Below are positions 1 through 64,000 of a DNA stretch of 64,000 nucleotides, in pieces. The DNA is from Thermoanaerobaculia bacterium. Its GTDB lineage: Bacteria; Acidobacteriota; Thermoanaerobaculia; UBA2201; DAOSWS01. A program made the position numbers and the translations under genes. The stretch is from the NCBI GenBank assembly GCA_035593605.1, contig DAOSWS010000005.1, positions 52,834 to 116,833 on the forward strand, read 5' to 3'. The notes beneath the pieces are model-generated. The model was given only the letters and a program-made list of their open reading frames with translations. It made no database searches and was not told the origin of the DNA. How positions within the stretch are numbered: the stretch's first letter is position 1; the number at the start of each line of letters is the position of its first letter.

Positions 1-35
1 ATACTCCTTGTGAAATCTATTACAAGGAGGGGGTT

Positions 36-380
36 GTGAGACAACTTCGTTTTTTGCTGATTGTACTGATGGTGCTTGGTGTGGCCTTCGCGGGTCTGAC
101 CGCGGAAGGCGCAAAGTCCGGAAAGGAACTCTTCAAGTCAAAGTGCCGTGCATGCCATGGCAAGGAATCGAAAGATGGAGAGTTTACTCCGCTGACGTAC
201 ATCCAGGATCAGTGGACGCGGTTTTTCGAGAGGAAGTACACATCCAGGCATGATGGACTTCTCTTTCCCGATACCGATCAGAAGGTTCTGGATGTGGTGA
301 CCGAAGAGGAACTTCAAAAAATCAGGGAATTCCTCGTGGACCATGCCGCTGATTCCGAACAACCGGAAACCTGCGGCTAA
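36..380 (+). CDS. monoheme c-type cytochrome, secreted
   Basis: GTG start at 36 preceded by AAGGAGGGGG RBS (24-33). N-terminal signal peptide. Single CxxCH heme motif (CRACH). 114 aa. Confidence 0.7.
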   Translation: MRQLRFLLIVLMVLGVAFAGLTAEGAKSGKELFKSKCRACHGKESKDGEFTPLTYIQDQWTRFFERKYTSRHDGLLFPDTDQKVLDVVTEEELQKIREFLVDHAADSEQPETCG

Positions 381-413
381 ACCGACGCAATCAATACTGG
401 AGGATCAAATCAA

Positions 414-2060
414 ATGAAAACATGGATCATTCTATTTCTTTCTGCGCTGGTTCTTTCTGTCGGTCTGGTGCGGGCCGATGCTCCCACCTCCGACGAAATT
501 AAGAAGTTGAAAGATGAGATCGAAGATCTCGAGGATCGTCTCAACGAGGTCGAGAAGAAATCGGTCATGGATCGTTTAAGCTTTTATGGGGATTACCGCT
601 TTGAGGCTTCATCGATCGATGGTTCGGTTCCCGACCATTATGACGGCATGGTTCTTCAGAACCTGATGATCGGTACGATGTTTTACTACGGTGCCACGGG
701 CCAGTTTCCCATGGGAACCGGCGACGTGCAGAATTTTATCGCGACCAATTACGCGGACTGGCTCTATTTCACCAACAATCTGACCTTTGATCAGCTTTAC
801 TCCATGATGTCGCTGTTTCCTCCGGAGATGCAGCAGCAGCTCATGATGATGCTTCTTCCCGATGCCTACCGCCAGGGATACGATTACAGCAACGACATCA
901 TCTATACCAACCGTCTTCGCTTGAGCTTTAAAGCCGATGTCGCGAAAGATATTGAATTCTCGGGCCGCCTATCGATGTACAAGGCATGGGGGGATTCCAC
1001 CGGTGTGCAGGTTTTTAACGGTCAACCCACATCCATGAATATAGACGGCACGACAACGCAGGTACCCAACAGCGATATCCTCAGGGTCGAGCGGGCCTAT
1101 TTCAGTTGGAAAAATATCTTTGGGTCACCTCTCTATCTCTCCATCGGCCGTCGTCCCTCTTCCTCAGGCCCTCCGATGCATCTTCGTGAAGGTGAAATGA
1201 GAGGGGGGACCCCGCTGGGGCTGGCCGTGGAGTATCAATACGATGGTCTGACACTTGGTTATTCTTTTCTGGATCATCATTCCACATTCCGTCTTTGTTA
1301 CGGCGTAGGATTTGAATCGGGTTTCGGGCAGGCGGCGGAACTGAAGTCTCCCGCGGATCGTCTTGAGGACGTTCACATGGGGGGGATCAACTGGGATATT
1401 TATCAGGATGAATCGATGCTTGTCCAGACCACAATCATGCGTGCCTTTGACGTGACCGATGGGTTCAACGGACTGGTGGTAATGCCCGTGAATCCTCTGA
1501 CCGGTGAATCGGTCAATGCGCCGGTCGTTATGCGCTATACTCCATCCGCGAATCTCGGGAACATCGACCTTGCCGGATTCATGGTCCTGCGGCGGGACGG
1601 TCCCGTGGACTGGTTTATTAACTATGGATACATGAAGAGTCATCCTGATCCCATCACCACCCCCTTCGGCGGACTCTTCAGCGATCCCTTCGAAGTACCG
1701 GAGTCCCAGACCGGTCACGCGTACTATGCGGGCCTTCGATACAACTTTTCCAATGAAAAGACCATGCTTGGACTGGAATTCAACCACGGTTCCGAGTACT
1801 GGTTCAACTTCGCGCAGGGTGCTGACGATCTCGTTTCTCCCAAGCTTTCTACTCGAGGGGATGTTTACGAGGCTTATATCCTTCATCAGCCCAACAAGCA
1901 TGTTCTCTTGAAATTAGATTACATGCGCTACGATTACGACTATTCCGGTTCCGGCTGGCATGTGGGTGCCCCGAAGAAGCTGGATGAAACGCCGATCCTG
2001 GGATTTGCCACCTTTGATGAAGTGGATGTTCTTTCCTTCTCTCTGATCACCAGGTTCTGA
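414..2060 (+). CDS. outer-membrane beta-barrel (porin-like) protein with N-terminal coiled coil
   Basis: Signal peptide (MKTWIILFLSALVLSVGLVRA). Heptad coiled-coil segment (DEIKKLKDEIEDLEDRLNEVEKK). Long Gly/Tyr/aromatic-rich body ending in C-terminal Phe (…SLITRF), typical of OM beta-barrels. One Cys, no heme motif. Sits between two cytochrome c genes. Confidence 0.55.
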   Translation: MKTWIILFLSALVLSVGLVRADAPTSDEIKKLKDEIEDLEDRLNEVEKKSVMDRLSFYGDYRFEASSIDGSVPDHYDGMVLQNLMIGTMFYYGATGQFPMGTGDVQNFIATNYADWLYFTNNLTFDQLYSMMSLFPPEMQQQLMMMLLPDAYRQGYDYSNDIIYTNRLRLSFKADVAKDIEFSGRLSMYKAWGDSTGVQVFNGQPTSMNIDGTTTQVPNSDILRVERAYFSWKNIFGSPLYLSIGRRPSSSGPPMHLREGEMRGGTPLGLAVEYQYDGLTLGYSFLDHHSTFRLCYGVGFESGFGQAAELKSPADRLEDVHMGGINWDIYQDESMLVQTTIMRAFDVTDGFNGLVVMPVNPLTGESVNAPVVMRYTPSANLGNIDLAGFMVLRRDGPVDWFINYGYMKSHPDPITTPFGGLFSDPFEVPESQTGHAYYAGLRYNFSNEKTMLGLEFNHGSEYWFNFAQGADDLVSPKLSTRGDVYEAYILHQPNKHVLLKLDYMRYDYDYSGSGWHVGAPKKLDETPILGFATFDEVDVLSFSLITRF

Positions 2061-2067
2061 GGCTGTC

Positions 2068-3456
2068 ATGAAGCGAATTCCATTTCTTCTGGTGTTACTG
2101 GTTTTTACAGCCCTGCTGCCGGCTGGAACTCAATCGTACAGCCACCAGGAGTATTTCGAGCATTATGAAGGTACGCAGACCTGCCTGGAATGTCACAGGG
2201 CGGAAGCGGAAACCTTTTTCCACTCACAGCACTATCAGTGGAAGGGGGAGACCCCCAATCTCGTCAACTCCGGCGGGAAAAAGCTCGGCAAGATCAACAC
2301 GATGAACGATTTCTGCACGAACCCCTCGGGGACCTGGATCGGCAAATTCACCAATGCCGCGGGAAACGTGGTCTCCAGAGGATGCAGTCAGTGCCATGCC
2401 GGTCTTGGGCTCCTCCCTTCGGAGTCGATGTCGGAAAAACAGCTCCTCAACATCGATTGCCTGCAGTGTCATGCCATGGGCTACAGACGGGATGTCTATG
2501 AGGAAGAGAACGGCTGGGTCTGGAAACCCATTCTCTGGAACAACCCGGAGGGTCTCGATTCCGTTTCTAAACGCATTACTCTTCCCACCCGGGATATGTG
2601 CCTGCGGTGCCACGCGGGTGCGGGCGGCGGTCTCAATTACAAACGGGGAGACATCGAATATGCCATGAAAAAGGCCGACCGTTCCTATGACGTTCATCTG
2701 GGCAGCGGAATGGAATGCCTCGACTGTCACCGCGGAAAGGACCATCGCCTGATTGGAAGGGGTGCGGATCTCTCAGCCACCGATATGCCCGGTTATCGTC
2801 TGACATGTGATGAAGAGGGCTGTCACGTCAACCCGCCCCATCGTTCGGCCCAGATCAACGCTCACCTGAAACGGGTCAGCTGTACATCCTGTCATATCCC
2901 TGAATTTGCCAAGGTGGAAGAAACGGATCTATTTCGTGACTGGAGCAAAATTATCTACCACGAGGATCTCTCCAAGTATGAAGCGACGATGAAACACGGT
3001 CTCCACGTTCAGCCGGTCTATGCCTGGTGGAATGGAGACTCCACGGCGCAGTTTCTGGGGGATCCGGTAAAGTTGAAAGACGGCAAGATTCAGATGATGA
3101 TGCCGGTCGGATCCAGAAATGATCCCGGTTCCAAAATCTATGCCTTCAAAGCTCACGGTGCCATTCTTCCCGTGGAAAGAGAAACAAAGGTTCTACTCCC
3201 TATCAAAGTCACGACGGTTTTTACATCCGGCGATATTGATAAGGCCGTCCATGAGGGTGCGAAAGCCTTCTACGGGAAAGATATCAAGAACTATGACTGG
3301 GTGGAATCGATTCGGTACATGGGGCTGTTCCATGAAATCCCCAGAGCCGAAGAGGCACTGGAATGTCTGGACTGCCACGGTTCATCCGGTCGAATGGATT
3401 TTAAAGCGCTGGGATATGATGGAGATCCTCTCCTGAAAAAACTTACGCAGGAGTAG
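2068..3456 (+). CDS. multiheme (about 8 haem) c-type cytochrome
   Basis: Signal peptide. Heme motifs CLECH, CSQCH, CLQCH, CLRCH, CLDCH, CTSCH, CLDCH plus one CX4CH (CDEEGCH). 8-nt gap after the upstream porin-like gene, so same operon. Confidence 0.8.
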   Translation: MKRIPFLLVLLVFTALLPAGTQSYSHQEYFEHYEGTQTCLECHRAEAETFFHSQHYQWKGETPNLVNSGGKKLGKINTMNDFCTNPSGTWIGKFTNAAGNVVSRGCSQCHAGLGLLPSESMSEKQLLNIDCLQCHAMGYRRDVYEEENGWVWKPILWNNPEGLDSVSKRITLPTRDMCLRCHAGAGGGLNYKRGDIEYAMKKADRSYDVHLGSGMECLDCHRGKDHRLIGRGADLSATDMPGYRLTCDEEGCHVNPPHRSAQINAHLKRVSCTSCHIPEFAKVEETDLFRDWSKIIYHEDLSKYEATMKHGLHVQPVYAWWNGDSTAQFLGDPVKLKDGKIQMMMPVGSRNDPGSKIYAFKAHGAILPVERETKVLLPIKVTTVFTSGDIDKAVHEGAKAFYGKDIKNYDWVESIRYMGLFHEIPRAEEALECLDCHGSSGRMDFKALGYDGDPLLKKLTQE

Positions 3457-3522
3457 TCAATCCGAAAGAATTATCCAGATTTGCGTATCCATTTTCCCTC
3501 TATATGAAGTGATTTTATGATA

Positions 3523-3551
3523 AGCCCCGGGCAAGCCCGGGGCGTTTTTTC
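3523..3551. terminator. bidirectional rho-independent terminator
   Basis: GCCCCGGGC-AA-GCCCGGGGC perfect stem followed by TTTTTT on the + strand and an A/T-rich tract on the - strand. Lies between convergent gene ends 3456(+) and 3581(-). Confidence 0.75.
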
Positions 3552-3580
3552 ATACTGAAGGAGAAAATGCCTTACGGTTC

Positions 3581-5605
3581 TTACTTCACTACCTTCAGGG
3601 CCTCATCGGTCGCTTTCAGAATCGGTTGAGTTGAAATGGAAGCACCCACGGCATTCTTCATCCAGGCCTCGGGGATCAATCGGCCCGCCGCACACATGCG
3701 TGGCATCTCTTCTCCGAGGTTTTTTCCTTCCAGGTAATGGCTGATCTGAAACTCGATCAGCTGCCCCAGAGGATAGTCCGGGAGGTACATGGCTCCATCG
3801 ATCATGTGGGAGTAAATAGCCAGGATCGGTTCATCTTTTACGCCGAATATGTCGGAGTAATACTGATTCCAGACATCTTTGGCGATGGAAAGAACAGCTT
3901 CCCGAAGCTGGGCAGGTGTCGCACCGGGGTGGTCGTAGAGCCAGTGCCAGACCTTCATGTCCACCAGGGATACCCCCATGATTTCATAAGCGGCCCAGAC
4001 CTTGTCGAGGGTCTCCAGGTACTTCGCATTCGGATCGTCGACGTTGATGCCGAGAACCTGCAGATCCTTACCCTGAAAGACGAAGGCAAAGGCCTCGGTG
4101 AAGGCTGTATTGGGTACACCGCGTAGTTCATAGTAGTCCACATCGTGAAGCGTCAGGGTCTGCTCGACGTTGTGACCCAGCTCATGCATGGCAATGTTGA
4201 AACCCTTATAGTTCATCCCATCCTTTGGTACACGTGTCCGCAGGCGGGATTTTTCACTCTTCATTTCCGCACCCCAGGCGTGGCCGGCTCCCCGGGCGGG
4301 ATCGACGGCGATTTTCGATGCGATAAAGGAAGCTTTTCCCTTTTCAAAGCCGAGGGATGTGAGGATGTTTGGAATATCCTTTTCAAAGGCTGCGAGGGTC
4401 GGATATCGCGCTTTTACCTTCTTATCCAGGAGATCCTCCGAAATGGTGCTTCGCGATTTAAACCCGTCATACCAGATGTCAAAGGGTTCAAGATTCCTTC
4501 CCAGCCTTTTCTGGATGAGGGCACCGACCCTTCGTATCTCGGGGGAGGACATGAGATCGGTGAAGAGCTTTTCCACGGTTGCCTCGGGAATTTCCCGGTC
4601 CTGCTCAAAGCGCCGTGCAATGTGGGTCGGCAGGGTGGGGTAGTAGGGATCCAGGAGCCGCATGGCCTGATAAGTGGAGAGGAAGTGGCCGTACCGGGTG
4701 TCGGGCTCCCGTTCCGCAGTGGAAGGTTTTCCGTCCTTGAAGAGGGTATTGGAATAGGGAGCCCAGGTATCGTCCTCGTTGTTAATAACGGAGGCCGGGA
4801 TTTCCTGCTGGATGATCCGTTTCATGACCTGGTAGATCATCTTTTGCCGGGCGAGACCCTTATCGTCGGCATACTGGGCTTTCAGCTCATCTCTTAGGCC
4901 CCAGTGGGAGATCAGTTTCAGATCCGCCGGAAAGAGAGATTTACCGTCTTCGGTCCGGAGGTTCCCCATGTAGATGTTGTAGTCCGCAATATAGGTGTCC
5001 GCGTCTGTCGTGACCTGGGAGATCTTCTGGTAGACCTCGGCGGGTACCCGGGATATATACTCGTCCCCGACACGGGCATAGGCCCAGTCCAATCGTGACC
5101 ATTTGGGATACGTTTCAGATTTTTCCTCCAGGGTCATGAAGGGAAAGTTGAGAACGACCATAAAGGCAATCTTGTTCTGGAAAAGATCCTCGGTCAGATG
5201 GGCGGCCGGGTTGTACTGGCCGAAGAGCATATCGATCGGAAGGATGTCTCCCGTATCCAGATGAAGAGGGATCTTAAGATCGAGAAGCATCTTGTTAAAG
5301 TGGCCGCTCAGGACCTCCTCATGCTGCTGAAGGTGGAGGAAAGTCTGTTTCAGCTGATCTTTATCGCCGATGAAATTTTCCGAACAGAAGGTTACAAAAT
5401 CATCAGGAGTTCCATCCTGCTCCCGCCAGAGGGCCGCCACACCCTTCACTCCCTTTTGGATGCGCGCCGATTCTGCAGGGAAATGACTTACAATCGTGTT
5501 CATGGCGCGCAGAATCGTTGCGTCATCCACGGCGGAAGGCCCTCCGAAGAGAGGAATCCAGGTCAGCGTAACGAGTAGAGAGACAATGAACATGGTTCGA
5601 AACAT
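3581..5605 (-). CDS. secreted zinc metallopeptidase (gluzincin; M2/M3-like dipeptidyl carboxypeptidase)
   Basis: Signal peptide. HELGH zinc-binding motif with a Glu about 24 residues downstream (…TEAFAF), the spacing seen in ACE-like M2/M3 peptidases. 674 aa. Confidence 0.55.
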   Translation of the reverse strand: MFRTMFIVSLLVTLTWIPLFGGPSAVDDATILRAMNTIVSHFPAESARIQKGVKGVAALWREQDGTPDDFVTFCSENFIGDKDQLKQTFLHLQQHEEVLSGHFNKMLLDLKIPLHLDTGDILPIDMLFGQYNPAAHLTEDLFQNKIAFMVVLNFPFMTLEEKSETYPKWSRLDWAYARVGDEYISRVPAEVYQKISQVTTDADTYIADYNIYMGNLRTEDGKSLFPADLKLISHWGLRDELKAQYADDKGLARQKMIYQVMKRIIQQEIPASVINNEDDTWAPYSNTLFKDGKPSTAEREPDTRYGHFLSTYQAMRLLDPYYPTLPTHIARRFEQDREIPEATVEKLFTDLMSSPEIRRVGALIQKRLGRNLEPFDIWYDGFKSRSTISEDLLDKKVKARYPTLAAFEKDIPNILTSLGFEKGKASFIASKIAVDPARGAGHAWGAEMKSEKSRLRTRVPKDGMNYKGFNIAMHELGHNVEQTLTLHDVDYYELRGVPNTAFTEAFAFVFQGKDLQVLGINVDDPNAKYLETLDKVWAAYEIMGVSLVDMKVWHWLYDHPGATPAQLREAVLSIAKDVWNQYYSDIFGVKDEPILAIYSHMIDGAMYLPDYPLGQLIEFQISHYLEGKNLGEEMPRMCAAGRLIPEAWMKNAVGASISTQPILKATDEALKVVK

Positions 5606-5683
5606 GGGTCACCTCGAAAATTGGGTTCATTCGTGCGAGTCGATGCATACCGTTCACTCAGAAATACGATGGAATCGTCCTCC

Positions 5684-8600
5684 CTAAAATACGGGTCCGG
5701 GATTCGCCGCCACTTCCGTAAGGAGAACGTCGACCGCTTTATCCACCTGCAGATCCTTGTGATCCTTACCCCAGATTTCAGGAGGGTTCACTACGATGTA
5801 GTCGGGAACCGCCCCGTGGTCCTCCATGTTGATCCGGTCCTTGTATGTGTACCAGCCCCGTGTGGGGATCCGGAAATAGGAGCCGTCGAGCAGGGCTGTG
5901 CCGTCGGTGGAGATGACGGAGCCGTTGGTTTCGACACCGACGAGTTTGGCAAGTCCCAGGGTTTTGATTGCGTGGGAAAAGATCTCCGCGTTGGAAAAGC
6001 TGTCCTGGTTGCAGAGAACGATAAAGGGTTTTTTCCAGGTAAATATTTGTTTGCGTTCGATGTCAGGGTATCCCTTCCCGCCGCCGCGGGGAATCGTTAC
6101 GGCATGGGGTTTCTGAGCCAGATGGTTTAATACCAGATCGGTTGTCCATCCACCGCCGTTATTTCGCACGTCGATCAGGATTCCGTCCTTGTCATAGGCT
6201 TCCGCATAGAGCTCGGCGCTGAAAAGGTCAAGATTATCCTGGTCCATGTAACGCATGGCGATATATCCAAGTTTCCCGCCGGATTTATCATGGACGTAGG
6301 CTCTCATCTGGTCGACGTAGTCCTGAAAGAGAAGTTCACGCAGAGCACCGGAGGAAATCGGGATGAATGCCATCATGAGTTCTTTCCCGTCCCGCTGAAC
6401 GCCAAGGGCCACTCTCTGCCCGGCTGTTCCCTGGAAGGGATGGAAGAAATTGTCTTCGGCTGTGAAGGTGTGATCGTTGACTGAGGTGATTACGTCACCG
6501 GCCTTCAGGGGGGATACGGGATCATCTGCCGGAGATTTGGGAAGGACGCGAAGAATTTTGAACCCGGCACCCGAATACGCTGGATCAAGGTCGATCCCCA
6601 GATATCCAGTCCCGGGATAGGGACTGTCGTCATCCGGCGGATAGATACCCAGATGGGAAGCGTTAAGTTCCCCCAGCATATGCAGCATGACGGTGTCGAA
6701 GTCCCTTCGAGCCACGGCCTGTCGTGCCAGGGGAAGGTACTTCTCCAGCATCGCCTTCCAGTCCACACCGTGGAATTTTGGATCATAAAACCAGTTATTC
6801 AGAATCGACCAGCCCTCTTTGAACACTTCAGCCCGTTCTTCGGGAAGGTCGATCATCATTCCCGCTTTGAACGCGATCGATTCGTTTTTGGAACCGTCTG
6901 CGGAGATCTTGTTGATGGATCCGCCCTTGGCGAGAAAGTAGATGAAGCTGCCGTCCTTCGTGAAGGCCAGGTGAGACGGCTCTTTTCCTCCGTCGGTGAG
7001 TTTTTTCTCGTTCTTTCCGGTCCGGTCGATGATGTATAAATCCTTCTTGCCGTCGTTGTCGGAAACGTAGGCAATCTTTTTGCTGTCGGAAGAGATCGCA
7101 ATGTCCGTCTCTTCGCCGGGAGTTTCGGTCAGCCGACGAACGCGTTTCCAGATATCGTCTTTGTCTATCTTCACTGTGACAGCGGGTTTTTCATCTTTCT
7201 TTTCCTTATCTTTATCCTTGTCTTTTTTCTTCTTGTCCGTTCCCTTTTCGTCGTCTTCTTTGGCAGGTTTGGACTTGGCGGCTTCTTCTTCATCCAGCCT
7301 CTGTTCTTCCGTCTTGATGTCTTCTTCCTTCGTCAGCCAGACGTAGAAGACATCGTATTTATAGCCATAGCGGTTTGAGATGAAAGCAAGGTACTTTCCG
7401 TCGGGGGACCATCGGGGTCTGGAGTCGTACGCGGGATGGCGGGTCAGGTTGAAGGGGGTTCCATCTCCCTCGACCGGAAGGATGAAGATATCTTCATTAA
7501 AATCATTGTCTTCACGTGAAAAGGCGATGAACTTTCCATCGGGAGACCACGAGAAGGTTTTCACGTTCCAGCCGTCGACGAGGCGCCGCTTGTTGGCTCC
7601 GTCCTTCCCCATCACCCAGAGTTCTCCCGTACCCACAACGTAGAGGATCTTCTCCCCATCGGGGGAAAGGAGAAAGGAATGGTCGTCGTGGTCTTCCTCG
7701 GTAAGCGCTGTGGTTTTCGTCTTCAGGGCGTAGGCCAGGCGGGGTTCTTTGGGATCATCCGAGGTCATGGCGTAGATGTTCTGGGAGCCCTCACGGTCCG
7801 AAACGAAGTAAAGGGTCTTTTCATCCGGGGAGAAGGCGACATCATCATCCCGGGTGGATGACGCGGTCAGGCGCTGGGTCTTCGCGTCTTCGAGTAGTCG
7901 TTCTGCAAAGATATCACCCCTCACGCTGAGTGCGATCTGTGTTCCTTCTTCTCCAATCGCAAAGGAAGAGGCCTCCGATGTGAAGGTTTTGTAGATCTGC
8001 GGATTTTCTCCCGGATCTCTTCCTACCGTGACGTTCAGGGGGCGGGTCTCTCCGGAAGCCGTGTCGAAGAGGTGGATCCCCCCTTCGTATTCATATGCGA
8101 TGAGTGAGCCATTTCGCGCGATCCGGGGAAAGGTGATATCCCCCGTTGTATAAAAAGTTTTCTGTGTTGTGGTTCCTGACGCGAGATCCACAAACCATAG
8201 GTTGGACACGCGGTCGTGGTCGCTGATGTAATAGAACCCGGAGCCGTCAGGAAGCCACATGGCATGGACATCATCACCCTTCCAATCGGTAATTCGACGG
8301 TGGGTACCCGCGGATCGGTCCCACATAAAGATGTCCATCTGTGCAGCCCCCATGTATCCCTTGGTGAAGTAGTAATTGGTTCGGGGTACATAGGTGATGG
8401 TGGAGGAGGTCGGCCCATAGGTGGCATAGGCTCCGAAGTCCTGGAGAATTCGAAACGGAGTCCCGCCCCGGACATCGACTTCATAGAGGCTGGGCTGCCA
8501 GTGGTATCCGAAATCTCTCCAGGCATAAAAGAGCAGGTTCTTTCCGTCCGGAGACCAGTCGCAAAGCAGATCACGTGAAGAAGCAAAGGTGTGACGCTTC

Positions 8601-8884
8601 AGCTCCAGGCCTTCCCTGCTGATGGAGAAGAGATCGTCGTTCCCATAGCGATCGGATGAGAAAGCCAGGCGGGAACCGTCCGGGGACCATACGGGATTTG
8701 AATCGTACCCCGGGTTGGACGTCAGACGGACCGCCGTTCCACCTGCCGCATCCACGATCCAGAGATCACCCCGTGCGGAAAAGGCGATGGCCGTACCGTC
8801 GGGTGAGGGTGCGGGGAATCGAAGGTAGTCCGCGTAAGTTGCGGTAGAGAGAAATAGAATCACCAATGCCCTGAGTACATTCAT
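5684..8884 (-). CDS. tricorn protease homolog (beta-propeller + PDZ + S41 C-terminal peptidase domain)
   Basis: N-terminal signal peptide. Repeated TolB-like 'SPDG(K/S)…' propeller blades. PDZ-like segment (…GDVITSVN…). C-terminal S41/tail-specific protease domain. 1066 aa. Contains an atypical Lys/Asp/Glu-rich low-complexity insert. Confidence 0.8.
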   Translation of the reverse strand: MNVLRALVILFLSTATYADYLRFPAPSPDGTAIAFSARGDLWIVDAAGGTAVRLTSNPGYDSNPVWSPDGSRLAFSSDRYGNDDLFSISREGLELKRHTFASSRDLLCDWSPDGKNLLFYAWRDFGYHWQPSLYEVDVRGGTPFRILQDFGAYATYGPTSSTITYVPRTNYYFTKGYMGAAQMDIFMWDRSAGTHRRITDWKGDDVHAMWLPDGSGFYYISDHDRVSNLWFVDLASGTTTQKTFYTTGDITFPRIARNGSLIAYEYEGGIHLFDTASGETRPLNVTVGRDPGENPQIYKTFTSEASSFAIGEEGTQIALSVRGDIFAERLLEDAKTQRLTASSTRDDDVAFSPDEKTLYFVSDREGSQNIYAMTSDDPKEPRLAYALKTKTTALTEEDHDDHSFLLSPDGEKILYVVGTGELWVMGKDGANKRRLVDGWNVKTFSWSPDGKFIAFSREDNDFNEDIFILPVEGDGTPFNLTRHPAYDSRPRWSPDGKYLAFISNRYGYKYDVFYVWLTKEEDIKTEEQRLDEEEAAKSKPAKEDDEKGTDKKKKDKDKDKEKKDEKPAVTVKIDKDDIWKRVRRLTETPGEETDIAISSDSKKIAYVSDNDGKKDLYIIDRTGKNEKKLTDGGKEPSHLAFTKDGSFIYFLAKGGSINKISADGSKNESIAFKAGMMIDLPEERAEVFKEGWSILNNWFYDPKFHGVDWKAMLEKYLPLARQAVARRDFDTVMLHMLGELNASHLGIYPPDDDSPYPGTGYLGIDLDPAYSGAGFKILRVLPKSPADDPVSPLKAGDVITSVNDHTFTAEDNFFHPFQGTAGQRVALGVQRDGKELMMAFIPISSGALRELLFQDYVDQMRAYVHDKSGGKLGYIAMRYMDQDNLDLFSAELYAEAYDKDGILIDVRNNGGGWTTDLVLNHLAQKPHAVTIPRGGGKGYPDIERKQIFTWKKPFIVLCNQDSFSNAEIFSHAIKTLGLAKLVGVETNGSVISTDGTALLDGSYFRIPTRGWYTYKDRINMEDHGAVPDYIVVNPPEIWGKDHKDLQVDKAVDVLLTEVAANPGPVF

Positions 8885-8976
8885 GCAAAACCTCCTCTTT
8901 CAGGGAGTCGTCGACTCCTTCTGTTCAGGGTTATACGTTGAATAGGGGGCCGGGGTTCCGGCCACAGGATCGTCAA

Positions 8977-9558
8977 CTATTGTGTAGCTGCCGCCTTTTT
9001 GGACACCGTTACCTTCTTGATGATGACCTGCTCCACGGGCCAGTCACTGTGGGGGCCATGGTTCCCGGTCTTCACCTTGGCGATCTTGTCCACGACGTCC
9101 ATGCCCTCGACGACCTTACCGAAGGCCGCGTAGCCCCAGGTTCGTCCCGAGTCTTTGGACTTATGGTTCAGAAAGGTGTTGTCCACCAGGTTGATAAAAA
9201 ACTGGCTCGTGGCGCTGTGAGGGTCATTGGTGCGAGCCATGGCGATCGTACCCCGGGCATTGGAAACACCATTGTCGGCTTCGTTTTTAATCGGAGCATG
9301 GTTTTCCTTTTCGACGCCCTTCAGGTCGAATCCGCCGCCCTGAATCATGAATCCATCGATGACACGATGGAAGATCGTATTATCGTAAAAGCCCTCCTTC
9401 GCATAGGTAAGGAAGTTCTTCACCGTTTCGGGAGCTTTATCGGGGTAGAGTTCGATGACGATGGTGCCCATACTGGTCTCCAGCGAAACTTTCGGGTTCT
9501 CGGCAAAGACGGCTCCGGCGACGAGAGAAAAGGCGAGGAGAAGCAGAAATACTTTCAT
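8977..9558 (-). CDS. ppiA: peptidyl-prolyl cis-trans isomerase, cyclophilin type (periplasmic)
   Basis: Signal peptide. Cyclophilin signature [15 protein letters not shown]. 193 aa. Confidence 0.9.
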
Positions 9559-9808
9559 GATGACCTCCAGAAATAGTGGATGGGGAATAGTGTATCACTT
9601 GTTGCCTGCAGGGGGAAGAAAGGAATGGTGTCCGACTGTTCTGTGGGGGAAATACCTGGACTATTTTTAGAACTGGCGGCAATCCTTTCAAGATTTGTCA
9701 ACATTCAGTTTCCGACCCCGTTCTCTACTCAGACCCTTCTACAAGGATTAACCTTCCTCACCTGACAGTTCCACAGTCATAGCGAATGTTCCTGAGAATT
9801 GCTGACGG

Positions 9809-10732
9809 TTATGGTTTATGGAAGGGTATATCGTGCTTGTGATTGACCAGTTGGAATACAGATATGTGTGGATCATAGGGAATATATAGAAACGCATATA
9901 CTCGATCTTCTTGAGAGTTATACACCAATCTTGACCCACTCATGTCATCTTTGGACTGCACAATCTCGATTAAATACTCCCAAGAATAGTTATGAAAGAG
10001 AAGAAGATGCAAAGTTGTGACGTATAGGATACCTCCGTGTGCTGGTGAAAACACGCTTGCGAAATACTGATTGATAGGCGTACTCGGAGGATCAATTTCT
10101 GTCCATGTTGCTCCATCCCACATCCAGACATCAAATGCAGTGGGACCTCGTGGCAGAATGCATTTGTCAATAATGGGATCGTAGGAAAAAGCGGGATTTT
10201 CAGGTATTATAGTATCGAGATAGGTTGTAAGTATGGAAAGATCGTACTCCCATGTTTGGTAATAACCTGAATAGCCCATTCCGGGAAGAATATATACACC
10301 TCTATTTGAATCATATGCTACTACTTGTCCGCTTAGAGATAATTCCTCATGCAGTATCCAGTTCAATGCCTCATAATCCCAAATTAATACGTGGGTTTTA
10401 GCAATGGGATAAAGAGGACGTGAGCGGAAATCTACCATTGTCTGAAGCGTGGGATCAAAGAACATAGACATATCCAGCATGTCGTATCTGACAGAACCGC
10501 TATTCAATAGTGTCAACCTTCTTCCTTCCAGCATCCATGTGTCCACTCCGTCTGTACCATTCTGCACAGTAAGAATAAAGTGATTTTGGGCGGGATTAAA
10601 CGCAACATGAAATCTGCCTGACTTCACCATGGAATCACTTCCGAATGTGGTTACCTGCTCCCATTTCCATTCAGCAGACAGGAAGGTAGAGGCTAATAGG
10701 AGGATGATTAACAGAATCTTACGGTTGAGCAT
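9809..10732 (-). CDS. hypothetical secreted beta-rich protein (low-GC cassette)
   Basis: Signal peptide (MLNRKILLIILLLASTFLSA). Trp/Tyr-rich protein with no recognisable catalytic motif. Region GC is clearly lower than its flanks. Confidence 0.4.
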   Translation of the reverse strand: MLNRKILLIILLLASTFLSAEWKWEQVTTFGSDSMVKSGRFHVAFNPAQNHFILTVQNGTDGVDTWMLEGRRLTLLNSGSVRYDMLDMSMFFDPTLQTMVDFRSRPLYPIAKTHVLIWDYEALNWILHEELSLSGQVVAYDSNRGVYILPGMGYSGYYQTWEYDLSILTTYLDTIIPENPAFSYDPIIDKCILPRGPTAFDVWMWDGATWTEIDPPSTPINQYFASVFSPAHGGILYVTTLHLLLFHNYSWEYLIEIVQSKDDMSGSRLVYNSQEDRVYAFLYIPYDPHISVFQLVNHKHDIPFHKP

Positions 10733-11141
10733 TCTCTTCCTTTTTCCGTTTCCTATATTCTAGCCAAGATGTAACCCAGTATATGACTGCAGTGATACCC
10801 AAGATGCAGTAGAAAATCGGATTCAGCAGTGCTCCGTCTATTATCTGAAGGTTTTGAAACATTATAAGAAAGGCTATGGAAAAGAATATAGCACCTAATA
10901 AGTAGAAGGAGAGGAAGTTACCTTCACTGATATCCCCCCAATAGCGAAGAGGGAAATATAGCATCAGGTAAATTCCTGCCATGATGATAAACCCACCATA
11001 CGGGGTTGACCCAGTAACCATCTCTTTAGGAACAATGTTCATCCAGTGCAGAATCATCAGTGCCAGCCCTGGGTAACAAAGGACAAGACAGAAAATCAGG
11101 ATTATTCGAACTTGTTTGTGGGTATGAATTTCTTCTCCCAT
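10719..11141 (-). CDS. hypothetical small membrane protein (about 4 TM)
   Basis: Four hydrophobic helices and a KRKKEEN basic C-terminus. Overlaps the downstream gene by 14 nt, so coupled. Same low-GC cassette. Confidence 0.4.
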   Translation of the reverse strand: MGEEIHTHKQVRIILIFCLVLCYPGLALMILHWMNIVPKEMVTGSTPYGGFIIMAGIYLMLYFPLRYWGDISEGNFLSFYLLGAIFFSIAFLIMFQNLQIIDGALLNPIFYCILGITAVIYWVTSWLEYRKRKKEENAQP

Positions 11142-11321
11142 GGCAGGTCAATGATATCAGAGTCTCGTTTTTGATCTACAATTCCGGCGACACGATACCT
11201 ATTTCTTGGATTTTCTTCCTGTGGCTATTGCTGGGTCTCTTCGAATCCAGTTTCCATGGTTGGGGTTCATCCTGCAGTTTACTAATCTGGCTGCCCCGCT
11301 GGAGTGCTGGATCTCCTGATT

Positions 11322-11843
11322 TCAGACGGTGGTCTTCTTTGACTCCAGGTGGCGTTCGATCAGGTAGACGAGCTGGTCTTCCATCGTCGAGTCATAGCCG
11401 GAGAAGGTCATGATCAGAGAGCCCTTTGAATCCTGAACAAAGGTCGTGGGCAGGCTCTCAACACCTGCGGAGGAACTTCCCTCCATCAATCGATAGGCAG
11501 GCAGGGCTTCCAAGTCCTTCTTTTTAAGAAATTTCGTCACCACGGAAGATTTCGCGTCAAGACTGATGGTGATGAGCCGGACACCCCGGTCCCTGTAACG
11601 TTCGGCCACCTTCATCAGGACCGGAAGCTCCACACGGCATGGAGGGCACCAGGTGGCCCAGAAATTTACGATGGTGATCGTTCCCTGGAGATCCTCCAGC
11701 CGGTAAGTTTTCGTACCGTCCAGGTTGATCAAACGCATGCCGTTCAGGTTTGACGAAGCGCACAGGGAGGAAAATACGAGGAAAATCGAGAGTGTAATCA
11801 GAAGAATACGATGACGCATGGAGGAATTATAGCACGGGGCCAT
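11322..11843 (-). CDS. TlpA/ResA-like thiol-disulfide oxidoreductase (thioredoxin fold)
   Basis: Signal peptide or anchor. WATWCPPC active-site motif. 173 aa. Confidence 0.75.
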   Translation of the reverse strand: MAPCYNSSMRHRILLITLSIFLVFSSLCASSNLNGMRLINLDGTKTYRLEDLQGTITIVNFWATWCPPCRVELPVLMKVAERYRDRGVRLITISLDAKSSVVTKFLKKKDLEALPAYRLMEGSSSAGVESLPTTFVQDSKGSLIMTFSGYDSTMEDQLVYLIERHLESKKTTV

Positions 11844-11853
11844 TTGCGCGGAG

Positions 11854-12603
11854 TCAGCCCAGAAGGTCGACGATTCCGCCTACCGTGGGAATCACATGGT
11901 CCGGCCGGACTCCAGATTTTATTACGCGTTCCTCCCTGTATTTCCCGGTCTTGACAAGGATGCCGGTCATCCCCAGCCGCTGTGCGGCGCCTACATCGCT
12001 TTCGATATCGTCCCCCACCATGGTGGTAGTCTCCGGCGTTCCTCCGAGGAGGTCCATTGCGATTTTGAAATAGTCCGGGGAAGGCTTTCCAACGATTCGA
12101 GCTTCTGTCTGCGAGGCATATTCAAGGAGGGAGACATAGCCGCCCAGATCCAGATGAAATCTTCCGCCCGCCTGCCAGTATCGATTCTTATGGAGGGCGA
12201 TCAGAGTGGCTCCTTCGAAGAGAAGGTGAAAAATTTCTGTCAACCTCTGATGAGTAAAATCGCTTTGCAGATCGGCCAGTACAACCACCTCCGGAGGATC
12301 GGTTTCGCAGATCCCTGAAAAATCGGGTCTGAGGTTGTCCGGGATATAGAGCCTGCATCGCTTTCCATTTTCGAGCAGGAGCTGCCTTGCGACACGTCCG
12401 GGCGTCACGATACGATCACGGGTAATGCCCGGATCGATCGGCCTCAGACGTTCCAGGATCTGCTCCGTGGAGTAAAGGGTTGTATTGGTCAGATAGAGAA
12501 AGGAAATACCTTTCTTTTTGCAGGCGGCAATGGCATCCTTCGAACCGGGAATCGGAGCCCAGTCCTCCAGGAGTACGCCGTCGATGTCAAAGAGATAGTT
12601 CAT
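11854..12603 (-). CDS. HAD-superfamily hydrolase, subfamily IIA (NagD-like phosphatase)
   Basis: N-terminal FDIDGVL motif I. C-terminal GDxxxxD motif (MVGDDIESDV). 249 aa. Confidence 0.7.
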   Translation of the reverse strand: MNYLFDIDGVLLEDWAPIPGSKDAIAACKKKGISFLYLTNTTLYSTEQILERLRPIDPGITRDRIVTPGRVARQLLLENGKRCRLYIPDNLRPDFSGICETDPPEVVVLADLQSDFTHQRLTEIFHLLFEGATLIALHKNRYWQAGGRFHLDLGGYVSLLEYASQTEARIVGKPSPDYFKIAMDLLGGTPETTTMVGDDIESDVGAAQRLGMTGILVKTGKYREERVIKSGVRPDHVIPTVGGIVDLLG

Positions 12604-13486
12604 CCAGAGAGCGGAGAAAGGTCAAACCCTTCCACCATGCCAGGGTCATCCATATCCTTAGAATCATGAAGACCTCCTGTCCTGCAAAGCCAAATCCCGT
12701 CATTTCCAGAAGCTCCCGGCTGAGGGACCAGAGGATGTGGAGACCTGTCACCAGAAAAAGAATTGTGGCCAGGTAGAGGAGGGCCGAAGGGAAACGGCGA
12801 AAGGACGTTGCGATTCCATCCACGGCCGACACCCAGAATCCGTGGCTGTCGGGAGAGGCAATCGCCACGCGGGCAAAATCGAGTATGATTTTCAGCCATA
12901 GCATCAGGAGGAGGAAGAGAATCACGGGAATCCAGTGGAAGATGAGGTAGAGGAATTCCGTGGGTGCCGGGTCAAAGAGGTTTGAAATCAGTTCTCCGCC
13001 CCGGATCAAGACAATCTGGTAAAGAAGAATCAGAAGAAAGAGCTGCAGCAGAAAAATGAGAAAATATGACGGAAAGAGACGCATGCAGTCACACCCGAAG
13101 TCCTTCAGGTTGAGCCGGGTTCCACGTTGCCAGTGTCCGAGGATTCCACCAAGAATAAGGGCCCAGAAGATAAGGTAGAGGACTACGGTCACCGCTATGG
13201 AAGAAGGAATGGTTCCGTTGCGGAAAAAATCCCCGAGTACCTGCAACCCCTCAAAGGAGAGAAACTGCTGGAGAGGTTCCAACGACCCCAGTGCCTGTGG
13301 ATCCCTGTCCATCATCAGGGAAAGGGTGTCACCGTTGACCTGGGTTCCCGGGTGGGGAGCCAGAGTGTGATGGGCGTAGGCGTTCCAGAGGAGTGCGGGT
13401 ACGGCGGCCAGGAGGATGTTACCCACAAGGACCAGGAGGATGAAACGGACTTTGAATGCCAGGAGGATCTCTCTCAGAATACGCAT
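12587..13486 (-). CDS. hypothetical polytopic membrane protein
   Basis: Multiple hydrophobic helices. Overlaps the neighbouring gene ends, indicating operon packing. No recognisable motif. Confidence 0.4.
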   Translation of the reverse strand: MRILREILLAFKVRFILLVLVGNILLAAVPALLWNAYAHHTLAPHPGTQVNGDTLSLMMDRDPQALGSLEPLQQFLSFEGLQVLGDFFRNGTIPSSIAVTVVLYLIFWALILGGILGHWQRGTRLNLKDFGCDCMRLFPSYFLIFLLQLFLLILLYQIVLIRGGELISNLFDPAPTEFLYLIFHWIPVILFLLLMLWLKIILDFARVAIASPDSHGFWVSAVDGIATSFRRFPSALLYLATILFLVTGLHILWSLSRELLEMTGFGFAGQEVFMILRIWMTLAWWKGLTFLRSLDELSL

Positions 13487-15318
13487 GAGGCAACCTCCAT
13501 GACGTTCTGGACGGTAAAGAGGATCCAGCGGGTAAAGGTGAAGCCTGCAATTCGAGCCGGTCGGAACCTCTGGGAATTGTTGAGAGGATTATCATCCAGA
13601 AAGAGTATTCCGTCCGGGTCGATTTCGACACTGTGAAACGTCGCGTCGCTGTTGAGGCGATACCGTATCCACCGTGCCTGTCCGTTCCACCGTTTCTTAA
13701 TTCTTCGTCCGTCCGAGAGCGTGAAGGTGATGTCCACGGGTAATGTGATATCGCCCGTTCTCACAATCAGGGCTTCCGTCGGTTTCAGATCTTCCACCCG
13801 GAGATCAAACCCGTTCCTTGAACTCACGAGGGTGCGGAACAGTCTCGCCCACGAGTTTCCGGCCTTTTCTCCAACGATCCGGATGAAATCTTCCGGCGCA
13901 GGATGGGAAAAAGCGTAGCGTTGCGCGTAGGTGGAAAGAATGTCGATCATTACCTCTTCGCCTGCGAGGTTTTCAAGGGTCCGCAGGGCCATGGCCGGAC
14001 GATTGTAAGCATTGGCACGGTAGGAAGGCCAGTTGGCCATCCTGAATCCTGAGGTGTCCATCGTGTCGGTTTTCGGATCTTCGTAATATCTGGAATTGAT
14101 ACGCCGGAAAGGGTGCATGGGAAAGGCAGAAAAGGATACGGGGAATTCCCAGATTCTCAATGCGGGGGTGAGTTCCGGTTTCAGGCTTTCCATCAGCCGG
14201 GCTGAGGTGTAGGTTGTCAGTCCTTCATCCAGCCAGGGATGTTCCACCTCATCTGAACCCACGATGCCATAGAAATATTGATGTCCGAACTCATGGGCCA
14301 CGACATAGGCAGGATCCAGGTTTCCTTCCGACAGAAGATGACGGGTGGCGGCAATGATCATGGTCGGATATTCCATTCCGCCGCTGCCCCGTGTCGCGTG
14401 CCAGGGAGGAACCACAATGGAGAAGTGATCGTATGGATAGGGACCGACCCAGCGTGCATAGTGATCCATGCTGGCTTTGATGGCCCGGATGTACTCCTCC
14501 TCCTGGTAGCGGTACTCTCCCGGCATCAGGAGGGTGATTAGAATTGAATGCCCGGATAGGGGGGCATACTCGAGGGAGGTGGTTTCCAGACCCTTGCCGC
14601 ATACCCATGCAAAATCATGGATGGAATCCTGGGCGATGGTGACAAGTTCCAGCCCGGACTCCCCTGAACTCCGGCCGGTCACCTTTCCGGTAGCCGCCAG
14701 AACGTAGTCTCTGGGGATCTGGAGTGAAACCTGATAATCGGCATAGTCAGCAAAGAATTCGGTGGAAATATGGTACTGGTGACAATTCCATCCCTGATCT
14801 GAGAATACTCCCATTTTGGGGTACCACTGGGTGACCTGAAAATAGTCCTTTGCGTACCCGGAACGAAGGAGAATGGATGGCAGGACTGCGGTCCACTTGA
14901 TATGCAGGGAAATTGAATCTCCAGGCAGAACCGGACGGGGAGGGATGACTTCCATGACGGTTCGATCCGCTGGATTTCCATCGTCGGGTGAAATGAAACT
15001 GTATTCGAGGGGGTCGCCTTCCGTCTGTCGAACCTCATGAAGATCAATCCTGCCAAACCTTACGGCTCCGTGAGCTCTCATGTCCAGCCATGAGCCAGCC
15101 TCGACAGCCATGGTCGATTCGCCGTCGGCAAAGGCGTTCAGGTAGAGGTGAAGTCGAAGCGTTCTTGCCGGAATTGTGGCTGTGTTTGTCCAGACAATCT
15201 CTTCGTCGCAATCGAGACTATGAGAATCGACGTCGAGCCGGGCGTGAATCTCGTACGAAAGCGGGAGGATGCTGGACGCGGCCATAAACAGGAAAAGAGA
15301 GAATAGAGCCCGTACCAT
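13474..15318 (-). CDS. M1-family zinc aminopeptidase (secreted)
   Basis: GGMEYP (GxMEN-like) motif. HEFGH-X18-E gluzincin motif (VAHEFGHQYFYG…WLDEGLTTY). Start set at Met 15318 (MVRALFSLFLFMAASS signal peptide) because the longer ORF to 16038 overlaps the opposite-strand NfeD/SPFH genes. Confidence 0.75.
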   Translation of the reverse strand: MVRALFSLFLFMAASSILPLSYEIHARLDVDSHSLDCDEEIVWTNTATIPARTLRLHLYLNAFADGESTMAVEAGSWLDMRAHGAVRFGRIDLHEVRQTEGDPLEYSFISPDDGNPADRTVMEVIPPRPVLPGDSISLHIKWTAVLPSILLRSGYAKDYFQVTQWYPKMGVFSDQGWNCHQYHISTEFFADYADYQVSLQIPRDYVLAATGKVTGRSSGESGLELVTIAQDSIHDFAWVCGKGLETTSLEYAPLSGHSILITLLMPGEYRYQEEEYIRAIKASMDHYARWVGPYPYDHFSIVVPPWHATRGSGGMEYPTMIIAATRHLLSEGNLDPAYVVAHEFGHQYFYGIVGSDEVEHPWLDEGLTTYTSARLMESLKPELTPALRIWEFPVSFSAFPMHPFRRINSRYYEDPKTDTMDTSGFRMANWPSYRANAYNRPAMALRTLENLAGEEVMIDILSTYAQRYAFSHPAPEDFIRIVGEKAGNSWARLFRTLVSSRNGFDLRVEDLKPTEALIVRTGDITLPVDITFTLSDGRRIKKRWNGQARWIRYRLNSDATFHSVEIDPDGILFLDDNPLNNSQRFRPARIAGFTFTRWILFTVQNVMEVASCVF

Positions 15319-15375
15319 AAGCGTAGTGTAACACATGGAGTGCAATGATCGTGGAAAAATTTCGGAGGTGAATTC

Positions 15376-15810
15376 ATGAACTACACCCTTTGGGGCTGGT
15401 TGATCCTGGCCGCGCTTTTCTTTGTCGCGGAGATGTTCACGGCCGGGTTCTTTCTTGCCTGCTTTGCCGTTGGATGCCTGGGGGCGGCGGGATTGGGAGC
15501 CCTGGGAGTCGGGCTCTGGTGGCAGGTCGGCGCCTTTGCCGTTCTTTCGTTGATCACCTTCTTCTTTACCCGACGGATTGCGGAGAGGGTCACCGGTGAT
15601 CAGCCGATGGGAGTTGGCATTGACCGTGTCCTGGGTAAGCAGGGGCTGGTCCTCGAGACGATTGACACCGTGAGGGCAAAGGGAATGGTCCGTGTCGATC
15701 GAGAAGAGTGGCGCGCAATTACTGAAGATGGGAGTGTGATCGAAGCTGAATCGGTCATTCGGGTTACCGGCGTTGACGGTACCAAGCTTGTTGTCAAAAA
15801 GGAGGAATAA
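15376..15810 (+). CDS. NfeD-family membrane protein (short form, OB-fold C-terminus)
   Basis: Two to three N-terminal TM helices followed by a small soluble beta domain. Immediately upstream of, and coupled to, an SPFH gene, the canonical NfeD-SPFH operon arrangement. Confidence 0.7.
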
Positions 15811-15811
15811 G

Positions 15812-16762
15812 ATGCCTGTCATTTTCGCGTTTGCCCTATTCGTCATTTTCTTTGTCATGATGGGGGTCCGGGTTGTGAAACCCTTCCAGAAGGGTGTTGT
15901 AGAAAGGCTCGGGAAGTACAGGAGAACCGCACATCCGGGAATTACACTGCTCATTCCGATCTTTGACAAAATGCATAAGATAGACATGCGGGAGCAGGTG
16001 GTGGACGTTCCGCCCCAGGAAGTCATCACGAAAGACAACGTTGTTGTAACCGTGGATGCCGTGGTCTATTACGAGGCCACCGACCCGGTCAAGCTGGTGT
16101 ATAACGTCGCGGATTTTTATATGGCGGCTACAAAACTTGCCCAGACCAACCTTAGAAATGTTGTGGGTGATATGGAACTGGATCAGGCCCTCACCAGCCG
16201 GGATGCGATCAATACGAAACTGAGAGAAGTCCTGGATGACGCCACCGATAAGTGGGGAACCCGGGTTGTACGCGTCGAGATTCAGCGTATCGATCCTCCG
16301 GGAGATGTCACCCAGGCCATGCACCGCCAGATGAAGGCCGAGCGGGATAAACGTGCCCAGGTTCTCGAAGCGGACGGTGAAAAACAGGCGAAAGTCTTGC
16401 GTGCTGAGGGAGAAGCCGAAGCCATTCGAAAGGTCGCAGAAGCCAACCGTTTCAAGCTCCTTACCGAAGCCCAGGGTGAAGGGGAGGCGATCACGACGGT
16501 TTTTTCTGCTATTCGAAAGGCGGAACCCGATGACAAGCTGATTGCGATCCGCTATCTCGATGCCCTGAAGGTGATCGCGGATGGAAAAGCCAATAAGCTT
16601 TTTCTCCCCTATGAAGCTTCAGGGATCCTGGGAGCCCTGGGAGGAGTCAGGGAGATTTTTAAGGACCAGGATGAAGGAATGCCGACTCCTCCTGTACCTG
16701 AAAATAAGGGACAGCGTCAGAAGAAAAGCAGGGAAAGCTACAATTTCGAAGGGGAAAGTTGA
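15812..16762 (+). CDS. SPFH/band-7 (stomatin/prohibitin-like) protein
   Basis: GGAGG RBS at 15801-15805 and ATG at 15812, one nt after the NfeD stop. N-terminal TM anchor. Band-7 core (…[19 protein letters not shown]…). Ala/Glu-rich coiled-coil C-terminus. Confidence 0.85.
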
Positions 16763-16867
16763 TTCAATCGTCAGGCAAACACCGAACGGGGCCGCCGTGT
16801 GCGGCCCCGAATCGTTTCTGCCTGCCGAATGGTTAAGAAGGAGAATTGCCCGTCCGGGAATTCGGAT

Positions 16868-18319
16868 TTATTCTTTACCCGCCTGAATCGGGTAGGGGGA
16901 TAGAAGAAAGTCAATTACATCAGAGGCGGAATATGTGTATTCGCCGGGCCGGACAAGTTGCTGAATACTGGAAAAATCTTCTCCGCTCGTAAGCAGGGGA
17001 AGCTCGTCCTTATGGTCTTCCCGGACCTGTGCCATTCCAATGTTGGCCATGAGGCCATTGCAAAGGCACTTTCGTCCTACCGTATCTTCTCGCCTCCCTC
17101 CCTTGCGGACATAGGACTCAGGATCTTCGGCCGGGCAGCGCCATACCAGCGTTCCATCCGGAAGCTCGATGGCCTCCCGGAGGTAGCCCAGATCGCAATG
17201 ACGATAGCGCTTCTGGTAGATGTTTGATTCAGAGAGGGTACCCTTCAATACGAGAACTTTAAAGGGAAAGCCTGCCGGGGATGCGATAGGATCCGTAAAG
17301 ACCCGGAGTTGTCCCTGAAGGGCTCTCTGTATGATGTCGCGTTTAAGATCTTCTCGTAAACCGGACTCCTCACAGAACGCAAAGAGAAGACCTACCTGAA
17401 CTCCACTGGCACCTGCAGCGGTGGCTTCCTGAAGTTTTCGCGGGCTTCCGTAGGAACCGGCAAGCCAGAAGGGAAGTTCCAGAGACTGGATCGCTGTGAG
17501 GTCGATTTCATCCCGGACCCCGTATACGGGCTCACCCTCAGAACTGAGCTTTGGATGGCCTCGCGGCGGAGCGTTATGACCACCCGCTGAGGGCCCCTCA
17601 ATGATCAAGCCGTCCACCTTGCCCGAGCATTTTTTTATCAGCATGTTGGCCAGGGTGACCGAAGATAAAATGGGGAAAAACCCGGGGCGTCGTAAAGAAG
17701 GCACAGGACCGTCGAAGAAGCGTTTCGGATCAAACGTCATGGTGTGTTTCTGTTCGCCCTCCGCACCCCTGACAGTAAGTTCCAGGCTCGCTGACTCCAA
17801 CCGGCACAGGTTATCCAGGATCCCGGGAATTGCAACAGGAATTCCGGCACCCACGATGATATAGTCAACCCCTGCCAGAATGGCTCCGTAGAGGGAGGGT
17901 AACAGCGGTGTCTGAATCTTGTTCAGATAGTTGATCCCCACAACGCCATCATGACCCTCTTTTGCGAGATAGACCTCCACAAAGTTTGCGGCAACCAGTA
18001 ACTCCTCCAGGTGACGGCCAGGTTTAAGACCCACCATGGGTTTGCCTGCAAAAGGTTGATCGGGAGCCTTCCCTCCGGGAATAAAATATTGATCGAGGAT
18101 GCGCCGGGCCACATTGGGATCCGGAAGAGCGGAGAGGGCACGGCGCATATGACCGCCAGGGTCGCCTAACTGGAGGCGCCGGGTCAGGATTAGATCGATT
18201 ACCGTTCCTGAAACCACACCCAGCTGACCTCGCATGGAAACCGCACGGGCGAGCTGCCAGTTTGAAACTCCCGCCCCCATCCCCCCCTGAATGATTCTCG
18301 GGAAAATTCTGTCTACCAT
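16868..18319 (-). CDS. nitronate monooxygenase / 2-nitropropane dioxygenase (NMO/FabK-like) family flavin oxidoreductase with Cys-rich C-terminal extension
   Basis: N-terminal IQGGMGAGVS FMN-binding motif typical of the NMO family. 483 aa, with an additional C-terminal segment of about 120 aa containing several Cys. Confidence 0.65.
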   Translation of the reverse strand: MVDRIFPRIIQGGMGAGVSNWQLARAVSMRGQLGVVSGTVIDLILTRRLQLGDPGGHMRRALSALPDPNVARRILDQYFIPGGKAPDQPFAGKPMVGLKPGRHLEELLVAANFVEVYLAKEGHDGVVGINYLNKIQTPLLPSLYGAILAGVDYIIVGAGIPVAIPGILDNLCRLESASLELTVRGAEGEQKHTMTFDPKRFFDGPVPSLRRPGFFPILSSVTLANMLIKKCSGKVDGLIIEGPSAGGHNAPPRGHPKLSSEGEPVYGVRDEIDLTAIQSLELPFWLAGSYGSPRKLQEATAAGASGVQVGLLFAFCEESGLREDLKRDIIQRALQGQLRVFTDPIASPAGFPFKVLVLKGTLSESNIYQKRYRHCDLGYLREAIELPDGTLVWRCPAEDPESYVRKGGRREDTVGRKCLCNGLMANIGMAQVREDHKDELPLLTSGEDFSSIQQLVRPGEYTYSASDVIDFLLSPYPIQAGKE

Positions 18320-18606
18320 AGACAGGGATTGTCGATACCCGGAGTGTTCGCTTCGACCGTTCTTCTGCTCAAGCGAAAAAATTTAATGGATTGTGCAGAT
18401 TCCTTTTGAATACAGACACAGTCCTGTCGTGTACAAAGGATCGTGGGGACATTTCGGTGAGTGCACCTCCCATACCGTAACATGGATTCAGTCTACCGAT
18501 GGGAGTGCAAGAAGTCAATCTGTGATTGAATTTCAGGGCCAGGGTTCGCCTCCTGAGGTCCATTATTTCTGGCTAATTCAGATGATGTTAATGGAGTCCT
18601 TTTCTG

Positions 18607-19122
18607 TCAGTCCTGAAGACTCCCCTTCACCGGCGTGCCCATGAGGGCGACCCTGTAAGGGTGGAGTCTGGCGAGAAAAAGGCCGCTTTTCACCGCAGGA
18701 TCTCCCTCCATGATGGACCGGGCTTCCTCTTCGGTCTCGACGTTCAGAAGAACCAGCCCCATCGACTCCGCATCCTGTGTGCGTCCTGCGAGAATTAAAA
18801 GCCCCGCGGCCTGGAGTGACTTAAGGTAGGTCACATGCTGTTCCACGGTCTGGATCTGAGATTCGGTCCATGCCGACTCGTCAAGGGGGTCAACCGTGGA
18901 GGAGAGCACGATAAGGTACTGGATGGGAGGCCTTTCGGCTTCACCTTTTACAATACCCGGCTTTGAGTCCGGTGGGGAGTCGATGCATAACAGCGGAAAC
19001 GTAACCATCAGGATAAAAAGAAAAATGAATGTTGCTCGCAGCATGTCCATAATCTCCCGTAGTGAAAATTCAGTTCTGCGCTTCAATGAAAGGTAACTTA
19101 CCTGAATCCTTAATATTACCAC
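18607..19122 (-). CDS. YciI-like (Dabb-fold) small secreted protein
   Basis: Signal peptide. YciI-like core (…VEQHVTYLKSLQAAGLLILAGRT…GLVLLNVETEEEARSIMEGDP…). Confidence 0.45.
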   Translation of the reverse strand: MVILRIQVSYLSLKRRTEFSLREIMDMLRATFIFLFILMVTFPLLCIDSPPDSKPGIVKGEAERPPIQYLIVLSSTVDPLDESAWTESQIQTVEQHVTYLKSLQAAGLLILAGRTQDAESMGLVLLNVETEEEARSIMEGDPAVKSGLFLARLHPYRVALMGTPVKGSLQD

Positions 19123-19199
19123 TTGCAGGTGTTTCTATCGGCTCGAAATTGAATCATGGAAGGGCGCGTGGATCAAAGGACCCGGAAATGGATCCCGTG

Positions 19200-20075
19200 T
19201 CAGTGTCGAAGAGTCCCGATAGCTCGTGAAAGCAGGTTGGAAATCTGAATTCCTGCCTTCAGGTTACTGTCCATCCTGGGGTGATAGCAGGTCACATCCA
19301 TGCCGAGAACTCTTCCCGAGCAGAGAATTATTTTCATAAAGGTTTCGGCTTCGTCAAAGGAAAGCCCATCAAGCTCCGGAAAGCAGACCGGGACCAGCCG
19401 GGGGTCCAGGACATCGACATCGAAGTGAAGCCAGATATTTTCGTTTTTGTTGGAAAGGAAATCCAGTGCCCTTTCAGCGGCTACCTCAACACCATCCATT
19501 TTCATTCTGGCACGGTCTAGAACGGCAATGGAAGTACGGTCGACAAGATCTCTCTCCCGGATTCCGGCAATCACGATGTCACTGTCATCCAGCAGAGGGA
19601 AGTGACCCGGCCAGAGATGGCTCTTCGCCGGACCTCTTCCCGTAAGTAAGGTGGTGATAAGTTCTGCAGCCTCTCCCGAGGGGGAGAGATCCGGCATTCT
19701 GCAATCAGCATGAGCGTCAAAATAGACCAGTCCCGGTTTCCGATCCAGGAGAGCCAGGCCGGCTATGATGCCGTAGAGAATAGCGCAGTCGCCTCCCAGA
19801 ATGAGAAGAAAGTCATCTTTTTTCATCAGACGGGACGTTTCCTTGGCCAGATGTTGCGAAAATTTTTTCCATGCGCTGACGTGGAGGATTCTGGAATCAG
19901 GATCCCTGAATCCATCGCACTCCGGAACGGAGAGGTCTCCTTCGTCAATCACCGTAAGATCTTCTCTCTCGAGGTATTTCAGAATACCTGCCTCACGGAG
20001 TCCATACGCTGGATTTTCCTCCCTGGGTGATGTTCCATCACTGTTAAAGGGTGCGCCAAAGACTCGAACCTTCAT
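19200..20075 (-). CDS. arginase/agmatinase/formiminoglutamase-family ureohydrolase
   Basis: Mn-binding motifs GGDCAI, DAHAD and HFDVDVLDP. 291 aa. Confidence 0.7.
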   Translation of the reverse strand: MKVRVFGAPFNSDGTSPREENPAYGLREAGILKYLEREDLTVIDEGDLSVPECDGFRDPDSRILHVSAWKKFSQHLAKETSRLMKKDDFLLILGGDCAILYGIIAGLALLDRKPGLVYFDAHADCRMPDLSPSGEAAELITTLLTGRGPAKSHLWPGHFPLLDDSDIVIAGIRERDLVDRTSIAVLDRARMKMDGVEVAAERALDFLSNKNENIWLHFDVDVLDPRLVPVCFPELDGLSFDEAETFMKIILCSGRVLGMDVTCYHPRMDSNLKAGIQISNLLSRAIGTLRH

Positions 20076-20143
20076 GATCGCCTCTCCTCGGTTGAATTTC
20101 AGCCTGATCCCTGTCTATATTGTGCCCGCGGCCTGGTTTGAAG

Positions 20144-21418
20144 TCAACTTCCGCCGGACGGATAGGTCAATAGAGCTTCGTAGAGATTCCCGGGACGAAA
20201 CTTCGCATAAACCGTAACGTCGCCGGAAGTGAGGCGGACTTTCCCCTCGAAGAGTTCTCCACGCTGAACCAGAAAATGCCGTTTTGCCCCGGAAAGGACG
20301 ATAACTTCCATGGCTTCGGGAATAAAAATCTTGAAGTTTTGAGTTGTGTGGCCTGCCAGAGGAGCAAAGAAAGGAGAAATCAGCCGGGCCGCATGGGTGT
20401 GAAATGGCTCGAAATCCAGGGGAAAACGGCGATCTGCTGGTTTATCCGGGGAGGCTTCGATCCGGTAGTCCAGGGTCCATTCAAGGATACCGGAACTGTC
20501 CCGGGGGCGTGAGAAGATGCGCAGGGTAAATACTCCGACATGAGGGGGGAGAACGTGAATATCGTAGCCATCCCGGTTCCTCTGAGAAAAGATGTACCCT
20601 CGAGCCACTTCCCGATCTCCGGAGAGAAGAGAAGAAGTCAGGATGATTTCTTCGGGTACGCGAAGGTGTAATAAGAGCTGGTCCGAAACGCGGAGACTGG
20701 CTGAAGTATGACTGTCCAGTTCAATCCCGTAATGAAATAAAGGTGGTTTGACATAGACAAAGCGCTCAAACTCCTCCCTTGTCACGGGGGGAGTAAGGAG
20801 CTGCCATGCCGGATCTTCGGGAAAGTGGGTCAGGATGAGGGCTTCCGGTCTGGCAAGAAAATAAAAATCTTCAAATCTCCGAACATAGGTTCCCGTTTCA
20901 TCCAGATACCCCGATCCCCATGTGACATCGATGAGCTTCCAGGCTCCATCGATTCGAACGGCATTCCAGGCGTGGTTGGTCTGGTCTTGCGTGGATTGTC
21001 CGACCTGGTATCCGTACCCCTTGGAGAAGCCTCGGATCGTAACGGCCTCCAGTCCTGCCTCCGTCGCCAGGCGCTCAAAGAGATTTGCAAAACCTCCACA
21101 TACAGCTTTGCGCGTCTTCAAAACATCCTCAGCAGACACAGGCAATCTCTGTGAATGTAACAATCCCTCCAGGTCATAGGAAAGGTTGTTCGTGATCCAT
21201 GTGTAAAGGGCCCGGGCCTTTTCATTGTCGTTTTTTGCCGGAGTGATCAGGTAGAAAGCAAGGCTGTCAATTCTCCGGGTAACTTCGGGGGGAGTCCCGG
21301 CGGCCCACTGGTCGATCGCCTGATACTCTCCGGCAGGAAGAGATCCTCCCCACATGATGATCAGGAGGATCATTCCTCTCAGGATGTAGGACATCGTCTT
21401 TTCCGCCTGCATTCGCAC
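20144..21418 (-). CDS. transglutaminase-like (papain-fold Cys protease superfamily) secreted protein
   Basis: Signal peptide. Transglutaminase-core Cys motif (…KAVCGGFANLFERLA…) with downstream His/Asp. 424 aa. Confidence 0.65.
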   Translation of the reverse strand: MRMQAEKTMSYILRGMILLIIMWGGSLPAGEYQAIDQWAAGTPPEVTRRIDSLAFYLITPAKNDNEKARALYTWITNNLSYDLEGLLHSQRLPVSAEDVLKTRKAVCGGFANLFERLATEAGLEAVTIRGFSKGYGYQVGQSTQDQTNHAWNAVRIDGAWKLIDVTWGSGYLDETGTYVRRFEDFYFLARPEALILTHFPEDPAWQLLTPPVTREEFERFVYVKPPLFHYGIELDSHTSASLRVSDQLLLHLRVPEEIILTSSLLSGDREVARGYIFSQRNRDGYDIHVLPPHVGVFTLRIFSRPRDSSGILEWTLDYRIEASPDKPADRRFPLDFEPFHTHAARLISPFFAPLAGHTTQNFKIFIPEAMEVIVLSGAKRHFLVQRGELFEGKVRLTSGDVTVYAKFRPGNLYEALLTYPSGGS

Positions 21419-21530
21419 CTCTGTTCCTGCATTACTCTTTCCCGGATTGACATTGAAATGTCCGGGAAAAGAAATCTGTTATCATCCGCAAGTTCTTAAT
21501 GAGCCAAGTTCAGAAAGTGAGGTTCTTTTC

Positions 21531-22649
21531 ATGAAGATTATACGGTACACCCCCCTGGCCTGGTTTCTTGCCCTTCTGCTGGGGCTGCCTTCCCTGCCGG
21601 TCCTGGCCGGGATGTCCGACCCTGCTGAAGAAGAAATCACGGAAGAAAAGAGTTCAAGCTGGATCGTTCTGCCTGTCCTTTTTCGTACTCCCGAGACGGG
21701 TTTCGCGGCAGGGGTCATGGTAAACCACATCTTTCGCCTCTCACCCGCATACACGGACGGAAAACCCTCCTCTATGTTACCCATGGTCATTTACACGGAA
21801 GAGGAGCAGATGATCGCCCAGATGTTTGCGAATCTTTACCTGGCCAATGACGCTTATTGGATCAGGGGGCATGTCGGATATTATGATTTTCCCTCCCTGT
21901 TTTACGGGATCGGAAATGATACGGAGGAAACGAACGAAGAAGAATATACCTACCGCACTCTTCGGCTGGAGATGTCTTTTCAAAGGAGATTCGCGGACGA
22001 TCTCTATCTGGGCCTGGGGTTCGATTTCAAAGATCACGAACTGCTGGATGTTGAGCAGGGGGGCATTCTGGATCAGGGGGATATCCCCGGTTCGAATGGT
22101 GGAACCATCGGTGGGCTTCTTGCCCTGATGACCTATGATTCCCGCGATCATCACTTCTTCCCCTCCCGGGGCTTCCATGTCGAATTTCGTGCGGGACTTT
22201 TCGATTCGGCTCTGGGAAGTGATTTTCATTACCAGGAGTACAGGCTGGATGCCAGATCCTATCAAACTCTCGCGCCAAGGCATGTCCTTGCACTGCAGCT
22301 CTTTTCGCAAAGTCTCCATGGTTCTGCTCCATTCCAGGAGTACGCTGAAATCGGTGGCCAGTTCCTCCTGAGAGGAATCTATGGAGGACGGTTTCGAGAC
22401 AGGGCATCCCTGGTCGTTCAGGCGGAATATCGCCTTGAACTTGGAAAACGGTGGGGTCTTGCGGCCTTTGCCGGTGCGGGCAGGGTGGGGGAAGATCCAG
22501 GAGATCTGTTCTCCGGGGATTTAAAGATCGCAGGAGGAGGCGGAGTCCGTTACATGGTGAATCGGAAAGAACGAATGTATCTCCGCCTCGATGTCGGATT
22601 CAGTGAAGACGATACCGGTGTCTACCTCTCGATCGGCGAGGCCTTCTGA
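21531..22649 (+). CDS. outer-membrane beta-barrel protein (Omp85/surface-antigen-like barrel)
   Basis: Start moved to ATG 21531 (RBS AAAGTGAGG, signal peptide MKIIRYTPLAWFLALLLGLPSLPVLA). Alternating amphipathic beta strands. C-terminal …IGEAF aromatic terminus. Confidence 0.45.
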   Translation: MKIIRYTPLAWFLALLLGLPSLPVLAGMSDPAEEEITEEKSSSWIVLPVLFRTPETGFAAGVMVNHIFRLSPAYTDGKPSSMLPMVIYTEEEQMIAQMFANLYLANDAYWIRGHVGYYDFPSLFYGIGNDTEETNEEEYTYRTLRLEMSFQRRFADDLYLGLGFDFKDHELLDVEQGGILDQGDIPGSNGGTIGGLLALMTYDSRDHHFFPSRGFHVEFRAGLFDSALGSDFHYQEYRLDARSYQTLAPRHVLALQLFSQSLHGSAPFQEYAEIGGQFLLRGIYGGRFRDRASLVVQAEYRLELGKRWGLAAFAGAGRVGEDPGDLFSGDLKIAGGGGVRYMVNRKERMYLRLDVGFSEDDTGVYLSIGEAF

Positions 22650-22670
22650 ATCTTTATCCCGATTCCCGCA

Positions 22671-24104
22671 TCATTCCGGTTTTCCGGGGGCGATCAGGGA
22701 AATCACCGGGCAGGCCAAAAGGGAGATCATCATTCCGATCGTTCCGGCTTCGGGTGACGGCATGCCCTGAAAATAGAGGATCAGGCAGGTAGCCAGGGCC
22801 GCCAGGGAACCCAGGGTGGCTCCTGCACGGCTTGTTTTTTTCCAGAACAATCCCCAGAGAAAGGGCCCCAGGAAGGCCGACCCGATGGCGCCCCAGGAAA
22901 TCCCCAGGATCGCAACAATGGTTGCGGGCCGCATATAGGCAAGGAGAACGGAAATCAGAATAAAAAAGGCGCTGGCTGCTCGCATGAGGCGGGTCAGGGA
23001 CCGGTCGGATACCTCAGGATTCACGAATCCTGCATAGATGTCTTTGGCGACGGATGAGCTTGAAATCAGGACCAGCGCGGCGAGAGTGGACATCGATGCG
23101 GAGAGGATCAGAAGAAGAATCACGACGGAGAGGGAAGGATGGATGACGTTGGCGAGCAGTTCCGGCATCAGAGCGTCATATACGGGTTTCCCTTCTGCAA
23201 AGGCAGCGGGGGCGGTTTCCGGGCTGAGCAGGACCCGGGTTGTTGCCCCGGTAAAGTAGGCAACGCCGCATACCAGAAGGGCAAAGGCGGTGGAAGCCGA
23301 CATACCAATCCGGATCGCCCGTTCGTCCCGAATGGCGTAGAATTTCTGAATCAGCTGAGGCATGGCCATGGGGGCCACGCTTGTAAGAAACACAAGGGCA
23401 AAGAGCGGCCAGATGCCCGGAGGTCCCACCCATGATGAAAGGTCAGGATGGATGGCGGTCAGGGAAGAAGTTATCGATGCTACGCCCCCCGATTTCTCCA
23501 CGGTACTCCAGAGAAGCACCAGTACACCCACAGACATGATCATCCCGAAGATGACATCGATCATCGTCATCGATCGGTATCCCCCGAGGACGAGGTAGAT
23601 GGCGGTAAAGAGCCCCATGGAAATCATGGCCGCCCCATACTCGATTCCGAAGGTCGAGGTGAAGAGAAATCCCAACCCGATAAAAACCGCCGCACTGTAG
23701 GGAACGAAAAAGACAAAGATACAGAGCGGAGAATAGAGTTTTAGAAACCGGCTCTGGTACCGCTTTTCGAAGAACTCGGGCATGGTTGTGACGCCGTATT
23801 CCGATACCATCCTGCGGACGCGGGGAGCGATGGCCCACCAGACGAGAAGCACCCCGATAAGCGTATTGCCCAGGGCGATCCACAGGCCGGAATATCCGAA
23901 ATTCCATCCGATTTTCCCGGCGAAGCCGATGAAGAGTACGGCGGAAAAATAGGCGGTTCCATAGGTGAAGGCGGTCATCCATGGTCCCACCTTCCCGCCT
24001 CCAAGAAAAAAGTCGGAAAAGGTGCGGGTTTTTCTCAGTCCCATGATCCCGATTACGATAATCATGAGGGCGTACACTGCAAGGACGATCACTTTCAGGG
24101 CCAT
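22671..24104 (-). CDS. sodium:solute symporter family (SSF) transporter
   Basis: About 13 TM helices with SSF-like organisation. 477 aa. Reliable spurious GC-rich ORFs on the opposite strand. Confidence 0.8.
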   Translation of the reverse strand: MALKVIVLAVYALMIIVIGIMGLRKTRTFSDFFLGGGKVGPWMTAFTYGTAYFSAVLFIGFAGKIGWNFGYSGLWIALGNTLIGVLLVWWAIAPRVRRMVSEYGVTTMPEFFEKRYQSRFLKLYSPLCIFVFFVPYSAAVFIGLGFLFTSTFGIEYGAAMISMGLFTAIYLVLGGYRSMTMIDVIFGMIMSVGVLVLLWSTVEKSGGVASITSSLTAIHPDLSSWVGPPGIWPLFALVFLTSVAPMAMPQLIQKFYAIRDERAIRIGMSASTAFALLVCGVAYFTGATTRVLLSPETAPAAFAEGKPVYDALMPELLANVIHPSLSVVILLLILSASMSTLAALVLISSSSVAKDIYAGFVNPEVSDRSLTRLMRAASAFFILISVLLAYMRPATIVAILGISWGAIGSAFLGPFLWGLFWKKTSRAGATLGSLAALATCLILYFQGMPSPEAGTIGMMISLLACPVISLIAPGKPE

Positions 24105-24135
24105 GGGGCACTCCTTAGCGGAAGGGTATGGATGC

Positions 24136-25527
24136 TTAGAATTTCAGGAGACATTCAAAACGGAACCAGTCGTACCCGTCGGCGTCCTGGAAATAATAGT
24201 TGCCGGGGGAGAATCGTTCCCACAACAGGTGGCCGGTAAGATTCCGGGAAAAGGTCAGGTTAAGCTTTGTAATGAAAAGATCACCGCGCGTATGTCCCGA
24301 GCCCCCGGGAAAGGCCTGATCGGGTGGCGCATCTTGCGGCGCGCGGAGATGGTGATAGGTGAAATCCAATCGGGCCCGGGGCGTGAGTGAGAAGGTCAGT
24401 GAACCATAGAGGGAGGCAAAGTTGCTCCAGTAAGCCACCCGGCCGTTGTATTCCCGAATGAACGTGTAGATATAGGATTCACTCCACTTCGGCCAGCGGC
24501 TGAAGATTGGATCCCAGCCCTCCCAGTCCGCTGTGGCAGGATCGTCACCGGACAGATAGATCAATCCAAGGGAGAGCCTGGATGGCCGGATTCCCTTCCT
24601 TCCCGTATCCCACATGAGAGTGGAATAGCCCCCATAGGCTTTACGGTCCTGCTCTCCCAGAGACCCAAACTGGGCGGCCGTCTCGGTCGTCCATGACAAC
24701 GAGGAAGACAGGGGATGAATCCACCGAAGGCCTAATGTGGAAAAATCAGAAGAGAGGGTGTCCGGTTTCCCCTCATCCACCCATTTCTGGATCAGGTACC
24801 CTTCCAGCTTTCCATTAGCCAGGGTTCCAGAATAGTAGGCGCCCAGACCGCGCTCCGGCTGCTCAATCAGAGGTTGGTCCTGCTCATTCAGCAGAGGCAG
24901 CTGATCGTCGGTTTCGGTCTGATCCATGTAGAAAAAGGTCAGGGTGTGGTTACCCTTCTGATCAAGGTGCGCATCGACCCTGGCCGCATTGAAGTAGATC
25001 GATCGAGAGCCGTCGAGGGGATGGCCGTCCATGACCACAAACCCCTCTCCAAGAATGAGATTCTGCCTTCCCAGCGTCAGGGTGAACGGCAAACCGGAGG
25101 GCCTGTTCCAGCGGGCGTACAGGTTGTCAATGAAAATCTCATTGAACGTGAAATCGCGGTTGTCGGGTTTTATGTAATACCGGAATTCGTTGGTTACCTT
25201 CAGGAGAAACTCAAACTTCTCCGACGGCTTCCAGCGGCCCGCAAGGCTGGTAAGGGTCCGCGTGAAGGCCGTATCGCCCTTGGCGCCGGAGTCCAGCATG
25301 ACCGCATTATCCCAGCGGGTCAACCGTACACGTTCCACCAGGTTCAGGGTGAAGGTCGGCGAGGAATAGAGTGCGGGCGGAGCCTCCGCCGTGAGAAGTG
25401 CAGGAATCATACCCAGAAAAAGAGTCGGAAAAATAAGGCATATCTTGTTAAATATCAGTTCTTTAATTTTCATGTGAAAACCGTAACATAGCCTTTCCTC
25501 TTTGTAAAGATGGGAGACAGATGTCAC
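24136..25527 (-). CDS. outer-membrane beta-barrel protein (porin-like), function unknown
   Basis: Signal peptide after an internal Met (MKIKELIFNKICLIFPTLFLGMIPALLTAEA). Strand-rich body. C-terminal …ECLLKF. 4-nt ATGA overlap with the upstream membrane protein gene. Confidence 0.4.
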   Translation of the reverse strand: MTSVSHLYKEERLCYGFHMKIKELIFNKICLIFPTLFLGMIPALLTAEAPPALYSSPTFTLNLVERVRLTRWDNAVMLDSGAKGDTAFTRTLTSLAGRWKPSEKFEFLLKVTNEFRYYIKPDNRDFTFNEIFIDNLYARWNRPSGLPFTLTLGRQNLILGEGFVVMDGHPLDGSRSIYFNAARVDAHLDQKGNHTLTFFYMDQTETDDQLPLLNEQDQPLIEQPERGLGAYYSGTLANGKLEGYLIQKWVDEGKPDTLSSDFSTLGLRWIHPLSSSLSWTTETAAQFGSLGEQDRKAYGGYSTLMWDTGRKGIRPSRLSLGLIYLSGDDPATADWEGWDPIFSRWPKWSESYIYTFIREYNGRVAYWSNFASLYGSLTFSLTPRARLDFTYHHLRAPQDAPPDQAFPGGSGHTRGDLFITKLNLTFSRNLTGHLLWERFSPGNYYFQDADGYDWFRFECLLKF

Positions 25528-26348
25528 GATTCAATCAGCCACAGGCCGAACTGTTTGATCCATGCTCGATACCGGTAGAAGGCCCAGGTGAATCCCAGAG
25601 TCAGAACCGAATAGAAAAAGAAGAGCTGAGCGACAACCGAAAGGTCGACGCGAAGATAAATTTCCGCAAGCTGGCTGAAGTCCATCCAGTGCCCGCCGCC
25701 TTTCGCGGCATTTTCATAGTAATCCCTGAACTGCTCACTGTTGATGAGATCGTGGGCGAAGATGAAGTTCTGGATGTAGAGAAACCATCCACACATTCCG
25801 TAGAGGGGGCGTTCCAGGGGGACCTTGATCCCGGAACCGGAGAGAGCACGATAGAGGAAAAGGCTTCCAAACAGAATCTCCGTGCCGTGGCCCATGAAGA
25901 GGATCAGGGCGTCATGAAATCGTGAGAGGGAAAGGATAAGATGCAGAACGGCCAGGATCGTCAGGGCTCCAAGGAGCCTGCGGAAGGATCTCAGCCCATA
26001 CCCTGCCCCGACATAGACTGCAGCAATCAGAAAGAGGAGGATTGCGCTGCGGCCATGGTGGAAGGAGAGGCCTCCGCCGTATGAAAAGTCAAAGGCAGGA
26101 AATGCGGGATAGCCGAATAGCCAGAAAAAGACGGTATGCCCGAGCTCATGGATCAGGGTGTTGAGATAGTGAAGAATGAATCGAAGGGGAGGAATTGCGG
26201 ACACAATCACCGCAAGAAGAAACCCTGTTCCCAGGGCCTTCAGACCGTCCACCGAGAGGGGAACGGTCCTGGCCTGAAACGAATCCTGAGCAGGAGAGGG
26301 GAAGCGGGTCACACGTTCAGTATAGGTAAGCCGGTGGGGCTGCGTCAA
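25524..26348 (-). CDS. polytopic membrane protein with intramembrane HExxH (putative membrane-embedded metalloprotease)
   Basis: HELGH located inside a predicted TM helix (…LIHELGHTVFFWLFG…), followed by further helices. 274 aa. Family not assignable by eye. Confidence 0.4.
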   Translation of the reverse strand: MTQPHRLTYTERVTRFPSPAQDSFQARTVPLSVDGLKALGTGFLLAVIVSAIPPLRFILHYLNTLIHELGHTVFFWLFGYPAFPAFDFSYGGGLSFHHGRSAILLFLIAAVYVGAGYGLRSFRRLLGALTILAVLHLILSLSRFHDALILFMGHGTEILFGSLFLYRALSGSGIKVPLERPLYGMCGWFLYIQNFIFAHDLINSEQFRDYYENAAKGGGHWMDFSQLAEIYLRVDLSVVAQLFFFYSVLTLGFTWAFYRYRAWIKQFGLWLIES

Positions 26349-26396
26349 ATATCGATGCTTGGGGAACTAATCAACTTTGAAAAGGTCTTACAGTGT

Positions 26397-27335
26397 ATGG
26401 AAGGTAACAGGTCCTTCATTCATACGAGTCGCCCGCTGCCGATTCTACTGCTGACGGTAGTGATTGTTCTGGTCTGGATTATGGTACGAGGATTCATACA
26501 ATCGGAGCGAGTCACTGGAGAATGGGAGGCATTTGTTTCTATGGAGGGTGGGCATGTGGACCACTTTGTCTTTTCCCTCCGCCCATCCTGGAGAGGTTTG
26601 AAGGGGATTGTGCTCAGCTACCGTGATGGCCGGCGGATGCCGGACACCATGGTAAGCCGTATCCAATTCCACGACGATGTTGTGACCTTTCGGGTTCCAT
26701 CCAGTGGTGTTCGTTTTAAAGGAACACTGGATCAGGAAGAGGGTCTGATTTCCGGTGTTCTTTTCAACCCGGACGGATCTTCCCGCCCATTTGATCTCAT
26801 GCGGGTTAGGACCGTCTCAGGAGACCAGACAGGCAGGATCGTCGATTCCGCACCTCCTCCCGGGTATGAAACGCCCATGTTTCGGATTCGGACCCTCACA
26901 CCTGCCGATGCGGAAATCGATTATTTGGCGGTTATGAAAAGCCGCGGCAGGATTCGTCAGATTCTGGGAGGTGACTGGCCTCCTGAGGATTTTTCCGTGC
27001 AAAAAAATCGTCGGGAACTGTCCCGGAAAATGAAGGACATGGAGGAGGGTAGAGCCTATACGTACACCGTGATGACACCGGATGAGAGCCGGGCTCTTGG
27101 TTGCATCTACATTATCCCGGAACGGTACGGCAATGTGGATGCCCACATCTTCTTCTGGGCCGAAGAAGGGGCGTGGCAGGAGGGAATGGAACCCATCCTG
27201 GAGGTGGCCGTAAGGGAGTGGCTGGTCCAGTCCTGGCCCTTTGAAAGAATTGACTTTCCCGGCCGCCATGAAGGAGTGATTCACCTCCGAGACCAGGACA
27301 TTCCCGCGGCGGATCGTCTTATCCCCGTGCGATAA
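26397..27335 (+). CDS. hypothetical membrane-anchored protein
   Basis: Start trimmed to Met 26397 to avoid overlap with the divergent gene. N-terminal TM anchor (LPILLLTVVIVLVWIMV). No confident motif. Confidence 0.35.
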   Translation: MEGNRSFIHTSRPLPILLLTVVIVLVWIMVRGFIQSERVTGEWEAFVSMEGGHVDHFVFSLRPSWRGLKGIVLSYRDGRRMPDTMVSRIQFHDDVVTFRVPSSGVRFKGTLDQEEGLISGVLFNPDGSSRPFDLMRVRTVSGDQTGRIVDSAPPPGYETPMFRIRTLTPADAEIDYLAVMKSRGRIRQILGGDWPPEDFSVQKNRRELSRKMKDMEEGRAYTYTVMTPDESRALGCIYIIPERYGNVDAHIFFWAEEGAWQEGMEPILEVAVREWLVQSWPFERIDFPGRHEGVIHLRDQDIPAADRLIPVR

Positions 27336-27362
27336 AAAACCGCCCCCGGAAAGGGGGCGGTG
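27336..27362. terminator. bidirectional rho-independent terminator
   Basis: CCGCCCCC-GGAAA-GGGGGCGG stem. A-run or T-run (GATAAAAAA) on the side serving the minus-strand operon. Lies between convergent stops 27335(+) and 27393(-). Confidence 0.7.
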
Positions 27363-27392
27363 AAGGTTAATCAATTAATCGGAAGACCTTAC

Positions 27393-29000
27393 CTACATCC
27401 GAAAGATGCCAAACCTGTGGTCCGGAATGGGGGCGTTGAGACTCATCGCGATAGACAATCCCAGAACATCCCGCGTTTCCACCGGGTCAATGATCCCATC
27501 ATCCCACAGACGGGCGGTCGAATAATAACAGGAGGATTCGTAAGCATATTTATCCAGGATGGGTTTGCGGATCTCCTCCATCTCCTCCGGAGCCAGTGTC
27601 TTGCCCTTTGCTTCCAGTTGCTGCTGTTTGACCTGGGCCAGGACGTCTGCTGCCTGCTCGCCTCCCATGACGGATATTTTTGCCGTGGGCCACATGAAGA
27701 GCAGACGGGGAAGGTAGCCGCGGCCGCACATGGCGTAGTTTCCGGCACCGTGGGATGCCCCCACGATTACGGTGAACTTGGGTACCTGGGCCGTCGCAAC
27801 GGCATGGACCATCTTGGCGCCGTCTTTTGCGATCCCCCCGTGCTCGTAATCTTTTCCCACGATAAAACCGGTGATGTTCTGCAGAAAGATCAGGGGAGTT
27901 TTACGAACGGAACACATGGAAATAAAGTGAGCGCCCTTCTGGCTGCTTTCGGAAAAGAGTACCCCGTTGTTGGCAACGATGCCCACGGGGTATCCGTGGA
28001 TTCGTGCGAAGCCGGTTACCAGGGTGGAACCGTAGTAGGGTTTGAACTCGTGAAAGTAGGAGCCGTCGACGAGGCGGGCAATCACTTCCCGAATGTCGAA
28101 GGGTTTTCGAAAGTCCCTTGGCATGATCCCGTAGAGTTCCTCGGGATCGTAATAGGGATCTTCCGGCTCTTCACGATGAAGAGGAAACTTGATCGCCGGA
28201 GGGAGGTTCTCGATGATGTTCCGGGTGATTTCCAGGGCGTGCTCATCGTTCAGGGCATAATGGTCGGATACACCCGAGATCTTGCAGTGCACGTCGGCAC
28301 CGCCAAGTTCTTCGGGGGTGACGTCGACACCGGTGGCAGCCTTTACCAGAGGCGGGCCCCCGATGAAGATGGTCCCCTGTTCCTTCACGATGACTGCCTC
28401 GTCGCTCATGGCGGGAAGATAGGCCCCTCCCGCCGTACAGAATCCAAGAACCGTGGAGATCTGCGAAATGCCCAGGGAAGACATTACGGCCTCATTGTAG
28501 AAAATCCTGCCGAAGTGTTCTTTATCGGGAAATGTGCCGGCCTGTTCGGGAAGGAAAATACCCCCGGAGTCTACCAGATAGACGCAGGGGAGGCGGTTTT
28601 CCTGGGCGATTTCCTGGGCCCGGATATGTTTTTTGATCGTCTCCGGAAAGTAGGTTCCGCCCTTGACCGTCGCATCATTGGCAATCACCATGACTTCGCG
28701 TCCGTTCACGAATCCGATTCCTGTAATCATCCCGGCTGCGGGGGCTTCGTCGTTGTACATGCCATTCGCGGCCAGAGCCGAAAGTTCGAGAAAGGGGGTA
28801 CCGGGATCCAGTAATCGTTCAATTCGGTCCCTGGCCAGCAGCTTTCCCCGGGAAATGTGTTTTTCCCGATGATGAGGCGGTCCACCCTCCCTGGTTCGGT
28901 TCAGGACCTCCAGGTACTGAGTTCTGCGTTCCTGATAGAAATCCCGGTTCGCCCTGAATTCGGCGTCCGAGGTGTTGACGGTTGTCTTAAGCCGAAACAT
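27393..29000 (-). CDS. methylcrotonyl-CoA carboxylase beta-subunit-like carboxyltransferase (acyl-CoA carboxylase CT subunit)
   Basis: Full-length carboxyltransferase. Closely follows the MCCC2/LiuB pattern (…[27 protein letters not shown]…[19 protein letters not shown]…LVDSGG…). 535 aa. Confidence 0.85.
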
Positions 29001-29388
29001 CGGGAACGAACTTGTACCCGTAGCAGAGAACTCCGGATAATCCGGCCTGCTGTATTTTCCGGAATTCGGTCTTCACGGCCATTCCGATAGCTATGGAGTC
29101 GGGATCCACATCAACGAGCTGTGCAAAGATCCGGGCTCCATTTTCCAACTCCACTACAGCCATGGCATAGGGGCTTTCATCGTCAAAGGCGGTGGGTGGT
29201 GTATGGATAACCGTAAAGGTCACAACCTTCCCTTTTCCGGGAAGAGAGGTGGGCGTGAACTCGCGGCCTCCACAGGCGGAACAGACCAGGCGTGGAGGAA
29301 AGAATACCTTACCACAGCCCTTGCAGGCATTGGCTTCCAGTCTGTACCTCTGGGGCTTTTCTCTCCAGATCCTTGCCGAAGTTGTCAT
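28987..29388 (-). CDS. DUF35 zinc-ribbon/OB-fold protein (thiolase-HMGCS scaffold)
   Basis: C4 zinc ribbon ([20 protein letters not shown]) followed by an OB fold. ATG shares ATGA with the thiolase stop (29385-29388). Start chosen at Met 44 of the ORF. Confidence 0.75.
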
Positions 29389-30545
29389 GCGTTCACCTCC
29401 AGAATGTGTACGACGGCGCTTCCACCCGAGCCTCCCATGTTCTGGGCCAGGGCACGCCTGGCTCCCTGTACCTGGCGTTCGCCTGCTTCTCCCCGGAGCT
29501 GGGTGACGAGTTCGCAAATCTGGGCAATGCCGGTCGCGCCGACGGGATGTCCCTTCGATTTGAGGCCGCCCGAAGTGTTAATCGGTTTTTTCCCGCCGAG
29601 TGCGGTGTGTCCTTCGAGCTCAAAGGTGCCGCCCTTTCCACGTTCCGCAAAACCGAGGGCTTCGATCACCATGATTTCTGCGATCGTAAAGCAGTCGTGC
29701 ACTTCCGCGAAATCGATATCTTCTGGGCCGATCCCGGCCATGGTGTACGCCTGCTTCGCGGCCTCCTCTGTCGCATTAAGCCAGAGAAGGTCATCACGCT
29801 GATAGAGGGCGATCGAATCCGTAGCCTGACCCGATCCGGCAATCGTCACAATGGGTTTTTTGCAGATTCTTTTTGCGTTCTCCAGGGTGGTCACGATGCA
29901 GGCCGCCGCACCATCCGTGATCGGGGAACAGTCGAAAAGGTGAAGAGGATGGGCTACCAGCGGGGAGTTGACAACCGTATCTTCGTCGATCGCAAGGCGA
30001 TACTGGGCCCTGGGATTCTTCAATCCGTGGGCATGGTTTTTTATCGCAACCCTTGATAGCATTTGACGGGTCGTCCCGTACGCCGCCATGTGGGCGGTAG
30101 CCATCATGGCATAGAGTCCCGGAAAGGTAACCCCAAGGAAGGACTCGTAATCGGCATCCGCTGCCGTTCCCAGGGCGAAGGTCGCGTCTCCTCCGGAAAC
30201 GTCGGTCATCTTTTCAACGCCGCCCGCTAAGACGATTTCATGCATGCCGGATGCAACGGCGGCGGCCGCACAACGCAGGGCTGCGCCGCCTGAAGCGCAG
30301 GCGGATTCCACTCGTGTTCCGGCAATATACTTTTGCCCGAGGTAATCGGCCATAAGGGATCCGATGTGCTCCTGGTTGTTAAAGAGTCCCGGGCTCATGG
30401 ATCCGACGTAGAGCGCATCAACGTGATCGACGCCCGCATCCTTTACGGCTTCCAGGGAGGCTTCAACAAACAGGTCTCTCAGTGATTTTTCCCACAGTTC
30501 TCCGAACTGTGTCATTCCAATTCCGATAATGGCTATATCTTTCAT
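29385..30545 (-). CDS. thiolase (acetyl-CoA C-acetyltransferase, SCP-x/archaeal type)
   Basis: Thiolase fold with active-site Cys (…[11 protein letters not shown]…) and C-terminal …HDCF…GH…G catalytic residues. 386 aa. Confidence 0.85.
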
Positions 30546-30559
30546 GACTGTATCCCTTC

Positions 30560-31621
30560 CTAGCTCTCGTTGGCCTTACGGATCTTGTGACGGAACTTTG
30601 CATAGGATCCGTAGTCGAGATAGATCTGTCCCTTATCCAGGTAAAACCGGGTCGTCAACGCCTTTTTCTGGACAGCAGGAAGTTTATCTGTGGCGGTAAA
30701 AATGAACCCGTCGCTACCGGCACCGGAGCCGAACGAGGCCATGAAGATCTTGTCCCCGGGCCTGGCAACATCGAGAATGGCTGTCAGTCCAAGGGGTGAG
30801 GCTCCCGAGTAGGTATTTCCAAGGAGAGGCACAAGCCACCCGGTTTCCATCTGTTCCCGGGTGAAGCCGAGCATTTTTCCAACTCGCATCGGAAATTTTC
30901 CGTTGGGCTGATGAAATACGGCATAGGCAAAATCTGAAGGTTTCATTCCCGATTTTTCCAGCAGGGCTCTGGCGCAACCCGTGATGTGGTGAAAGTAAGC
31001 GGGTTCCCCGGTGAATCGGGCTCCATGCTGGGGATAGTGCTGATACTCCCTTCTCCAGAAATCGGGTGTGTCCGTCATGTAGGAATGGGTAAAGTCCACG
31101 GACGCAAGAACCCCTTCGCCTTTTCCGAAGATGAAGGCGGCCGCACCGGCTGCGGCTGAGTATTCAAGGGCATCACCGGGCGCTCCCTGACTGGTATCGG
31201 CTCCGATTCCCAGGGCAAAGTTCATCTCACCGGACTTAACGTGGGAATAGGCAATGTACATGCCTTCCGATCCTGCTTTGCATGCAAATTCAAGATCGGC
31301 ACAGTGTATGTGGGGCGTGGCTCCGATAGCATCTCCCACGACTGTTCCCGAAGGCTTGACAGCATAGGGGTGAGATTCCGATCCGATGTAAATCGCACCG
31401 ATGTCGGCAGGGTTGATTCCCGCCCGCTTCAGGGCGTTCCGCGCGGCTTCCACGGACATCGTGATGACGTCCTGATCTGGTGCAGGAACCGATTTTTGAG
31501 TAAGGGCAAGCCCACGTTTGTAGCTCTCCGCATCCGCACCCCAGACCTTGGCAATTTCGTCAGCCTTGATCCGGTATCGGGGAATATAAGAGCCGTAACC
31601 TATGATTCCGATCATGTACAC
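30560..31621 (-). CDS. hydroxymethylglutaryl-CoA synthase, archaeal type
   Basis: N-terminus [25 protein letters not shown]…[21 protein letters not shown]…[11 protein letters not shown] matches the short archaeal-type HMGCS. 353 aa. 14 nt upstream of the thiolase. Confidence 0.85.
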
Positions 31622-31731
31622 CTCCTTAGATTGCTTGCATTTCCCGAGTTGGCAAACTCAAAGGACAGTGGGCAGAGTATAGCATAGCCCGACGGGGGAT
31701 TTGCGTTGTTCTTTGATTCGTATTTCCAGTT

Positions 31732-32304
31732 TCAAGCTCTTCCTTTGCTTGCACCTGCACCGAATCCGCCGGCGATAAGATGCGCTGCCCGCAGTGCCTC
31801 CGGAATATGACCGCAAAGGGTTATTTCTGGAATAATGGATGCGATTTCCATTTCCTGTAATCCCGCCGTCTGAATGTAGAGCGGACCGACACGAAGGGGG
31901 ATGCCCGCCCTTTCTATGACTTTATATCGGGCGGAAGGGCGGGAGAGGTTTCCGAGTGCGGAGCGAATGGATGCAAAGTCGGGTTTCTTGCGCATCGTGA
32001 CAAGGACCGGCTTTCCGGTCATTCTGTGAAGGGTGTGGATGTCAACGATATTGAAACCGGCAAGGGTGATTCCATCGAGTACGACCAGGTCGATCTGGTG
32101 AAAAAAACGGCGGCCAATCATGGCCGCCAATTGTCTGGTTGCGTTCCATCCATCCTGGGTGATCGTGGTTGTAAGGACACCTTCCAGATAGTCACGTCCT
32201 CGATAGAGGGCACCCACGACCAGGACGTTGCGCGTCACGTCCCGTCGAAACGGGGCATCATCGATGCCCAGGACTCTAATTTGCTTTCTGTGCGGCGAAT
32301 TCAA
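31732..32304 (-). CDS. conserved hypothetical protein (DUF99/UPF0215-like)
   Basis: N-terminal RVLGIDDAPF motif and size about 190 aa resemble the mostly archaeal DUF99 family. Assignment from memory only. Confidence 0.35.
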   Translation of the reverse strand: MNSPHRKQIRVLGIDDAPFRRDVTRNVLVVGALYRGRDYLEGVLTTTITQDGWNATRQLAAMIGRRFFHQIDLVVLDGITLAGFNIVDIHTLHRMTGKPVLVTMRKKPDFASIRSALGNLSRPSARYKVIERAGIPLRVGPLYIQTAGLQEMEIASIIPEITLCGHIPEALRAAHLIAGGFGAGASKGRA

Positions 32305-33343
32305 GCTCCTGATCGATGATCTCCTTGAACTGTTCCAGCGGCTGTGCGCCCCTCAGCAAACGACCGTTAATGAAAAAAGAGGGGGTTGCCGTCGCTCCAA
32401 GTATCTGAGCCTGTACGACATCGGCATCGATCTGGGCGGCGTATTTGTGTTCATCCATGCATTTTGTGAAGGCGTCGACATCCATACCCAGAGAACCCGC
32501 ATACTCCTTGACTCCATCGGAATTCAGCTTGCTTCGGTTCTGATACATCCAGTCATGAAATTCCCAGAACTTTCCCTGATCCTTGGCACAGAGTGCGGCT
32601 TCAGCGGCAAATCGGGCGCTCTTGTGGAATTCGAGGGGCAGGTTTTTAAAAACGTGGAGAATCTTGCCGTCATAGTCTTTGGCGACCTGCTCGAGAGTAG
32701 ACTGAACCCTTCCACAGTAGGGGCATTCGAAGTCGGAGTATTCCACCAGGACGATGGGTGCATCGGCCGGACCTTTTTTAGGGTCGTTCTCTGTAATCTT
32801 GACATCCAGGCGGGGAGGCTGGATAAAGGTTTTATACTTTGCCTTCGAGAGCAGCTCATTCTTGAAGATCTCCTCCTGCTGCTGAATCTTCTGGCCATCA
32901 AGGAATTCCATGACTTTCTGTCGGGCTTCCTTCTCATCCTGGGGAAGGCGGGACCGATATTGATTCAATGTCTGGGAGATCTCTTCTTCCGTCGGTTTGC
33001 CGGCTTTATCCGTTACGTTCTGCTTGTAATATTCTTCAACGGAAATGTTGAGAGCCGCAGCCTCTTTCTCCTGGAGCTTTAGAAAGATGTAATCCTTTAG
33101 ACCTGAAGAGAGGATCTGATATTCCTGCTGACGGATCTGTCCCAGGGCGGGACCGAGAAATTCCTCCAGCTCAGACCGGGTAATGTCGGCGCCATTGAGT
33201 ACGGCGACGCGATTGTCATTTGCCTTCTGAGCGGGAGTTTTTTTCGCGGCAGCGGGAGCTGCAGGCTGAGCCGTCTGTGTGACTGTAGAACAGCTGACAC
33301 AGAGGAAAAGCATAAACATTCCGAAAAGACTTAGTACTTTCAT
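32276..33343 (-). CDS. DsbA-family thiol:disulfide oxidoreductase lipoprotein with N-terminal chaperone-like domain
   Basis: GGAGG RBS before MKVLSLFGMFMLFLCVSC (lipobox-like). C-terminal thioredoxin domain with CPYC (SDFECPYCGRV). Confidence 0.7.
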   Translation of the reverse strand: MKVLSLFGMFMLFLCVSCSTVTQTAQPAAPAAAKKTPAQKANDNRVAVLNGADITRSELEEFLGPALGQIRQQEYQILSSGLKDYIFLKLQEKEAAALNISVEEYYKQNVTDKAGKPTEEEISQTLNQYRSRLPQDEKEARQKVMEFLDGQKIQQQEEIFKNELLSKAKYKTFIQPPRLDVKITENDPKKGPADAPIVLVEYSDFECPYCGRVQSTLEQVAKDYDGKILHVFKNLPLEFHKSARFAAEAALCAKDQGKFWEFHDWMYQNRSKLNSDGVKEYAGSLGMDVDAFTKCMDEHKYAAQIDADVVQAQILGATATPSFFINGRLLRGAQPLEQFKEIIDQELEFAAQKAN

Positions 33344-33521
33344 CAAAACAACCTCCTGTGGTGCTCTGGCATGGGGCACATCATATCGGGTTTACCCATC
33401 CTTTGCAAGGATGACGGAACAATGGAAGGATCACCTCATACCCCGGACAGAAACGGATTCAGGGGGATGTCATTCCTTTGCTCCGATTGCAGGTACGTTC
33501 CGTCACATTGTACGGATTCGA

Positions 33522-35039
33522 TCACATAAGCGTTGCCAGGCCAATTCCTAAGAGCAATCCCCCGAGAAAATAAAAGATCTCTTTCATGGGCAGGGTGCGA
33601 TCGCTGATCTGAAGATATTGCCAGAACTTTTGAAGCCTCGTATTCGATGGATCGATGGAAAAGGCCTGTCTCATCGTCGTGTTGGCCTTGGCCTTCATCC
33701 CGTTTTCCCAGTAAAGAGAAGCAAGATCCGCCATGATATCTGTGCTCAGCGGGTCGAGATCCAGGGCCCGGCGATAGGAAAGTTCAGCCTCTTTCTGCTT
33801 TCCAGGAATTCGGCGCAGGATCTGTCCCATTTTGAAAAGGTAGAATGAGTTACCCGGGTCATTGTCTACGGACATCTGGATGGCCGTCATAGCATCGGCC
33901 AGCTTCCGATCGCTCAACATCCGCAGGGCATACTGGTAATTGGTCGACGCGGTCTTCAGCTTGACCTGGGTGTCTGAAGGGCTGTCAGCGGGTTCCTTTG
34001 AAGATTCTTTGGGGCGGGGTGCTTCCTTTCGGGTAAGGATATTGTAAGCACGGGTCAGTTCGAGGAAGATGGCTTCCAGCTGATGGGTCAGGTCGGTCAA
34101 TGTTTCCTTAGAACTCTGATCGGGGTGGTAAATGGATAAGAGTGTCTCATACTGTCGCCGGATGTCTATGGGAGTAAAAGTGTCAGGAAGTTCAAGGAAC
34201 TCATTGGGTTCCTGAATACCGATGTGATGGAATTTTTCGACAACCATTTTCCGGGTCAGGGTGAATTCTTCTCCCTCAGCCTTCTGCGGGATCGACAGTG
34301 AATCCCGGGCGGGAGGCGTGCTGGATACTTCAAGGAGGCCGGCCATGACCAGGCCGAAAATCGTTTTCAATAGCTGGAAACGATCGATTTGAGGATTGGA
34401 TTCCAGAATCTGCTCGATTCGAGGGCCTTTATCGGCGTGGTGCAGGATTGTCTTTTCCAGACGATTGGTGCTGGCCTGCTGATAACGCAACCGGACATCC
34501 TGGCTCAGGTGGAGGAATTTCTGCGGGTTGTCGATAACTCGGTCGATGGCCAATGGAGAGTCGATGGCACGGGAAGCTGCAAGAATCAGGTCCGCAGTTG
34601 TTTTTGAAGGCAGAATCTTCCAGCTTACGACCTGTACTTCCGGTCGGAAAGTGACATCGACTTTACGGGATTTGAAAAGCTGGACGAGGGTCTGTTCGAG
34701 TTTTCGGTTCAGCTGGTCTATGATCATTTCCTGCTGAGCCAGGCCCATATCAACCAGGAGACTGCCGAGAGGCCTTCCTTTTGTCGTATCAACCGCTTCC
34801 TGGGCCAGCTCGACATCCCAGGGGCTGATCAGGCCGGATTTAATGATCAACTGGGAGAGGGATTCCTCCGAGTTGGACGAAGAAAGGGCCATAATTCTTC
34901 CTTTGTCCAGGATGAAATTGTACGTTGTATCATCATCTTTGACCTCCACCTGGCCGCTTCGTCCTTCAATGTGCAGCTTGGAGAGGATGAGAGGGAAATA
35001 GGGAGTCGAACTCTGTTCAAAGATTTTCATGGTACACAA
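33522..35039 (-). CDS. J-domain / TPR-repeat protein with DUF4388-like N-terminus and C-terminal TM helix
   Basis: HPD-containing J-like segment (…LLSIYHPDQSSKE…LTRAYNIL). TPR-like repeats near the C-terminus. Terminal hydrophobic helix. 505 aa. Confidence 0.5.
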   Translation of the reverse strand: MCTMKIFEQSSTPYFPLILSKLHIEGRSGQVEVKDDDTTYNFILDKGRIMALSSSNSEESLSQLIIKSGLISPWDVELAQEAVDTTKGRPLGSLLVDMGLAQQEMIIDQLNRKLEQTLVQLFKSRKVDVTFRPEVQVVSWKILPSKTTADLILAASRAIDSPLAIDRVIDNPQKFLHLSQDVRLRYQQASTNRLEKTILHHADKGPRIEQILESNPQIDRFQLLKTIFGLVMAGLLEVSSTPPARDSLSIPQKAEGEEFTLTRKMVVEKFHHIGIQEPNEFLELPDTFTPIDIRRQYETLLSIYHPDQSSKETLTDLTHQLEAIFLELTRAYNILTRKEAPRPKESSKEPADSPSDTQVKLKTASTNYQYALRMLSDRKLADAMTAIQMSVDNDPGNSFYLFKMGQILRRIPGKQKEAELSYRRALDLDPLSTDIMADLASLYWENGMKAKANTTMRQAFSIDPSNTRLQKFWQYLQISDRTLPMKEIFYFLGGLLLGIGLATLM

Positions 35040-35863
35040 TATACAGGAATCTGGGTTCGGTTGACGACAAATTCGGCTGTCGATCCCAGGAGAAGCTCCC
35101 GAATGCGGCTATGGCCACGGAGCCCCAGAAAGAGCATGGAGGAAGGCTGGTCAGCAATGAACTCTACGAGACTTTCTTCGACAGGTCCCTTGAGAAATTC
35201 AGCTTGAATCTCCAGATGATAAGGTTCAAGGTAGGAGGAGGCTCCTTTCAGAATATCAGGAGCCTGTCTGTCATCTTCCCCCGCATGGACCACGGTAAGG
35301 GGAACATTCAGCTTTTCACCAAACCTTGCGGCGTGAGATAGTGCTTTATAGGAAGAATCTGATCCATCGTAAGCAACGATAAATTTCTCCGGCGGCGATG
35401 CTCGATCCGGGACAATAATAAGGGGGCGTGATGTCCGTCGAAGGATATATTCTGCGGTCGATCCCATACGATCGGGATGAAATGCCGCATTCACTCCCTT
35501 GCGGCCAAGAATCAGCAGGTCCACTTTACGAGAGGCTTCCAGGAGAGAGGTTCCAACGGTTCCAATTACACTGCTCACCGAGCACGACACTGAAAATCGT
35601 TCACAGAAGTCGATAAAATTCTGTACGATAAGATCTCCAAGATCAGAAAGAATTTTCTCTTCCTGAGCGGCGTAATTACCAAATGGCTCGAAACCCATGG
35701 ATCCCGCAATATCAGCCATATACTCGGCCTTCAGGTGCGTTGTGTCGACAACGTGAAGGGCGTCCACCTTCGCCCCCCATAGATCGGAAACCCAGAAGGC
35801 AAGGTTGCTCGCATTCCGGGCAATTTCACTTCCGTCGATCCCGAGAAGAAGATGCTTTATCAT
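35027..35863 (-). CDS. tandem universal stress protein (UspA x2)
   Basis: Two UspA halves, each ending in a G-x2-G-x9-G-S ATP motif. 278 aa. Confidence 0.7.
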   Translation of the reverse strand: MIKHLLLGIDGSEIARNASNLAFWVSDLWGAKVDALHVVDTTHLKAEYMADIAGSMGFEPFGNYAAQEEKILSDLGDLIVQNFIDFCERFSVSCSVSSVIGTVGTSLLEASRKVDLLILGRKGVNAAFHPDRMGSTAEYILRRTSRPLIIVPDRASPPEKFIVAYDGSDSSYKALSHAARFGEKLNVPLTVVHAGEDDRQAPDILKGASSYLEPYHLEIQAEFLKGPVEESLVEFIADQPSSMLFLGLRGHSRIRELLLGSTAEFVVNRTQIPVYCVP

Positions 35864-36087
35864 GTCGCCTCCTCCATAGTTCGTACTGCAGGCGTACCTG
35901 TTCTCCCTGGTTCGAAAATAATATGCTGTTTGTCATTATACAGGACTTTCAAAGCCCCGGGATAGTTGATTCGGAATTACCGGGAATATTTTTATTCATG
36001 CCATGTTTTCTTGATCCGGGTAACCGTGTATAATATGCGCTCGTGATTCGGTGCCAGGGCAATTGTCCGGCAGAGAGGAGGTGAATA

Positions 36088-36468
36088 TTGAAAGCGTTAG
36101 GCCTGCATCTGTTGATTGAACTCCATAACTGTGATTCTAAGCTTCTCAACAATGAAGCCATGTTGAGAAAGATCCTTTATACGATTGCGCGCCGAAGTGG
36201 CATGACCCCGTTGAAAGATTCTTTTCATGCCTTTACGCCCCACGGAGTGTCAGGTGTTGTACTCCTGGCGGAATCCCACGTCTCTGTCCACACGTGGCCG
36301 GAACTGGGTTACGCGGCGGTAGATTTCTTCACCTGTAATCTTGAGACCGATTTGTCCCTTGTTGAGAGGATGATGCTTGAATCCTTCAAGCCCTCTCACC
36401 ATGAAGTGATTGTCCAGGATCGGGGTGAGCATGTTCACGTGCCCCAGCGTGTGATCTGCGCTGACTGA
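36088..36468 (+). CDS. speH: S-adenosylmethionine decarboxylase proenzyme, class 1B
   Basis: Self-cleavage/pyruvoyl motif LLAESHVSVHTWPE. 126 aa. Confidence 0.85.
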   Translation: MKALGLHLLIELHNCDSKLLNNEAMLRKILYTIARRSGMTPLKDSFHAFTPHGVSGVVLLAESHVSVHTWPELGYAAVDFFTCNLETDLSLVERMMLESFKPSHHEVIVQDRGEHVHVPQRVICAD

Positions 36469-36471
36469 TTC

Positions 36472-37365
36472 ATGAACTCTTCCCCTCAAAGACATCAGGA
36501 TATCTGGTGGTCTGATATCGAAGGACCTGGAATGAAGGTTTCGATTCGGGTCAGAAAAGTTCTTCACCAGGAAGAGACTCCGTTTCAATCCCTTCTGATT
36601 TTTGAGTCTCTCGATCTCGGGAATGTGCTGGTTCTGGATGGAGCCCTGCAAACGACGCAGAAAGATGAATATTTTTACCATGAACAGTTGATCCATCCGG
36701 CGATCATGGTTGCACCGGATCGAGGGTTGGATGTTCTCCTGATCGGAGGAGGGGATGGGGGAGCGGCGAGGGAAATTCTCAAGCACCCCTCCATTCGAAA
36801 TCTCCATATGGTTGAGATCGATGAACGGGTCGTCACCATGTGCAGAGAGTACTTCCCTGAATTATGGAAGGATGCCAGGGGTCAGGACATTATGAAGGAT
36901 CCCCGGTACAGCCTGACCATCGGAGATGGTCTCGAGTGGGTAAGAAACATGAAGAATACGGGACAGAAGGTCGATATCGTCTATGCGGATGTGTCCGATC
37001 CTACGGGGCCGTCCCTGAGCATCTTCGGAACTGAATTTTACAGAAATGTTCAGGCTGTGTTGCAGGAAGACGGTATCTTTGCGTTCCAGGCCGAGAGTCC
37101 TCTCGGCATGGGATCGGTTCACGAACAGATTCTTACCTGCGCACGCAGTGTTTTTGGAAAGGTTTTTCGCTATACCGGTCCCGTTCCAACCTATCCGGGA
37201 GGGATGTGGTCTTTCGGATTTTGCAGTTCGAAAAATCCTTTACTGACGTCCCCACAATCCTTTGCTGAAGTCGTGGACCGCTATGAAGCCTTATTGGAGA
37301 GAGGAATCTCTTTACGTTTTTATGATCCGTGGTGGCATCGCCACGCCTTTACAGACTTTGTGTGA
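36472..37365 (+). CDS. speE: spermidine synthase (polyamine aminopropyltransferase)
   Basis: VLIIGGGDGG SAM/dcSAM motif. …DVSDPTGP… motif. 4 nt downstream of speH. Confidence 0.85.
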   Translation: MNSSPQRHQDIWWSDIEGPGMKVSIRVRKVLHQEETPFQSLLIFESLDLGNVLVLDGALQTTQKDEYFYHEQLIHPAIMVAPDRGLDVLLIGGGDGGAAREILKHPSIRNLHMVEIDERVVTMCREYFPELWKDARGQDIMKDPRYSLTIGDGLEWVRNMKNTGQKVDIVYADVSDPTGPSLSIFGTEFYRNVQAVLQEDGIFAFQAESPLGMGSVHEQILTCARSVFGKVFRYTGPVPTYPGGMWSFGFCSSKNPLLTSPQSFAEVVDRYEALLERGISLRFYDPWWHRHAFTDFV

Positions 37366-37512
37366 AATATATTTCACTTGAAGTGAAAAGTTTTTCATTT
37401 TAGTTCTTCGGGTAGGATTCGGAAAACGCCTTTCCTGGTTCATCCTGTTTTGATGGAAGTGATTTTTCCCCTCATAAAAAAACCTGGCATCTTTCTTGCT
37501 TAGTTCTTCAAC

Positions 37513-38037
37513 ATGTGGACATTGATCTGCAGGGCTCCCTCGGGTGAAAAGCACATTTATCTCGAGAATGAAGAGTACGCCATTGGATCAGACCCGACAT
37601 GTGACATCTATCTTCCATTTCCCGGCGTACGAAGAGTCCACGCGCTCCTGACTCGAGATACACACTCATATTTTATCCACCCGTTGAAGGGTGTCGCAAA
37701 GCCCATGCTGAACGAAAAGGCGATTCATGATCCTGTTTCCCTGAAGGATGGGGACCGGTTCAGCCTTGGTGACGTGGTGCTGGAAATTCAAATGAAAAAA
37801 GCAGAACCGCTGGCCATGGAGTCTCTGTGGCTCAGCGCGCTGGCGAAGATTCTGGAGCAATATGTGAGTGTCCTGGGTGTTCTGGATCTTGAAACGTTAC
37901 TGGACCTTGTCCGGCAAATCGCTCTCAAGGAGTCGTTGAAGAGGACAAATGGCAATATCCGGGCGGCTGCTGATCTTCTTGGCATATCCAGAAACGGACT
38001 GTACCACCTGATGGATCGACTCGACATTCATCGTTAG
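37513..38037 (+). CDS. FHA-domain protein with C-terminal Fis-type HTH
   Basis: N-terminal FHA fold (…YAIGSDPTCDIYL…GVRRVHALL…). C-terminal HTH_8-like (AAADLLGISRNGLYHLM). No AAA+ module. 174 aa. Confidence 0.6.
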   Translation: MWTLICRAPSGEKHIYLENEEYAIGSDPTCDIYLPFPGVRRVHALLTRDTHSYFIHPLKGVAKPMLNEKAIHDPVSLKDGDRFSLGDVVLEIQMKKAEPLAMESLWLSALAKILEQYVSVLGVLDLETLLDLVRQIALKESLKRTNGNIRAAADLLGISRNGLYHLMDRLDIHR

Positions 38038-38061
38038 GCCGAGAATTTCGAAGGAAATAAT

Positions 38062-41000
38062 TTAGTCGAAGAGAATAGTGGAAATGTCAAATTGCTTCAC
38101 GAAATCAGCAGCATCTCTGGCCGTCAGGGGACGTGAAATATGGTACCCCTGGGCATAGTTGCATCCCAGATCTTTTAGCGCACGGATCTGCTCGGCCATC
38201 TCGACGCCCTCTCCCATGACCTTCATATTCAGGTGATGGCCCAGCGAAATAATAGTAGATACGATTTCCGAACGGTCTTTGGGAGACTTCATCTTCATAA
38301 TGAAAGATCGATCAATTTTCAGAAAATCCAGAGGAAACTGATGCAGGTAACTCAAGGATGAATATCCAGTGCCAAAATCATCCACCAGGAGCTTGACTCC
38401 CAGTGCCTTCAGCTGAAACAGGGTGGATGTGACATCTTCTACCCGTTCCATGATCATACCTTCGGTGATCTCCAGGCCAAGAGAGTCGGGAGAAAGGTTG
38501 CATATGCGGAGGGTTTCACCGATGAATTCGGGAAGGTCAGGCTGGTAGAGAATGTGGTTGGAGAGGTTAACGGTGCAGGACAGATCTGCGCTTTCCTTCG
38601 TGAGGGATTTCCATTCCGAAAGTTGCCGGCATGTTTCTCCAATGACCCACCGATCAATCTCCGCCATATAGCCGGCATCGGTTGCGATCGTAAGGAAGTC
38701 ATCAGGTGTCATCAATCCCCGCTCCGGATGCTTCCATCGTATGAGGGCTTCAAAACCGTGAACTTTGGACAGATCCAGGTTAATAATCGGTTGGTAATGA
38801 AGGTTGAATTCCTTCCGGTTTAACGCGGATCGGAGCTCGTTCTCAAGCTTGAGGATGGATACGGCCCGGGCATGCATGCCGGCTTCAAAGATGGCGTAGG
38901 AGCCTCTGCCCAGAACTTTTGCCTTGTACATGGCTGATTCGGCATCCCGGAGATAGAGCTCCGGGCGGCTGTGAGCGATATGACTGAAGGAAATTCCGAT
39001 ACAGGCTGAGGTGTAGATTTCATGTTCGCCAATCGTGATGGGAGACTGGAAAGAGGTCAGGATCCGATCTGCCAGACGCGTAACCTCGGAAGGATCTTCA
39101 ACATCCTCGACCAGGATGGCGAACTCGTCTCCTCCGAGCCTTGCAACCGTGTCTCCGGGAAGGAGGCTGCCGCGGATTAATTCTCCGGTTCGTATCAACA
39201 GACGATCTCCGATGAGGTGCCCCAGGCTTTCGTTTATCACCTTGAATCGATCCAGATCGATGTGCAGAACAGCAAATGTGGTTTCTTCACTGCGACGGGT
39301 GCGCTCGATCGCCTGACCGAGACGGTCGGTGAAAAGTGCACGGTTGGGAAGAAGGGTCAGTGCATCGTGAAACGCGTCATGGAGAAGCTGCTCCTCTGCT
39401 CTCTTCCGATCGGTGATGTCGGTCTGGGACCCCGCCATTCGTATGGGACGGTTTTCCTCATCCCGCACGGCCATGCCCCTGGCAAGAACCCAGCGGTAGG
39501 TACCATCCCGATGGACGATTCGGAATTCTCTTTCAAAATGGGGCTCGAGGCCAGCCAGGTGAGCCTGAAAAGCACTTTCCACTTCCAGCCTGTCATCCTC
39601 ATGAATCCGTTCCAGCCATTCTCCAGGTTTGCTGCTTATCTCTTCCTCCGCAAATCCAAGCATCGATTTCCACCGGGGTGAATAATAAACCGTGTCATGC
39701 TTTAAATCCCAATCCCAGAGGCCGTCGTTGGCGCCTTTTGCAGCCAGTGCATAGCGGAGTTCACTTTCCTGAAGAGCCGTTTCAGATTTTTTCCGGTTTG
39801 AAGATTCTACCGCAAGGGAAACAAGGTCGGCCATCGATGCCGCGAAGAGTTCCTCATCAAATTCCCACGCTCTTCTTGGGCCAATATGTTCATGACAGAG
39901 GATCCCGATCACTTCTCCGCCGATACGGATCTGGGCATCGATCATGGAGGAAATGTGGTTTGGTTTCAGGTAGCCATTTGCAAATTCTCGCGTTCGGGGA
40001 TCGGTGAGCACGTCGTCGGTGGCTATCGTGCGGGATTCCCGGATCGATTTAAAATAGACCGGGAAATCCGCGACGGCGAGCTGGATACCGGAATCGTGAA
40101 AATCATCGCTTCGCGAATAGAGGTCAATACAGTCTAATTGTTTTCCGTCGCCCGAGAACATCCATACACTGACGCGCTCGACATCAAGGGTCTCTGCGGC
40201 TTTCCGGGTAACCTGACGGATGAAAGCAGGGAGATCGCCATGGGAAAGCTCGGCGCTTTTCGTCAGATCCAGCAGAACCCTGTTCTGGGTTCGAAGACGG
40301 TGATCACTGTCGCGAATAATGCTCTCCGCCCTTTTTCGATCCGTGATGTCGCGGCCGATTCCCTGTAAGGTTCCATCGGGTAGACGGACTGCGGAGATTT
40401 CCACGGGGAATTCCGTTCCATCTTTTCTTTTGAATGTCCGCTCAAGAAGGACCGCACGCTTTTCCCGTAAAGACGGTATCTGAAGGGGAAGGCGTTTCAG
40501 ATCTCGCTCTGGAATCAGTTCAGTGTACAATTTTCCGATTAATTCTTCCTTTGAATACCCTGTCATATTGCATGCAGCCTGGTTGACCTGGAGAATTCGG
40601 GCATCGTCACTGACAATGTAGATGGCATCGGAAGCCTGTTCGATGAGCGTCCGATAACGTACTTCACTTTCGATCACTGCACGCTGGGATTTGACGATCG
40701 ATGTAATATCTTCCACGGTTCCATCGTAGTACAGTACTTCTCCGGCGTCGTTCCGAACGACAGTCGAATTTTCCCTGACAAAGAGAGAGGAACCATCTTT
40801 CCTTTTCCACTCCGCCTCAAACCCCTGAATCGTTCCTGAAGCATGGATGACTTCCAGAAATTCTTTTCTGGTGCATGCATCTTTGTATCCCGATTCTCGG
40901 ACATCGATGGAAGAGAGGTCCTCAAACGATGAATAACCCAGCATGGAAACCAGCGCAGGATTCGCCATCAATACCTTTCCGTCAGGCGAAGTCCGATAGA

Positions 41001-43707
41001 TCCCGATGAGGGCGTTTTCATAGAGGCTTCGGAATCGTTCCTCCGATTCACGGATTCGTTCCTCCGAGAGCTTCTTTTCCGTAATGTCATCTTCGATCCC
41101 GATCATGTGCGTGATCGCGCCGTCATCATCTTTCAGAGGAGAAACGGTGAGGTGGACCCAGAATAGTTCACCGGTCTTTTTCCGATTCACAAGTTCTCCA
41201 GACCAGACGTCACCTGCTTTCACCGTTCTCCAAAGGTTCTCATGTACCTGCGGATCGTGATAGTCGGATTGAAGAATATCCGGTGTCTTCCCGATTGCCT
41301 CTTCTCGCGGCCAGCCGGTCACCTGGACGAAACGCTCGTTTACGTACTCGATCGCCCCTTCTGGATTGGTAATAATGATAATACTGCCACTTTGCTCCAC
41401 GGCACTGGAAAGCATGCGCAGTTGAGCCTGTGTCTTTCTTTCCCGGGTCGTATCTCGAATCGTTCCAAGGGTGGCAGGGGCGCCCATGTACTGGATTAAT
41501 CCTGCTGTGATGTGACAGTAAAGACGATGGCCCTCTTTGTGAATGAGGCGGATGTCATATTCAGAGGGAATGCTTTCCCCTGCCTGCCTTCGTGCATATC
41601 GGTCCAGCACCATCTCCTTGTCTTCGGGCGCGAGGATGTCTTCGTACGACACGGCCATAAACTCGGGGTGGGTGTAGCCCAGCATTTCGGCAAAGGCCTC
41701 GTTGGCGAAGATCATCTTTTGCCCCTGAAGGAGAAAAACGCCGTCGTGGATGTGCTCCACCAGAGTGCGGTAATGTTCTTCCGATTCCTTCAGCCTCTGT
41801 TCTGACCGCTTCTGATCCGTGATGTCTTTCAGGGTTCCCAGGCTGGCCACGCTGCCTTTGTAATTCAACAGACCGACGTGCATGAAAACATGGACGCGGG
41901 AACCATTCCGGTGGAGAAGCCTGAATTCGTATTCATCCGGAACGTCCTCTCCAGCCTGGCGTTTTGTGTACCGATCCACTACCCAGTCGTGGTCCTCCGG
42001 GGCGATGATGGAGTCGAAGGGGAGGGAAAGCAGGTCATTGGAACTCATTCCGACCATGCGGGCGAAAGCTTCGTTGACGTATTTGAAAATGTTGTCCTGG
42101 ATTAGAAAGACACCATCTTGGATGTTTTGAAGGAGAGTCCGGTAGTGTTCCTCCGATTCCCGAATTTTTTCTTCCGCCTGCTTCGACTCCGTGATATCAC
42201 GTACAATTCCGCAGATGGAGTGAACCCTGTCCCCTTCCATCTCCAGAGGGACCTGTACGGTATGAAAATAGTGGATTTTTCCACCAATGGTCAGTTCTCG
42301 AATTTCATCGACGATCTCTCCGCTGAAAGCCGCATTATCGACTTCCCGAATAATGGTGGCCGCTTCCGGAGGAAAGAGATCTTCAGGACACTTGCCCAGA
42401 AGCTCTCTCTGGGAGACTCCAAAGAGACGGGCCATGGAAGGATTGACAAAGGTGTACCTGCGGTCCATGTCCTTTATGAAGATGGAGTCTCGCGCGGTTT
42501 CGGTGATGGCTCTAAACCGCGCCTCGCTCTCTTTTACCTTCTTTTCGGCCCTGCGAAGTTCTTCAAGGTTTCTTACAAGAGCGACGGCAATGGGTTCATT
42601 TTTTCCCGTGCGCAGAACTTCTCCGATTCTCCGGAGGCGGACTTCCACGGGAAACTGCGTACCGTCGGCTCTTTTTGCCATCCATTCCACATCGACGGAT
42701 TCCCCGTCCAGGGCTCGTTTGACATATTGAAAGGCCTGCTCCTTTGTGCACCCGTCTCCCATGAACTGTTCGGGATCGTTCTGAAGGATTGCATCCTTAG
42801 AACATTGATACGCCTTCAGGACGTTGGCATTGACGTCGATCAGGCGTCCATCCGCTCCGTGGATAAAGATCATGTCGGGGGATGCATCGTAAATCGCCTG
42901 GAGAAAATCTCTCGCTTCCCTCAGGGATTCTTCCGCATGAACTCTCTCGGTCACATCCTCACCCGATGAGAGGGTGTGCGTGATGAACCCGTTCTCATCC
43001 CGGAGGTAGGTGTTGCGCCATTCGATCAGCCGCTCATCCCCCTTCCTGGTCCGGACCGGGTTGGCGTATTCAGTGAAGGCCTGGACCTGCCCGTGGATCA
43101 GGGATTCAAATACTCCCTTCAGCTCTCCCGCCATCCGGGAGGGAATAAAGGAGTCAAACCAGTTCTTTCCCACAATTTCAGAGACGGAATAGCCAAGAAT
43201 TTCAGCACCCTTCCTGTTGATATGGACAATTTGTGCCTGTGGATTCAGAATTAGAAGGATTACGTTTGCGACATCAAAATACTTCTGAGCCAGGTCGCGC
43301 TGGTGTTCCAGCTCCCGGATGACCGCGATCCTCTCGCTAATGTCTCGAAAAAGTCCCAGAACATGGGTCTTTCCCTCAATTACGAGATTTTTTGCGCTGA
43401 TTTCGACCGGGATGCGCTTTCCGCTGGAATGAACCACTTCCAGCGGCTCGGATATCGCTTTCCCTAAAGCCTTATGATCCTGGAAAATCTTTCTGTAGCG
43501 CTCCCGATCTTCGGGCGGGTGCAGTTCTGACTGATGCTTTCCCAGGATCTGGTCCCGGGGCAGTCCGAGCAGTTCCTCAGACCGGTGGTTGATTTCTACG
43601 ATCACGCCCCTGTCGTCGGCGATAAAAATGGCATCGTTCGCACTGTCCAGAAACGAACGTGCTTCCTCCGGCAGATGGAAGATTCCTGAATCAGACTCAG
43701 GGTCCAT
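38062..43707 (-). CDS. multi-PAS/GAF sensor diguanylate cyclase/phosphodiesterase (GGDEF-EAL)
   Basis: About 10 PAS/PAC units (recurring …NEAF…G(Y/W)…E(E/D)…G motifs) and a GAF. GGDEF (RLGGDEFAIL). C-terminal EAL domain (…QPI…EALIRW…, DDFGTGYSSL). 1881 aa. Confidence 0.85.
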   Translation of the reverse strand: MDPESDSGIFHLPEEARSFLDSANDAIFIADDRGVIVEINHRSEELLGLPRDQILGKHQSELHPPEDRERYRKIFQDHKALGKAISEPLEVVHSSGKRIPVEISAKNLVIEGKTHVLGLFRDISERIAVIRELEHQRDLAQKYFDVANVILLILNPQAQIVHINRKGAEILGYSVSEIVGKNWFDSFIPSRMAGELKGVFESLIHGQVQAFTEYANPVRTRKGDERLIEWRNTYLRDENGFITHTLSSGEDVTERVHAEESLREARDFLQAIYDASPDMIFIHGADGRLIDVNANVLKAYQCSKDAILQNDPEQFMGDGCTKEQAFQYVKRALDGESVDVEWMAKRADGTQFPVEVRLRRIGEVLRTGKNEPIAVALVRNLEELRRAEKKVKESEARFRAITETARDSIFIKDMDRRYTFVNPSMARLFGVSQRELLGKCPEDLFPPEAATIIREVDNAAFSGEIVDEIRELTIGGKIHYFHTVQVPLEMEGDRVHSICGIVRDITESKQAEEKIRESEEHYRTLLQNIQDGVFLIQDNIFKYVNEAFARMVGMSSNDLLSLPFDSIIAPEDHDWVVDRYTKRQAGEDVPDEYEFRLLHRNGSRVHVFMHVGLLNYKGSVASLGTLKDITDQKRSEQRLKESEEHYRTLVEHIHDGVFLLQGQKMIFANEAFAEMLGYTHPEFMAVSYEDILAPEDKEMVLDRYARRQAGESIPSEYDIRLIHKEGHRLYCHITAGLIQYMGAPATLGTIRDTTRERKTQAQLRMLSSAVEQSGSIIIITNPEGAIEYVNERFVQVTGWPREEAIGKTPDILQSDYHDPQVHENLWRTVKAGDVWSGELVNRKKTGELFWVHLTVSPLKDDDGAITHMIGIEDDITEKKLSEERIRESEERFRSLYENALIGIYRTSPDGKVLMANPALVSMLGYSSFEDLSSIDVRESGYKDACTRKEFLEVIHASGTIQGFEAEWKRKDGSSLFVRENSTVVRNDAGEVLYYDGTVEDITSIVKSQRAVIESEVRYRTLIEQASDAIYIVSDDARILQVNQAACNMTGYSKEELIGKLYTELIPERDLKRLPLQIPSLREKRAVLLERTFKRKDGTEFPVEISAVRLPDGTLQGIGRDITDRKRAESIIRDSDHRLRTQNRVLLDLTKSAELSHGDLPAFIRQVTRKAAETLDVERVSVWMFSGDGKQLDCIDLYSRSDDFHDSGIQLAVADFPVYFKSIRESRTIATDDVLTDPRTREFANGYLKPNHISSMIDAQIRIGGEVIGILCHEHIGPRRAWEFDEELFAASMADLVSLAVESSNRKKSETALQESELRYALAAKGANDGLWDWDLKHDTVYYSPRWKSMLGFAEEEISSKPGEWLERIHEDDRLEVESAFQAHLAGLEPHFEREFRIVHRDGTYRWVLARGMAVRDEENRPIRMAGSQTDITDRKRAEEQLLHDAFHDALTLLPNRALFTDRLGQAIERTRRSEETTFAVLHIDLDRFKVINESLGHLIGDRLLIRTGELIRGSLLPGDTVARLGGDEFAILVEDVEDPSEVTRLADRILTSFQSPITIGEHEIYTSACIGISFSHIAHSRPELYLRDAESAMYKAKVLGRGSYAIFEAGMHARAVSILKLENELRSALNRKEFNLHYQPIINLDLSKVHGFEALIRWKHPERGLMTPDDFLTIATDAGYMAEIDRWVIGETCRQLSEWKSLTKESADLSCTVNLSNHILYQPDLPEFIGETLRICNLSPDSLGLEITEGMIMERVEDVTSTLFQLKALGVKLLVDDFGTGYSSLSYLHQFPLDFLKIDRSFIMKMKSPKDRSEIVSTIISLGHHLNMKVMGEGVEMAEQIRALKDLGCNYAQGYHISRPLTARDAADFVKQFDISTILFD

Positions 43708-43847
43708 TGTACTTTAACCGCGGGTTGAGAATTTCATGTGCGCACATCCTGAACACTCGGGCCAGTATAGCACAGTGAGATGGCTTTCAATCCATTGCCG
43801 GGTACGGAACGAGTTGATATACTGGCTGAAACAAACGGGGGTGCTCG

Positions 43848-44663
43848 ATGCAATTTCTTCCCGAGATTTCTTTCGAAACGTTCCAGTGGGTAATCCTGCC
43901 TGTTCCCTTTGAAGCGACCACCAGCTACCTCAAGGGAACCGCCCGTGGGCCGGAGGCCATCATCGAATCCAGTGCGCAACTGGAGGATTTTGACACCATG
44001 GCCGGCCGTGAGGCAATACGGGACCATGGATTTTATACAGACGATACATGGGAATTTTCCGGGTCATTGATAGAGGTGGGGAAACGCGTAGAGTTCTGGC
44101 TGGAAAAGGGAAAAAAGATCCTGGCTCTTGGAGGAGAGCACTCCATCACGATTCCGATCGTACCGGCCTACAAAAAGTATTATCCCGACCTTGCCGTCGT
44201 TCACTTTGACGCTCATGCCGATCTTCGGGACGCCTATGAAGGATCCAGCCTCTCCCATGCCTGTGCCATGCGCAGGGTACTCGATCATGTTCCCATTTAT
44301 TCTCTTGGATTGAGAGCCTATTCCCAGGAAGAAAAGGACCTGATCCTGGAGCGCTCGATACCCGTGCTTCATGCCTGGGAAATGGATGATACAAGCCGTG
44401 TTATTGAGTTTCTGGATCAGGTTCCCCCGAATGTCTATATATCCTTCGATGTAGATGCCGTCGATCCCTCAGAAATTCCCACTACGGGAACGCCTCAGCC
44501 TGGAGGAATCTCGTTTCGGCAGTCGATTACAGCGCTCGGCCACCTTTTTGAACATCGTAATATCGTCGGGGCCGATGTAGTCGAAACGAGGCCGATCGCA
44601 GGGCTGGAATATGGTGTCTTTACCGTGGCCTCACTCTGCCATTTCATGCTTGGCAGGGGATAA
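43848..44663 (+). CDS. agmatinase-like ureohydrolase (arginase family)
   Basis: GGEHSITIP, HFDAHADL and SFDVDAVDP Mn-binding motifs. 271 aa. Confidence 0.7.
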   Translation: MQFLPEISFETFQWVILPVPFEATTSYLKGTARGPEAIIESSAQLEDFDTMAGREAIRDHGFYTDDTWEFSGSLIEVGKRVEFWLEKGKKILALGGEHSITIPIVPAYKKYYPDLAVVHFDAHADLRDAYEGSSLSHACAMRRVLDHVPIYSLGLRAYSQEEKDLILERSIPVLHAWEMDDTSRVIEFLDQVPPNVYISFDVDAVDPSEIPTTGTPQPGGISFRQSITALGHLFEHRNIVGADVVETRPIAGLEYGVFTVASLCHFMLGRG

Positions 44664-45407
44664 GTGGGTCTCGTTCGGGATCAGGCCATTATCCTGGCGA
44701 CCTATCCCATAGGGGAAAAGGATCTCATTGTTGTATTGTTCACCCGATTCTCCGGGAAAAGAAGGGGCGTAGCGCGGGGTGCGAGGGGGAGGAGGAGCCG
44801 CCTGGCCAGTGCGGTAACAACTCTGAACGAAGTCACTCTGACGTTTTACGAATCGGAGGGTCGAGATCTGATCCAGATCCGGGACATGGAGGTTCAGCAC
44901 TCCTCCATGCCTCTGGCTTCCAGGCTTTCCTGTCCAATGGTTCTTCCTTTTCTTACCGAACTTTCTGATCGTTTTTTCCATGAAGGACTGGCTTCGGAAA
45001 GGGGATTCAGGTTGCTGGGCCACGTCCTTTCCGGGTTACGCGGCGGAAATCATGAAGGGATTACGGTTCTTTACAGTGCCCTGTGGATGCTTGTGATTGC
45101 CGGAGTCTTTCCTTCCATACAACTTTGCACGAGTTGCGGCAGGGCTACCGCTGCGATCGATTTTGAAAAGATGGCGTTTCTTTGTTCTTCCTGCGCGGAT
45201 CCCAACTCTTTTCCCGTAAGCCCCGATGTCCTGGATCTGGTGACAACGATGCTGCATGCTCCCATTGACAGCATAGCTCTTCCGCAATCCGGGAGCACCC
45301 TTCGAGATATGGACCGGATCCTGGCGGGATGCAGAAGTCACTACCTGGGGTCTGAACTAAAAACCTACCGTTTCCTCTCAACGTGTGATAAACTCTTTTC
45401 TCCATGA
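44664..45407 (+). CDS. recO: DNA repair protein RecO
   Basis: GTG start. N-terminal OB fold (…RDQAIILATYPIGEKDLIV…). C-terminal CxxC…CxxC zinc finger (CTSCGR…CSSCAD). Confidence 0.8.
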   Translation: MGLVRDQAIILATYPIGEKDLIVVLFTRFSGKRRGVARGARGRRSRLASAVTTLNEVTLTFYESEGRDLIQIRDMEVQHSSMPLASRLSCPMVLPFLTELSDRFFHEGLASERGFRLLGHVLSGLRGGNHEGITVLYSALWMLVIAGVFPSIQLCTSCGRATAAIDFEKMAFLCSSCADPNSFPVSPDVLDLVTTMLHAPIDSIALPQSGSTLRDMDRILAGCRSHYLGSELKTYRFLSTCDKLFSP

Positions 45408-46261
45408 ATCTGCAGGATATCGTGAACGGTCTCCAGGCCTACTGGAGCCGCCAGGGATGCCTTATTGTCCAGCCCTACGACCTGGAAGTAGGGGCGGGAA
45501 CCATGCATCCTGAAACCTTTTTCAGGGTATTGAAACCAGCGCCATGGAGAGTTGCGTACACTCAGCCCTCGCGCCGACCTGCCGATGGAAGATATGGCGA
45601 CAACCCCTTCCGTCTCTACAAGCACCTTCAGTACCAGGTGATCCTGAAGCCCTCTCCCGAGAACGTTCAGGATCTCTACCTGGGGAGTCTGGAGCAGATC
45701 GGAATCGATTTAAAACGTCATGATATCCGTTTTGAAGAAGACAACTGGGAAGCCCCGACACTGGGAGCATGGGGGGTTGGTTGGCAGGTTATGCTCGATG
45801 GAATGGAAATCAGCCAGTTTACCTATTTTCAGCAATCAGGCGGTGTGGAATTGAACCCCATTTCCGTGGAACTGACCTATGGCCTGGAACGGATCACCAT
45901 GTACCTGACCAAGAGCCAGTCCATCTATGACATCCCTTACAATGATACCGTTGCCTATCGGGATGTCCGGTTATGGGAAGAGCGGGAAATGAGTGCCTAC
46001 TATTTTGACACTGCCGATGTGGAAGAGCTGTGGCATCAGTTTTCATTCTGGGAAAGGGAGTGTGAAGCCTGTTTAAGCGAAGAGCTTCTCTATCCGGCCT
46101 ATGAAGGCGTGTTGAAAATGTCGCATCTTTTTAATGTCCTGGATGCGCGGGGGGTCATATCGGTTACACAGCGTGCCTCCGCCATAGGACGAATCCGAAA
46201 CCTTGCCGTGCAGTGCGCCCACAGGTATCTGGACCGTGACAACGCAGACACTGGTTCTTGA
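45404..46261 (+). CDS. glyQ: glycine--tRNA ligase alpha subunit
   Basis: MNLQDIVNGLQAYWSRQGCLIVQPYDLEVGAGTMHPETF is near-canonical GlyQ. ATGA overlap with the recO stop. Confidence 0.9.
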   Translation: MNLQDIVNGLQAYWSRQGCLIVQPYDLEVGAGTMHPETFFRVLKPAPWRVAYTQPSRRPADGRYGDNPFRLYKHLQYQVILKPSPENVQDLYLGSLEQIGIDLKRHDIRFEEDNWEAPTLGAWGVGWQVMLDGMEISQFTYFQQSGGVELNPISVELTYGLERITMYLTKSQSIYDIPYNDTVAYRDVRLWEEREMSAYYFDTADVEELWHQFSFWERECEACLSEELLYPAYEGVLKMSHLFNVLDARGVISVTQRASAIGRIRNLAVQCAHRYLDRDNADTGS

Positions 46262-48329
46262 ACTCCTCCTGGAGGAGATGCCTGCAGGGGTCGTGACCCC
46301 TGCATCGAAGAATCTGAGCGATTCGATCGCACGGCAGCTTTCGGAATTTTCAATCCATTATGAGAGAATTCGGGCCATTTCCACCTCCCGTCGACTGGGA
46401 GTCATGATCGAGGGTCTCTCGGATCGTCAGGAGGATCGGGAGGAACTCGTTACGGGTCCTCCGTGGGATCAGGCGTTCGGTGAAGACGGTACACCGACGA
46501 GGGCGGCAGAAGGATTTGCCCGGTCCCGCCATATCGATGTGAGCGAGCTGGAAAAGGTCGAAACAGACAGGGGACTGTACGCGGGAATCCGTTGCCGGTC
46601 CACCGGGAAGATGACATCTGCGCTCCTGCCCGACATTCTGACCCGGGCTCTGTCAGGACTTCGATTCCCGAGAGAAATGCGCTGGGGAGCGGGGGTCGGA
46701 CCTTTTGTAAGGCCGGTTCACGGTATCCTGGCCCTCCTGGATAGAGAGGTGATTCCCCTTCAATTCATGAATAAGGAATCGACCCGTTCCACTGTCTCTC
46801 ATCGCCAGAAGTCATCACTTCCGCTTTCGATCGAATCAGCTTCGGATTACCCGTCTGTTCTTCAGGGAGCAGATGTGCTTGTATTTCATGAAGACCGAAT
46901 GAAATCATTTCTGGACCAGGTTCGGAACCACGCCTCCTCAGCAGGAGCCCAACCGCCGGAAGGGGATCCGCTTCTCGAGGAATGGGCTTCCATGGTGGAG
47001 TATCCGGGGCAGGTCCGGGGATCACTGAAAGAAGATCTTTTTACGCTCCCGGTTGAAATTCTGGAACAGACCCTGCGCCACCATCAGAAAGCGATACTTC
47101 TGCGAAATCCGGAAGGAAAGGCTATACCGGTTTTTCTGGCGGTCATGGATCGCAGGGAAGATCATGAGGGAGTCGTGCGCCAGGGGCAGGAATGGGTGAT
47201 CCAGGCCCGCCTGGAAGATGCCGGATTCTTTTTCCACGAGGATCGGAAGTTGCCCATGGTCGATCGTGTGGAAGGTCTGAAGGCCCTTTCGTTTCATGAT
47301 CGAGTGGGGAACTACCTTCAGAAAACCGGGCGGATCCAGGAACTTTCAGAATTTCTTGCTCATCAGGTAGGTCAGGGAGATCTTGTTCCCCTCATTCTGC
47401 AGGCGGCCCGCCTGTGCAAGGCTGACCTTGCCACACAGATGGTAGGAGAGTTCCCCGAGCTGCAGGGCATCATCGGAGGAATTTACACGCGGGATGAAGG
47501 TGTCGATGAACGGGTGTGGAAGGCGATCTACCAGCATTACATGCCCCGTTTCCCGGAAGATGCCCTCCCCGATGGTCCGGTAGGAGCCATCGTGGCCCTG
47601 GCCGACCGTATGGATACCCTGGCCTCGCTCTTTGCCGCAGGGGAGATACCCACGGGCTCCCGGGATCCCTTCGGCCTCAGACGCATTGGGAACGGTTTGA
47701 TCCAGATTTTAATGAAGTTCGCGTATGATATTGACCTCGACCTTGTTTTCGCGCGATCGCTCCAGCTTCTGGAGACATCAATTTCCGTAAGCGATGAAGT
47801 ACACAGGGAACTGCGGTCCTTCATGGAAGAGCGACAGGCCTATCTGATGGGACAAAAGGGGTTCTCCGAGGACGAGATCCGCTCGGTGCTGGAAGTCCGT
47901 GCCTCCCATCCCGTGGACGCCCTTGCGCGTCTGACCAGCATCCATGAGTTCAGGGATCAGCAAGATTTCCTGAAATTCATTCTGGCCTTTAAGCGATTGC
48001 GTAATATACTGGGTGATCGGGTCCCGTCAGATATTGACGCCGGCCGCCTGGTGGAGGATGAGGAAAAAAACCTCTACGCGGCCTTTATCCAGGCCAAGGA
48101 ATCGTATTTGAAGTACCTCAACGAGAGAAACTATACCGGAGCACTTCGTGTCATGGAATCTCTCAGCAATCCTTTGGATGTTTTCTTTGACAAGGTGATG
48201 GTAATGACCGAGGATAAGAGTCTCCAGACAAACCGTTTGGCTCTTCTGGGTCATCTCTATCGAGAATTTCTGAAAATCGCGCAATTTTCTAACCTTCAGG
48301 TAGAAAAAGCTCAATATCGGTCCACATAA
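46251..48329 (+). CDS. glyS: glycine--tRNA ligase beta subunit
   Basis: GlyS N-terminal motif LLLEEMPAG… then full-length beta subunit. Start ambiguous: non-ATG (CTG/TTG) near 46251-46257 overlapping the glyQ stop, or ATG at 46278. Confidence 0.8.
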   Translation: MVLELLLEEMPAGVVTPASKNLSDSIARQLSEFSIHYERIRAISTSRRLGVMIEGLSDRQEDREELVTGPPWDQAFGEDGTPTRAAEGFARSRHIDVSELEKVETDRGLYAGIRCRSTGKMTSALLPDILTRALSGLRFPREMRWGAGVGPFVRPVHGILALLDREVIPLQFMNKESTRSTVSHRQKSSLPLSIESASDYPSVLQGADVLVFHEDRMKSFLDQVRNHASSAGAQPPEGDPLLEEWASMVEYPGQVRGSLKEDLFTLPVEILEQTLRHHQKAILLRNPEGKAIPVFLAVMDRREDHEGVVRQGQEWVIQARLEDAGFFFHEDRKLPMVDRVEGLKALSFHDRVGNYLQKTGRIQELSEFLAHQVGQGDLVPLILQAARLCKADLATQMVGEFPELQGIIGGIYTRDEGVDERVWKAIYQHYMPRFPEDALPDGPVGAIVALADRMDTLASLFAAGEIPTGSRDPFGLRRIGNGLIQILMKFAYDIDLDLVFARSLQLLETSISVSDEVHRELRSFMEERQAYLMGQKGFSEDEIRSVLEVRASHPVDALARLTSIHEFRDQQDFLKFILAFKRLRNILGDRVPSDIDAGRLVEDEEKNLYAAFIQAKESYLKYLNERNYTGALRVMESLSNPLDVFFDKVMVMTEDKSLQTNRLALLGHLYREFLKIAQFSNLQVEKAQYRST

Positions 48330-48339
48330 GGAGGTCTTC

Positions 48340-51030
48340 ATGTCCGATCACGTCTATTTTTTCGGAGGTGGCAAGGCGGACGGCCACGCAGGCATGAAAA
48401 TGGTTCTGGGAGGCAAGGGAGCAAACCTGGCGGAAATGACCAATATCGGGATTCCCGTTCCTCCCGGATTCACAATATCCACGGCGGTCTGCACCTATTT
48501 TAATGAACACCATGGATCCTATCCCACTTCACTGCCTCAGGAAGTGGACAAGGCGCTTTCCAAGCTGGAAAAGCTACAGGGGAAGGGCTTCGGTGATCCG
48601 GAAAACCCGCTGCTCGTATCGGTTCGATCGGGTTCTGCTTTTTCCATGCCCGGAATGATGGACACGATTCTAAATCTGGGGCTGAATACCGACACCGTGC
48701 GTGGATTGATCATCCAGTCCGGAAATGAACGATTTGCATGGGATTGCTATCGCCGGTTCATCCAGATGTATGGAGACGTGGTGCTTGGAGTTCCTCATGC
48801 AAAGTTTGAAATCATTCTGGAAGAAGCCCGCGAAAAAGCGGGTGTCGAAAGCGATGCGGATCTTCCGGCCGATTCTCTCAAGAGAGTTGCGAACCGTTAC
48901 CTTGATCTCGTGAAAAAGGAAACCGGAGAGCATTTCCCTATGGATCCGGAGCGTCAGCTCTGGGGGGCCATCACCGCAGTCTTTAAGTCCTGGAACAACA
49001 AACGGGCCGTTGAATATCGCCGACTGCATCAGATCCCCGATCACCTTGGCACGGCCGTGAATGTCCAGGTCATGGTCTTTGGAAACACAGGGAACGAAAG
49101 CGCAACCGGTGTCGCCTTTACGCGCAACCCGGCCTCGGGGGAGAACGAATTCTACGGCGAGTTTCTGATCAATGCCCAGGGTGAAGATGTGGTTGCCGGT
49201 ATCCGGACTCCCAAGCCGATGGTGGAACTGAACGATTCAATGCCGCAGGTGTACAAGCAGCTTGAAAACGTGCGGCACAAGCTCGAATCCCACTACAAGA
49301 ACATGGAAGACCTCGAGTTTACCATCGAACACAAAAAGCTCTATATCCTGCAGACCCGCCACGGGAAGCGGACAGGGCAGGCTGCGATCAAAATTGCCGT
49401 CGACATGGTCAATGAATCACTGATTGAGCCGAAGGATGCGATAAGGCAGGTGGATCCGGCCATTCTGGTTCATCTTCTCTCCCCCGTATTTGATCTCGAT
49501 GAAAAGGAAAAGGCCCTTACGGAGGGAAGGCTGCTCGGGAAGGGATTGAACGCCGGCCCGGGAGCTGCTGCCGGGAAGATTGTCTTTACGGCGGAGAAAG
49601 CCGTGGAAATGGCGGCAAAGAAGGAGCAGGTCATCCTCGTACGCACCGAGACATCACCCGAGGATATTGCGGGGATGAATGCGGCTCGCGGAATCCTGAC
49701 TTCACGGGGCGGCATGACCTCACACGCGGCCGTTGTTGCCCGGGGAATGGGGAAACCCTGCGTTGTCGGGTTTGGAGAAATGGATGTTGACGAAGAGAAA
49801 AGAGTAGCCAAAATTAAGGGTATTACCCTGAAAGAGGGAGATTCCATCTCCATCGACGGCACTACGGGTGAGATCCTCAAGGGAAATATCAAAACAAAGC
49901 CGAGCGAAATCCTTCAGGTTCTGGTTCACGGAACGCTTAAAGAAGAAGATGCACCTCTTTATCAGTACTACAAGACCTTCATGGAGTGGGTGAAAGACAA
50001 CCGGCGGCTTAACGTTCGGACCAATGCCGATACGCCCTACGACTCCGACGTGGCCCGCAGGCTGGGAGCCGAAGGAATTGGTCTTTGCAGAACAGAGCAC
50101 ATGTTTTTTGCCGAAGACCGAATTCAGGCTGTCCGTGAAATGATCCTTTCGGAGACGACCGAAGACCGGGAAAAGGCGCTCGCCAAGATTGAACCGATGC
50201 AGGAAGAGGATTTTATAGGGATTTTCAAGGCCATGGACGGTCTCCCCGTGACGATTCGTCTCCTGGATCCGCCATTGCACGAATTTCTGCCCCATGAACC
50301 TGAAATCGTGGCCAAGGTGGCCAAAGAGATGAAGGTAAAGGCGGAAGAAGTGGAAGCCAAGGTGGAACAGCTGGCGGAAATGAACCCGATGCTGGGGCAT
50401 CGGGGATGCCGTCTGGGCGTCACCTTCCCCGAGATCTACGCCATGCAGGTCCGGGCCATCATCCGCGCGGCCTGCAAGGTCCAGAAAGAGGGCGTAGCCG
50501 TTCTCCCTGAGATTATGATTCCCCTGGTCGGGATCCGCAACGAATTTGACGTTATGGCGGAAATGACCCGTGCGGTTGCTTCGCAGATTATGGATGAAGA
50601 GCAGGAAAAGGTCGCCTACCTGGTGGGTACGATGATGGAAATCCCGCGTGCCTGCCTCGTTGCGGACCAGATAGCGCGGAAAGCCGAGTTTTTCTCCTTT
50701 GGAACCAATGACCTCACGCAGATGACCTTTGGATTCTCCCGGGACGACATCAATAAATTCCTTCCGGATTACCTCGATAAGGGCATCCTCCTGCAGGATC
50801 CCTTCGCCTCTCTGGATCAGGAAGGTGTCGGTCAGCTTGTGGAAATGGGAACCACCAAAGGAAGGGAGGGCCGGGAAAATCTGAAGGTCGGTGTCTGTGG
50901 AGAGCATGGGGGAGACCCGCACTCGGTCTATTTCTTCCATAAAGTCGGGTTAAACTATGTTTCCTGCTCTCCATACCGGGTTCCTGTGGCTTTACTGGCC
51001 GCGGCCCGTGCCCATTGCGAGGAATCGTAA
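48340..51030 (+). CDS. ppdK: pyruvate, phosphate dikinase
   Basis: MSDHVYFFGGGKADGHAGMKMVLGGKGANLAEM N-terminus. Phosphohistidine region (GGMTSHAAVVARGMG). PEP-utilising C-terminal domain. 896 aa. Confidence 0.9.
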   Translation: MSDHVYFFGGGKADGHAGMKMVLGGKGANLAEMTNIGIPVPPGFTISTAVCTYFNEHHGSYPTSLPQEVDKALSKLEKLQGKGFGDPENPLLVSVRSGSAFSMPGMMDTILNLGLNTDTVRGLIIQSGNERFAWDCYRRFIQMYGDVVLGVPHAKFEIILEEAREKAGVESDADLPADSLKRVANRYLDLVKKETGEHFPMDPERQLWGAITAVFKSWNNKRAVEYRRLHQIPDHLGTAVNVQVMVFGNTGNESATGVAFTRNPASGENEFYGEFLINAQGEDVVAGIRTPKPMVELNDSMPQVYKQLENVRHKLESHYKNMEDLEFTIEHKKLYILQTRHGKRTGQAAIKIAVDMVNESLIEPKDAIRQVDPAILVHLLSPVFDLDEKEKALTEGRLLGKGLNAGPGAAAGKIVFTAEKAVEMAAKKEQVILVRTETSPEDIAGMNAARGILTSRGGMTSHAAVVARGMGKPCVVGFGEMDVDEEKRVAKIKGITLKEGDSISIDGTTGEILKGNIKTKPSEILQVLVHGTLKEEDAPLYQYYKTFMEWVKDNRRLNVRTNADTPYDSDVARRLGAEGIGLCRTEHMFFAEDRIQAVREMILSETTEDREKALAKIEPMQEEDFIGIFKAMDGLPVTIRLLDPPLHEFLPHEPEIVAKVAKEMKVKAEEVEAKVEQLAEMNPMLGHRGCRLGVTFPEIYAMQVRAIIRAACKVQKEGVAVLPEIMIPLVGIRNEFDVMAEMTRAVASQIMDEEQEKVAYLVGTMMEIPRACLVADQIARKAEFFSFGTNDLTQMTFGFSRDDINKFLPDYLDKGILLQDPFASLDQEGVGQLVEMGTTKGREGRENLKVGVCGEHGGDPHSVYFFHKVGLNYVSCSPYRVPVALLAAARAHCEES

Positions 51031-51072
51031 TCCAACGGACGCCGGAGTATTTCCTGAGGTAGAGGGGTAGAT

Positions 51073-52773
51073 ATGGGTAATATACGTCTACTTCCTGACC
51101 ATCTCATCAATCAGATCGCAGCCGGGGAGGTTGTGGAACGGCCTGCCTCGGTCCTGAAAGAAGTCCTGGAAAATGCCGCGGATGCGGAAGCCTCCTCCAT
51201 TACGATCCGATTCAGCCAGGGAGGGCGATCCCTGATCCAGGTCGAAGATAACGGGACCGGTATGGGCAGGGAAGACGCTCTGTTAGCCCTGGAACGGCAC
51301 GCGACAAGCAAAATTACTTCGGTTGATGACCTGCTCCGGCTGGCAACGCTGGGCTTTCGTGGAGAAGCCCTTCCCTCCATCGCTTCCGTGTCTCGAATGA
51401 CGCTGCTGACGAGTGACGGATCGGGAGAAGGGACGCGAGTTCAGATCGACGGCGGCCGGATTACGAGTGTCGAACCCGCGTATCGTGAACGGGGAACCAC
51501 CGTAACCGTCAGGGATCTCTTCTTTAACTTACCCGGCAGGAGAAAGTTCCTTCGGAGTCCCGCGACGGAGACCCGCCATTTGTGGCGAATCATCCAGGGA
51601 GCCGCCCTGCCCAACCCTCAACTGGGATTCAAAGTCTACGATGGAAACGACCTTGCGGCGGATCTTCCTGCGGCGGAGTCTCTCCAGACCCGGATGTCGG
51701 ATCTTTACGGGGAAAGTCTGTTCAAGGATCTCGTCACCCTGGAATCAAGCCAGGGCCCCTGCTCCGCCGTCCTCTTTACCGCGAGAGAGCATTCCCAGTT
51801 CCACGGAGCTCACATCCAGTTTGCCTTTGTGAATCGGCGTCATGTGAGGGACCGCTTCGTTACCGGAGCCCTTTTGTCCCGGATCAAAAAGGTCTTTCCC
51901 CACCACCCTCAGCCGGTCTATCTGCTCTTTCTCGATCTTCCTGCGGAAGAAGTTGATTTCAACGTCCACCCGGCCAAGCTGGAAGTCCGGTTCCGGGATA
52001 CTGCGACACTTTTTACTCTCATGGATCGGTTCGTAGAGGGAAAAGTCGGTCAGATTACCGCACCCGGCCCGATTCCGGTGGTTCAGGGGCCAAAGGCGGG
52101 ATTCCATGGGATACCTTCGTCTCGATCCACCTCAGTCCCTTCCACTCCCGGCTTTCGCTCCGCCATGACCCGATTCGGGGAAGAGCTGAAAGAGCACTTT
52201 CAACACTCTATTTCACCGGACCTTCCGTTCCGGTATATCGGATCCTTCCGCGATGCCTTTCTCCTCTTTGATCATGAAAATGAACTGAAACTGGTCGATC
52301 AGCACGCGGCCCATGAGCGTATTCTCTATGAACGGTTGCTCCGGGGAATGGCAGACGGAGAAACAGGGAAGCAGCATCTTTTGCCTCCTGTGACCATTGA
52401 GCTCCTTCCTGAGGAACGGTCTATGGTTAAGGAAGCCACTGACGACCTGACAGAAATGGGGTTTGAAGTCGAAATATTCGGGGATCGAACCCTGAGCCTG
52501 CGTGCCCATCCAATCGGAATGACAAAGAGCGAATCGGTTGAGTTCATTCGAGCCTATCTCCGGGAATCGAAAGGGGACAGAAATACCCGGACAATTGCTT
52601 CGCTTGCCTGCCGGAGCGCCATCAAGATCCATTCTCCGCTTGCACCGGAAAAGGCCATCGAGCTCTACCGGAACCTGCTGGCCTGCGAGGATCCCCACCA
52701 CTGCCCGCATGGACGGCCGACCATCCTGGTTCTAAGCCAGGACCAGCTCTTCGCCTACTTCAAGCGCACCTGA
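51073..52773 (+). CDS. mutL: DNA mismatch repair protein MutL
   Basis: GHKL ATPase N-terminus (LPDHLINQIAAGEVVERPASVLKEVLENAADA). C-terminal dimerisation domain. 566 aa. Confidence 0.9.
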   Translation: MGNIRLLPDHLINQIAAGEVVERPASVLKEVLENAADAEASSITIRFSQGGRSLIQVEDNGTGMGREDALLALERHATSKITSVDDLLRLATLGFRGEALPSIASVSRMTLLTSDGSGEGTRVQIDGGRITSVEPAYRERGTTVTVRDLFFNLPGRRKFLRSPATETRHLWRIIQGAALPNPQLGFKVYDGNDLAADLPAAESLQTRMSDLYGESLFKDLVTLESSQGPCSAVLFTAREHSQFHGAHIQFAFVNRRHVRDRFVTGALLSRIKKVFPHHPQPVYLLFLDLPAEEVDFNVHPAKLEVRFRDTATLFTLMDRFVEGKVGQITAPGPIPVVQGPKAGFHGIPSSRSTSVPSTPGFRSAMTRFGEELKEHFQHSISPDLPFRYIGSFRDAFLLFDHENELKLVDQHAAHERILYERLLRGMADGETGKQHLLPPVTIELLPEERSMVKEATDDLTEMGFEVEIFGDRTLSLRAHPIGMTKSESVEFIRAYLRESKGDRNTRTIASLACRSAIKIHSPLAPEKAIELYRNLLACEDPHHCPHGRPTILVLSQDQLFAYFKRT

Positions 52774-52794
52774 TCTTTTCCCATCACTAGAGAT

Positions 52795-52824
52795 AAAAAA
52801 AACACCCCGGCATTGCCGGGGCGT
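52795..52824. terminator. rho-independent terminator (strong on - strand, weaker on + strand)
   Basis: CCCCGGCAATGCCGGGG stem flanked by AAAAAAAA (a T8 run on the minus strand, right after the stop of the 52846-58509 gene). Also lies 3' of mutL. Confidence 0.8.
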
Positions 52825-52845
52825 TGAAGTTTAATGATCTGGAAG

Positions 52846-55800
52846 TCAATTACAGGTAAAGGTGACCTGTATTTTCCAGGTTCCCCCGTCGTTGTACTTG
52901 TTGAGATAGATCGTGCAGTTCCCGACGAGCTCGTAGAAAACCAGCGGCCGTCCGTTGTCGGTCAGAACAGTAGGATCCGGGTCGACGTAGGGTGAGGTGA
53001 TATCGGCGGCGTAAAAGTCGTCGTCATCTTCGGAGCCGTTGGCTTCCATCATCGAGCCTTCCCCTTCGTCGGCAACCATGTTCGCCCCGGAGGGATCAAG
53101 GGCCGGGTCAGCAGGATGGGTCTGCACAAAGATCGCGTTCAAGGCTGTGGAGAGGGGATTCGTAGAAGCAATCTCGTCATTCCGGAGAAGGTCGGGAATC
53201 GGGATCGGTCCCGAATCGGGATCTAGGTAGTCGGGAATCCCGTCGTTATCCTGGTCGTCATCACTCCAGTCTCCATTCCCGTTGGTGTCCTCCTCCGAGG
53301 TGTCATAGCCGTCCCCGTCGTCATCCACATCCTGAAAGTCGGGTTTCCCGTCCGTGTCGGTGTCCTGAAGGGTCGCCGGGGTCGTCTCGTAGGAGTCATC
53401 CAGGCCGTTTCCGTTTGTGTCGGTAATCGTGTCGATCTGACCGTCGCCATTCGAGTCCACGACCGTCGTATTGTCGTTCACGCCGTCATGATCCGCGTCG
53501 TTCCCCTCGATCAGGTCTTCCACCCCGTCTCCGTCGGCATCAAGGTCCTGAAAGTCCGGGCTGCCGTCCCCGTCGGTGTCGACGGGCTTGGTTCCCAGAT
53601 CACTGTCTCCCGCTTCGTCCGCGTCGGGGATCCCGTCGTTGTCACAGTCCAGGTCGAGGTAGTTGGGTACTCCATCCCCGTCGAAGTCTCCGAAGGATTC
53701 GTCCTCGTCGGAGATCGTGTCCCCGTCGGAGTCCAGGTCCAGGTAGTTGGGAATTCCATCCCCGTCCGGGTCGCCCAGGCCTTCCTGACCGTCCGAGATT
53801 CCATCATCGTCGCTATCGGGGTCCCTGAAGTCGGGGATCCCGTCTCCGTCGGTGTCCACCGGGGGTGTGTCCGGGTTCCCGTCGCCCCCTTCCACGGAAT
53901 CGGGGATCCCGTCGTTGTCCGAGTCAAGGTCCAGGTAGTCGGGAATCCCATCGCCATCCGTGTCCCCCGCACCCTCATCGCTGTCGTAAATCCCGTCCCC
54001 GTCACTGTCCAGGTCCTGGTCGTTGGGGATCCCGTCTCCGTCCTGGTCATCCAGCGGGGCCGAATTCTCCGTCACGTCAGGAATCCCATCGTTGTCACTG
54101 TCCGTAAGGGCGTCGGGATCCAGAAAGTCGGGCTGTGTATCCCCGTCGCCGTCTCCCGTCCCTTCAATCCGATCAGGAATCCCGTCGTCATCGGAGTCCG
54201 GATCCAGGTAGTTGGGAATTCCATCACTATCCGTGTCGTCCCCGATCGGGCTCGTGTCTCCCCCGAAGCGGTCGTATTCGTTTGCGGTGGGGATCCCGTC
54301 GTTGTCATCGTCAGTGTCAAGGAAATCGGGATTGCCATCATTGTCGCTGTCCTGCAGTGCCGCCGGTGTCGTCTCATAGGTGTCATCCAGGCCGTTGCCG
54401 TTCGCATCGGTGATCGTGTCGATTCGGCCGTCGTTGTCGGCATCGGTCACGCCGGTGTTGTCATTGGCGCCATCCTGGTCGGCATCGTTCCCTTCGATCA
54501 GGTCCCACACGCCGTCGCCATCACTGTCCAGGTCGAGGTAGTTGGGAATTCCGTCTCCATCAAAATCTCCCGCTCCCTCCGCTGCATCCGGAATCCCGTC
54601 GTTGTCACTGTCAAGATCGAGATAGTCCGCGACGCCGTCCCCGTCACTGTCCCCCGATCCTTCTGTTACGTCAGAGATCCCGTCCCCGTCGCTGTCCGTT
54701 GGTACGTCGGGATCCAGAAAGTCCGGCGATCCGTCTGTGTCGGAGTCCGCCGTACCCTCAATCTGGTCCGGAAGTCCATCCGCGTCGGAGTCCAGGTCCA
54801 GGTAGTTGGGTATGCCATCCCCATCGTAATCATCGGTCCCGGTTCCGCTGTCTTCCACGCTGTCCGGAATCCCGTCGCCGTCGGAGTCGGGATCCAGGAA
54901 ATTGGGAATCCCGTCCCCGTCGATATCCCCGGTGCCTTCGATACTGTCGGGAATGCCGTCCCCGTCGGAGTCGTCATCGATGTAGTTCCCCAGCCCGTCT
55001 CCGCCATCCGCTGTGTCCCCTGTATGTTCCGTAGCGTCGGGGATGCCGTCGCTATCGGAGTCGAGGTCGAGGTAATTGGGGTTCCCGTTGGAGTTCGTGT
55101 CATCATCTGTGGGATCGCCGTTCCCGTTGGCGTCTTCGTCCGCCGTGGGGATGCTGTCCCCGTCATCGTCCGGATCGAGATAGTCAGGGAGGGTATCGCC
55201 GTCGAAGTTCTGCGTAACGGCCGGCGTGCCTCCTTCGCTGGGGTCGTAGTGGTCGTCCCACCCGTCTCCGTCTGCGTCGGTGATTGTGTCGATCCTGCCG
55301 TCATTGTCCGCGTCGGTAACTGCATAGTCGGTAACACCGTCAAAGTTTGCATCATTGCCTTCGATAAGGTCCCACACTCCGTCGCCGTCCGAGTCCAGGT
55401 CGAGGTAGTTCGGAATTCCGTCCCCGTCGGCATCTCCCGTTCCTTCCACTGCGTCCGCAATCCCATCGTTGTCCGCATCCAGATCTGGAGTGTCGGCAAT
55501 TCCGTCCCCGTCGGTGTCAGGTTCCAGTACGAAGTCATCCATGGCGGCCGCGTCCGGATCCGTTGGGGAATAAAGGGGCGGGATCGGTGCCCCGGTGGGA
55601 TAGATCACTGCGTGCCAGGTTCCTTCCGAGCCCAGGCTCGAACCGTCGACGCTCGTCGACAGCTCACCTGATCCGTTGGTGATCACGGTCTGGGTGAGTA
55701 CGAGGGTTCCGTCTTCATCGTAGTACACCACCGTATACGACGTTGTGGGCAGGAGGGGACTTCCGTAAAGATAGATCGTATCGGCCAGCGTAAAGTAATC

Positions 55801-58509
55801 TTCAGGGTCGGTCCAGGAGGCATCGGCGTAGGAAGCCAGGGCCGTGCCCACCGGGATGGGGAAGGTGGCCGTGGCGATCGTGTTGTCGCAGGACCCCAGC
55901 CAGTAGACCTGAATCGTGTAGATTCCCTCTACCGGGAAGGATACGTTGTTGACCGAGACTGTCTCCGTGGCCGAATCGCCCGCTGCAATCGTGTGGGGCA
56001 GGGTGATCCTTGTGAACAGGGCCGAATCATAGGAGGAAAAGGTCCCGGAGGAAGTAAGGTATTGTGTGCCATCCGGGTTGATGACCCGGTAGCGGTATGT
56101 GGTGTCGTAATAGACGGCTCCCGTGGATGTGTTATTGAATGTAGCCGTCACGGTGAGGTTGTTGCCCGTCAGGCTGTACGAGGCCCGGTTCGTCGTGATC
56201 GGACCGATTGTCGACGGTGTGGCGGCAGGGTCAAGGGTGATGAGAATCGTGTCAAGAAGCGTGCCGGACTGGTAGAGTCGAACCGTCCAGGTACCCAGCG
56301 TGTCTGTCGAGGTGAAGGTGTACTCGTCCAGGGCGTCCCCGCTTCCGTCCGTCGGTACCGTGTGGGACTGGATCGCCGTACTCGAAGAGGGGGGGAAGAT
56401 GTCGATCCGGTATGTGGTCGTCGTCGACAGGGTCAGCGATGCCCCCTGCAGGTATACCGTGTCACACCGGGCAAAGAAGGTCTGGGAGATCGTGCGGTTA
56501 GGATCAGCATACGCGGCAATGTAGCTGACCGTGAGCTGGTCCGTGACTGCCGCCGTGGCTCCAGTGCCCGACGTCGCCGTCACTGTGGTCGAGTTCTGCA
56601 CGGGATAACTGGTCGGGGCCAGATCGGGAACGATGATCTCCACCACAAGGTCCATTTCCCCACCATACGCAGGAAGGGAAAACGTACCTGTAATCTGGTT
56701 TCCATCGGACGGGTTTCCGTCCCCGTCCGGATCGGTGTAATACCGGACCGTCCATCCCTGCGTCGAGGTCTGGCTCAGCGTGATCGTTTCGGATGTAATC
56801 CAGGAATTGATCAGCGTGTGGGCAAAGAAGACCGAACGGCTGTCCCCGCTGAACTTGTTTGTGTTATTTGAAAAGAGGTAGGAAGGGGTCAAGGTCAGAC
56901 GGCTCCGGATCGTTGTCGTGAGCTGAGCGTCATCCGACGTGCCGTAAATGTCGCCTACGGCTGTAACGGAGGTTACATCCACGTCGTTCAGAGTTCCTGA
57001 ATAGACCCGTACACGGAAGGTTACCGGTGTGCCGTTGAAGACCGTCCCGAAATCGGGATAGCCGTTACTGTTCGTGTCATATCCGCTCTGGATCGATTCA
57101 AAGCTCCCGTCCCCGTTTGTGTCCTCCGCGACAAGGGCCCCGCCTCCGGTGTAGATCTGCAGGCGGTAGCCGAGAGACGAAAGGACGTACAGATCAAAAA
57201 CGTCGTCCAGACCGTTATTGGTCAGCGTCAATGTGTACTCGGCATATTGCCCCACGGCGGCTGCCCCTGTCTGGAGTGACGGCTGGAGTGTAACCTGGCC
57301 AATTCCTGTGATGTCGGTGACTGAATCGTACGAGTCCAGAGGCTCGGTCAGCGAAATTGCGGTAAGGATCGTTGTGTCGATCACGTCCGTGATCCCGGCC
57401 GCGGCCGTCAGTTCCAGGCGCAGGGAAAAGGTGTTTCCGGGAGAGGCCGTTGTCAGAATCGGCGTGTCGGGGCGTGTGTCCCCCGTTCCGGAATCGCTGT
57501 TATACACAGGGTTGACGTAGTCCCAGTCCCCGTCTCCATCGGTGTCCGAGGCCATCAGGGTGTTCGTGCCGTCATCGTAAAGATCGGCCGGAAGAGCCAG
57601 GCTGGAGGAAATCTCAAAGTTGTACTCGTCGTCCAGCGTGCCTGTGTTTTTGCAGGTATGGTAATAGGTAATCGTTGCGGGATTCCCCGGCGCCACCGTC
57701 TGGGATTCGTTGTCATAAAGATCCACCAGGTAAAAGGCGAAGGAGCCGATCCCTCCGTCTGGACCGCCGAGGTTGTCGTCAATCTGCGCCGGAACCGTGC
57801 CTCCGTTGGAATTGTTGCTGGAGGAAACGTGAAAGTAGACCGGCGTCCCGGCGGGGACCCCCAGGTTTGTCCAGGGAAGGCGGCATTCGAAGCCGCGGCC
57901 GTCGGCAAAGCCGCCGATTGTGTTGGTATAGATCGTGACAGGAGGATAGGGCGCCTTGGTGTAGAGTGTTCCCGGCAGTGTATAACCGTCAGCGTACCCG
58001 GAGGCATCCACGAGGCTGTCCCCGTTGGTGTCATCCACGGCGTTATAGGTGAAGAGGTACGCTTCCGTGTTCCGGTTGGAACCATTAAGGACAACCTGAA
58101 AGACCTTTTCCCCGTCGTTCATACGCTTGTTCCGGCTGGTATCGCAGTAAAAATAGTAGGTCTGCGTGTTGGTAGAACTTCCGTACCGGGATACGTACAT
58201 GTAGATATTGGAGCCGTCATATGTCCAGGCAAAACGGTTCAGGTCCCGTCCCGAAATGTTTGTATTATTCGTGCAGTCCCGGTCCAGGGGCGGAACGTTG
58301 CACTGTGGAGAAAACTCTCCGTCGTTCGTCACCTGGAGCGGATTGGAAAGGATCGGAGCCCAGTCCGTTGCCACGCCATCCACGGTGATCGTCTTCAGGG
58401 TCGGTCCGGCCGCAAAGAGTGACAGCGCGGTGAGAATCATCAGAAGTACAAAAACCGAACATCGATACAAAAATGCGCCTGCCAGTACATGTGATTTCAT
58501 AAAATTCAT
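52846..58509 (-). CDS. giant secreted calcium-binding repeat protein (thrombospondin type-3-like Asp-rich repeats) with conserved C-terminal tail
   Basis: Signal peptide. About 950-aa beta-rich N-terminal region. Then dozens of D-x-D-x-DG-(I/V)-x-D/DLDSDGDGIPD repeats of TSP3/OmpA-associated type. C-terminal …PLVFYEL…KIQVTFTCN. 1887 aa. Confidence 0.7.
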   Translation of the reverse strand: MNFMKSHVLAGAFLYRCSVFVLLMILTALSLFAAGPTLKTITVDGVATDWAPILSNPLQVTNDGEFSPQCNVPPLDRDCTNNTNISGRDLNRFAWTYDGSNIYMYVSRYGSSTNTQTYYFYCDTSRNKRMNDGEKVFQVVLNGSNRNTEAYLFTYNAVDDTNGDSLVDASGYADGYTLPGTLYTKAPYPPVTIYTNTIGGFADGRGFECRLPWTNLGVPAGTPVYFHVSSSNNSNGGTVPAQIDDNLGGPDGGIGSFAFYLVDLYDNESQTVAPGNPATITYYHTCKNTGTLDDEYNFEISSSLALPADLYDDGTNTLMASDTDGDGDWDYVNPVYNSDSGTGDTRPDTPILTTASPGNTFSLRLELTAAAGITDVIDTTILTAISLTEPLDSYDSVTDITGIGQVTLQPSLQTGAAAVGQYAEYTLTLTNNGLDDVFDLYVLSSLGYRLQIYTGGGALVAEDTNGDGSFESIQSGYDTNSNGYPDFGTVFNGTPVTFRVRVYSGTLNDVDVTSVTAVGDIYGTSDDAQLTTTIRSRLTLTPSYLFSNNTNKFSGDSRSVFFAHTLINSWITSETITLSQTSTQGWTVRYYTDPDGDGNPSDGNQITGTFSLPAYGGEMDLVVEIIVPDLAPTSYPVQNSTTVTATSGTGATAAVTDQLTVSYIAAYADPNRTISQTFFARCDTVYLQGASLTLSTTTTYRIDIFPPSSSTAIQSHTVPTDGSGDALDEYTFTSTDTLGTWTVRLYQSGTLLDTILITLDPAATPSTIGPITTNRASYSLTGNNLTVTATFNNTSTGAVYYDTTYRYRVINPDGTQYLTSSGTFSSYDSALFTRITLPHTIAAGDSATETVSVNNVSFPVEGIYTIQVYWLGSCDNTIATATFPIPVGTALASYADASWTDPEDYFTLADTIYLYGSPLLPTTSYTVVYYDEDGTLVLTQTVITNGSGELSTSVDGSSLGSEGTWHAVIYPTGAPIPPLYSPTDPDAAAMDDFVLEPDTDGDGIADTPDLDADNDGIADAVEGTGDADGDGIPNYLDLDSDGDGVWDLIEGNDANFDGVTDYAVTDADNDGRIDTITDADGDGWDDHYDPSEGGTPAVTQNFDGDTLPDYLDPDDDGDSIPTADEDANGNGDPTDDDTNSNGNPNYLDLDSDSDGIPDATEHTGDTADGGDGLGNYIDDDSDGDGIPDSIEGTGDIDGDGIPNFLDPDSDGDGIPDSVEDSGTGTDDYDGDGIPNYLDLDSDADGLPDQIEGTADSDTDGSPDFLDPDVPTDSDGDGISDVTEGSGDSDGDGVADYLDLDSDNDGIPDAAEGAGDFDGDGIPNYLDLDSDGDGVWDLIEGNDADQDGANDNTGVTDADNDGRIDTITDANGNGLDDTYETTPAALQDSDNDGNPDFLDTDDDNDGIPTANEYDRFGGDTSPIGDDTDSDGIPNYLDPDSDDDGIPDRIEGTGDGDGDTQPDFLDPDALTDSDNDGIPDVTENSAPLDDQDGDGIPNDQDLDSDGDGIYDSDEGAGDTDGDGIPDYLDLDSDNDGIPDSVEGGDGNPDTPPVDTDGDGIPDFRDPDSDDDGISDGQEGLGDPDGDGIPNYLDLDSDGDTISDEDESFGDFDGDGVPNYLDLDCDNDGIPDADEAGDSDLGTKPVDTDGDGSPDFQDLDADGDGVEDLIEGNDADHDGVNDNTTVVDSNGDGQIDTITDTNGNGLDDSYETTPATLQDTDTDGKPDFQDVDDDGDGYDTSEEDTNGNGDWSDDDQDNDGIPDYLDPDSGPIPIPDLLRNDEIASTNPLSTALNAIFVQTHPADPALDPSGANMVADEGEGSMMEANGSEDDDDFYAADITSPYVDPDPTVLTDNGRPLVFYELVGNCTIYLNKYNDGGTWKIQVTFTCN

Positions 58510-58780
58510 CCTTTCGTAACAGCCTTAATCTGATAGACCGGACTGAAGTCTTTGGTTGTCCTTTGTCTCGAATTGTCGAGATTGAATACTCCAAACAACT
58601 TCGCAGTAAGGAATATTTCCTCTTTTCCCGAGTCTTGACACCTTTCGGCAACGATAAACCGGATAGATATCAAAACATATAGTTATGCAATACGTATGCC
58701 ATATTGGGGATTTAGTCAGGATAAGTGCAGGAAACAAGAAGAAAAATCTTGGAAAATTGATCAGGTAAGTAGTATCGAAA

Positions 58781-58803
58781 ATGGCGTTTTTGAAAAACGC
58801 CAT
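58781..58803. promoter_or_regulatory. perfect 11-1-11 palindrome ATGGCGTTTTTGAAAAACGCCAT in an intergenic region
   Basis: Read directly from the sequence. Lies in the 395-nt AT-rich spacer between the two giant genes, about 275 nt upstream of the 58509 start. Confidence 0.4.
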
Positions 58804-58850
58804 GGGTAGTAACTACTCACTTTTCTGGGTTCCGGTCAGACGATCTCGTT

Positions 58851-58881
58851 TTAAAAAAAACGCCCCGGCAAAGCCGGGGCG
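58851..58881 (-). terminator. rho-independent terminator of the 58905-64000 gene
   Basis: GCCCCGGCTTTGCCGGGGC hairpin on the minus strand followed by T8 (A8 at 58853-58860 on +). Lies 20 nt 3' of the TGA stop. Confidence 0.85.
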
Positions 58882-58904
58882 CTGAAGTTCTGCGGGAGAA
58901 AAGA

Positions 58905-61900
58905 TCAGTTGTAGGTAATGACGACCTTTCCGCCGGATTTGGTGACCATGACCGTATCCAGACCCTTGGTCAGTTCATAGAAGATCAACGGCTCAGCGCC
59001 CGGGTCAAGGTCATTGGTTTCATTGGGAAATGGATCGTTGGATAGGAATTGGGCCTTTTCCAGGTCACGCCCGGGGTTAAGACCGGGGTCGCCGGGGTAG
59101 GGCCGGAAGTTGAAGATCTCGGCGAAGGTTAATGTGGCTGCATCGTCGTTACGCAGGAGCCAGACGTCATCGACCCGAACCGTCTTGGTATCTGACGTGA
59201 CACATCCGTGAACGTCCGTGAACGTATAGGTAATGACGAATGTACCAACTCCCGCCAGAGTTGGACTGAATGTACCCAGTGAGCCATTGGTGATCCCGGT
59301 TCCAGACCAGATTCCTGACGCGGGAGAAGCGCCGCTCAGGTTGAAGGGATCGGCACCGAGCCACGTAATCTCATCGGCTCCCGCTTCGGTCGTGGTGTAG
59401 TACCACTGGCCGGTTGACGCCAGGGGATCCATATTGAAACAGGCCCCCGAAGCCGTGCCGCGGTCGGTGACCAAACAGTTGTAGGTGTGGGTTTCCGCGC
59501 CGCTGTGGGTTACGGAAAGAACGGTGTTGACCGACATGAAGATATCGGATATGTCCGCAACTCCACCGCCACCACATCCGCTCAGTTCAAAGATGTAGAG
59601 CTTGTAGTTCCCGGGACCGTGTGCCGGATCGTTGTAGAAAAGGGTGATGTCATAGGGTGCGGCTGAAGGAACGCCATAATCCTTCAGGACGATTCGATCC
59701 AGGTTTGGGGCTTCCAGTTCAATCCGCACACAGTTAAGAAGGTCGGTGGTTCCGCCAAGGATGTAGTAGACCCTGGCGATGTCGGCAGGCGGTGCGATGG
59801 TAAAACCGTTCAGGGTAAAGGCCTGTCCACCCGAGAGATCGTTATCCACGATGCCTGCCTGACCGGCTCTCCATGCTGCTTCTCCAGCTTCTCCGGGCAT
59901 GTCTGAGCCGTCTTCCTGCCACTGGGTGGTGTAAATTCCCGTCCCGCCCGTGGCGCGGACGATGAAGTCCAGGTACTCATCATAGCAGGTGGATGTCGTG
60001 GCGTTGGGTGTGACGTCAACTGAGACGCCCGTCACAACGGTAACGCTGGTGGTTTCGCTGTCGGAACATCCGTATCCGTCTTCCACGGTCAGGAGGTACG
60101 TTCCGCTGTTGGCTGTCGAAGCTCCGACGATCGTTGGATTCCTGTCAAAGGAGTCGAATCCGTTGGGACCGGTCCAGTGGTAGGAAACCATTCCGTCCGG
60201 GCCGCCGAATAGTTCGATGGTTTCACCTTCGCAGTAGGCGCCCGTGTTTGTAGCTGTGGCTACCGGGTCGGAGACTCGCACGTTCTTTGTGTCAGCGTTG
60301 AAGCAGGTACCGTCGAAGATCGTGTAGGTGAGGGTGTGAATCCCGGCTCCAGCCACGGCAGGGTTAAAGGTACCCAGGCCGGGGTTTGTGATTCCCGTAC
60401 CGCTCCAGACTCCGCCCGCAGGAGAAAAGCCGGTCATGTTGTAGGGCGGAGTGTTAATGCAGACATTATCATTGGAGCCTGCATCGACGGCCGGAAGCGC
60501 ATTGACGATAACGGTGGTTGATGTGCTGGCAATGCAGCCGTTGCTGTCTGTTACCGTCAGAGAGTAAGAACCGGCCTGTGCCAGGGTGATTCCCACGATC
60601 TGGGGGCTCTGTTGTGAACTCGTGTATCCATTAGGTCCTACCCAGCTGTATATGGACATACCCGCGGGGCCGCCAGTAAGCTGGAGGATTCCTCCTTCAC
60701 AAACCGGACCGTTATTGGAGGCGGTCACGGCCGGTGGAGCATTAACTGTTACCGTTGTCTGGGCCTGATCGGTGCAGCCTGCAGCATTGGTCACGGTCAG
60801 CGTGTAGACGCCATTATGAGAGGAAGTCGTTACGAGAATGGTTGGGCTCTGGAGTGAACTCGTGTATCCATTCGGTCCTGTCCAGCTGTAGGAGCTCATA
60901 CCGGCGGGACCGCCGATGAGTTGAACCGGAAATCCCTCGCAGACCGGGCCTGTGTTGGAAGCCGTGGCTGTGGGAGATGCATTAACCGTAACGGAGGTCG
61001 TCGTCTGATCGGTACAGCCATTGGCATCGGTTACTGTGAGCGTGTAGACACCCGCAGCCGCGGATGTGGCATCGGCAATGGTCGGGCTCTGGAGAGATGA
61101 CGTGAAGCCATTCGGTCCTGTCCAGGCATAGGAAGCCATGCTGTCGGGTTCACCGGTCAGGTCGATCGTATCACCTTCACAGTACGGTCCGCCGTTGGAG
61201 GCGGCAGCTGTTGGAGGTGTATTGACCACGACGGTCGTCGTATCCTGTCCGGTACATCCTCCGGAATTGGTTGCGGTCAGCGTGTAGTCTCCACCCATCG
61301 CCGCTGTTGCGGCCGGGATTGAAGGATTCTGTTCACTGGATGTAAATCCGTTCGGGCCGGTCCATGCGTAGGATGCCATGCTGTCCGGTGAACCGTTCAG
61401 CTGAATCGTGTCCCCCTCACAGTAGGGTCCGGTGTTCGAAGCTGTAGCCGTGACGCCAATATCGACAGTTACCGAAGTTGTTGCGTCATCGGTGCATCCA
61501 TCGGCATTCGTTACGGTAAGAGTATATACACCGGCCATTGCGGTTGTCGAAGAGAGAATCGAAGGACTCTGTTCACTGGAGGTATACCCGTTGGGACCTG
61601 TCCATGCGTAAGAGGACATCCCATCCGGACCGCCCGTGAGCTCGATGGTCTGGCCTTCGCAGTAGGGGCCGCCGTTGGAGGCCGAAGCCACCGGTGCGGT
61701 ATTCACCACCACCGTGGTTGTGTCCTGATTCGTGCATCCATCACCATCGGTGACGGTCAGCGTGTAGTCACCCGCCATGGCGACCGTTGCGGAGAGAATG
61801 GAAGGACTCTGTTCGCTGGATGTGTACCCGTTCGGACCCGTCCATGCATAGGTTGTCATGCCGTCGGGAGCACCGGTCAGCTGGATCGTGTCTCCTTCGC

Positions 61901-64000
61901 AGTAGGGACCGCCGTTCGTGGCCGTGGCTGTCGGCTGTGTCCATTCACCGGTGTTGCTGGTCAGGTCGGACGTGGCGCAGCCGGAGGTGGTGCCCAGGTC
62001 GCTGATGAGGCAGTTGTAAGCGTGACTCTGGGGCGTGGAGTAGGTGAGGGTCAGCTTGTGGTTGACCCCCATGAAGATATCGGAAATGTCCGCAGAACCG
62101 GTGTCGCATCCGGAAAGTTCCAGGACAATCAGATTGTAGTCGCCGGGGCCGTACGTATTGTAAAACCCCGTGATATCGAAGGGGGAAGCTGCGGCAACGC
62201 CGTAGTCTTTCACCACCAGACGGTCAAGCGTGGGGGCTTCCAGCTCGATCCGGACACAGTTCAGCAGGTCGGTGGTCCCGCCCAGTGTGTAGTAAAGTTC
62301 GGCAAGATCCGCAGGGGAAGCAATCGTGAAACCGTTCAGGGCAAAGGACGCACCGGCGGGATCGTTGTCGATCAAACCGGTAGCTCCCGTGTTCCAGGCG
62401 GCTTCACCCGTCTTGCCCGCCAGATCACCGCCATCTTCCTGCCACTGGAGACCGTAGATTCCCGATCCGCCGGAGGCAAAGACGTTGAAGGTGATGTTTT
62501 CATCGACGCAGGCCGAAGACGTGCCGTCGGGCGTGGCATCGACGGTCATCACCGTGTAGACAGATACCGTGGTTGTCTCAGCGTCAGAGCAGCCGTTGGC
62601 ATCGGTTACCGTCAGTGTGTAGACTCCTGCCTCTGCAGTGGTAGCGGATGCAATCGCGGGGCTCTGTTCCGAAGAGGTGAATCCGTTGGGGCCTGTCCAG
62701 GCATAGGTGGTCATTCCGTCGGGTCCGCCCGTCAGCTGGATCGTTTCCCCTTCGCAGTAGGGACCGCCATTGGAGGCCGTGGCCACCGGGGCTGCGTTCA
62801 CGACGACATCCGTCGTGTCCTGGCCGGTACAGCCGTTGGTGTCCGTGACCGTCAATGTGTAGGTGCCGGCTGCAGCCAGTGTCGCTGCCAGCGTTGGACT
62901 CTGCTGGTCGGAGGTGAATCCGTCCGGTCCGGTCCAGGCATAGATCGCCATGCTGTCCGGGGCGCCGGTGAGCTGGATCGTGTCACCCTCACAGTAGGGT
63001 CCGCCGTTGGAGGCCGCAGCCACCGGGGGCGTATTGACGACAACATCCGTCGTATCCTGACCCGTGCAGCCGCTTCCGTCCGTAATCGTCAGGGTATAGG
63101 TGCCTGCAGCCGCCAGGGTCGCGGGAACGGTTGGATTCTGTAATGCTGACGAGAATCCATCCGGTCCGGTCCAGGCATAGATCGCCATGCCGTCGGGAGC
63201 GCCGGTCAGCTGGATCGTGTCTCCCACGCAGTAGGGCCCGCCGTTGGTGGCCGTAGCTACCGGAGCCGCGTTCACGACAACGGTAGTCGTGTCCTGATTC
63301 GTGCATCCATCACCATCGGTGACGGTCAGCGTGTAGTCACCCGCCATGGCGACCGTTGCGGAGAGAATGGAAGGACTCTGTTCGCTGGATGTGTACCCGT
63401 TCGGACCCGTCCATGCATAGGTTGTCATGCCGTCGGGAGCACCGGTCAGCTGGATCGTGTCTCCTTCGCAGTAGGGACCGCCGTTCGTGGCCGTGGCTGT
63501 CGGCTGTGTCCATTCACCGGTGTTGCTGGTCAGGTCGGACGTGGCGCAGCCGGAGGTGGTGCCCAGGTCGCTGATGAGGCAGTTGTAAGCGTGACTCTGG
63601 GGCGTGGAGTAGGTGAGGGTCAGCTTGTGGTTGACCCCCATGAAGATATCGGAAATGTCCGCAGAACCGGTGTCGCATCCGGAAAGTTCCAGGACAATCA
63701 GATTGTAGTCGCCGGGGCCGTACGTATTGTAAAACCCCGTGATATCGAAGGGGGAAGCTGCGGCAACGCCGTAGTCTTTCACCACCAGACGGTCAAGCGT
63801 GGGGGCTTCCAGCTCGATCCGGACACAGTTCAGCAGGTCGGTGGTCCCGCCCAGTGTGTAGTAAAGTTCGGCAAGATCCGCAGGGGAAGCAATCGTGAAA
63901 CCGTTCAGGGCAAAGGACGCACCGGCGGGATCGTTGTCGATCAAACCGGTAGCTCCCGTGTTCCAGGCGGCTTCACCCGTCTTGCCCGCCAGATCACCGC
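58905..64000 (-). CDS. giant repeat-containing surface protein (SprB-like about 80-aa Ig-like repeats with Cys pair), 5' end beyond window
   Basis: At least 11 repeats of …NGGPYCEGDTIQLTG.PDGM..YAWTGPNG(F/Y)TS….P.I……AG.YTLTVTD.(N/D)GC…TTV.V… Three copies of a separate 150-aa module. C-terminal tail homologous to the neighbouring giant protein. The ORF is still open at the window edge. Confidence 0.7.
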   Translation of the reverse strand, partial: GDLAGKTGEAAWNTGATGLIDNDPAGASFALNGFTIASPADLAELYYTLGGTTDLLNCVRIELEAPTLDRLVVKDYGVAAASPFDITGFYNTYGPGDYNLIVLELSGCDTGSADISDIFMGVNHKLTLTYSTPQSHAYNCLISDLGTTSGCATSDLTSNTGEWTQPTATATNGGPYCEGDTIQLTGAPDGMTTYAWTGPNGYTSSEQSPSILSATVAMAGDYTLTVTDGDGCTNQDTTTVVVNAAPVATATNGGPYCVGDTIQLTGAPDGMAIYAWTGPDGFSSALQNPTVPATLAAAGTYTLTITDGSGCTGQDTTDVVVNTPPVAAASNGGPYCEGDTIQLTGAPDSMAIYAWTGPDGFTSDQQSPTLAATLAAAGTYTLTVTDTNGCTGQDTTDVVVNAAPVATASNGGPYCEGETIQLTGGPDGMTTYAWTGPNGFTSSEQSPAIASATTAEAGVYTLTVTDANGCSDAETTTVSVYTVMTVDATPDGTSSACVDENITFNVFASGGSGIYGLQWQEDGGDLAGKTGEAAWNTGATGLIDNDPAGASFALNGFTIASPADLAELYYTLGGTTDLLNCVRIELEAPTLDRLVVKDYGVAAASPFDITGFYNTYGPGDYNLIVLELSGCDTGSADISDIFMGVNHKLTLTYSTPQSHAYNCLISDLGTTSGCATSDLTSNTGEWTQPTATATNGGPYCEGDTIQLTGAPDGMTTYAWTGPNGYTSSEQSPSILSATVAMAGDYTLTVTDGDGCTNQDTTTVVVNTAPVASASNGGPYCEGQTIELTGGPDGMSSYAWTGPNGYTSSEQSPSILSSTTAMAGVYTLTVTNADGCTDDATTSVTVDIGVTATASNTGPYCEGDTIQLNGSPDSMASYAWTGPNGFTSSEQNPSIPAATAAMGGDYTLTATNSGGCTGQDTTTVVVNTPPTAAASNGGPYCEGDTIDLTGEPDSMASYAWTGPNGFTSSLQSPTIADATSAAAGVYTLTVTDANGCTDQTTTSVTVNASPTATASNTGPVCEGFPVQLIGGPAGMSSYSWTGPNGYTSSLQSPTILVTTSSHNGVYTLTVTNAAGCTDQAQTTVTVNAPPAVTASNNGPVCEGGILQLTGGPAGMSIYSWVGPNGYTSSQQSPQIVGITLAQAGSYSLTVTDSNGCIASTSTTVIVNALPAVDAGSNDNVCINTPPYNMTGFSPAGGVWSGTGITNPGLGTFNPAVAGAGIHTLTYTIFDGTCFNADTKNVRVSDPVATATNTGAYCEGETIELFGGPDGMVSYHWTGPNGFDSFDRNPTIVGASTANSGTYLLTVEDGYGCSDSETTSVTVVTGVSVDVTPNATTSTCYDEYLDFIVRATGGTGIYTTQWQEDGSDMPGEAGEAAWRAGQAGIVDNDLSGGQAFTLNGFTIAPPADIARVYYILGGTTDLLNCVRIELEAPNLDRIVLKDYGVPSAAPYDITLFYNDPAHGPGNYKLYIFELSGCGGGGVADISDIFMSVNTVLSVTHSGAETHTYNCLVTDRGTASGACFNMDPLASTGQWYYTTTEAGADEITWLGADPFNLSGASPASGIWSGTGITNGSLGTFSPTLAGVGTFVITYTFTDVHGCVTSDTKTVRVDDVWLLRNDDAATLTFAEIFNFRPYPGDPGLNPGRDLEKAQFLSNDPFPNETNDLDPGAEPLIFYELTKGLDTVMVTKSGGKVVITYN
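61720..62431. repeat. exact intragenic direct repeat copy 1 (partner 63289-64000, period 1569 bp)
   Basis: 61722-62431 is nucleotide-identical to 63291-64000 as far as the window allows. Identity is confirmed by the identical 72-aa frame-artifact ORFs 61787-62005 and 63356-63574. Sequence upstream of the left boundary differs. Confidence 0.85.
63289..64000. repeat. exact intragenic direct repeat copy 2 (truncated by window edge)
   Basis: See copy 1. Confidence 0.85.

Follow-up and report, generated by a model that had tools for sequence, protein, structure and literature searches.

We report here that a 64-kb window of a Thermoanaerobaculia genome (64,000 nucleotides, the whole stretch of DNA that was analysed) contains a single low-GC islet whose main product is a divergent Kelch-type beta-propeller, and that the islet shows the marks of horizontal acquisition. 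In the scenario we propose, a community member of lower GC (about 40-46%) would have been the source of about 1.6 kb of DNA, which would have entered a host genome of about 54% GC between its TlpA-like and cyclophilin genes and become fixed in the one clonal population sampled. The islet would encode a Sec-exported six-bladed Kelch-type propeller, such as large Kelch surface proteins of bacteria contain in many copies, and directly upstream, overlapping it by 14 nt and probably co-translated with it, a small four-helix inner-membrane ORFan. The propeller would most likely act as a non-enzymatic ligand-binding module, for a glycan or a protein, in the periplasm or at the cell surface; the four-helix protein, if expressed, may be its membrane-side partner or anchor. 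Taken as a whole, we consider this proposal moderately probable.

The islet appears to be a fairly ordinary accessory gene pair of horizontal origin and of modest importance. Its stand-alone Kelch propeller, divergent in sequence, and the small genomic islet that carries it both belong to kinds already known. What it would illustrate is gene flow within one community of the anaerobic-digester type: a small accessory envelope gene passing between members of unlike base composition and reaching a sparsely sampled Acidobacteriota lineage.

A low-GC islet between host genes

The GC content is 0.35-0.48 from about position 9650 to about 11250 and 0.50-0.57 outside, recovering beyond, in profiles of 100-bp and 300-bp windows. 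On these profiles we place the islet at 9650..11300 (about 1.6 kb, about 42% GC), between genes of host composition, with edges that fall within both intergenic regions and are precise to about 50-100 bp. The segment 9700-11320 has 42.8% GC and the two ORFs combined have 41.6%, as against 53.9% for the whole 64 kb. Among 1333-bp windows (mean GC 0.538, sd 0.033) the minimum of 0.416 is found at the one starting at 9851, and the islet is the only stretch below 0.47. An earlier note on this DNA had described a marked drop in composition here; the islet is indeed the GC minimum and the sole 1.3-kb stretch below 47%. The contrast which that note drew with about 57% GC elsewhere holds, but the figure is somewhat high, the 29 host genes averaging 53.9% (sd 2.2).

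The windowed GC and codon-usage calculation suggested as a check shows that both deviate from the host. As a reference we took 29 long ORFs as host genes (GC 0.539, sd 0.022; GC3 0.616, sd 0.054). Against these, the 307-aa gene has a GC of 0.419 (z -5.5) and a GC3 of 0.406 (z -3.9), and the 140-aa gene a GC of 0.411 (z -5.8) and a GC3 of 0.461 (z -2.8). Synonymous codon choice was scored as a per-codon log-likelihood ratio between the host genes and the genes of a 42%-GC contig, L002. All 29 host genes score above zero (+0.09 to +0.36), whereas the two islet genes score below it (-0.28 for the 307-aa gene, -0.18 for the 140-aa gene), within the range of L002's own genes. A deviation of this kind, in GC as well as in codon usage, is what a horizontally acquired islet is expected to show.

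Two overlapping ORFs on the minus strand make up the islet, as had been described: one of 140 aa at 10719-11141 and one of 307 aa at 9809-10732. Their junction (10719..10741, minus strand), as read from the sequence, comprises the 14-nt overlap (ATGCTCAACCGTAA) and a Shine-Dalgarno-like AGGAAG at 10736-10741, which sits inside the 3' end of the upstream 140-aa ORF. This layout is typical of translational coupling, and the two genes may accordingly be translated together.

On the distal side lies a cyclophilin gene (8977-9558, minus strand; Pro_isomerase, E 8e-53) and on the proximal side a gene for a TlpA/AhpC-TSA-like thioredoxin-fold protein of host composition with a WCPPC motif (11322-11843, minus strand), so that both flanking genes had been correctly named. 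Genes of the same strand and of host composition continue beyond them, encoding a HAD hydrolase, an M1 peptidase and a tricorn-like S41 protease. The distal junction (9559..9808) is a 250-bp spacer from the Kelch stop codon to the cyclophilin start codon, in which GC climbs from 0.42 to 0.49; neither tRNA genes nor Rfam elements nor significant repeats were detected in it. The proximal junction (11142..11321), a 180-bp spacer of GC 0.41-0.48 from the TlpA-like stop codon to the start of the 140-aa ORF, presumably holds the promoter of the gene pair; promoter-like and terminator-like matches in the islet spacers are at chance level only.

The best direct repeat bracketing the islet is 11 nt long with one mismatch (9703-9713 and 11245-11255). 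We rejected it as a target-site duplication, about 20 such pairs being expected by chance in 2.3 kb on our estimate, and the inspection of the flanks for short direct repeats, also suggested earlier, thus yielded nothing above chance. There is no tRNA in the window and no Rfam element, integrase or transposase at the site. The islet therefore has none of the usual hallmarks of mobility (integrase or transposase, tRNA target, flanking direct repeats), and its neighbours are of housekeeping type.

A divergent Kelch-type propeller encoded in the islet

The protein encoded at 9809..10732 (minus strand) is a divergent six-bladed Kelch-type beta-propeller, predicted to be exported, and belongs to a rare stand-alone subfamily of about 300 aa. 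It carries six (A/F/V/S)(F/Y)(N/D/S)(P/S) motifs at a spacing of 43-48 residues (AFNP at residue 44, FFDP at 91, AYDS at 139, SYDP at 183, VFSP at 227 and VYNS at 270). The AF2 model has a pLDDT of 87.9 and 24 strands in six groups; a 2-sequence alignment gave a pLDDT of 34, and the good model was obtained only after Kelch segments from a profile search had been added. Motifs and model together agree with the build of Kelch proteins, in which four-stranded antiparallel blades of 44-56 residues follow one another in tandem, and the six-bladed fold is closest to solved Kelch domains. In most blades the Y-D and Trp positions are in register with canonical Kelch units, and R144 is invariant, whereas the Gly-Gly doublet is absent or degenerate in most of them.

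Direct comparison with curated families does not reveal this relationship: hmmscan of the protein against Pfam and NCBIfam returned no family even at E<=1-10. By contrast, a profile built from the protein and its closest homologue, P0002, matches 4530 proteins in an exhaustive search, with a best E of 5e-50, and 7/7 long matches tested carry Kelch_3, Kelch_4 or PF24681 (E 1e-16 to 1e-93). The Kelch assignment is thus indirect, by way of profile matches and not by a direct match to curated Kelch models. A sequence-profile search of the PDB with the subfamily profile matched no chain, YjhT included. Exhaustive profile search and a deeper alignment accordingly reveal a divergent Kelch propeller in a protein that has the look of an orphan when only Pfam, NCBIfam and word-indexed searches are used. 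The earlier statement that it has no recognisable motifs does not hold, and the proposed check by remote homology and structure prediction succeeds for this protein, with its Kelch profile matches and six-blade AF2 model; for the 140-aa protein the family searches gave no match above threshold.

The closest known type is the bacterial Kelch repeat annotated as 'galactose oxidase central domain' (Kelch_3 PF13415, Kelch_4 PF13418, PF24681), with which the protein shares a repeat of about 45 residues, the pattern (A/M)-Y-D ... T-W-x-(W/Y)-D-G-x-x-W and six predicted blades, and of which the subfamily profile retrieves thousands, with E down to 5e-50. It differs in that no Pfam Kelch model recognizes it, even at E<=1, and in having mostly lost the Gly-Gly doublet. 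It is also a single stand-alone propeller of about 285 mature residues, whereas its Kelch relatives have 5-16 matched stretches in 500-3000 aa. Eukaryotic Kelch domains (muskelin, LZTR1, KLHDC, Keap1) are only 8-13% identical in sequence and, unlike the window protein, are cytosolic and part of multi-domain proteins (BTB, LisH and others).

A Sec-type signal peptide is predicted at 10673..10732 (minus strand; MLNRKILLIILLLASTFLSA followed by EWKWE), the cleavage site being placed from the sequence, the subfamily alignment and the model, in which a helix at residues 2-17 precedes a strand at 21-27. The protein would accordingly be exported to the periplasm. Both the signal peptide and a richness in Trp and Tyr had been noticed before, and the latter is borne out by the counts (Trp 3.3% vs 1.2%, Tyr 6.2% vs 3.7%). 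Between the protein and P0002, dN is 0.24 and dS is saturated; purifying selection on the Kelch gene is likely on this comparison, in a strength that saturation makes impossible to quantify.

A rare stand-alone Kelch subfamily

In a word-indexed search of 5.8 billion proteins the 307-aa protein found, besides itself, a single homologue, P0002, at 67% identity. A further relative at 45% identity, P0124, came from the exhaustive profile search. Full-length relatives that match in a single stretch and measure about 290-325 aa number only five, namely the window protein, P0002, P0124 (counted together with its 300-aa variant P0273), P0201 and P0248, and 4/5 of their genes have 39-44% GC. Subfamily members were absent from IMG/VR viral contigs (as confirmed relatives), INPHARED phages and PLSDB plasmids, and a literature search returned nothing specific to stand-alone Kelch proteins of this subfamily.

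The members of the subfamily have three features in common, besides the invariant polar residues H42, D84, D93, R103, E162, D164 and H300. First, the signal-peptide junction is the same throughout, with A before the cleavage site and (G/E)-W-x-W after it. Second, the mature protein opens with a strand (WKWEQV) that matches a Kelch unit's last strand in the alignment and presumably closes the propeller ring. Third, at the C terminus, a tail of the form H-x-(R/K/I)-(P/T)-F-x-(K/R)-P is common to 5/5 members. In the window gene, where the last 7 codons and the stop codon occupy 9809-9832, it reads H-x-x-P-F-x-K-P; in the AF2 model it is disordered (pLDDT <50 at residues 301-307). This tail, H-x-(R/K)-P-F-x-(K/R)-P in its stricter form, is missing from the large Kelch proteins, and we know of no C-terminal sorting signal that it resembles.

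The genomic contexts of these genes are diverse. P0002 lies on contigs of about 42% GC, in surroundings wholly unlike those in the window: next to it are a tyrosine integrase, a C-type lectin, a thioredoxin-like CxxC protein and a 1762-aa He_PIG protein. The DNA similarity between the window and L002 is limited to Kelch coding sequence (window 10620-9834, 71.6% identity). The contig of P0124 has 46% GC, and the gene is flanked there by a DUF7674 gene and one for an outer-membrane beta-barrel. JGI sample 3300010350 contains the window protein, P0002 and P0124, each on a contig of its own. Finally, two subfamily genes stand in tandem with a 4-nt overlap at L182:134-1401 (ENA ERZ23498360 scaffold_586639); P0248 is the first, and the second, which begins 'VTLKNLLLVALLIIIAFSLQAGWVWEKL...ETWTFDGTKWEY', ends at the contig edge.

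Two minor observations concern the P0002 contigs. Their composition is patchy (L001-L005, e.g. L002:3401-16229, with GC of 0.32-0.56 in 500-bp windows), and they also hold a 986-aa SMC/AAA-like and a 498-aa DUF11-like protein; such a contig may be a mobile or surface-protein island. A thioredoxin-fold CxxC gene stands directly upstream of the Kelch gene both in the window (11322-11843) and in L002 (9261-9824), where the protein has CHAC and a weak Pfam Thioredoxin match (E 0.0066). We rejected this as conserved synteny, there being no BLASTP similarity between the two proteins and the window TlpA being of host composition; to judge from the sequences the arrangement is probably a coincidence.

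The upstream membrane ORF

The 140-aa ORF (10719..11141, minus strand, from the ORF list) is predicted to encode a small inner-membrane protein and is an ORFan. Hydropathy supports about four hydrophobic segments (residues ~12-32, 48-64, 75-95 and 104-126), in keeping with the four transmembrane segments first ascribed to it, and the basic C-terminal tail RKRKK fits an N-in/C-in topology under the positive-inside rule. The word-indexed search of 5.8 billion proteins recovered only the ORF itself, none of the fetched loci held a homologue, and Pfam, NCBIfam, PHROGs and PADLOC gave no curated family match above threshold. Weak matches to ABC2_membrane_5 (E 9e-4), ABZJ_00895 (E 2e-3) and CARF_2M (E 0.011) fall in the hydrophobic segments and were treated as compositional; they are below curated cut-offs where such exist (PADLOC has none).

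We consider it likely that this ORF is a real gene. A frame of at least 138 codons appeared in 33/5000 composition-matched shuffles of the region, T occupies 43% of second codon positions, and the four hydrophobic segments are evenly spaced and followed by a basic tail that obeys the positive-inside rule. Its stop overlaps the Kelch start, and the Kelch Shine-Dalgarno lies inside it. Against this, it could be argued that the islet consists of the Kelch gene and an AT-rich 5' leader or promoter, in which the frame is open by chance or is a decayed remnant. The ORF has no homologue in the large protein search or at any fetched locus, and its copies are all identical and so carry no conservation signal. 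No Shine-Dalgarno precedes its first ATG, unlike the cyclophilin gene (GGAGG) and the Kelch gene (AGGAAG), and gene callers dispute its start (Met29, giving 112 aa, or 140 aa). A counterpart is missing at every other subfamily locus. Weighing the shuffles, the segment pattern and the gene overlap against these points, we regard the absence of a real gene as rather unlikely.

With the 140-aa ORF taken as a gene, any link of its product to the propeller is conjecture. The term cassette, used for the islet before, is apt as far as the two overlapping genes go, but does not extend to a conserved functional pair, the four-TM gene being present at no other subfamily locus.

Origin of the islet

Horizontal acquisition, as the earlier note had suggested, is supported by a sharp break in GC and GC3, by codon choice like that of a 42%-GC contig and by close homologues in unrelated contexts of 42-46% GC in the same sample. 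Composition, codon choice, homologue contexts and the common sample together support an origin in a lineage of lower GC from a community of the same kind; the sampled contigs themselves are not the donor, for which 67% identity is too low.

Relatives of the host give little to compare. In the nearest of them, whose tricorn protease orthologues are 50-58% identical, synteny is lost and MsrB lies upstream. Scans of genome and metagenome contigs with the TlpA-like protein yielded relatives at <=43% identity, dominated by a generic thioredoxin WATWC motif, and tblastn of all window neighbours against the 160 loci from these scans found no conserved neighbourhood. Look-ups with the exact flanking proteins covered 15 contigs each (JGI, ENA and Logan samples), with the cassette at every place reported; samples with the contig include JGI 3300010350, ENA ERZ27257410 and SRR5007222. 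In the three of these contigs that were fetched and aligned, 7-8 kb match the window at 100% identity; they thus represent one clonal population, free of polymorphism.

It is conceivable that the locus was never transferred and is an old, lineage-specific AT-rich resident, whose low GC reflects amino-acid content or weak codon selection in poorly expressed genes. The presence of the cassette in every conspecific contig, the lack of mobility genes, tRNA or target-site repeats at the islet, and the failure to find a near-identical donor sequence would agree with this. However, GC3 (0.41 and 0.46 vs 0.62, sd 0.05, in the host) and a synonymous choice matching that of a low-GC contig are both independent of amino-acid content. 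The break is moreover sharp and limited to two genes, the homologues on contigs that can be judged lie in unrelated contexts of 42-46% GC, and 4/5 subfamily genes are at 39-44% GC. We therefore hold an old resident to be improbable and retain horizontal acquisition.

The islet resembles small genomic islets known from other genomes in its sharp break in GC and codon usage, its ORFan or patchy content, and the occurrence of homologues in unrelated contexts, one of them beside an integrase, in co-resident organisms. It is unlike them in having no integrase, IS element, tRNA target or direct repeats, and in measuring only 1.6 kb.

Possible functions of the propeller

A binding role, as proposed above, would fit a propeller whose nearest relatives by sequence are Kelch proteins of the multi-repeat surface type that have Ig domains. 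The same relatives speak against the idea that it is a periplasmic enzyme acting on a digester substrate, for example a sugar mutarotase like NanM/YjhT or another carbohydrate-active six-bladed propeller. E. coli YjhT/NanM, a periplasmic N-acetylneuraminate mutarotase (PDB 2uvk), has no detectable sequence relationship to the window protein: the subfamily profile has no sequence match to any PDB chain, YjhT among them, and the 307-aa protein matches no NCBIfam or Pfam family. Nor are sugar transport or catabolic genes adjacent. Membership of the NanM/YjhT family by sequence and a sialic-acid catabolic context are thus both lacking here, and we think an enzyme of this kind quite unlikely.

The only elements that might open something new are the conserved C-terminal tail and the ORFan four-TM gene. 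One could imagine that stand-alone exported Kelch propellers of about 300 aa form a new, rare and mobile family, that their tail serves as a short motif by which an envelope partner (e.g. a PDZ-containing protease or a sorting factor) recognizes them, and that a newly arisen four-TM ORFan has been recruited as a translationally coupled membrane partner. This is a speculative reading, to which we give little credence.

The suggestion of a toxin/immunity-like or phage-receptor-like pair, in which the propeller would be the effector or receptor and the four-TM protein would protect the producer, is very improbable. Immunity proteins for membrane-acting toxins are commonly small multi-TM proteins, and the islet pair is tightly coupled and horizontally acquired, as such a pair might be; yet the 307-aa protein shows no toxin domain, no match to a toxin or defence family, and simply the fold of a six-bladed Kelch propeller. 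Instead of an immunity gene immediately downstream, the membrane gene comes first in the order, upstream of the propeller gene, and no other locus of the subfamily has it; at one of them two Kelch genes stand in tandem instead. There are no genes for a secretion or delivery system within 10 kb on either side of the islet. As for a link to phages, PADLOC and PHROGs gave no match, IMG/VR held no confirmed relative of the islet proteins, and tblastn of both against INPHARED phages and PLSDB plasmids found nothing, so that the homologues on phages, plasmids or viral contigs expected of phage or plasmid cargo were absent from all these collections.

Other genes in the window

Three ORFs on the minus strand near the islet deserve mention. 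A 299-aa protein without a Pfam match, hydrophobic by eye, is encoded at 12587-13486 by a gene of host composition that overlaps the HAD gene by 17 nt. A 674-aa protein, also without a Pfam match and of host composition, is encoded at 3581-5605 and adjoins the tricorn-like protease. The M1-peptidase gene corresponds to a mechanical ORF of 854 aa with a TTG start (13474-16038), as against 603-620 aa called on the source contigs; its N-terminal ~230 residues are probably not translated.

Farther away, and likewise on the minus strand, an 1881-aa signalling protein (38062-43707) has a diguanylate-cyclase-like sensor domain at its N terminus, about ten PAS domains, and GAF, GGDEF and EAL domains. 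Two adjacent giant genes lie towards the end of the window: one of 59% GC at 52846-58509 (minus strand) encodes an 1887-aa protein with no Pfam match at E<=1e-4, and the other, at 58905-63944 (minus strand), a 1679-aa protein of PKD and Ig-like repeats.

Follow-up and report, generated by a model that had tools for sequence, protein, structure and literature searches.

A four-gene operon from a Thermoanaerobaculia MAG of an uncultured, peptidase-rich anaerobic-digester bacterium joins an archaeal-type HMG-CoA synthase (HMGCS), a thiolase and a DUF35 protein to the beta subunit (carboxyltransferase, CT) of methylcrotonyl-CoA carboxylase (MCC), and this gene order probably marks an undescribed route from leucine to acetyl-CoA that does without HMG-CoA lyase. 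A search of the literature found no prior description of a trio-MCC operon. We consider it very likely that trio and MCC are parts of a single functional module. Our best reading, to which we give about an even chance, is that this operon supplies half of a divided seven-to-eight-gene module serving the isovaleryl-CoA <-> acetyl-CoA stretch of metabolism, with the trio in place of the lyase.

The four-gene operon

All four genes lie on the minus strand of the window, by which we mean the whole stretch of 64,000 nucleotides that was analysed, and they read as one tightly coupled operon closed by a terminator. The intergenic leader upstream of HMGCS (31616..31731, minus strand) holds the ribosome-binding site AAGGAGG at 31627-31621 and, we presume, the operon promoter, the position of which we infer because a consensus promoter scan of the leader gave no confident sigma-70 match. 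Upstream of the operon, across a gap of 110 nt, lies an unrelated Endo_dU gene (31732-32304). HMGCS (30560..31615, minus strand) probably starts at ATG 31615, 7 nt past the ribosome-binding site, within an ORF that reaches GTG 31621, and the resulting length of 351 aa is also that given by gene callers. Its stop codon is separated by 14 nt from the start of an SCP2-type acetoacetyl-CoA thiolase (29385..30545, minus strand, 386 aa; Thiolase_N and Thiolase_C_1), which in turn overlaps the ATG of the DUF35 gene by 4 nt (ATGA). The DUF35 scaffold protein (28987..29388, minus strand, 133 aa) consists of a zinc ribbon (zf-ChsH2, PF12172) and an OB fold (OB_ChsH2_C, PF01796), and its gene overlaps that of the carboxyltransferase (27393..29000, minus strand, 535 aa) by 14 nt. 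A strong Rho-independent terminator (27331..27361, minus strand) begins about 30 nt past the carboxyltransferase stop. Its GC-rich hairpin and T-run occupy 27361..27339, the 9-bp stem containing 8 GC pairs and enclosing a loop of 5 nt, and the ORF beyond it is encoded convergently on the other strand.

The identities of the trio and the carboxyltransferase were assigned by profile and structure-database searches. HMGCS scores above the cut-offs of both archaeal-type equivalogs (NF003274, 532 bits; TIGR00748, 507 bits with a cut-off of 353), whereas its score of 101 bits against the bacterial equivalog TIGR01835 falls below the cut-off of 360. It also aligns end to end with chain I of PDB 6ESQ (445 bits), its NCBI protein name is hydroxymethylglutaryl-CoA synthase, and residues Glu82, Cys114 and His237 are present here and invariant across 131 bacterial homologues. 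The thiolase matches NF004720 with 535 bits and PDB 7YVY with 381 bits, slightly more than the 362 bits for chain A of 6ESQ; Cys83, the HDCF motif (H283) and the GHP motif (H333) are invariant in 105 homologues. For the DUF35 protein, chain E of 6ESQ is matched with 120 bits, and the CxxC...CxxC motif is kept in 93% of 108 homologues. With its catalytic motifs all intact the trio is, judged by sequence, a bona fide thiolase/HMGCS/DUF35 channeling complex. The carboxyltransferase is a full-length, two-domain protein (Carboxyl_trans, 506 bits) for which the closest solved structures are MCC-beta enzymes. Over residues 4-535 the alignment with MCC-beta of Pseudomonas aeruginosa (3U9R, 735 bits) is free of visible gaps, and M. 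tuberculosis AccD1 (723 bits) and human MCCC2 (717 bits) score similarly, compared to 442 bits for geranyl-CoA carboxylase beta (GCC-beta), about 245-290 bits or less for PccB-type enzymes, and 165 bits for GcdA. We class it as a canonical MCC-beta rather than PccB or GcdA. The initial annotation had proposed these four identities, this affiliation and the translational coupling of the genes, all of which are borne out, and it was also right in its idea of an operon linking HMG-CoA with the chemistry of 3-methylglutaconyl-CoA.

The non-adjacent alpha partner

The carboxyltransferase had further been described as lone and as a possible 3-methylglutaconyl-CoA decarboxylase. It is true that no alpha subunit adjoins it, given that homologues of biotin carboxylase (BC), biotin carboxyl carrier protein (BCCP), enoyl-CoA hydratase (ECH), acyl-CoA dehydrogenase (ACAD), HMG-CoA lyase, AtuA and IcmF were all absent from the window and from the 10 kb past each end. 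A second contig of the same MAG, however, carries an ECH-BC-BCCP operon, of which ECH, of the LiuC/AtuE-like kind, is the first gene. The three MAG assemblies and the JGI sample that yielded this contig are also those of the window, and protein P0260 of the operon has accessions (HPR64121/HUM30017/HXK68294) from the three series to which those of the window proteins belong; the assignment of both operons to one organism is based on binning, on which three independent MAG assemblies concur. The carboxyltransferase is therefore lone by position only, and is not an orphan. Because ECH, BC and BCCP are found in the same MAG, and lie directly 3' of the carboxyltransferase gene in relatives, we take the protein to be a biotin- and ATP-dependent MCC beta subunit, which in all likelihood would work with BC and BCCP as a normal MCC. 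The presence of BCCP with BC and ECH in this MAG, though not immediately outside the window, comes close to the adjoining alpha subunit that the initial annotation had itself named as evidence against its reading, and it lends no support to decarboxylation of 3-methylglutaconyl-CoA by a biotin-independent carboxyltransferase. In the neighbourhood of the two operons of this MAG, no ACAD was detected.

Conserved gene order and direction of flux

Our survey covered related loci of more than ten phyla, about 160 in all, seeded by the carboxyltransferase in genomes or by HMGCS in metagenomes. Of the genome loci seeded by the carboxyltransferase, 67 extend far enough upstream; in 49 of these the trio immediately precedes the carboxyltransferase on its own strand, and in 57 it is located within 10 kb. 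Similarly, 28 of 35 HMGCS-seeded metagenome loci, each with at least 4 kb downstream, have a carboxyltransferase within 4 kb. This arrangement is far beyond chance. Most related loci, including the closest relative (L168), have the order HMGCS-thiolase-DUF35-CT-ECH-BC-BCCP, often with an ACAD, and the same order is present in Gemmatimonadota CP070758.1 and JADGCS01. Downstream of the carboxyltransferase, ECH is found in 33 and BC in 31 of 41 informative loci. The BCCP of L168 gives a BT_MCC_alpha match, and in another locus (L119) the module comprises eight genes with unrelated genes on both sides. The ECH adjoining the carboxyltransferase is nearest to the gamma-carboxygeranoyl-CoA hydratase (LiuC/AtuE) group, its best NCBIfam matches being PRK07468 and gamma-carboxygeranoyl-CoA hydratase. 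ACADs flank many related clusters, that of L119 matching butyryl-CoA/short-chain dehydrogenases (Bcd/SCAD) with 403 bits compared to about 250 bits for isovaleryl-CoA dehydrogenase. Other neighbours are a 3-hydroxyacyl-CoA dehydrogenase, a second thiolase, and MCM or IcmF, together with, in a minority of loci, a LeuDH-like and butyrate-kinase-like pair, a CoA transferase and a putative carbonic anhydrase.

HMG-CoA lyase, by which this pathway is normally concluded, is absent from the trio-bearing clusters within the loci scanned. Searches by tblastn and motif scans detected a lyase homologue in one of 174 sequences (2.5 Mb), L081, a cluster of the classical ACAD-CT-ECH-fused-alpha-lyase kind whose contig shows no trio; the contrast between lyase and trio is thus that of a single lyase-bearing locus, which extends just 1.8 kb upstream of its carboxyltransferase.

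We assign roughly equal weight for and against a catabolic direction, in which a liu-type module for leucine or isovalerate would use the trio, running backwards, in place of the lyase. With leucine or isovalerate as carbon source, ACAD would oxidise isovaleryl-CoA to 3-methylcrotonyl-CoA, which BC, BCCP and the carboxyltransferase would convert, with ATP and bicarbonate, to 3-methylglutaconyl-CoA, and hydration by ECH would then give HMG-CoA. HMGCS in reverse would turn HMG-CoA and CoA into acetyl-CoA and acetoacetyl-CoA, the latter being passed to the thiolase through the shared CoA site, so that the net reaction of the trio would be HMG-CoA + 2 CoA -> 3 acetyl-CoA. Since free acetoacetate would never be released, one thioester, and potentially one ATP, would be gained over the lyase route. 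The thiolase condensation costs roughly +25 kJ/mol and the HMGCS reaction offsets this by a similar amount, which brings the sum near zero; with the overall reaction of the complex this close to equilibrium, the module could therefore run forwards under other conditions. HMG-CoA synthase is held to be practically irreversible in the biochemical literature, which counts against a reversed trio, and such a complex is not known to carry reverse flux. Nevertheless, the company of an ATP-grasp biotin carboxylase and ACADs, joined at some loci by the LeuDH-like, butyrate-kinase-like, CoA transferase and carbonic anhydrase genes, points to catabolism.

An anabolic direction, a corrected form of what the initial annotation suggested, would start with synthesis of HMG-CoA from acetyl-CoA by the trio and its dehydration by ECH to 3-methylglutaconyl-CoA; the carboxyltransferase with BCCP would decarboxylate this to 3-methylcrotonyl-CoA, and a Bcd-type dehydrogenase would reduce it to isovaleryl-CoA, able to prime the synthesis of iso-branched fatty acids or to yield leucine through reductive carboxylation. 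Synthesis is the sole direction characterised for the trio, as seen through homology to 6ESQ, the L119 ACAD resembles Bcd-type enzymes, which are reductive in anaerobes, and nearby IcmF-like mutases could also provide branched primers. In addition, at least one member of these lineages, Ignavibacterium album, is without genes for branched-chain amino acid synthesis (PMC3362086), and a route from HMG-CoA to isovaleryl-CoA exists in myxobacteria (PMC7756340). We nevertheless regard the anabolic direction as unlikely: the conserved ATP-grasp biotin carboxylase would have no role in decarboxylation unless it made ATP, which is physiologically not known, neither the window nor the annotated neighbour families showed a GcdB-like membrane decarboxylase subunit, myxobacteria carry out the decarboxylation with AibA/AibB and not with MCC, and the company of LeuDH-like, butyrate-kinase-like, CoA transferase, MCM and carbonic anhydrase genes fits degradation and carboxylation.

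It seems equally improbable that HMG-CoA is not handed over between the two halves at all, the trio serving general acetoacetyl-CoA/HMG-CoA or storage-polymer metabolism in mere co-regulation with short-chain acyl-CoA genes while a lyase elsewhere ends leucine catabolism. Synteny is held over more than ten phyla and in both search directions, the trio is found beside ECH even where the carboxyltransferase is missing (L106, L121, L128), as expected if HMG-CoA is the link, and the carboxyltransferase keeps to the trio where the alpha subunit has been displaced (this window, L009, L016, L018, L021, L026, L036). Independence of the two halves would, on the other hand, account for the 7 of 35 HMGCS-seeded loci with a trio and no carboxyltransferase, L145 having the trio alone, for a spacing of DUF35 and carboxyltransferase that ranges from an overlap up to 3.6 kb, with other genes inserted, for the Kapabacteria-type loci, in which the trio is about 7 kb away on the opposite strand, and for the division of the module over two contigs in this genome.

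In haloarchaea and trypanosomatids leucine carbon goes into isoprenoids, which would suit a supply of mevalonate, and HMG-CoA is the metabolite common to both halves of the module. That the trio (from acetyl-CoA) and MCC with ECH (from leucine) both make HMG-CoA for an HMG-CoA reductase (HMGR) encoded elsewhere, which would turn it into mevalonate, much as the archaeal trio feeds mevalonate (PMC12960953) and as the initial annotation had entertained, is nonetheless very improbable, given that scans of the window, both 10-kb extensions, 160 seeded loci and four further loci gave neither an HMGR (DAMGxN) nor a GHMP-kinase motif, that bacterial MVA genes normally form clusters and are concentrated in other phyla, with MEP found in 58 of 59 phyla, and that the phyla with trio-MCC clusters are absent from those named as holding most bacterial MVA genes (PMC6107057).

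Relation to known systems

The trio complex of Methanothermococcus thermolithotrophicus (PDB 6ESQ/6ET9; Vogeli et al. 2018, as cited in PMC12960953) is matched chain by chain by the three subunits encoded here, with the catalytic Glu, Cys and His present in HMGCS, the HDxF motif and Cys in the thiolase and a zinc ribbon of the Cys4 type in DUF35, and in both cases the three genes are adjacent and predicted to be co-transcribed. In contrast, the present trio occurs in a bacterial host and shares its operon with MCC-beta, to which relatives add ECH, BC, BCCP and ACAD; there are no mevalonate genes nearby, and the proposed direction is reversed.

The liuRABCDE cluster of P. aeruginosa corresponds to the module through LiuB, the 3U9R enzyme with which the carboxyltransferase aligns, and through the LiuC-like ECH, the BC and BCCP with the function of LiuD, and the ACAD in the position of LiuA that relatives add. 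It differs in that the cluster described here contains the trio and no LiuE (HMG-CoA lyase), in that the alpha subunit is split into a BC of about 500 aa and a BT-BCCP of about 170 aa instead of the fused form of about 650 aa (as in L081), and in that the ACAD is no clear isovaleryl-CoA dehydrogenase and the module, in this genome, forms two operons on different contigs.

With the alternative isovaleryl-CoA pathway of Myxococcus xanthus (MvaS, LiuC, AibA/AibB, AibC) the module shares HMG-CoA, 3-methylglutaconyl-CoA and 3-methylcrotonyl-CoA as intermediates, as well as the clustering of HMGCS with an enzyme acting on 3-methylglutaconyl-CoA; the M. xanthus synthase is of the bacterial MvaS type, unlike the archaeal-type HMGCS with thiolase and DUF35 in this operon. 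The analogy to myxobacteria drawn in the initial annotation is a loose one, because 3-methylglutaconyl-CoA is decarboxylated there by AibA/AibB, according to the abstract of PMC7756340, and not by a carboxyltransferase, whereas a biotin-dependent carboxyltransferase with BC/BCCP is encoded here and Pfam scans of the window ORFs gave no AibA/AibB-like protein of the CoA-transferase family. GcdA of the sodium-pumping glutaconyl-CoA decarboxylase (PDB 1PIX, 3GF3) likewise belongs to the carboxyltransferase family, acts on the gamma carbon of its enoyl-CoA substrate and is the obvious template for a carboxyltransferase that decarboxylates, but its score is far below that of MCC-beta, and an ATP-dependent BC is present in this genome. 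Finally, the Friedel-Crafts acyltransferases PhlACB and MucABC (PDB 5M3K, 9SKH) have the same three-protein architecture and are derived from the HMGCS/thiolase/DUF35 complex, with loss of HMG-CoA synthesis and rewired catalytic residues (PMC12960953). The window HMGCS, in contrast, keeps Cys114, and it matches structures of the PhlACB/MucABC type with 200-214 bits compared to 445 bits for 6ESQ.

Four-gene operon and the identity of its products

The operon occupies the minus strand of the window. Its HMG-CoA synthase (HMGCS) ORF spans 31621..30560, with a likely ATG start at 31615 directly 3' of AAGGAGG and a 351-aa product that independent gene callers also predict, and the thiolase gene (30545..29385) starts 14 nt past the HMGCS stop. 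The ATG of the DUF35 gene (29388..28987) overlaps the thiolase stop codon (ATGA), and the carboxyltransferase (CT) gene (29000..27393, 535 aa) begins at an ATG lying 14 nt inside DUF35. The initial annotation had described this layout at 27393-31621, with its four genes and its ATGA and 14-nt overlaps, correctly in every detail. Sequence reading and a terminator scan place a 9-bp GC-rich hairpin and a T-run 3' of the CT stop, where the next ORF is convergent, and a sigma-70 promoter scan upstream of HMGCS gave no confident site. The GC content of the operon is that of the surrounding DNA. In Pfam scans of the window ORFs, the Endo_dU gene upstream of the operon and the rest of the 64 kb proved unrelated to acyl-CoA metabolism, and nothing relevant to the operon was found in the 10 kb past each window end. 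A 484-aa plus-strand ORF (27360-28814) runs antisense to the CT gene; we take it to be a putative shadow ORF because the minus-strand product has strong homology.

NCBI names for the operon genes are generic. In profile searches HMGCS scores above the cut-offs of both equivalog models of the archaeal type (532 and 507 bits), and with the bacterial MvaS model it reaches 101 bits, below the cut-off of 360. Matches to the subunits of the thiolase/HMGCS/DUF35 complex from Methanothermococcus thermolithotrophicus (6ESQ) reach 445 bits for HMGCS, 362 for thiolase and 120 for DUF35; this structure is the best match for HMGCS and DUF35, and for the thiolase 7YVY ranks slightly above it (381 bits). Glu82, Cys114 and His237 of HMGCS are invariant across 131 bacterial homologues, as are Cys83, HDCF and GHP of the thiolase across 105, and the DUF35 zinc-ribbon cysteines are kept in 93% of 108. 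The PhlACB/MucABC acyltransferases, which derive from the same complex, score far below 6ESQ, and the retained catalytic cysteine together with these far higher 6ESQ scores rules out an acyltransferase of that type. The CT aligns with Pseudomonas aeruginosa methylcrotonyl-CoA carboxylase (MCC) beta over residues 4-535 without visible gaps (735 bits), with human MCCC2 at 717 bits and with Mycobacterium tuberculosis AccD1 at 723 bits, as against 442 bits for geranyl-CoA carboxylase beta, at most about 290 for PccB-type enzymes and 165 for GcdA. Because MCC-beta proteins score 717-735 bits and other types no more than 442, the choice between MCCC2, GcdA and PccB affiliation raised at the outset falls to MCC-beta by bit-score ranking, and PccB, AccD and GcdA identities are ruled out by the same ranking.

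The four proteins correspond to NCBI HPR63159-62, HUM29018-21 and HXK67423-26, all labelled as Thermoanaerobaculia bacterium MAGs (Acidobacteriota), and several public assemblies (JGI, ENA, Logan) contain the contig; from the sample codes we take these to be anaerobic-digester samples. Peptidases are numerous in the window and its extensions (tricorn-like, M1, S41 and S9), and the host looks strongly proteolytic. Among them are a 1066-aa tricorn-like protease (5684-8884, minus strand), near which a DUF3373 protein is paired with a multihaem cytochrome c (414-3456, plus strand), and an M1 peptidase (13474-16038). The window also encodes a polyamine set of S-adenosylmethionine decarboxylase and spermidine synthase (36088-37365, plus strand), with two arginase-family (agmatinase-like) genes apart from it (19200-20075, minus strand; 43848-44663, plus strand). 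An 1881-aa signalling protein (38062-43707, minus strand) carrying about ten PAS domains, one GAF domain, and GGDEF and EAL domains adjoins a small FHA and Fis-type HTH protein (37513-38037). Further along, an 1887-aa ORF lacking a Pfam match (52846-58509, minus strand) adjoins a giant Ig/PKD-repeat protein (58905-63944, minus strand) that runs past the window end and is 3156 aa long in locus L086.

A conserved module of trio, methylcrotonyl-CoA carboxylase and hydratase

A scan seeded with the CT, taking one genome per species, returned 80 loci at 67-73% identity, in MAGs labelled Zixibacteria, Aminicenantes, Acidobacteriota, Ignavibacteria, Kapabacteria, WOR-3, KSB1, Eisenbacteria, Edwardsbacteria, Stahlbacteria, Phycisphaerales and others. 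The HMGCS-thiolase-DUF35 trio lies directly upstream of the CT on the same strand in 49 of the 67 loci that have at least 1.5 kb of upstream sequence, and within 10 kb in 57 of them. Reciprocally, an HMGCS-seeded scan of metagenome contigs returned 80 loci (68-76% identity), and of the 35 loci extending at least 4 kb past DUF35, 28 carry a same-strand MCC-beta no further than 4 kb away. In three loci the trio adjoins an enoyl-CoA hydratase (ECH), with no CT in between. Translational coupling of DUF35 to CT is ruled out as a general trait, the gap ranging from an overlap to 3.6 kb.

Clustering of flanking ORFs, with Pfam searches on representatives, gave the typical order HMGCS, thiolase, DUF35, CT, ECH, biotin carboxylase (BC, ~500 aa) and biotin carboxyl carrier (BCCP, ~170 aa), often followed by a 3-hydroxyacyl-CoA dehydrogenase, a second thiolase, two acyl-CoA dehydrogenases (ACADs) and a further ECH; in some loci an ACAD stands immediately 5' of HMGCS. 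Where the trio is upstream of CT and at least 6 kb lies downstream (41 informative loci), CT is followed by ECH in 33 and by BC in 31. The module ECH is nearest the gamma-carboxygeranoyl-CoA hydratase (LiuC/AtuE) group. Independently called genes with precomputed Pfam matches show this order again in JADGCS01, in a 5-Mb Gemmatimonadota contig (CP070758.1) and in L168 (GCA_002402485.1), which holds the nearest HMGCS relative (78% identical) and a BCCP with a BT_MCC_alpha match. The eight genes ACAD-HMGCS-thiolase-DUF35-CT-ECH-BC-BCCP have unrelated genes on both sides in L119, whose ACAD is Bcd-like; identification of the ACAD as isovaleryl-CoA dehydrogenase is unconfirmed.

Further recurrent neighbours are a methylmalonyl-CoA mutase or IcmF-like fused mutase, a CoA transferase, AtuA and a small cupin. 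In eight loci the module adjoins a butyrate-kinase-like member of the acetokinase family and a LeuDH-like dehydrogenase of the Glu/Leu/Phe/Val type (367 aa); in one of these, L057, an IS200-like transposase separates ECH from BC. A putative carbonic anhydrase (Pro_CA_2) immediately 5' of ACAD-HMGCS (L018, 4781-5170; also L026) fits the bicarbonate-consuming, carboxylating direction. Most MAGs whose module includes or adjoins the AtuA-family protein (PF07287 plus an AtuA ferredoxin-like domain, ~600 aa) are labelled Ignavibacteriales. Its gene lies between DUF35 and CT in six loci and upstream of HMGCS in three, a placement that may hint that AtuA takes part in the metabolism of methyl-branched acyl-CoAs. 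In a Kapabacteria-type variant (nine loci), a fused B12 mutase resembling IcmF (1088 aa) lies upstream of CT, joined in six loci by a DUF6125 protein, with two divergent ACADs and the trio on the opposite strand ~7 kb away. A Cupin_2 protein (~110 aa) is found directly 3' of CT in eight loci of WOR-3-like and unclassified MAGs, mostly without adjacent ECH or BC.

Motif scans and tblastn across 174 sequences (2.5 Mb of gene neighbourhoods) revealed HMG-CoA lyase in a single locus and none in the trio-bearing neighbourhoods. The trio, MCC and LiuC-like ECH form one conserved module, with no lyase in these neighbourhoods.

The carboxyltransferase partner in the same MAG

The window arrangement, with four genes only, is a recurrent minority (8/41 informative loci). 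A search seeded with BC from the closest relative turned up P0260, a Thermoanaerobaculia-labelled biotin carboxylase of 501 aa, whose accessions (HPR64121.1, HUM30017.1 and HXK68294.1) fall in the three MAG series that also contain the window proteins and whose contig, like the window contig, is present in JGI sample 3300010350. On this second contig (L171/L172, 9261-11985), genes for ECH (250 aa), BC and BCCP (160 aa, IIESMKMEH) overlap by 13 nt and 4 nt, and all three products best match the genes that follow CT in related clusters. Upstream of these genes is a gingipain-like Peptidase_C25; downstream are an SSF transporter and a protein of the aconitase family. The two operons are joined to one organism by binning, on which three assemblies agree. 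The module is split into two operons in the Thermoanaerobaculia MAG, the ECH-BC-BCCP operon being the detached half, and, judged by sequence, the window CT is the beta component in an ordinary MCC that depends on biotin and ATP. The initial annotation had proposed a free-standing, biotin-independent decarboxylase; because the CT has a BC/BCCP partner encoded on the second contig of the same MAG, and these genes are CT-adjacent in relatives, that proposal loses its basis and is ruled out. The myxobacterial precedent invoked for it is inapplicable because isovaleryl-CoA formation there uses AibA/AibB (PMC7756340).

Direction of the trio and the terminal step of leucine catabolism

A liu-type gene set normally ends with HMG-CoA lyase. 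The one lyase-bearing locus, L081 (Dehalococcoidia MAG, 223-7151), has the classical liu order ACAD-CT-ECH-fused alpha-lyase, and the lyase-versus-trio contrast is drawn with this locus. Its alpha subunit is fused (651 aa, AMKM), whereas trio-type clusters have split BC and BT-BCCP; the trio is absent from its 10-kb contig, which has only 1.8 kb upstream of CT. A homologue search confirmed the 308-aa L081 protein as HMG-CoA lyase, the 120 homologues listed of 8000 matches being mostly Chloroflexota relatives of the query.

Thiolase condensation costs about +25 kJ/mol, which the HMGCS step offsets by a comparable amount, so that the net reaction of the trio is near equilibrium. We tentatively propose, at slightly less than an even chance and from gene content, a lyase-free, all-thioester route of leucine/isovalerate catabolism, widespread in uncultured bacteria. 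Isovaleryl-CoA would be oxidised to 3-methylcrotonyl-CoA, carboxylated to 3-methylglutaconyl-CoA and hydrated to HMG-CoA, which the trio, in reverse, would convert with 2 CoA to 3 acetyl-CoA. The archaeal reaction is pulled forwards by channelling, which could also drive the reverse, given HMG-CoA supply and acetyl-CoA drain, and one thioester would be conserved relative to the lyase route. Candidate carriers, named just as tentatively, are Acidobacteriota/Thermoanaerobaculia, Aminicenantes, Zixibacteria, Ignavibacteria, Kapabacteria, KSB1, WOR-3, Eisenbacteria, Gemmatimonadota and others. That the trio runs catabolically in place of the lyase seems to us about evenly balanced; this direction is favoured by the ATP-grasp carboxylase, by the neighbouring genes for a putative carbonic anhydrase, a CoA transferase and the LeuDH-like and butyrate-kinase-like proteins, by the beta-oxidation genes and by a host that looks proteolytic.

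The opposite, anabolic direction towards isovaleryl-CoA would agree with the known synthetic direction of the trio, with the Bcd-like neighbouring ACAD and with at least one member of the cluster-bearing lineages that lacks branched-chain amino acid synthesis (PMC3362086); the conserved ATP-dependent BC speaks against it, and we consider it unlikely. It is similarly improbable that the trio and the MCC genes are merely co-regulated, with a lyase encoded elsewhere, a reading with which variable spacing, opposite-strand arrangements and trio-only loci are consistent. Convergent supply of HMG-CoA to mevalonate, the other role first suggested, is very unlikely and finds no support, HMG-CoA reductase and GHMP-kinase motifs being absent from the window, its 10-kb extensions and the related loci scanned, and bacterial mevalonate genes being usually clustered and concentrated in other phyla, with MEP near universal (PMC6107057).

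If the proposed lyase-free route is correct, it would be the first case of HMG-CoA synthase running backwards physiologically. The six carbons of HMG-CoA, the carboxylated leucine skeleton, would all end up in acetyl-CoA, with one extra energy-rich thioester per leucine and a higher ATP yield when amino acids are fermented or respired. The route would also account for the archaeal-type complex kept in bacteria of MEP-rule phyla, require another reading of 'HMG-CoA synthase' matches in bacterial MAGs, now often taken as mevalonate-pathway markers, and offer metabolic engineering a reversible, channelled acetyl-CoA/HMG-CoA interconversion. Full-text literature searches found no description of a trio-MCC cluster and none treating the DUF35/archaeal-type HMGCS complex together with MCC or leucine catabolism. 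In the textbook view HMG-CoA synthase is one-way and HMG-CoA lyase is the sole exit from leucine catabolism; a channelling complex in the lyase's place suggests a different picture for many uncultured protein degraders that abound in sediments and digesters. We rate the terminal enzyme system as what differs from the known liu/MCC leucine modules.

Follow-up and report, generated by a model that had tools for sequence, protein, structure and literature searches.

Genomic Context

The window, which is the whole 64,000-nucleotide stretch of DNA analyzed here, contains a complete CDS for a protein of 1887 amino acids on the reverse strand (52846..58509 (-)). The CDS, taken from the list of open reading frames, is found exactly as it had been described in an earlier reading of the DNA made without database searches (the sequence-only reading). 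The second ATG of the frame (58500), with an RBS-like AAAGGA (58509-58514) 8 nt upstream, is the likely true start and shortens the product to 1884 aa, the length at which the protein is called in the NCBI record HPR63144.1, a Thermoanaerobaculia MAG entry that belongs to the same 90% cluster. A chimeric assembly, raised as a concern in the earlier reading, is excluded because nine contigs of independent ENA and JGI assemblies, including ENA ERZ795048, JGI 3300025611, and JGI 3300010350 (~150 kb each), carry an identical 1887-aa product and because the repeats within the gene have diverged at the DNA level, TRF giving a single weak match (77% matches). The gene product is a real ~195-kDa exported protein of Thermoanaerobaculia (Acidobacteriota).

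The gene ends in an intrinsic terminator (52793..52825 (-)) composed of an 11-bp stem with eight G-C pairs, a 3-nt loop, and a T8 tail. The hairpin (52825..52801 (-)) has a folding energy of -20.7 kcal/mol (z = -5.1), and none of 200 shuffled sequences folds as well, bearing out the strong terminator that had been proposed. Upstream, a spacer of 395 nt (58510..58904 (-)) separates the gene from its neighbor and holds the neighbor's own terminator (58859-58883) and a perfect 11+11 palindrome (58781-58803). As the spacer follows the terminator of the neighbor, it supports a separate transcription unit; the promoter region that had been suggested for the gene is partly borne out in this way, but no σ70 consensus was found in the 395 nt. 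The neighboring gene, of which the 3′ part lies at 58905..64000 (-) and which runs off the window, encodes a PKD/Ig-repeat protein with a full length of 3156 aa, as seen in the loci L001-L004. The resulting two-gene cluster is flanked by c-di-GMP enzymes. A search for a partner secretion or anchoring gene beside the gene, its paralogue, and an orthologue yielded housekeeping genes only. The locus of the orthologue adjoins Skp-LpxD-FabZ-LpxA, and therefore the host makes LPS.

An antisense ORF of 727 codons (53488..55671 (+)) is present as had been noted, but its attribution to a bias for GAC is imprecise, as GAC and GAT serve equally well in that frame. The ORF reads the sense codons in phase as their reverse complement, and what keeps it open is the scarcity of TTA, CTA, and TCA, which together account for just 1 of the 786 codons of the array. 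Since synonymous shuffles of the gene produce open antisense runs that average 550 codons, the ORF is a compositional by-product and is ruled out as a gene.

Signal Peptide and N-Terminal Module

The N terminus carries a typical signal peptide (aa 1 to ~33, MNFMKSHVLAGAFLYRCSVFVLLMILTALSLFAAG; 58411..58509 (-)), a hydrophobic segment that lacks a lipobox and reaches a 19-aa Kyte-Doolittle maximum of 2.35 at aa 17, in agreement with the sequence-only reading. AlphaFold2 places a low-confidence helix at aa 12-30, and the conserved part of all homologues begins at PTLKTI, right behind a similar hydrophobic segment. By Kyte-Doolittle analysis, the protein has no TM segments apart from this N-terminal signal. 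The predicted export of the protein is supported by the signal peptide and by its relatives, all of which are surface-type β-sandwich proteins.

The signal peptide is followed by an N-terminal module (aa ~35-985; 55555..58407 (-)) that is predicted to fold into a chain of about eight β-sandwich (Ig/MG-like) domains. The AlphaFold2 model of this module is all-β with a mean pLDDT of 85.2, confirming the ~950-aa β-rich region that had been recognized earlier. A Foldseek search of the module against the PDB returned generic MG/Ig arrays only, with TM values of 0.1-0.2, and no enzyme fold; no Pfam or NCBIfam family matches it above threshold, the matches to MG2 and DUF11 being weak. There are 26 homologues, of which the closest 15 show 30-53% identity over 85-100% of the module. 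As judged by these homologues, the module defines a small, uncharacterized family. One distant relative of the module, P0015, differs in the remainder of the chain, in that it carries TSP3 repeats with Cys and ends in a MYXO-CTERM-like tail that is Cys-rich and comprises a TM segment and an Arg-rich segment.

Architecture of the Asp-Rich Array

Residues 998-1763 (53221..55518 (-)) constitute an Asp-rich array of 49 contiguous DxDxDG-type loops, in line with the dozens of units that had been claimed. The array spans 766 aa, and its share of the protein, 41%, is a little below the "about half" given in the sequence-only reading. Its composition is ~30% Asp with one Cys in 766 aa, and 266 acidic residues stand against seven basic residues in 786 aa. 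Motif counts are 51 for strict DxDxDG, 61 for [DN]x[DN]x[DN]G, and 26 for the full DxDxDGxxDxx[DE]. The units are mainly a 13-mer, DxDGDGIPNYLDL, that alternates with a 15-mer, DSDGDGIPDxxEGxG, and the loops retain conserved hydrophobic positions (IP.YLD).

At a higher order, the array contains ~2.4 copies of a ~300-aa block, with block identities of 58-67%. Three super-units can be delineated. The first (aa 1039-1140; 55090..55395 (-)) follows the pattern GVWDLIEGNDA...NDGRIDTITD...IPTADED...NPNYLD; the second (aa 1328-1425; 54235..54528 (-)) has 72-75% DNA identity to the others; and the third (aa 1657-1752; 53254..53541 (-)) immediately precedes the C-terminal domain. Orthologues have two super-units only, 40-45 loops compared with the 49 observed here, and 0-1 Cys in their arrays. 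Array length among them varies by whole blocks, and the window protein is expanded by one block. The description of the array as unusually long is accordingly a relative one, as the orthologues come close to it and the repeat class is common in Bacteroidota.

The sole consistent Pfam match of the array is TSP_3 (PF02412). With a gathering cut-off of 25 bits for both TSP_3 and TSP3_bac, the whole protein scores 19.5 bits against TSP_3; by segment, aa 1255-1345 pass with 33.1 bits, four further segments score 24.9, 21.2, 20.6, and 15.2 bits, and one segment has no match. These matches span profile positions 2-26 of 36 only, which is the Ca-loop part. For TSP3_bac (PF18884), the best segments reach 18.5, 15.3, and 14.5 bits, all below the cut-off; precomputed annotations of both PF18884 and PF02412 do exist, however, for shorter relatives of the array. 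The earlier assignment to thrombospondin type-3 motifs is therefore apt for the DxDxDG Ca-loops, one segment of which passes, but not for the protein as a whole, which falls short of 25 bits and has Cys-less repeats; likewise, the Ca-loop motif of the OmpA-type bacterial repeats is present, but the TSP3_bac scores are sub-threshold and a single Cys occurs in 766 aa. A sequence search of the PDB with a 186-aa array segment gave nothing at E<=1, for which composition filters are the probable reason. Membership in the NCBIfam family BamM was rejected, as its match to the repeat stretch is weak and partial (27 bits compared with a cut-off of 315).

Comparison with Known Calcium-Binding Repeats

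Similar to the TSP_3 repeats of the OmpA family and of Myxococcus TraB, the array is built from tandem DxDxDGxxDxxD loops. Its 49 loops are without intra-repeat cysteines, unlike the type-3 repeats of thrombospondin and the TSP3 repeats of OmpA proteins; thrombospondin, as Kvansakul et al. reportedly described in 2004, has ~13 loops. In TraB, an envelope protein, the TSP3 repeats form the linker between two domains (PMC12045341). In both sequence and architecture, the array is matched most closely by Cys-less arrays of Bacteroidota (P0176, P0206, P0209, and P0243), which share the same 13- and 15-aa units and a ~100-aa super-unit and which are situated directly before PF13585, the gliding-motility-associated CTD of T9SS type B. 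The array itself is ordinary, being one of a widespread class of Cys-less TSP3-like Ca-loop spacers in bacterial surface proteins.

In at least 12 families, thrombospondin among them, the Dx[DN]xDG motif binds Ca2+ in a near-identical manner (PMC3123361), and from this motif class we infer that the array loops would bind Ca2+ as well. For bacterial OmpA TSP3 repeats, binding is reported to depend on intra-repeat disulfides (Dai et al. 2017, as related in PMC12045341). Because the repeats of the array lack cysteines, its Ca affinity and structure may differ from those of OmpA TSP3. That the protein is a Ca-dependent adhesin or matrix protein, as the sequence-only reading proposed, is plausible.

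The Array as a Probable Interchangeable Spacer

Comparison with relatives of the window protein shows that the middle module is interchangeable. In P0007, P0008, and P0010, the same head and tail are present with nothing between them, and P0008 comes from the same genome as the window protein (locus tag prefix PK014). In P0003, P0004, P0005, and P0009, Ig-like repeats occupy the position of the array, and in P0001 a shorter Asp array lies between head and tail. Because relatives have Ig repeats at this position or lack the array, the array is most likely a swappable spacer, one that would be stiffened by Ca2+. Because one head and one tail are joined directly in some members of the family, by Ig repeats in others, and by Asp arrays of varied length in still others, the family constitutes a natural experiment on spacer function.

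The same position has also been considered from the side of its chemistry, the array being a cation sink or a mineral-nucleating polyanion of a matrix protein in which ~50-60 Ca sites would act as a buffer or trap for Ca2+, Mg2+, or metals or as a template for carbonate or phosphate precipitates surrounding the cell. The extreme charge (266 acidic compared with seven basic residues in 786 aa), the dozens of potential Ca sites, and the additional block relative to the orthologues are consistent with such a role, as are the c-di-GMP enzymes beside the two-gene cluster, which suggest biofilm or matrix regulation. Nevertheless, the presence of Ig repeats, or of nothing, at this position in close relatives fits a role in length or spacing better than a specific chemistry, and the array consists of regular DxDxDG loops with hydrophobic positions (IP.YLD) rather than of featureless poly-Asp. 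A polyanionic function thus appears quite improbable next to a Ca-stiffened spacer.

The C-Terminal Domain

The array is followed by a C-terminal domain of ~110 aa with the pattern LLRND...PLVFYEL...ITY. In the window protein, this tail is a "long form" (aa 1767-1887; 52849..53211 (-)) that reads LLRND...GEG...NGSEDDDDFY...DPDPTVLTDNGRPLVFYEL...VTFTCN, and its NGSEDDDDFY corresponds to an acidic motif, NGSSDDDDFY, that is conserved in long-form tails. The adjacent 3156-aa protein ends in a short form of the same domain (about 58908-59171). In a profile search, the window protein (P0035) scores 86.4 bits over residues 1768-1881 of 1884 and its neighbor (P0048) scores 104 bits over residues 3070-3155 of 3156. 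At least three tail carriers are present in the genome, two of which are the adjacent ones. The presence of the tail in the neighboring giant gene, the undescribed nature of the tail, and the swappable character of the array are observations absent from the sequence-only reading.

A word-indexed search with the tail profile recovered seven fragments only, and the family was revealed by an exhaustive search of the representatives of 1.84 billion protein clusters, only 139 of which contain the tail. Each protein carries a single copy, and of 154 occurrences, 146 are located at the extreme C terminus. An aromatic residue ends 130 of these 146 tails and is the last residue of the protein in 89 cases; the tail of the window protein ends in ...VTFTCN. 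The domains to which the tail is attached are of surface type and unrelated to one another, among them Big_6, Big_13, DUF11, FG-GAP, and He_PIG, and a similar hydrophobic N terminus is seen in 56 of 80 full-length tail-bearing proteins. A narrower tail alignment of eight sequences and one peptide pattern located four genome loci; because the genome scan was based on this alignment and pattern, the taxonomic range of the tail is a lower bound. One locus with a long-form tail, L009, belongs to a MAG assigned to Thermoanaerobaculum aquaticum, a species of which cultures exist.

The AlphaFold2 model of the tail is compact, with a pLDDT of 91.6, and Cys1865 and Cys1886 are predicted to lie close together. 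The tail has no match to a Pfam or NCBIfam model and no structural relative in the PDB, and as judged from these comparisons it is an undescribed family. Taken together, the tail is shown to be a compact, conserved, strictly C-terminal module that is found on many different passengers. The tail probably serves as a domain for sorting or anchoring that is specific to its lineage, a role that is read from position and distribution because the fold has no solved relative. No account of a sorting domain in Thermoanaerobaculia was found in the searchable literature.

Alternatively, the tail could be a functional domain at the end of the chain, such as one for ligand binding or oligomerization or a Ca-dependent lectin-like tip, with release or anchoring achieved by other means. 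A fold without known relatives permits no function to be read from it, the acidic NGSSDDDDFY of the long form might bind a metal or a ligand, and the examined loci have no partner gene nearby. Several features speak for sorting or anchoring instead. Extreme C-terminal placement (146 of 154), a last strand with an aromatic end (89 times as the final residue), one copy per protein, unrelated passengers, and several carriers per genome together form the signature of known sorting domains. In addition, the tail stands where Bacteroidota proteins with the same repeat cassette have their T9SS type-B CTD. A functional tip is therefore considered unlikely, and the tail is treated below as a putative sorting or anchoring domain.

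Relation to Known Secretion and Sorting Systems

The protein might also belong to a known pathway in disguise, be it as T9SS cargo whose CTD has diverged, as an RTX-type adhesin of a T1SS, or as an exosortase (PEP-CTERM/MYXO-CTERM) substrate. In favor of this explanation, the layout of array plus CTD parallels that of Bacteroidota T9SS cargo, the distant head relative P0015 ends in a MYXO-CTERM-like tail, and T1SS adhesins typically carry Ca-binding acidic repeats. With respect to T9SS, the tail matches neither of the CTD models TIGR04183 and PF13585, and homology to the type-B CTD (PF13585) is ruled out by an hhalign probability of 0.09%. No T9SS core genes lie in the 64-kb window or in ~20 kb of additional flanking sequence, and we know of no T9SS in the acidobacterial lineage. 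As for T1SS, the protein contains zero GGxGxD motifs and the flanking genes are housekeeping genes. LPXTG and PEP motifs are absent as well, and the Kyte-Doolittle maximum of the last 60 aa is 0.32, without a TM helix. Passage through one of these established pathways is regarded as highly improbable.

A functional analogy may nonetheless be drawn to the extenders of RTX adhesins such as SiiE, LapA, and MpIBP, in which, by what appears to be the same logic, Ca-binding repeats place an adhesive module far out. The BIg extenders of these adhesins are folded Ig-like domains with Ca2+ at their interfaces, and the adhesins lack a signal peptide and leave the cell through T1SS. Unlike RTX adhesins, the window protein has a loop-only Asp extender and a signal peptide. 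Similar to T9SS CTDs, PEP-CTERM, MYXO-CTERM, and GlyGly-CTERM, the tail is short, located at the extreme C terminus, restricted to a lineage, present on several carriers per genome, and attached to unrelated exported passengers. The tail differs from these domains in that it has no sequence or profile match to them, no TM helix, and a fold without a solved relative. The discovery of GlyGly-CTERM came from the same kind of pattern (PMC3237569).

Proposed Model

In the reading that we favor, with a probability of about 0.6, the window protein is a Sec-exported modular surface protein of an LPS-bearing diderm, made up of an adhesive head, a Ca-loop stalk, and a tail that directs it to the surface or anchors it there. 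The head, with about eight predicted β-sandwich domains, is distal, conserved, and family-defining and is presumed to be the ligand-binding or adhesive part. Outside the cytoplasm, each of the 49 loops would bind Ca2+ in the manner of EF-hand or thrombospondin type-3 loops, and this binding would stiffen an otherwise flexible acidic chain into an extended stalk, keeping the head at a distance from the cell. The 110-aa tail would direct the protein to the cell surface or retain it there. We infer from these sequence and structure comparisons that the array serves as a stalk, the head in adhesion, and the tail in sorting or anchoring.

More tentatively, the tail could be the signal that an undescribed outer membrane sorting system of Thermoanaerobaculia recognizes or uses for anchoring, a non-homologous analogue of the T9SS CTD. 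Array and CTD would then form a cassette in which the array is kept across phyla and the sorting domain is exchanged according to the machinery of the host. This extension is possible, with the odds against it.

The part of the protein that may matter is the tail, which is rare, confidently folded, and carried by many surface proteins that have no relation to one another, in an Acidobacteriota class that has received little study. Like patterns have earlier led to exosortase/PEP-CTERM, rhombosortase/GlyGly-CTERM, and T9SS CTDs. If the tail is a sorting signal, it would mark the surface proteome of Thermoanaerobaculia and would offer a way to identify the machinery that acts on its carriers.

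The Target Gene and Its Transcription

The open reading frame at 52846–58509 (minus strand) encodes, as the sequence-only reading had claimed, an 1887-residue protein with the hydrophobic core typical of a signal peptide at its N terminus; no lipobox and no transmembrane segment beyond the signal peptide are found. An RBS-like AAAGGA lies 8 nt ahead of the second ATG (58500), and the NCBI entry, HPR63144.1 (“hypothetical protein PK014_02890”, Thermoanaerobaculia bacterium), has 1884 residues. An identical product occurs on nine contigs, including independent ~150-kb ENA and JGI assemblies, and the DNA repeats have diverged, giving a single weak TRF hit, which together rule out a chimeric assembly.

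An antisense frame of 727 codons is present opposite the gene and had been ascribed to GAC bias. It reads the sense codons in phase as their reverse complement, where the choice of GAC or GAT is irrelevant, which makes that explanation imprecise. Synonymous shuffles of the gene retain a mean open antisense run of 550 codons, and TTA, CTA, or TCA occurs just once among the 786 array codons; the antisense frame is thus a by-product rather than a gene.

The strong terminator expected after the gene (52801–52825; ACGCCCCGGCAATGCCGGGGTG, then T8) has an 11-bp stem, −20.7 kcal/mol, and z = −5.1. The terminator of the adjacent upstream giant gene (58859–58883; GCGCCCCGGCTTTGCCGGGGCG, then T8) is near-identical in sequence, which suggests a common origin or a terminator type that recurs in this genome. 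Because the neighbor has its own terminator and a 395-nt spacer separates that terminator from the target, the target is a separate transcription unit; the predicted promoter region stands to that extent, but no sigma-70 consensus was found in the spacer. A perfect 11+11-nt palindrome, ATGGCGTTTTT-C-AAAAACGCCAT, at 58781–58803, between the neighbor's terminator and the target start, may serve as an operator or form a second hairpin.

A Conserved Head with an Exchangeable Middle

Only 26 relatives of the N-terminal 990 residues are detectable. Those read share a modular architecture comprising a conserved ~960-residue head, a variable middle, and a conserved tail with the pattern LLRND...PLVFYEL...ITY. 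The middle is missing in P0007, P0010, and P0008, the last a paralogue in the same genome (locus tag PK014_00245); P0003, P0004, P0005, and P0009 have Ig-like repeats in its place, and the window protein, P0001, P0056, P0063, and the orthologue at locus L007 have an Asp array there. The orthologues have 40–45 loops and two ~100-residue super-units, compared with 49 loops and three super-units in the target, differences that indicate growth of the array by block duplication. That the middle can be exchanged is the chief reason for reading the array as a spacer rather than as the functional core.

The N-terminal region, read from sequence as β-rich, is modeled confidently (AlphaFold2, mean pLDDT 85.2) as about eight β-sandwich domains. 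Its matches in the PDB are generic MG/Ig arrays only (TM 0.1–0.2), with no enzyme fold among them, and no Pfam or NCBIfam family exceeds threshold for the head. The head family is uncharacterized and new at the family level; the head is the conserved end of the protein and probably binds a ligand. A distant head relative, P0015, carries true Cys-containing TSP3 repeats (precomputed PF02412), Cys-rich repeats, and a MYXO-CTERM-like C terminus (GGGCVCG, a hydrophobic stretch, RRRTQRAA); the same head is therefore joined to different C-terminal anchors across lineages.

The Asp Array

Residues 998–1763 hold 49 contiguous DxDxDG-type loops (61 if every match to [DN]x[DN]x[DN]G across the whole protein is counted, overlaps included). 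Asp makes up ~30% of the array, which has 266 acidic versus 7 basic residues and one Cys. Its units are chiefly a 13-mer, DxDGDGIPNYLDL, alternating with a 15-mer, DSDGDGIPDxxEGxG, an alternation broken by the super-units (GVWDLIEGNDA...NDGRIDTITD...); overall it represents ~2.4 copies of a ~300-residue block, with 58–67% protein identity between blocks.

Pfam TSP_3 is the sole consistent hit to the array. The earlier assignment to TSP type-3 repeats holds for the Ca-loop motif and for one segment (residues 1255–1345, 33.1 bits), but not for the protein as a whole, which scores 19.5 bits against a cut-off of 25; further segments score 24.9, 21.2, 20.6, and 15.2 bits, all matches are confined to profile positions 2–26 of 36 (the Ca-loop part), and TSP3_bac stays below threshold throughout. 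Unlike canonical TSP3 repeats, the array lacks the canonical cysteines. In bacterial OmpA TSP3 repeats, an intra-repeat disulfide is needed for Ca binding, according to the title of Dai et al. 2017 as cited in PMC12045341. The Dx[DN]xDG motif binds Ca2+ near-identically in at least twelve families, thrombospondin among them (PMC3123361), and from this motif Ca binding by the array may reasonably be inferred. The extracellular array would then form a stiff polyanionic stalk, of a length adjustable in evolution, and the protein may act in adhesion; a rival reading makes the array a cation sink or mineral nucleator.

A search with a 153-residue array piece yields 384 relatives. Bacteroidota (Tenacibaculum, Maribacter, Lutibacter, Flammeovirgaceae) supply many of them; annotation as TSP_3 or TSP3_bac is frequent, as is PF13585 (gliding-motility-associated, T9SS type-B CTD) at the C terminus. 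The Bacteroidota proteins contain the same units and super-unit immediately ahead of PF13585; the target array therefore belongs to a class that is both common and known, and the secreted protein with its long, TSP3-like, Asp-rich stretch, though real, is of an already-known kind. The best match to the array segment, P0175, with TSP_3 and TSP3_bac domains, is labeled EukProt (Hanusia phi transcriptome) and probably derives from bacteria contaminating that data set.

Genomic Context

The neighboring giant gene on the minus strand starts beyond the window edge (64000), ends at 58905, and is complete in L001–L004. Its product, a PKD/Ig-repeat protein of 3156 residues, has the short form of the target's C-terminal domain as its own C terminus. 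A long stretch within it is duplicated: the block “IDNDPAGASFALNGFTIASPADLAELYYTLGGTTDLLNCVRIELEAPTLDRLVVKDYG...” occurs twice almost verbatim in the window part. The giant-gene pair lies in a housekeeping neighborhood, with MutL, PPDK, GlyQS, RecO, and an arginase-family gene on one side and, on the other, a lytic transglycosylase, a deoxyhypusine-synthase-like gene, and two Y_Y_Y-GGDEF proteins (L003/L004 1–6535, past the window edge). A multi-PAS/GAF-GGDEF-EAL protein of 1881 residues (38062–43707, minus strand) lies ~9 kb from the pair, placing c-di-GMP signaling genes on both sides, which may reflect biofilm-related regulation.

The remaining window genes are metabolic or housekeeping. 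The P0008 paralogue and the L007 orthologue also lie among housekeeping genes, the latter adjoining Skp-LpxD-FabZ-LpxA, which indicates an LPS-bearing diderm host. No dedicated secretion or anchoring gene is seen in the window or at these two loci; the window's sole gene of an outer-membrane assembly type encodes a 400-residue Omp85-superfamily protein (21447–22649, plus strand), ~30 kb from the target. At 414–3456 (plus strand) lies a pair reminiscent of an outer-membrane electron-conduit module: a DUF3373 protein (372 bits) and, after it, a multihaem cytochrome c with hits to Cytochrome_cB and Cytochrome_C7.

The C-Terminal Domain

An exhaustive search of 1.84 billion representative proteins with a profile of 12 tails returned only 139 clusters at E ≤ 1e-3, 54 of them at E ≤ 1e-10. 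The tail, a folded domain, lies within 8 residues of the C terminus in 146 of 154 fetched proteins; in 130 of these 146 its closing strand finishes with Y, F, W, or H, and an aromatic is the final residue of 89 carriers. A signal-peptide-like N terminus is present in 56 of 80 full-length carriers, and the passengers are unrelated surface-type modules (Big_6, Big_13, DUF11, DUF7927, DUF7507, FG-GAP, He_PIG). The domain has a short form (~82 residues) and a long form (~110 residues) with a conserved insert, GEG...NGSSDDDDFY...DPDxTVLxD; the target carries the long form. In P0066, P0073, P0146, P0148, and P0172, the match is near the N terminus; these may be gene-calling fusions, read-through, or true exceptions. 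Four tail loci turned up when GTDB species genomes were scanned in a pattern-limited way, all in Thermoanaerobaculia or Acidobacteriota and one in a Thermoanaerobaculum aquaticum MAG; the taxonomic range is at least this wide.

The tail sits where the T9SS CTD sits in those Bacteroidota proteins that carry this repeat cassette, but has no similarity to it. This dissimilarity disfavors the rival view that the protein is a known pathway's substrate in disguise, as does the lack of RTX motifs, LPXTG, PEP-CTERM, or a C-terminal TM helix in the target. The protein would leave the cytoplasm via Sec, and the tail would target it to the cell surface or keep it there; alternatively, the tail could be a terminal functional domain rather than a signal. 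Earlier sorting signals came to light from this kind of pattern (e.g., PMC3237569). No paper describing the tail was found in the literature searched, and this undescribed, lineage-restricted domain is the foremost novelty at the family level; the finding as a whole would gain considerably in interest with the discovery of cognate machinery.

Follow-up and report, generated by a model that had tools for sequence, protein, structure and literature searches.

An uncultured acidobacterium encodes in tandem two giant, secreted proteins, protA and protB, each of which ends in a tail that belongs, as judged by sequence profiles, to a 'LLRND…RPLVFYEL' terminal-domain family for which the libraries searched hold no existing model. 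The protA gene and the 3′ part of the protB gene lie in the window, the whole 64 kb stretch of DNA that was analysed. The features of the domain and its carriers point to a probable role as a tag for surface docking or sorting. How giant adhesin-like proteins are placed on the surface of diderms outside the well-studied phyla is poorly understood, and the Acidobacteriota, an abundant phylum, are seldom cultured. A lineage-specific terminal tag would provide a direct handle on surface placement and list the surface-protein repertoire, and it could serve as bait for a receptor or translocon in phylogenetic profiling and co-folding screens.

The protA and protB genes and their tails

The protA gene (52846..58509, minus strand) encodes 1887 aa, arranged, according to the translation and Pfam, as signal peptide, ~1000-aa head, TSP3-repeat stalk and tail domain. 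The N-terminal Sec-type signal peptide (58411..58509, minus strand), read from the translation, runs …VFVLLMILTALSLFAAG and is followed by PTL. The head (residues ~35-992; 55534..58407, minus strand) is homologous to the N-terminal ~1000 residues of protB. The stalk (residues ~995-1765; 53215..55527, minus strand) reads in translation as thrombospondin type-3-like Asp-rich repeats, with 8 stretches detected by Pfam TSP_3 at a level that is sub-threshold for the whole protein. Only the 3′ part of the protB gene (58905..64000, minus strand) is present, as the window end cuts it with 1697 of 3156 codons inside; this part encodes PKD and Ig_7 (CHU_C-associated Ig) repeats and, after them, the tail domain (Pfam and translation). 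Both products carry the database label 'hypothetical protein', protA as HPR63144.1 from a Thermoanaerobaculia MAG and the full-length, 3156-aa protB (P0039) as HPR63143.1; the locus tags of the pair are PK014_02885 and PK014_02890. An exact 712-nt repeat lies inside protB, for which an assembly artefact is an unlikely source: the same 3156-aa product is found in JGI, ENA and NCBI, and on two JGI contigs.

The initial annotation had described the two proteins as otherwise unrelated in architecture, which proved incorrect. The heads of protA and full-length protB align with 32% identity over 1034 columns (BLASTP, P0005 against P0039, E = 8e-103), a homology invisible within the window, beyond whose end the protB head lies. 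The two proteins are tandem paralogues with a common ~1000-aa head, set apart only by their central stalks (TSP3 repeats in protA, PKD/Ig_7 repeats in protB), and because they are paralogues, an argument from unrelated architectures of this pair is invalid. An intrinsic-terminator-like hairpin with an 11-bp stem and a T run (52801..52825, minus strand) lies ~20 nt past the protA stop, and a near-identical one (58859..58883, minus strand) ~20 nt past the protB stop; the motif occurs at just these 2 sites in the 64 kb window (expected 0.05). Since each gene has its own terminator-like hairpin, protA and protB look like separate transcription units whose 3′ end was duplicated. Their flanks in the window comprise the terminators alone, and then the mutL gene.

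The protA tail is a long form of ~117 aa (52849..53199, minus strand; stop codon 52846-52848) with the sequence IPDLLRND…IF…DPALDP…EGEG…NGSEDDDDFY…DPDPTVLTDNGRPLVFYEL…WKIQVTFTCN. The protB tail is a short form of ~88 aa (58908..59171, minus strand; stop codon 58905-58907) with the sequence VWLLRNDD…IFNFRPYPGDPGLNP…DLDPGAEPLIFYEL…GGKVVITYN, and it lacks the ~22-aa acidic GEG…GS-DDDD insert of the long form. The range first proposed for the protB tail (58908 to ~59171) stands, and that for protA, ~90 aa reaching to 53120, is replaced by the longer one given here. The central proposal, a C-terminal tail common to both proteins, was borne out by pairwise BLASTP (30% identity, E = 0.002), by the common motifs LLRND, DPxL(D/N)P, (R/E)PL(V/I)FYEL and K(I/V)x(V/I)T(F/Y), and by cross-matches with hidden Markov models (HMMs) from which both window sequences were excluded. 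The model of 84 long-type relatives matched the protA tail with E = 1.4e-41 and the protB tail with E = 6.5e-9, and that of 11 short-type relatives matched the protB tail with E = 8.3e-29 and the protA tail with E = 1.5e-13. In the family profile search the protA tail was found with E = 4.2e-39, and the domain matches in both proteins end 1-3 residues before the stop codon. Intermediate forms in the family alignment connect the long and short types, and the profile matches place the two tails in a single domain family, one in its long form and the other in its short form.

A family of terminal domains

A profile search over 1.84 billion representative proteins yielded a family of 154 cluster representatives at E <= 1e-3, with 93 at E <= 1e-10; a word-indexed homologue search with 2- and 59-sequence alignments returned just 4 and 10 short fragments, respectively, and no long proteins. 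The domain measures ~75-125 aa. Its N-terminal half has the signature LLR(N/S)D … IF … (P)xDP(A/S)L(D/E) …, followed in the long form by the GEG…GS-DDDD-Y insert, and its C-terminal half the signature DP(D/E)xxVLxD … RPL(V/I)FY(E/Q)L … L-L-K … I-I-(T/S)-(Y/F/W). The domain is always at a protein end, and among 150 representatives internal and repeated copies number 0 each. In 140/150 (~93%) no more than 25 aa separate it from the C-terminus, and in ~7 representatives (~5%) it stands right behind the signal peptide, at the mature N-terminus. Such N-terminal copies occur in complete genes that have no C-terminal copy, namely P0113, with RCC1 repeats, and P0073, P0085, P0087 and P0099, with Cys-rich repeats; one assembly, GCA_039029535.1, contains both arrangements. 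In 108/127 members an aromatic (Y, F or W) closes the last strand, and in 75/127 it is also the final residue. The strong bias towards the extreme C-terminus and the terminal aromatic are also compatible with a true C-terminal recognition signal.

The carriers are mostly very large and repeat-rich, with Sec signal peptides; a crude hydrophobicity test assigned Sec-type N-termini to 41/51 full-length-like members. They comprise at least five unrelated head types, with architectures that include Big_6, Big_13, DUF11, FG-GAP, MG2-like, PKD/Ig_7, TSP3, RCC1 and Cys-rich repeats. All sources with a taxonomic label (n=5) are Acidobacteriota, and several carriers can occupy unlinked loci within one genome. 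In the window's own MAG the family profile detects at least three carriers, every one labelled 'hypothetical', the third (HPR62624.1, locus tag PK014_00245) on another contig. The expectation in the initial annotation that other large proteins would bear the tail was borne out by many Sec-exported carriers with different heads and by the third carrier in this same genome. No existing C-terminal domain (CTD) model matched the tail, so that neither of the observations named in that annotation as refuting was made. Because protA and protB are paralogues with a common head and near-identical terminators, the pair alone does not show a mobile tail module; it is the sequences of the wider family that do.

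The domain is strongly acidic, with a median net charge of -8 in the family and 20 D+E against 4 K+R in the protA tail. The tails of the two window proteins end in …NKYNDGGTWKIQVTFTCN and …TKSGGKVVITYN, have no hydrophobic stretch of >=15 residues and are of strongly negative net charge. Many members have a CxxC or paired Cys near the last hairpin, as read from the sequences. The composition alone suggests that Ca2+ probably stabilises the domain via Asp-rich loops, and disulfides probably do so in some members.

An AlphaFold2 model of the protA tail (pLDDT 96.1, pTM 0.88) has a compact fold of strands and loops, mostly loops, with no helical pair. No structural neighbours of this predicted fold were found in the PDB libraries searched, and no PDB sequence matched the family at E <= 10. 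Being mostly loops and having no PDB analogue, the confident model gives no functional hint. We infer that the domain folds on its own as an extracytoplasmic module. The model of a protB-type tail is of low confidence (pLDDT 58.7, from 21 sequences), so that a common fold for the long and short subtypes is proposed from sequence only.

Possible roles of the domain

The best explanation, which we hold tentatively, is that the domain acts as a docking or retention handle that holds its carriers on the cell surface after Sec export. Following export of the carrier by Sec, the tail would bind a common outer-membrane or cell-surface receptor (protein or glycan), and this binding would keep the head-stalk-tail protein on the surface by the end opposite its functional head. 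The head-stalk-tail layout of protA and protB counts for this explanation. The N-terminal copies right behind signal peptides, and the one genome with both arrangements, suit a docking or anchoring module more than an export signal that must be C-terminal.

The co-occurrence of secretion or sortase genes, a check proposed in the initial annotation, did not emerge, there being no conserved neighbour or machinery across 30 loci. Clustering of these gene neighbourhoods gave no recurrent gene save sigma-54 activators, which are common anyway, and no dedicated export or anchoring machinery is apparent in the 64 kb window. The search for related loci, made with trimmed alignments, reached the long subtype only (1 locus in a genome and 20 in metagenomes). 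Literature searches on an acidobacterial sorting domain or adhesin gave nothing relevant.

[quoted passage not shown] Carriers would then pass by Sec to the periplasm, cross the outer membrane in a CTD-dependent manner and possibly be cleaved. The extreme C-terminal position in ~93% of representatives, the terminal aromatic in most, the several unlinked carriers per genome and the protB tail, which sits behind Ig_7/PKD repeats where a type B CTD would be expected, are in keeping with such a signal. So are the Sec signal peptides on giant adhesin-like carriers, which follow the logic of T9SS substrates, composed of a signal peptide and a CTD (PMC12618676). The N-terminal copies in complete genes that have no C-terminal copy argue against it, as does the lack of HMM or fold likeness to T9SS CTDs. 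Moreover, type B CTD proteins are paired with PorP-like proteins (PMC9143113), whereas no PorP/SprF-like or other conserved gene adjoins the domain, and T9SS is reported to be confined to the Bacteroidota or FCB group (PMC11611037, PMC12398890). A cognate proposal, to which we give marginally less credence, makes the domain the cargo tag of an undescribed Acidobacteriota outer-membrane secretion-and-attachment pathway, a T9SS counterpart with its own unrelated fold; in the same, equally doubtful proposal, the receptor or translocon would sit among the proteins that co-occur with the domain.

Less likely again is that the domain has no sorting role and is a structural or functional end-piece. 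It could, in a Ca2+-dependent manner, nucleate the folding of the repeat stalk or cap it, serve as a knob for oligomerisation, or form a tip that binds a ligand. Its globular, acidic and confidently predicted fold, its presence at either terminus and the lack of associated machinery in the neighbourhoods of 30 loci agree with this, and the protA stalk is itself of a Ca2+-binding repeat type (TSP3). However, the domain follows TSP3, PKD/Ig, FG-GAP, DUF11 and Big_6 modules and precedes RCC1 and Cys-rich repeats, and because these adjoining modules are very different, a cap dedicated to a single repeat type is unlikely. None of the 150 representatives has an internal or repeated copy, and in the head-stalk-tail proteins the large conserved head, opposite the tail, is the likelier binding part. 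If it were merely a structural end-cap, its value would lie solely in annotation, as a new domain family. That the tail is common to protA and protB merely as tandem duplicates, with no wider meaning, is very improbable: the ~1000-aa head (E = 8e-103) and the near-identical terminators unique to two sites accord with it, but it is contradicted by the 154 representative clusters with unrelated heads from several Acidobacteriota MAGs, and the two tails are of different subtypes, each with its own relatives. We consider it just as implausible that the domain is a known sorting domain in divergent form (T9SS type A or B CTD, PEP-CTERM, LPXTG, dockerin or RTX/T1SS signal). Its position and carrier type are similar to theirs and there is one sub-threshold TIGR04183 match, but that match is internal to protB; 0/59 members match such models at E <= 0.1, the PDB gave no sequence match at E <= 10, transmembrane segments and basic tails are absent from both window tails and GGxGxD repeats from the tail sequences read, and the carriers have signal peptides.

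Comparison with known sorting and anchoring systems

Searches of 59 family members against Pfam-A and NCBIfam gave no meaningful match, and none to sorting models at E <= 0.1. TIGR04183 is named by the search output, and the libraries presumably also hold the TIGR04131, PEP-CTERM and LPXTG models. The view in the initial annotation that the tail matches no known sorting signature therefore holds, with 0/59 members matching and neither a hydrophobic anchor nor a basic tail present.

LPXTG, PEP-CTERM and other NCBIfam -CTERM signals resemble the domain in being C-terminal tags on many surface proteins of one lineage. Each of them, however, combines a motif, a transmembrane helix and a basic tail within ~25-35 aa, whereas the present domain is an acidic globular module of 75-125 aa. 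No transmembrane segment or basic tail is present in either window tail, and none of the NCBIfam -CTERM models matches the family (best E = 0.14, in one of 59 members). With the C-termini of RTX/T1SS adhesins the domain has in common an acidic, probably Ca2+-binding C-terminal region on giant repeat adhesins. Unlike RTX/T1SS substrates, protA, protB and most full-length relatives begin with Sec-type signal peptides; no GGxGxD nonapeptide repeats occur in the tail sequences read, T1SS repeat models gave only one chance-level match (E = 0.16, one member), and no ABC/MFP/TolC genes adjoin protA or protB in the window.

The last strand recalls the beta-signal of outer-membrane proteins in being amphipathic and ending in Y/F/W, often as the final residue. 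Unlike that signal, it belongs to no beta-barrel, its hairpin being part of a small soluble domain, and by eye Gly stands in another register to the terminal aromatic than in the canonical motif. The N-terminal copies also oppose such a reading, because they present no free C-terminus, and it is kept as a lead only.

T9SS CTDs and the domain are alike in context. They measure ~80-120 aa, stand at a protein end and occur on Sec-exported, often giant surface proteins with Ig/PKD repeats, many unlinked carriers being present per genome; protB, for its part, has Ig_7 repeats of the 'CHU_C-associated' type. In Bacteroidota a type B CTD comes after such Ig_7 and PKD repeats; in protB the LLRND…RPLVFYEL tail occupies this place. 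Unlike T9SS CTDs, the domain has no HMM match, no PDB neighbour for its predicted fold and no PorP-like neighbour, occurs in Acidobacteriota, outside Bacteroidota/FCB, and is also found at the N-terminus. The type A CTD models (Por_Secre_tail; TIGR04183 / PF18962) matched neither window tail at E <= 1, nor any of the 59 members, the sole TIGR04183 signal being internal to protB (residues 974-994, 22.5 bits against a cut-off of 23) and not in the tail. The predicted fold did not match the Ig-like beta-sandwich of T9SS CTDs in the PDB libraries searched, which we take to include T9SS CTD structures. For type B (TIGR04131 / CHU_C) there was no NCBIfam or Pfam match and no PorP/SprF-like gene nearby at 30 loci, and no T9SS core genes (SprA/Sov, PorV, PorU, GldKLMN) were found in the 64 kb window or the other retrieved loci.

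Dockerins are usually C-terminal and sometimes N-terminal, have many carriers per genome and tether these non-covalently to a surface scaffold. Like a dockerin, the tail is small, acidic, presumably Ca2+-dependent and located at a protein terminus. Unlike a dockerin, it has no duplicated EF-hand-like motif and is predicted to be beta- and loop-rich, as opposed to a helical pair; Pfam dockerin models matched none of the 59 members, and no cohesin-like partner was identified. As a docking handle, the domain would be nearer in its role to a dockerin, or to the anchoring function of a T9SS CTD, than to a linear cleavable signal.

Two giant paralogues with a common tail

The two neighbouring giant proteins of the window, protA and protB, are encoded on the minus strand and both terminate in a domain with the motifs LLRND and (R/E)PL(V/I)FYEL. 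The protA ORF (52846–58509, minus) encodes 1,887 aa. The protB ORF (from 58905, minus) continues past the window end, and its full form (P0039; 3,156 aa) is present on 150-kb JGI contigs matching the window. The alignment of the two C-termini, with the motifs quoted in the initial annotation, is reproduced by pairwise BLASTP (30% identity, E = 0.002), which alone is a modest score. Profile HMMs built from relatives only, with both window sequences excluded, each detect the opposite tail (long-type, 84 sequences, protB tail, E = 6.5e-9; short-type, 11 sequences, protA tail, E = 1.5e-13), so the homology of the tails is real. The proposed length of approximately 90 aa holds for protB (58908–59171, minus; ~88 aa) but not for protA, in which the domain starts at IPDLLRND and extends over ~117 aa (52849–53199, minus).

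Judged by their sequences, protA and protB are paralogues. The first ~1,000 residues of protA and full-length protB share 32% identity (E = 8e-103), and in both proteins a signal peptide is followed by an 'LKTITVDG..DW' head with Ig-like modules (55534–58407, minus, in protA; 10001–13100 of L003, the longer contig with protB). This head has no Pfam match, and is also present in family members P0018, P0025, P0094, P0137 and P0150. An 11-bp-stem terminator of almost the same sequence (GCCCCGGC-NNN-GCCGGGG and a T run) lies ~20 nt past the stop of both genes (52801–52825 for protA and 58859–58883 for protB, minus); the motif occurs only at these two sites in the 64-kb window, and was not found after the third carrier gene (locus L028). 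The DNA-level likeness of the 3′ UTRs exceeds that of the coding tails. Given this common head and the near-identical terminators, the earlier description of the architectures as otherwise unrelated is incorrect. The proteins differ in the stalk, composed of Asp-rich TSP3 repeats in protA and of PKD and Ig_7 'CHU_C-associated' repeats in protB.

Within protB, an exact (100%) direct repeat (61720–62431 and 63289–64000; offset 1,569 nt) represents a duplicated block of PKD/Ig repeats. It runs up to the window end, so its length is at least 712 nt, and it is probably real and recent because JGI, ENA and NCBI sources all give the same 3,156-aa product. In JGI sample 3300003891, stretches of N in the scaffold have led to a low-GC orthologue of protA (L001, 7934–10243) being called as several genes, and the 80-aa 'protein' P0003 is no more than the C-terminal piece of it.

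A family of terminal domains

An exhaustive HMMER search over 1.84 billion cluster representatives identified 154 proteins with the domain at E ≤ 1e-3, 93 at E ≤ 1e-10 and 16 at E ≤ 1e-30. Of 150 representatives, 140 have the domain no further than 25 residues from the C-terminus, and none has an internal or repeated copy. The last strand terminates in Y, F or W in 108/127 sequences; this aromatic is the very last residue in 75/127, and at most three residues follow it in 121/127. Three forms are bridged by intermediates: a long, protA-like form with an insert (GEG…GS-DDDD-Y), a short, protB-like form, and a still shorter form of about 75–80 aa. All are acidic, with a median net charge of −8 (protA tail: D+E = 20 versus K+R = 4). 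Many members possess a CxxC motif or Cys pair near the last hairpin. The CxxC immediately precedes this hairpin in many long-form members (for example, ELSCSGCTLFL), whereas in protA and its orthologues the Cys before the hairpin is instead paired with that of the …T(F/Y)TC(N/P/Q) end. The two arrangements probably form alternative disulfides, and would fit an oxidising, extracytoplasmic location.

No model in Pfam-A or NCBIfam, libraries that include Por_Secre_tail, CHU_C/type B, PEP-CTERM and LPXTG, matches the two tails or a diverse set of 59 members; the best scores, from lone members, are at chance level (E of 0.03 or worse). The initial view that the tail does not obviously match known sorting signatures thus stands. 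The family profile has no match among PDB sequences at E ≤ 10. The AlphaFold2 model of the protA domain (59-sequence alignment) is very confident (pLDDT 96.1, pTM 0.88), and comprises a short N-terminal strand (LLRN motif), long ordered loops, the VFYE strand and a final β-hairpin; the model of the protB-type tail is poor (pLDDT 58.7).

Carriers range from a few hundred to 3,156 aa, and a crude test indicates a hydrophobic N-terminus of Sec type in 41 of 51 full-length-like members. Their modules include Big_6/Big_13, DUF11, FG-GAP, MG2-like, PKD/Ig_7 and TSP3, and several carriers have no Pfam match whatsoever. At least five recurrent classes of N-terminal head were read from the sequences.

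In ~7 representatives the domain directly follows the signal peptide; P0113 and P0085 are whole genes within their contigs. In P0073, P0085, P0087, P0093 and P0099 (loci L006, L030), it precedes many tandem Cys-rich units of ~45 aa each (GACC…C.D.V….C…GG.Y.GD.T.C…PC). These units may constitute another undescribed repeat; for the complete gene P0085, the precomputed Pfam record is empty. In P0113 and P0130 (L007, 8001–9656), a short-form domain precedes an RCC1-type β-propeller, giving a predicted secreted RCC1 protein with the same terminal module; this gene adjoins one for a Peptidase_M23/Laminin_G/TSP3 protein. In the Acidobacteriota MAG GCA_039029535.1 both arrangements occur, on separate contigs: P0073 has the domain at its N-terminus, and the FG-GAP protein P0063 has it at the C-terminus.

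Taxonomic range and genomic context

Labelled sources are Acidobacteriota without exception. They include the Thermoanaerobaculia MAG of the window, whose pair is annotated 'hypothetical protein' (HPR63144.1 and HPR63143.1; locus tags PK014_02885 and PK014_02890), a second Thermoanaerobaculia MAG (L002) and a contig labelled Acidobacteriota_UBA4820 (P0013). The tail is not confined to the window pair in its own MAG: a third carrier there, P0137 (HPR62624.1, PK014_00245), is surrounded by housekeeping genes on a 282-kb contig.

The giant genes are flanked on one side by mutL, ppdK, glyQS, recO and an arginase-family gene, and on the other, in the longer contig, by genes for an SLT-domain protein, deoxyhypusine synthase and GGDEF proteins. 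Six-frame profile scans of 30 loci detected a single domain each, except for the window pair, and clustering of neighbouring ORFs revealed no recurrent family besides sigma-54 activators. The context of these loci points to no machinery; a lack of machinery genes beside cargo is usual for T9SS and sortases too.

A few kilobases from the giant genes, a cytoplasmic signalling protein of 1,881 aa (38062–43707, minus) contains, as read by eye from its translation, many PAS-like modules, a GAF-like region, and GGDEF-like and EAL-like ends. Two Y_Y_Y/GGDEF proteins are encoded immediately upstream of protB in the longer contig. A DUF3373 protein followed by a multi-haem cytochrome c with Cytochrome_cB, C7 and NrfB-like motifs (414–3456, plus) is a possible outer-membrane electron-transfer pair. 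A small Omp85-superfamily protein (21447–22649, plus; 400 aa), adjoining a transglutaminase-like protein, is the sole outer-membrane-transporter-like gene product of the window, ~30 kb from the giant genes.

Possible roles of the tail

The tail defines a lineage-restricted terminal domain family, with no model found, on Sec-exported giant repeat proteins, and we infer that it is a surface-localisation module. Docking or retention is our tentatively favoured role, because the domain works at either terminus, because, unlike a linear signal, it is a folded and acidic module that probably depends on Ca2+, and because it lies opposite the large conserved head in head–stalk–tail proteins. In fibrillar adhesins, the anchor sits at the end opposite the head; the tail would be a handle that docks or retains its carrier at the end away from the head.

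A true outer-membrane translocation tag analogous to the T9SS CTD is a possible and serious rival to docking or retention, because the domain is strongly biased towards the C-terminus, its end carries an aromatic residue, and in protB it follows repeats of a SprB-like kind. We think it unlikely that the domain is a purely structural or ligand-binding end-piece. The protA–protB pair by itself would not establish the tail as a module; with 154 proteins in the family, trivial paralogy of the two is highly improbable, as is, given the searches of Pfam-A and NCBIfam, the reading of the tail as a known sorting domain that has diverged.

It is possible, though less likely than not, that the domain tags the cargo of a pathway for secretion and attachment in Acidobacteriota that has yet to be described. 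No described equivalent in Acidobacteriota was found in what was searched. Shared terminal tags on surface proteins are already known as a kind of feature; the sequence family and predicted fold of this tail domain are new within what was searched.
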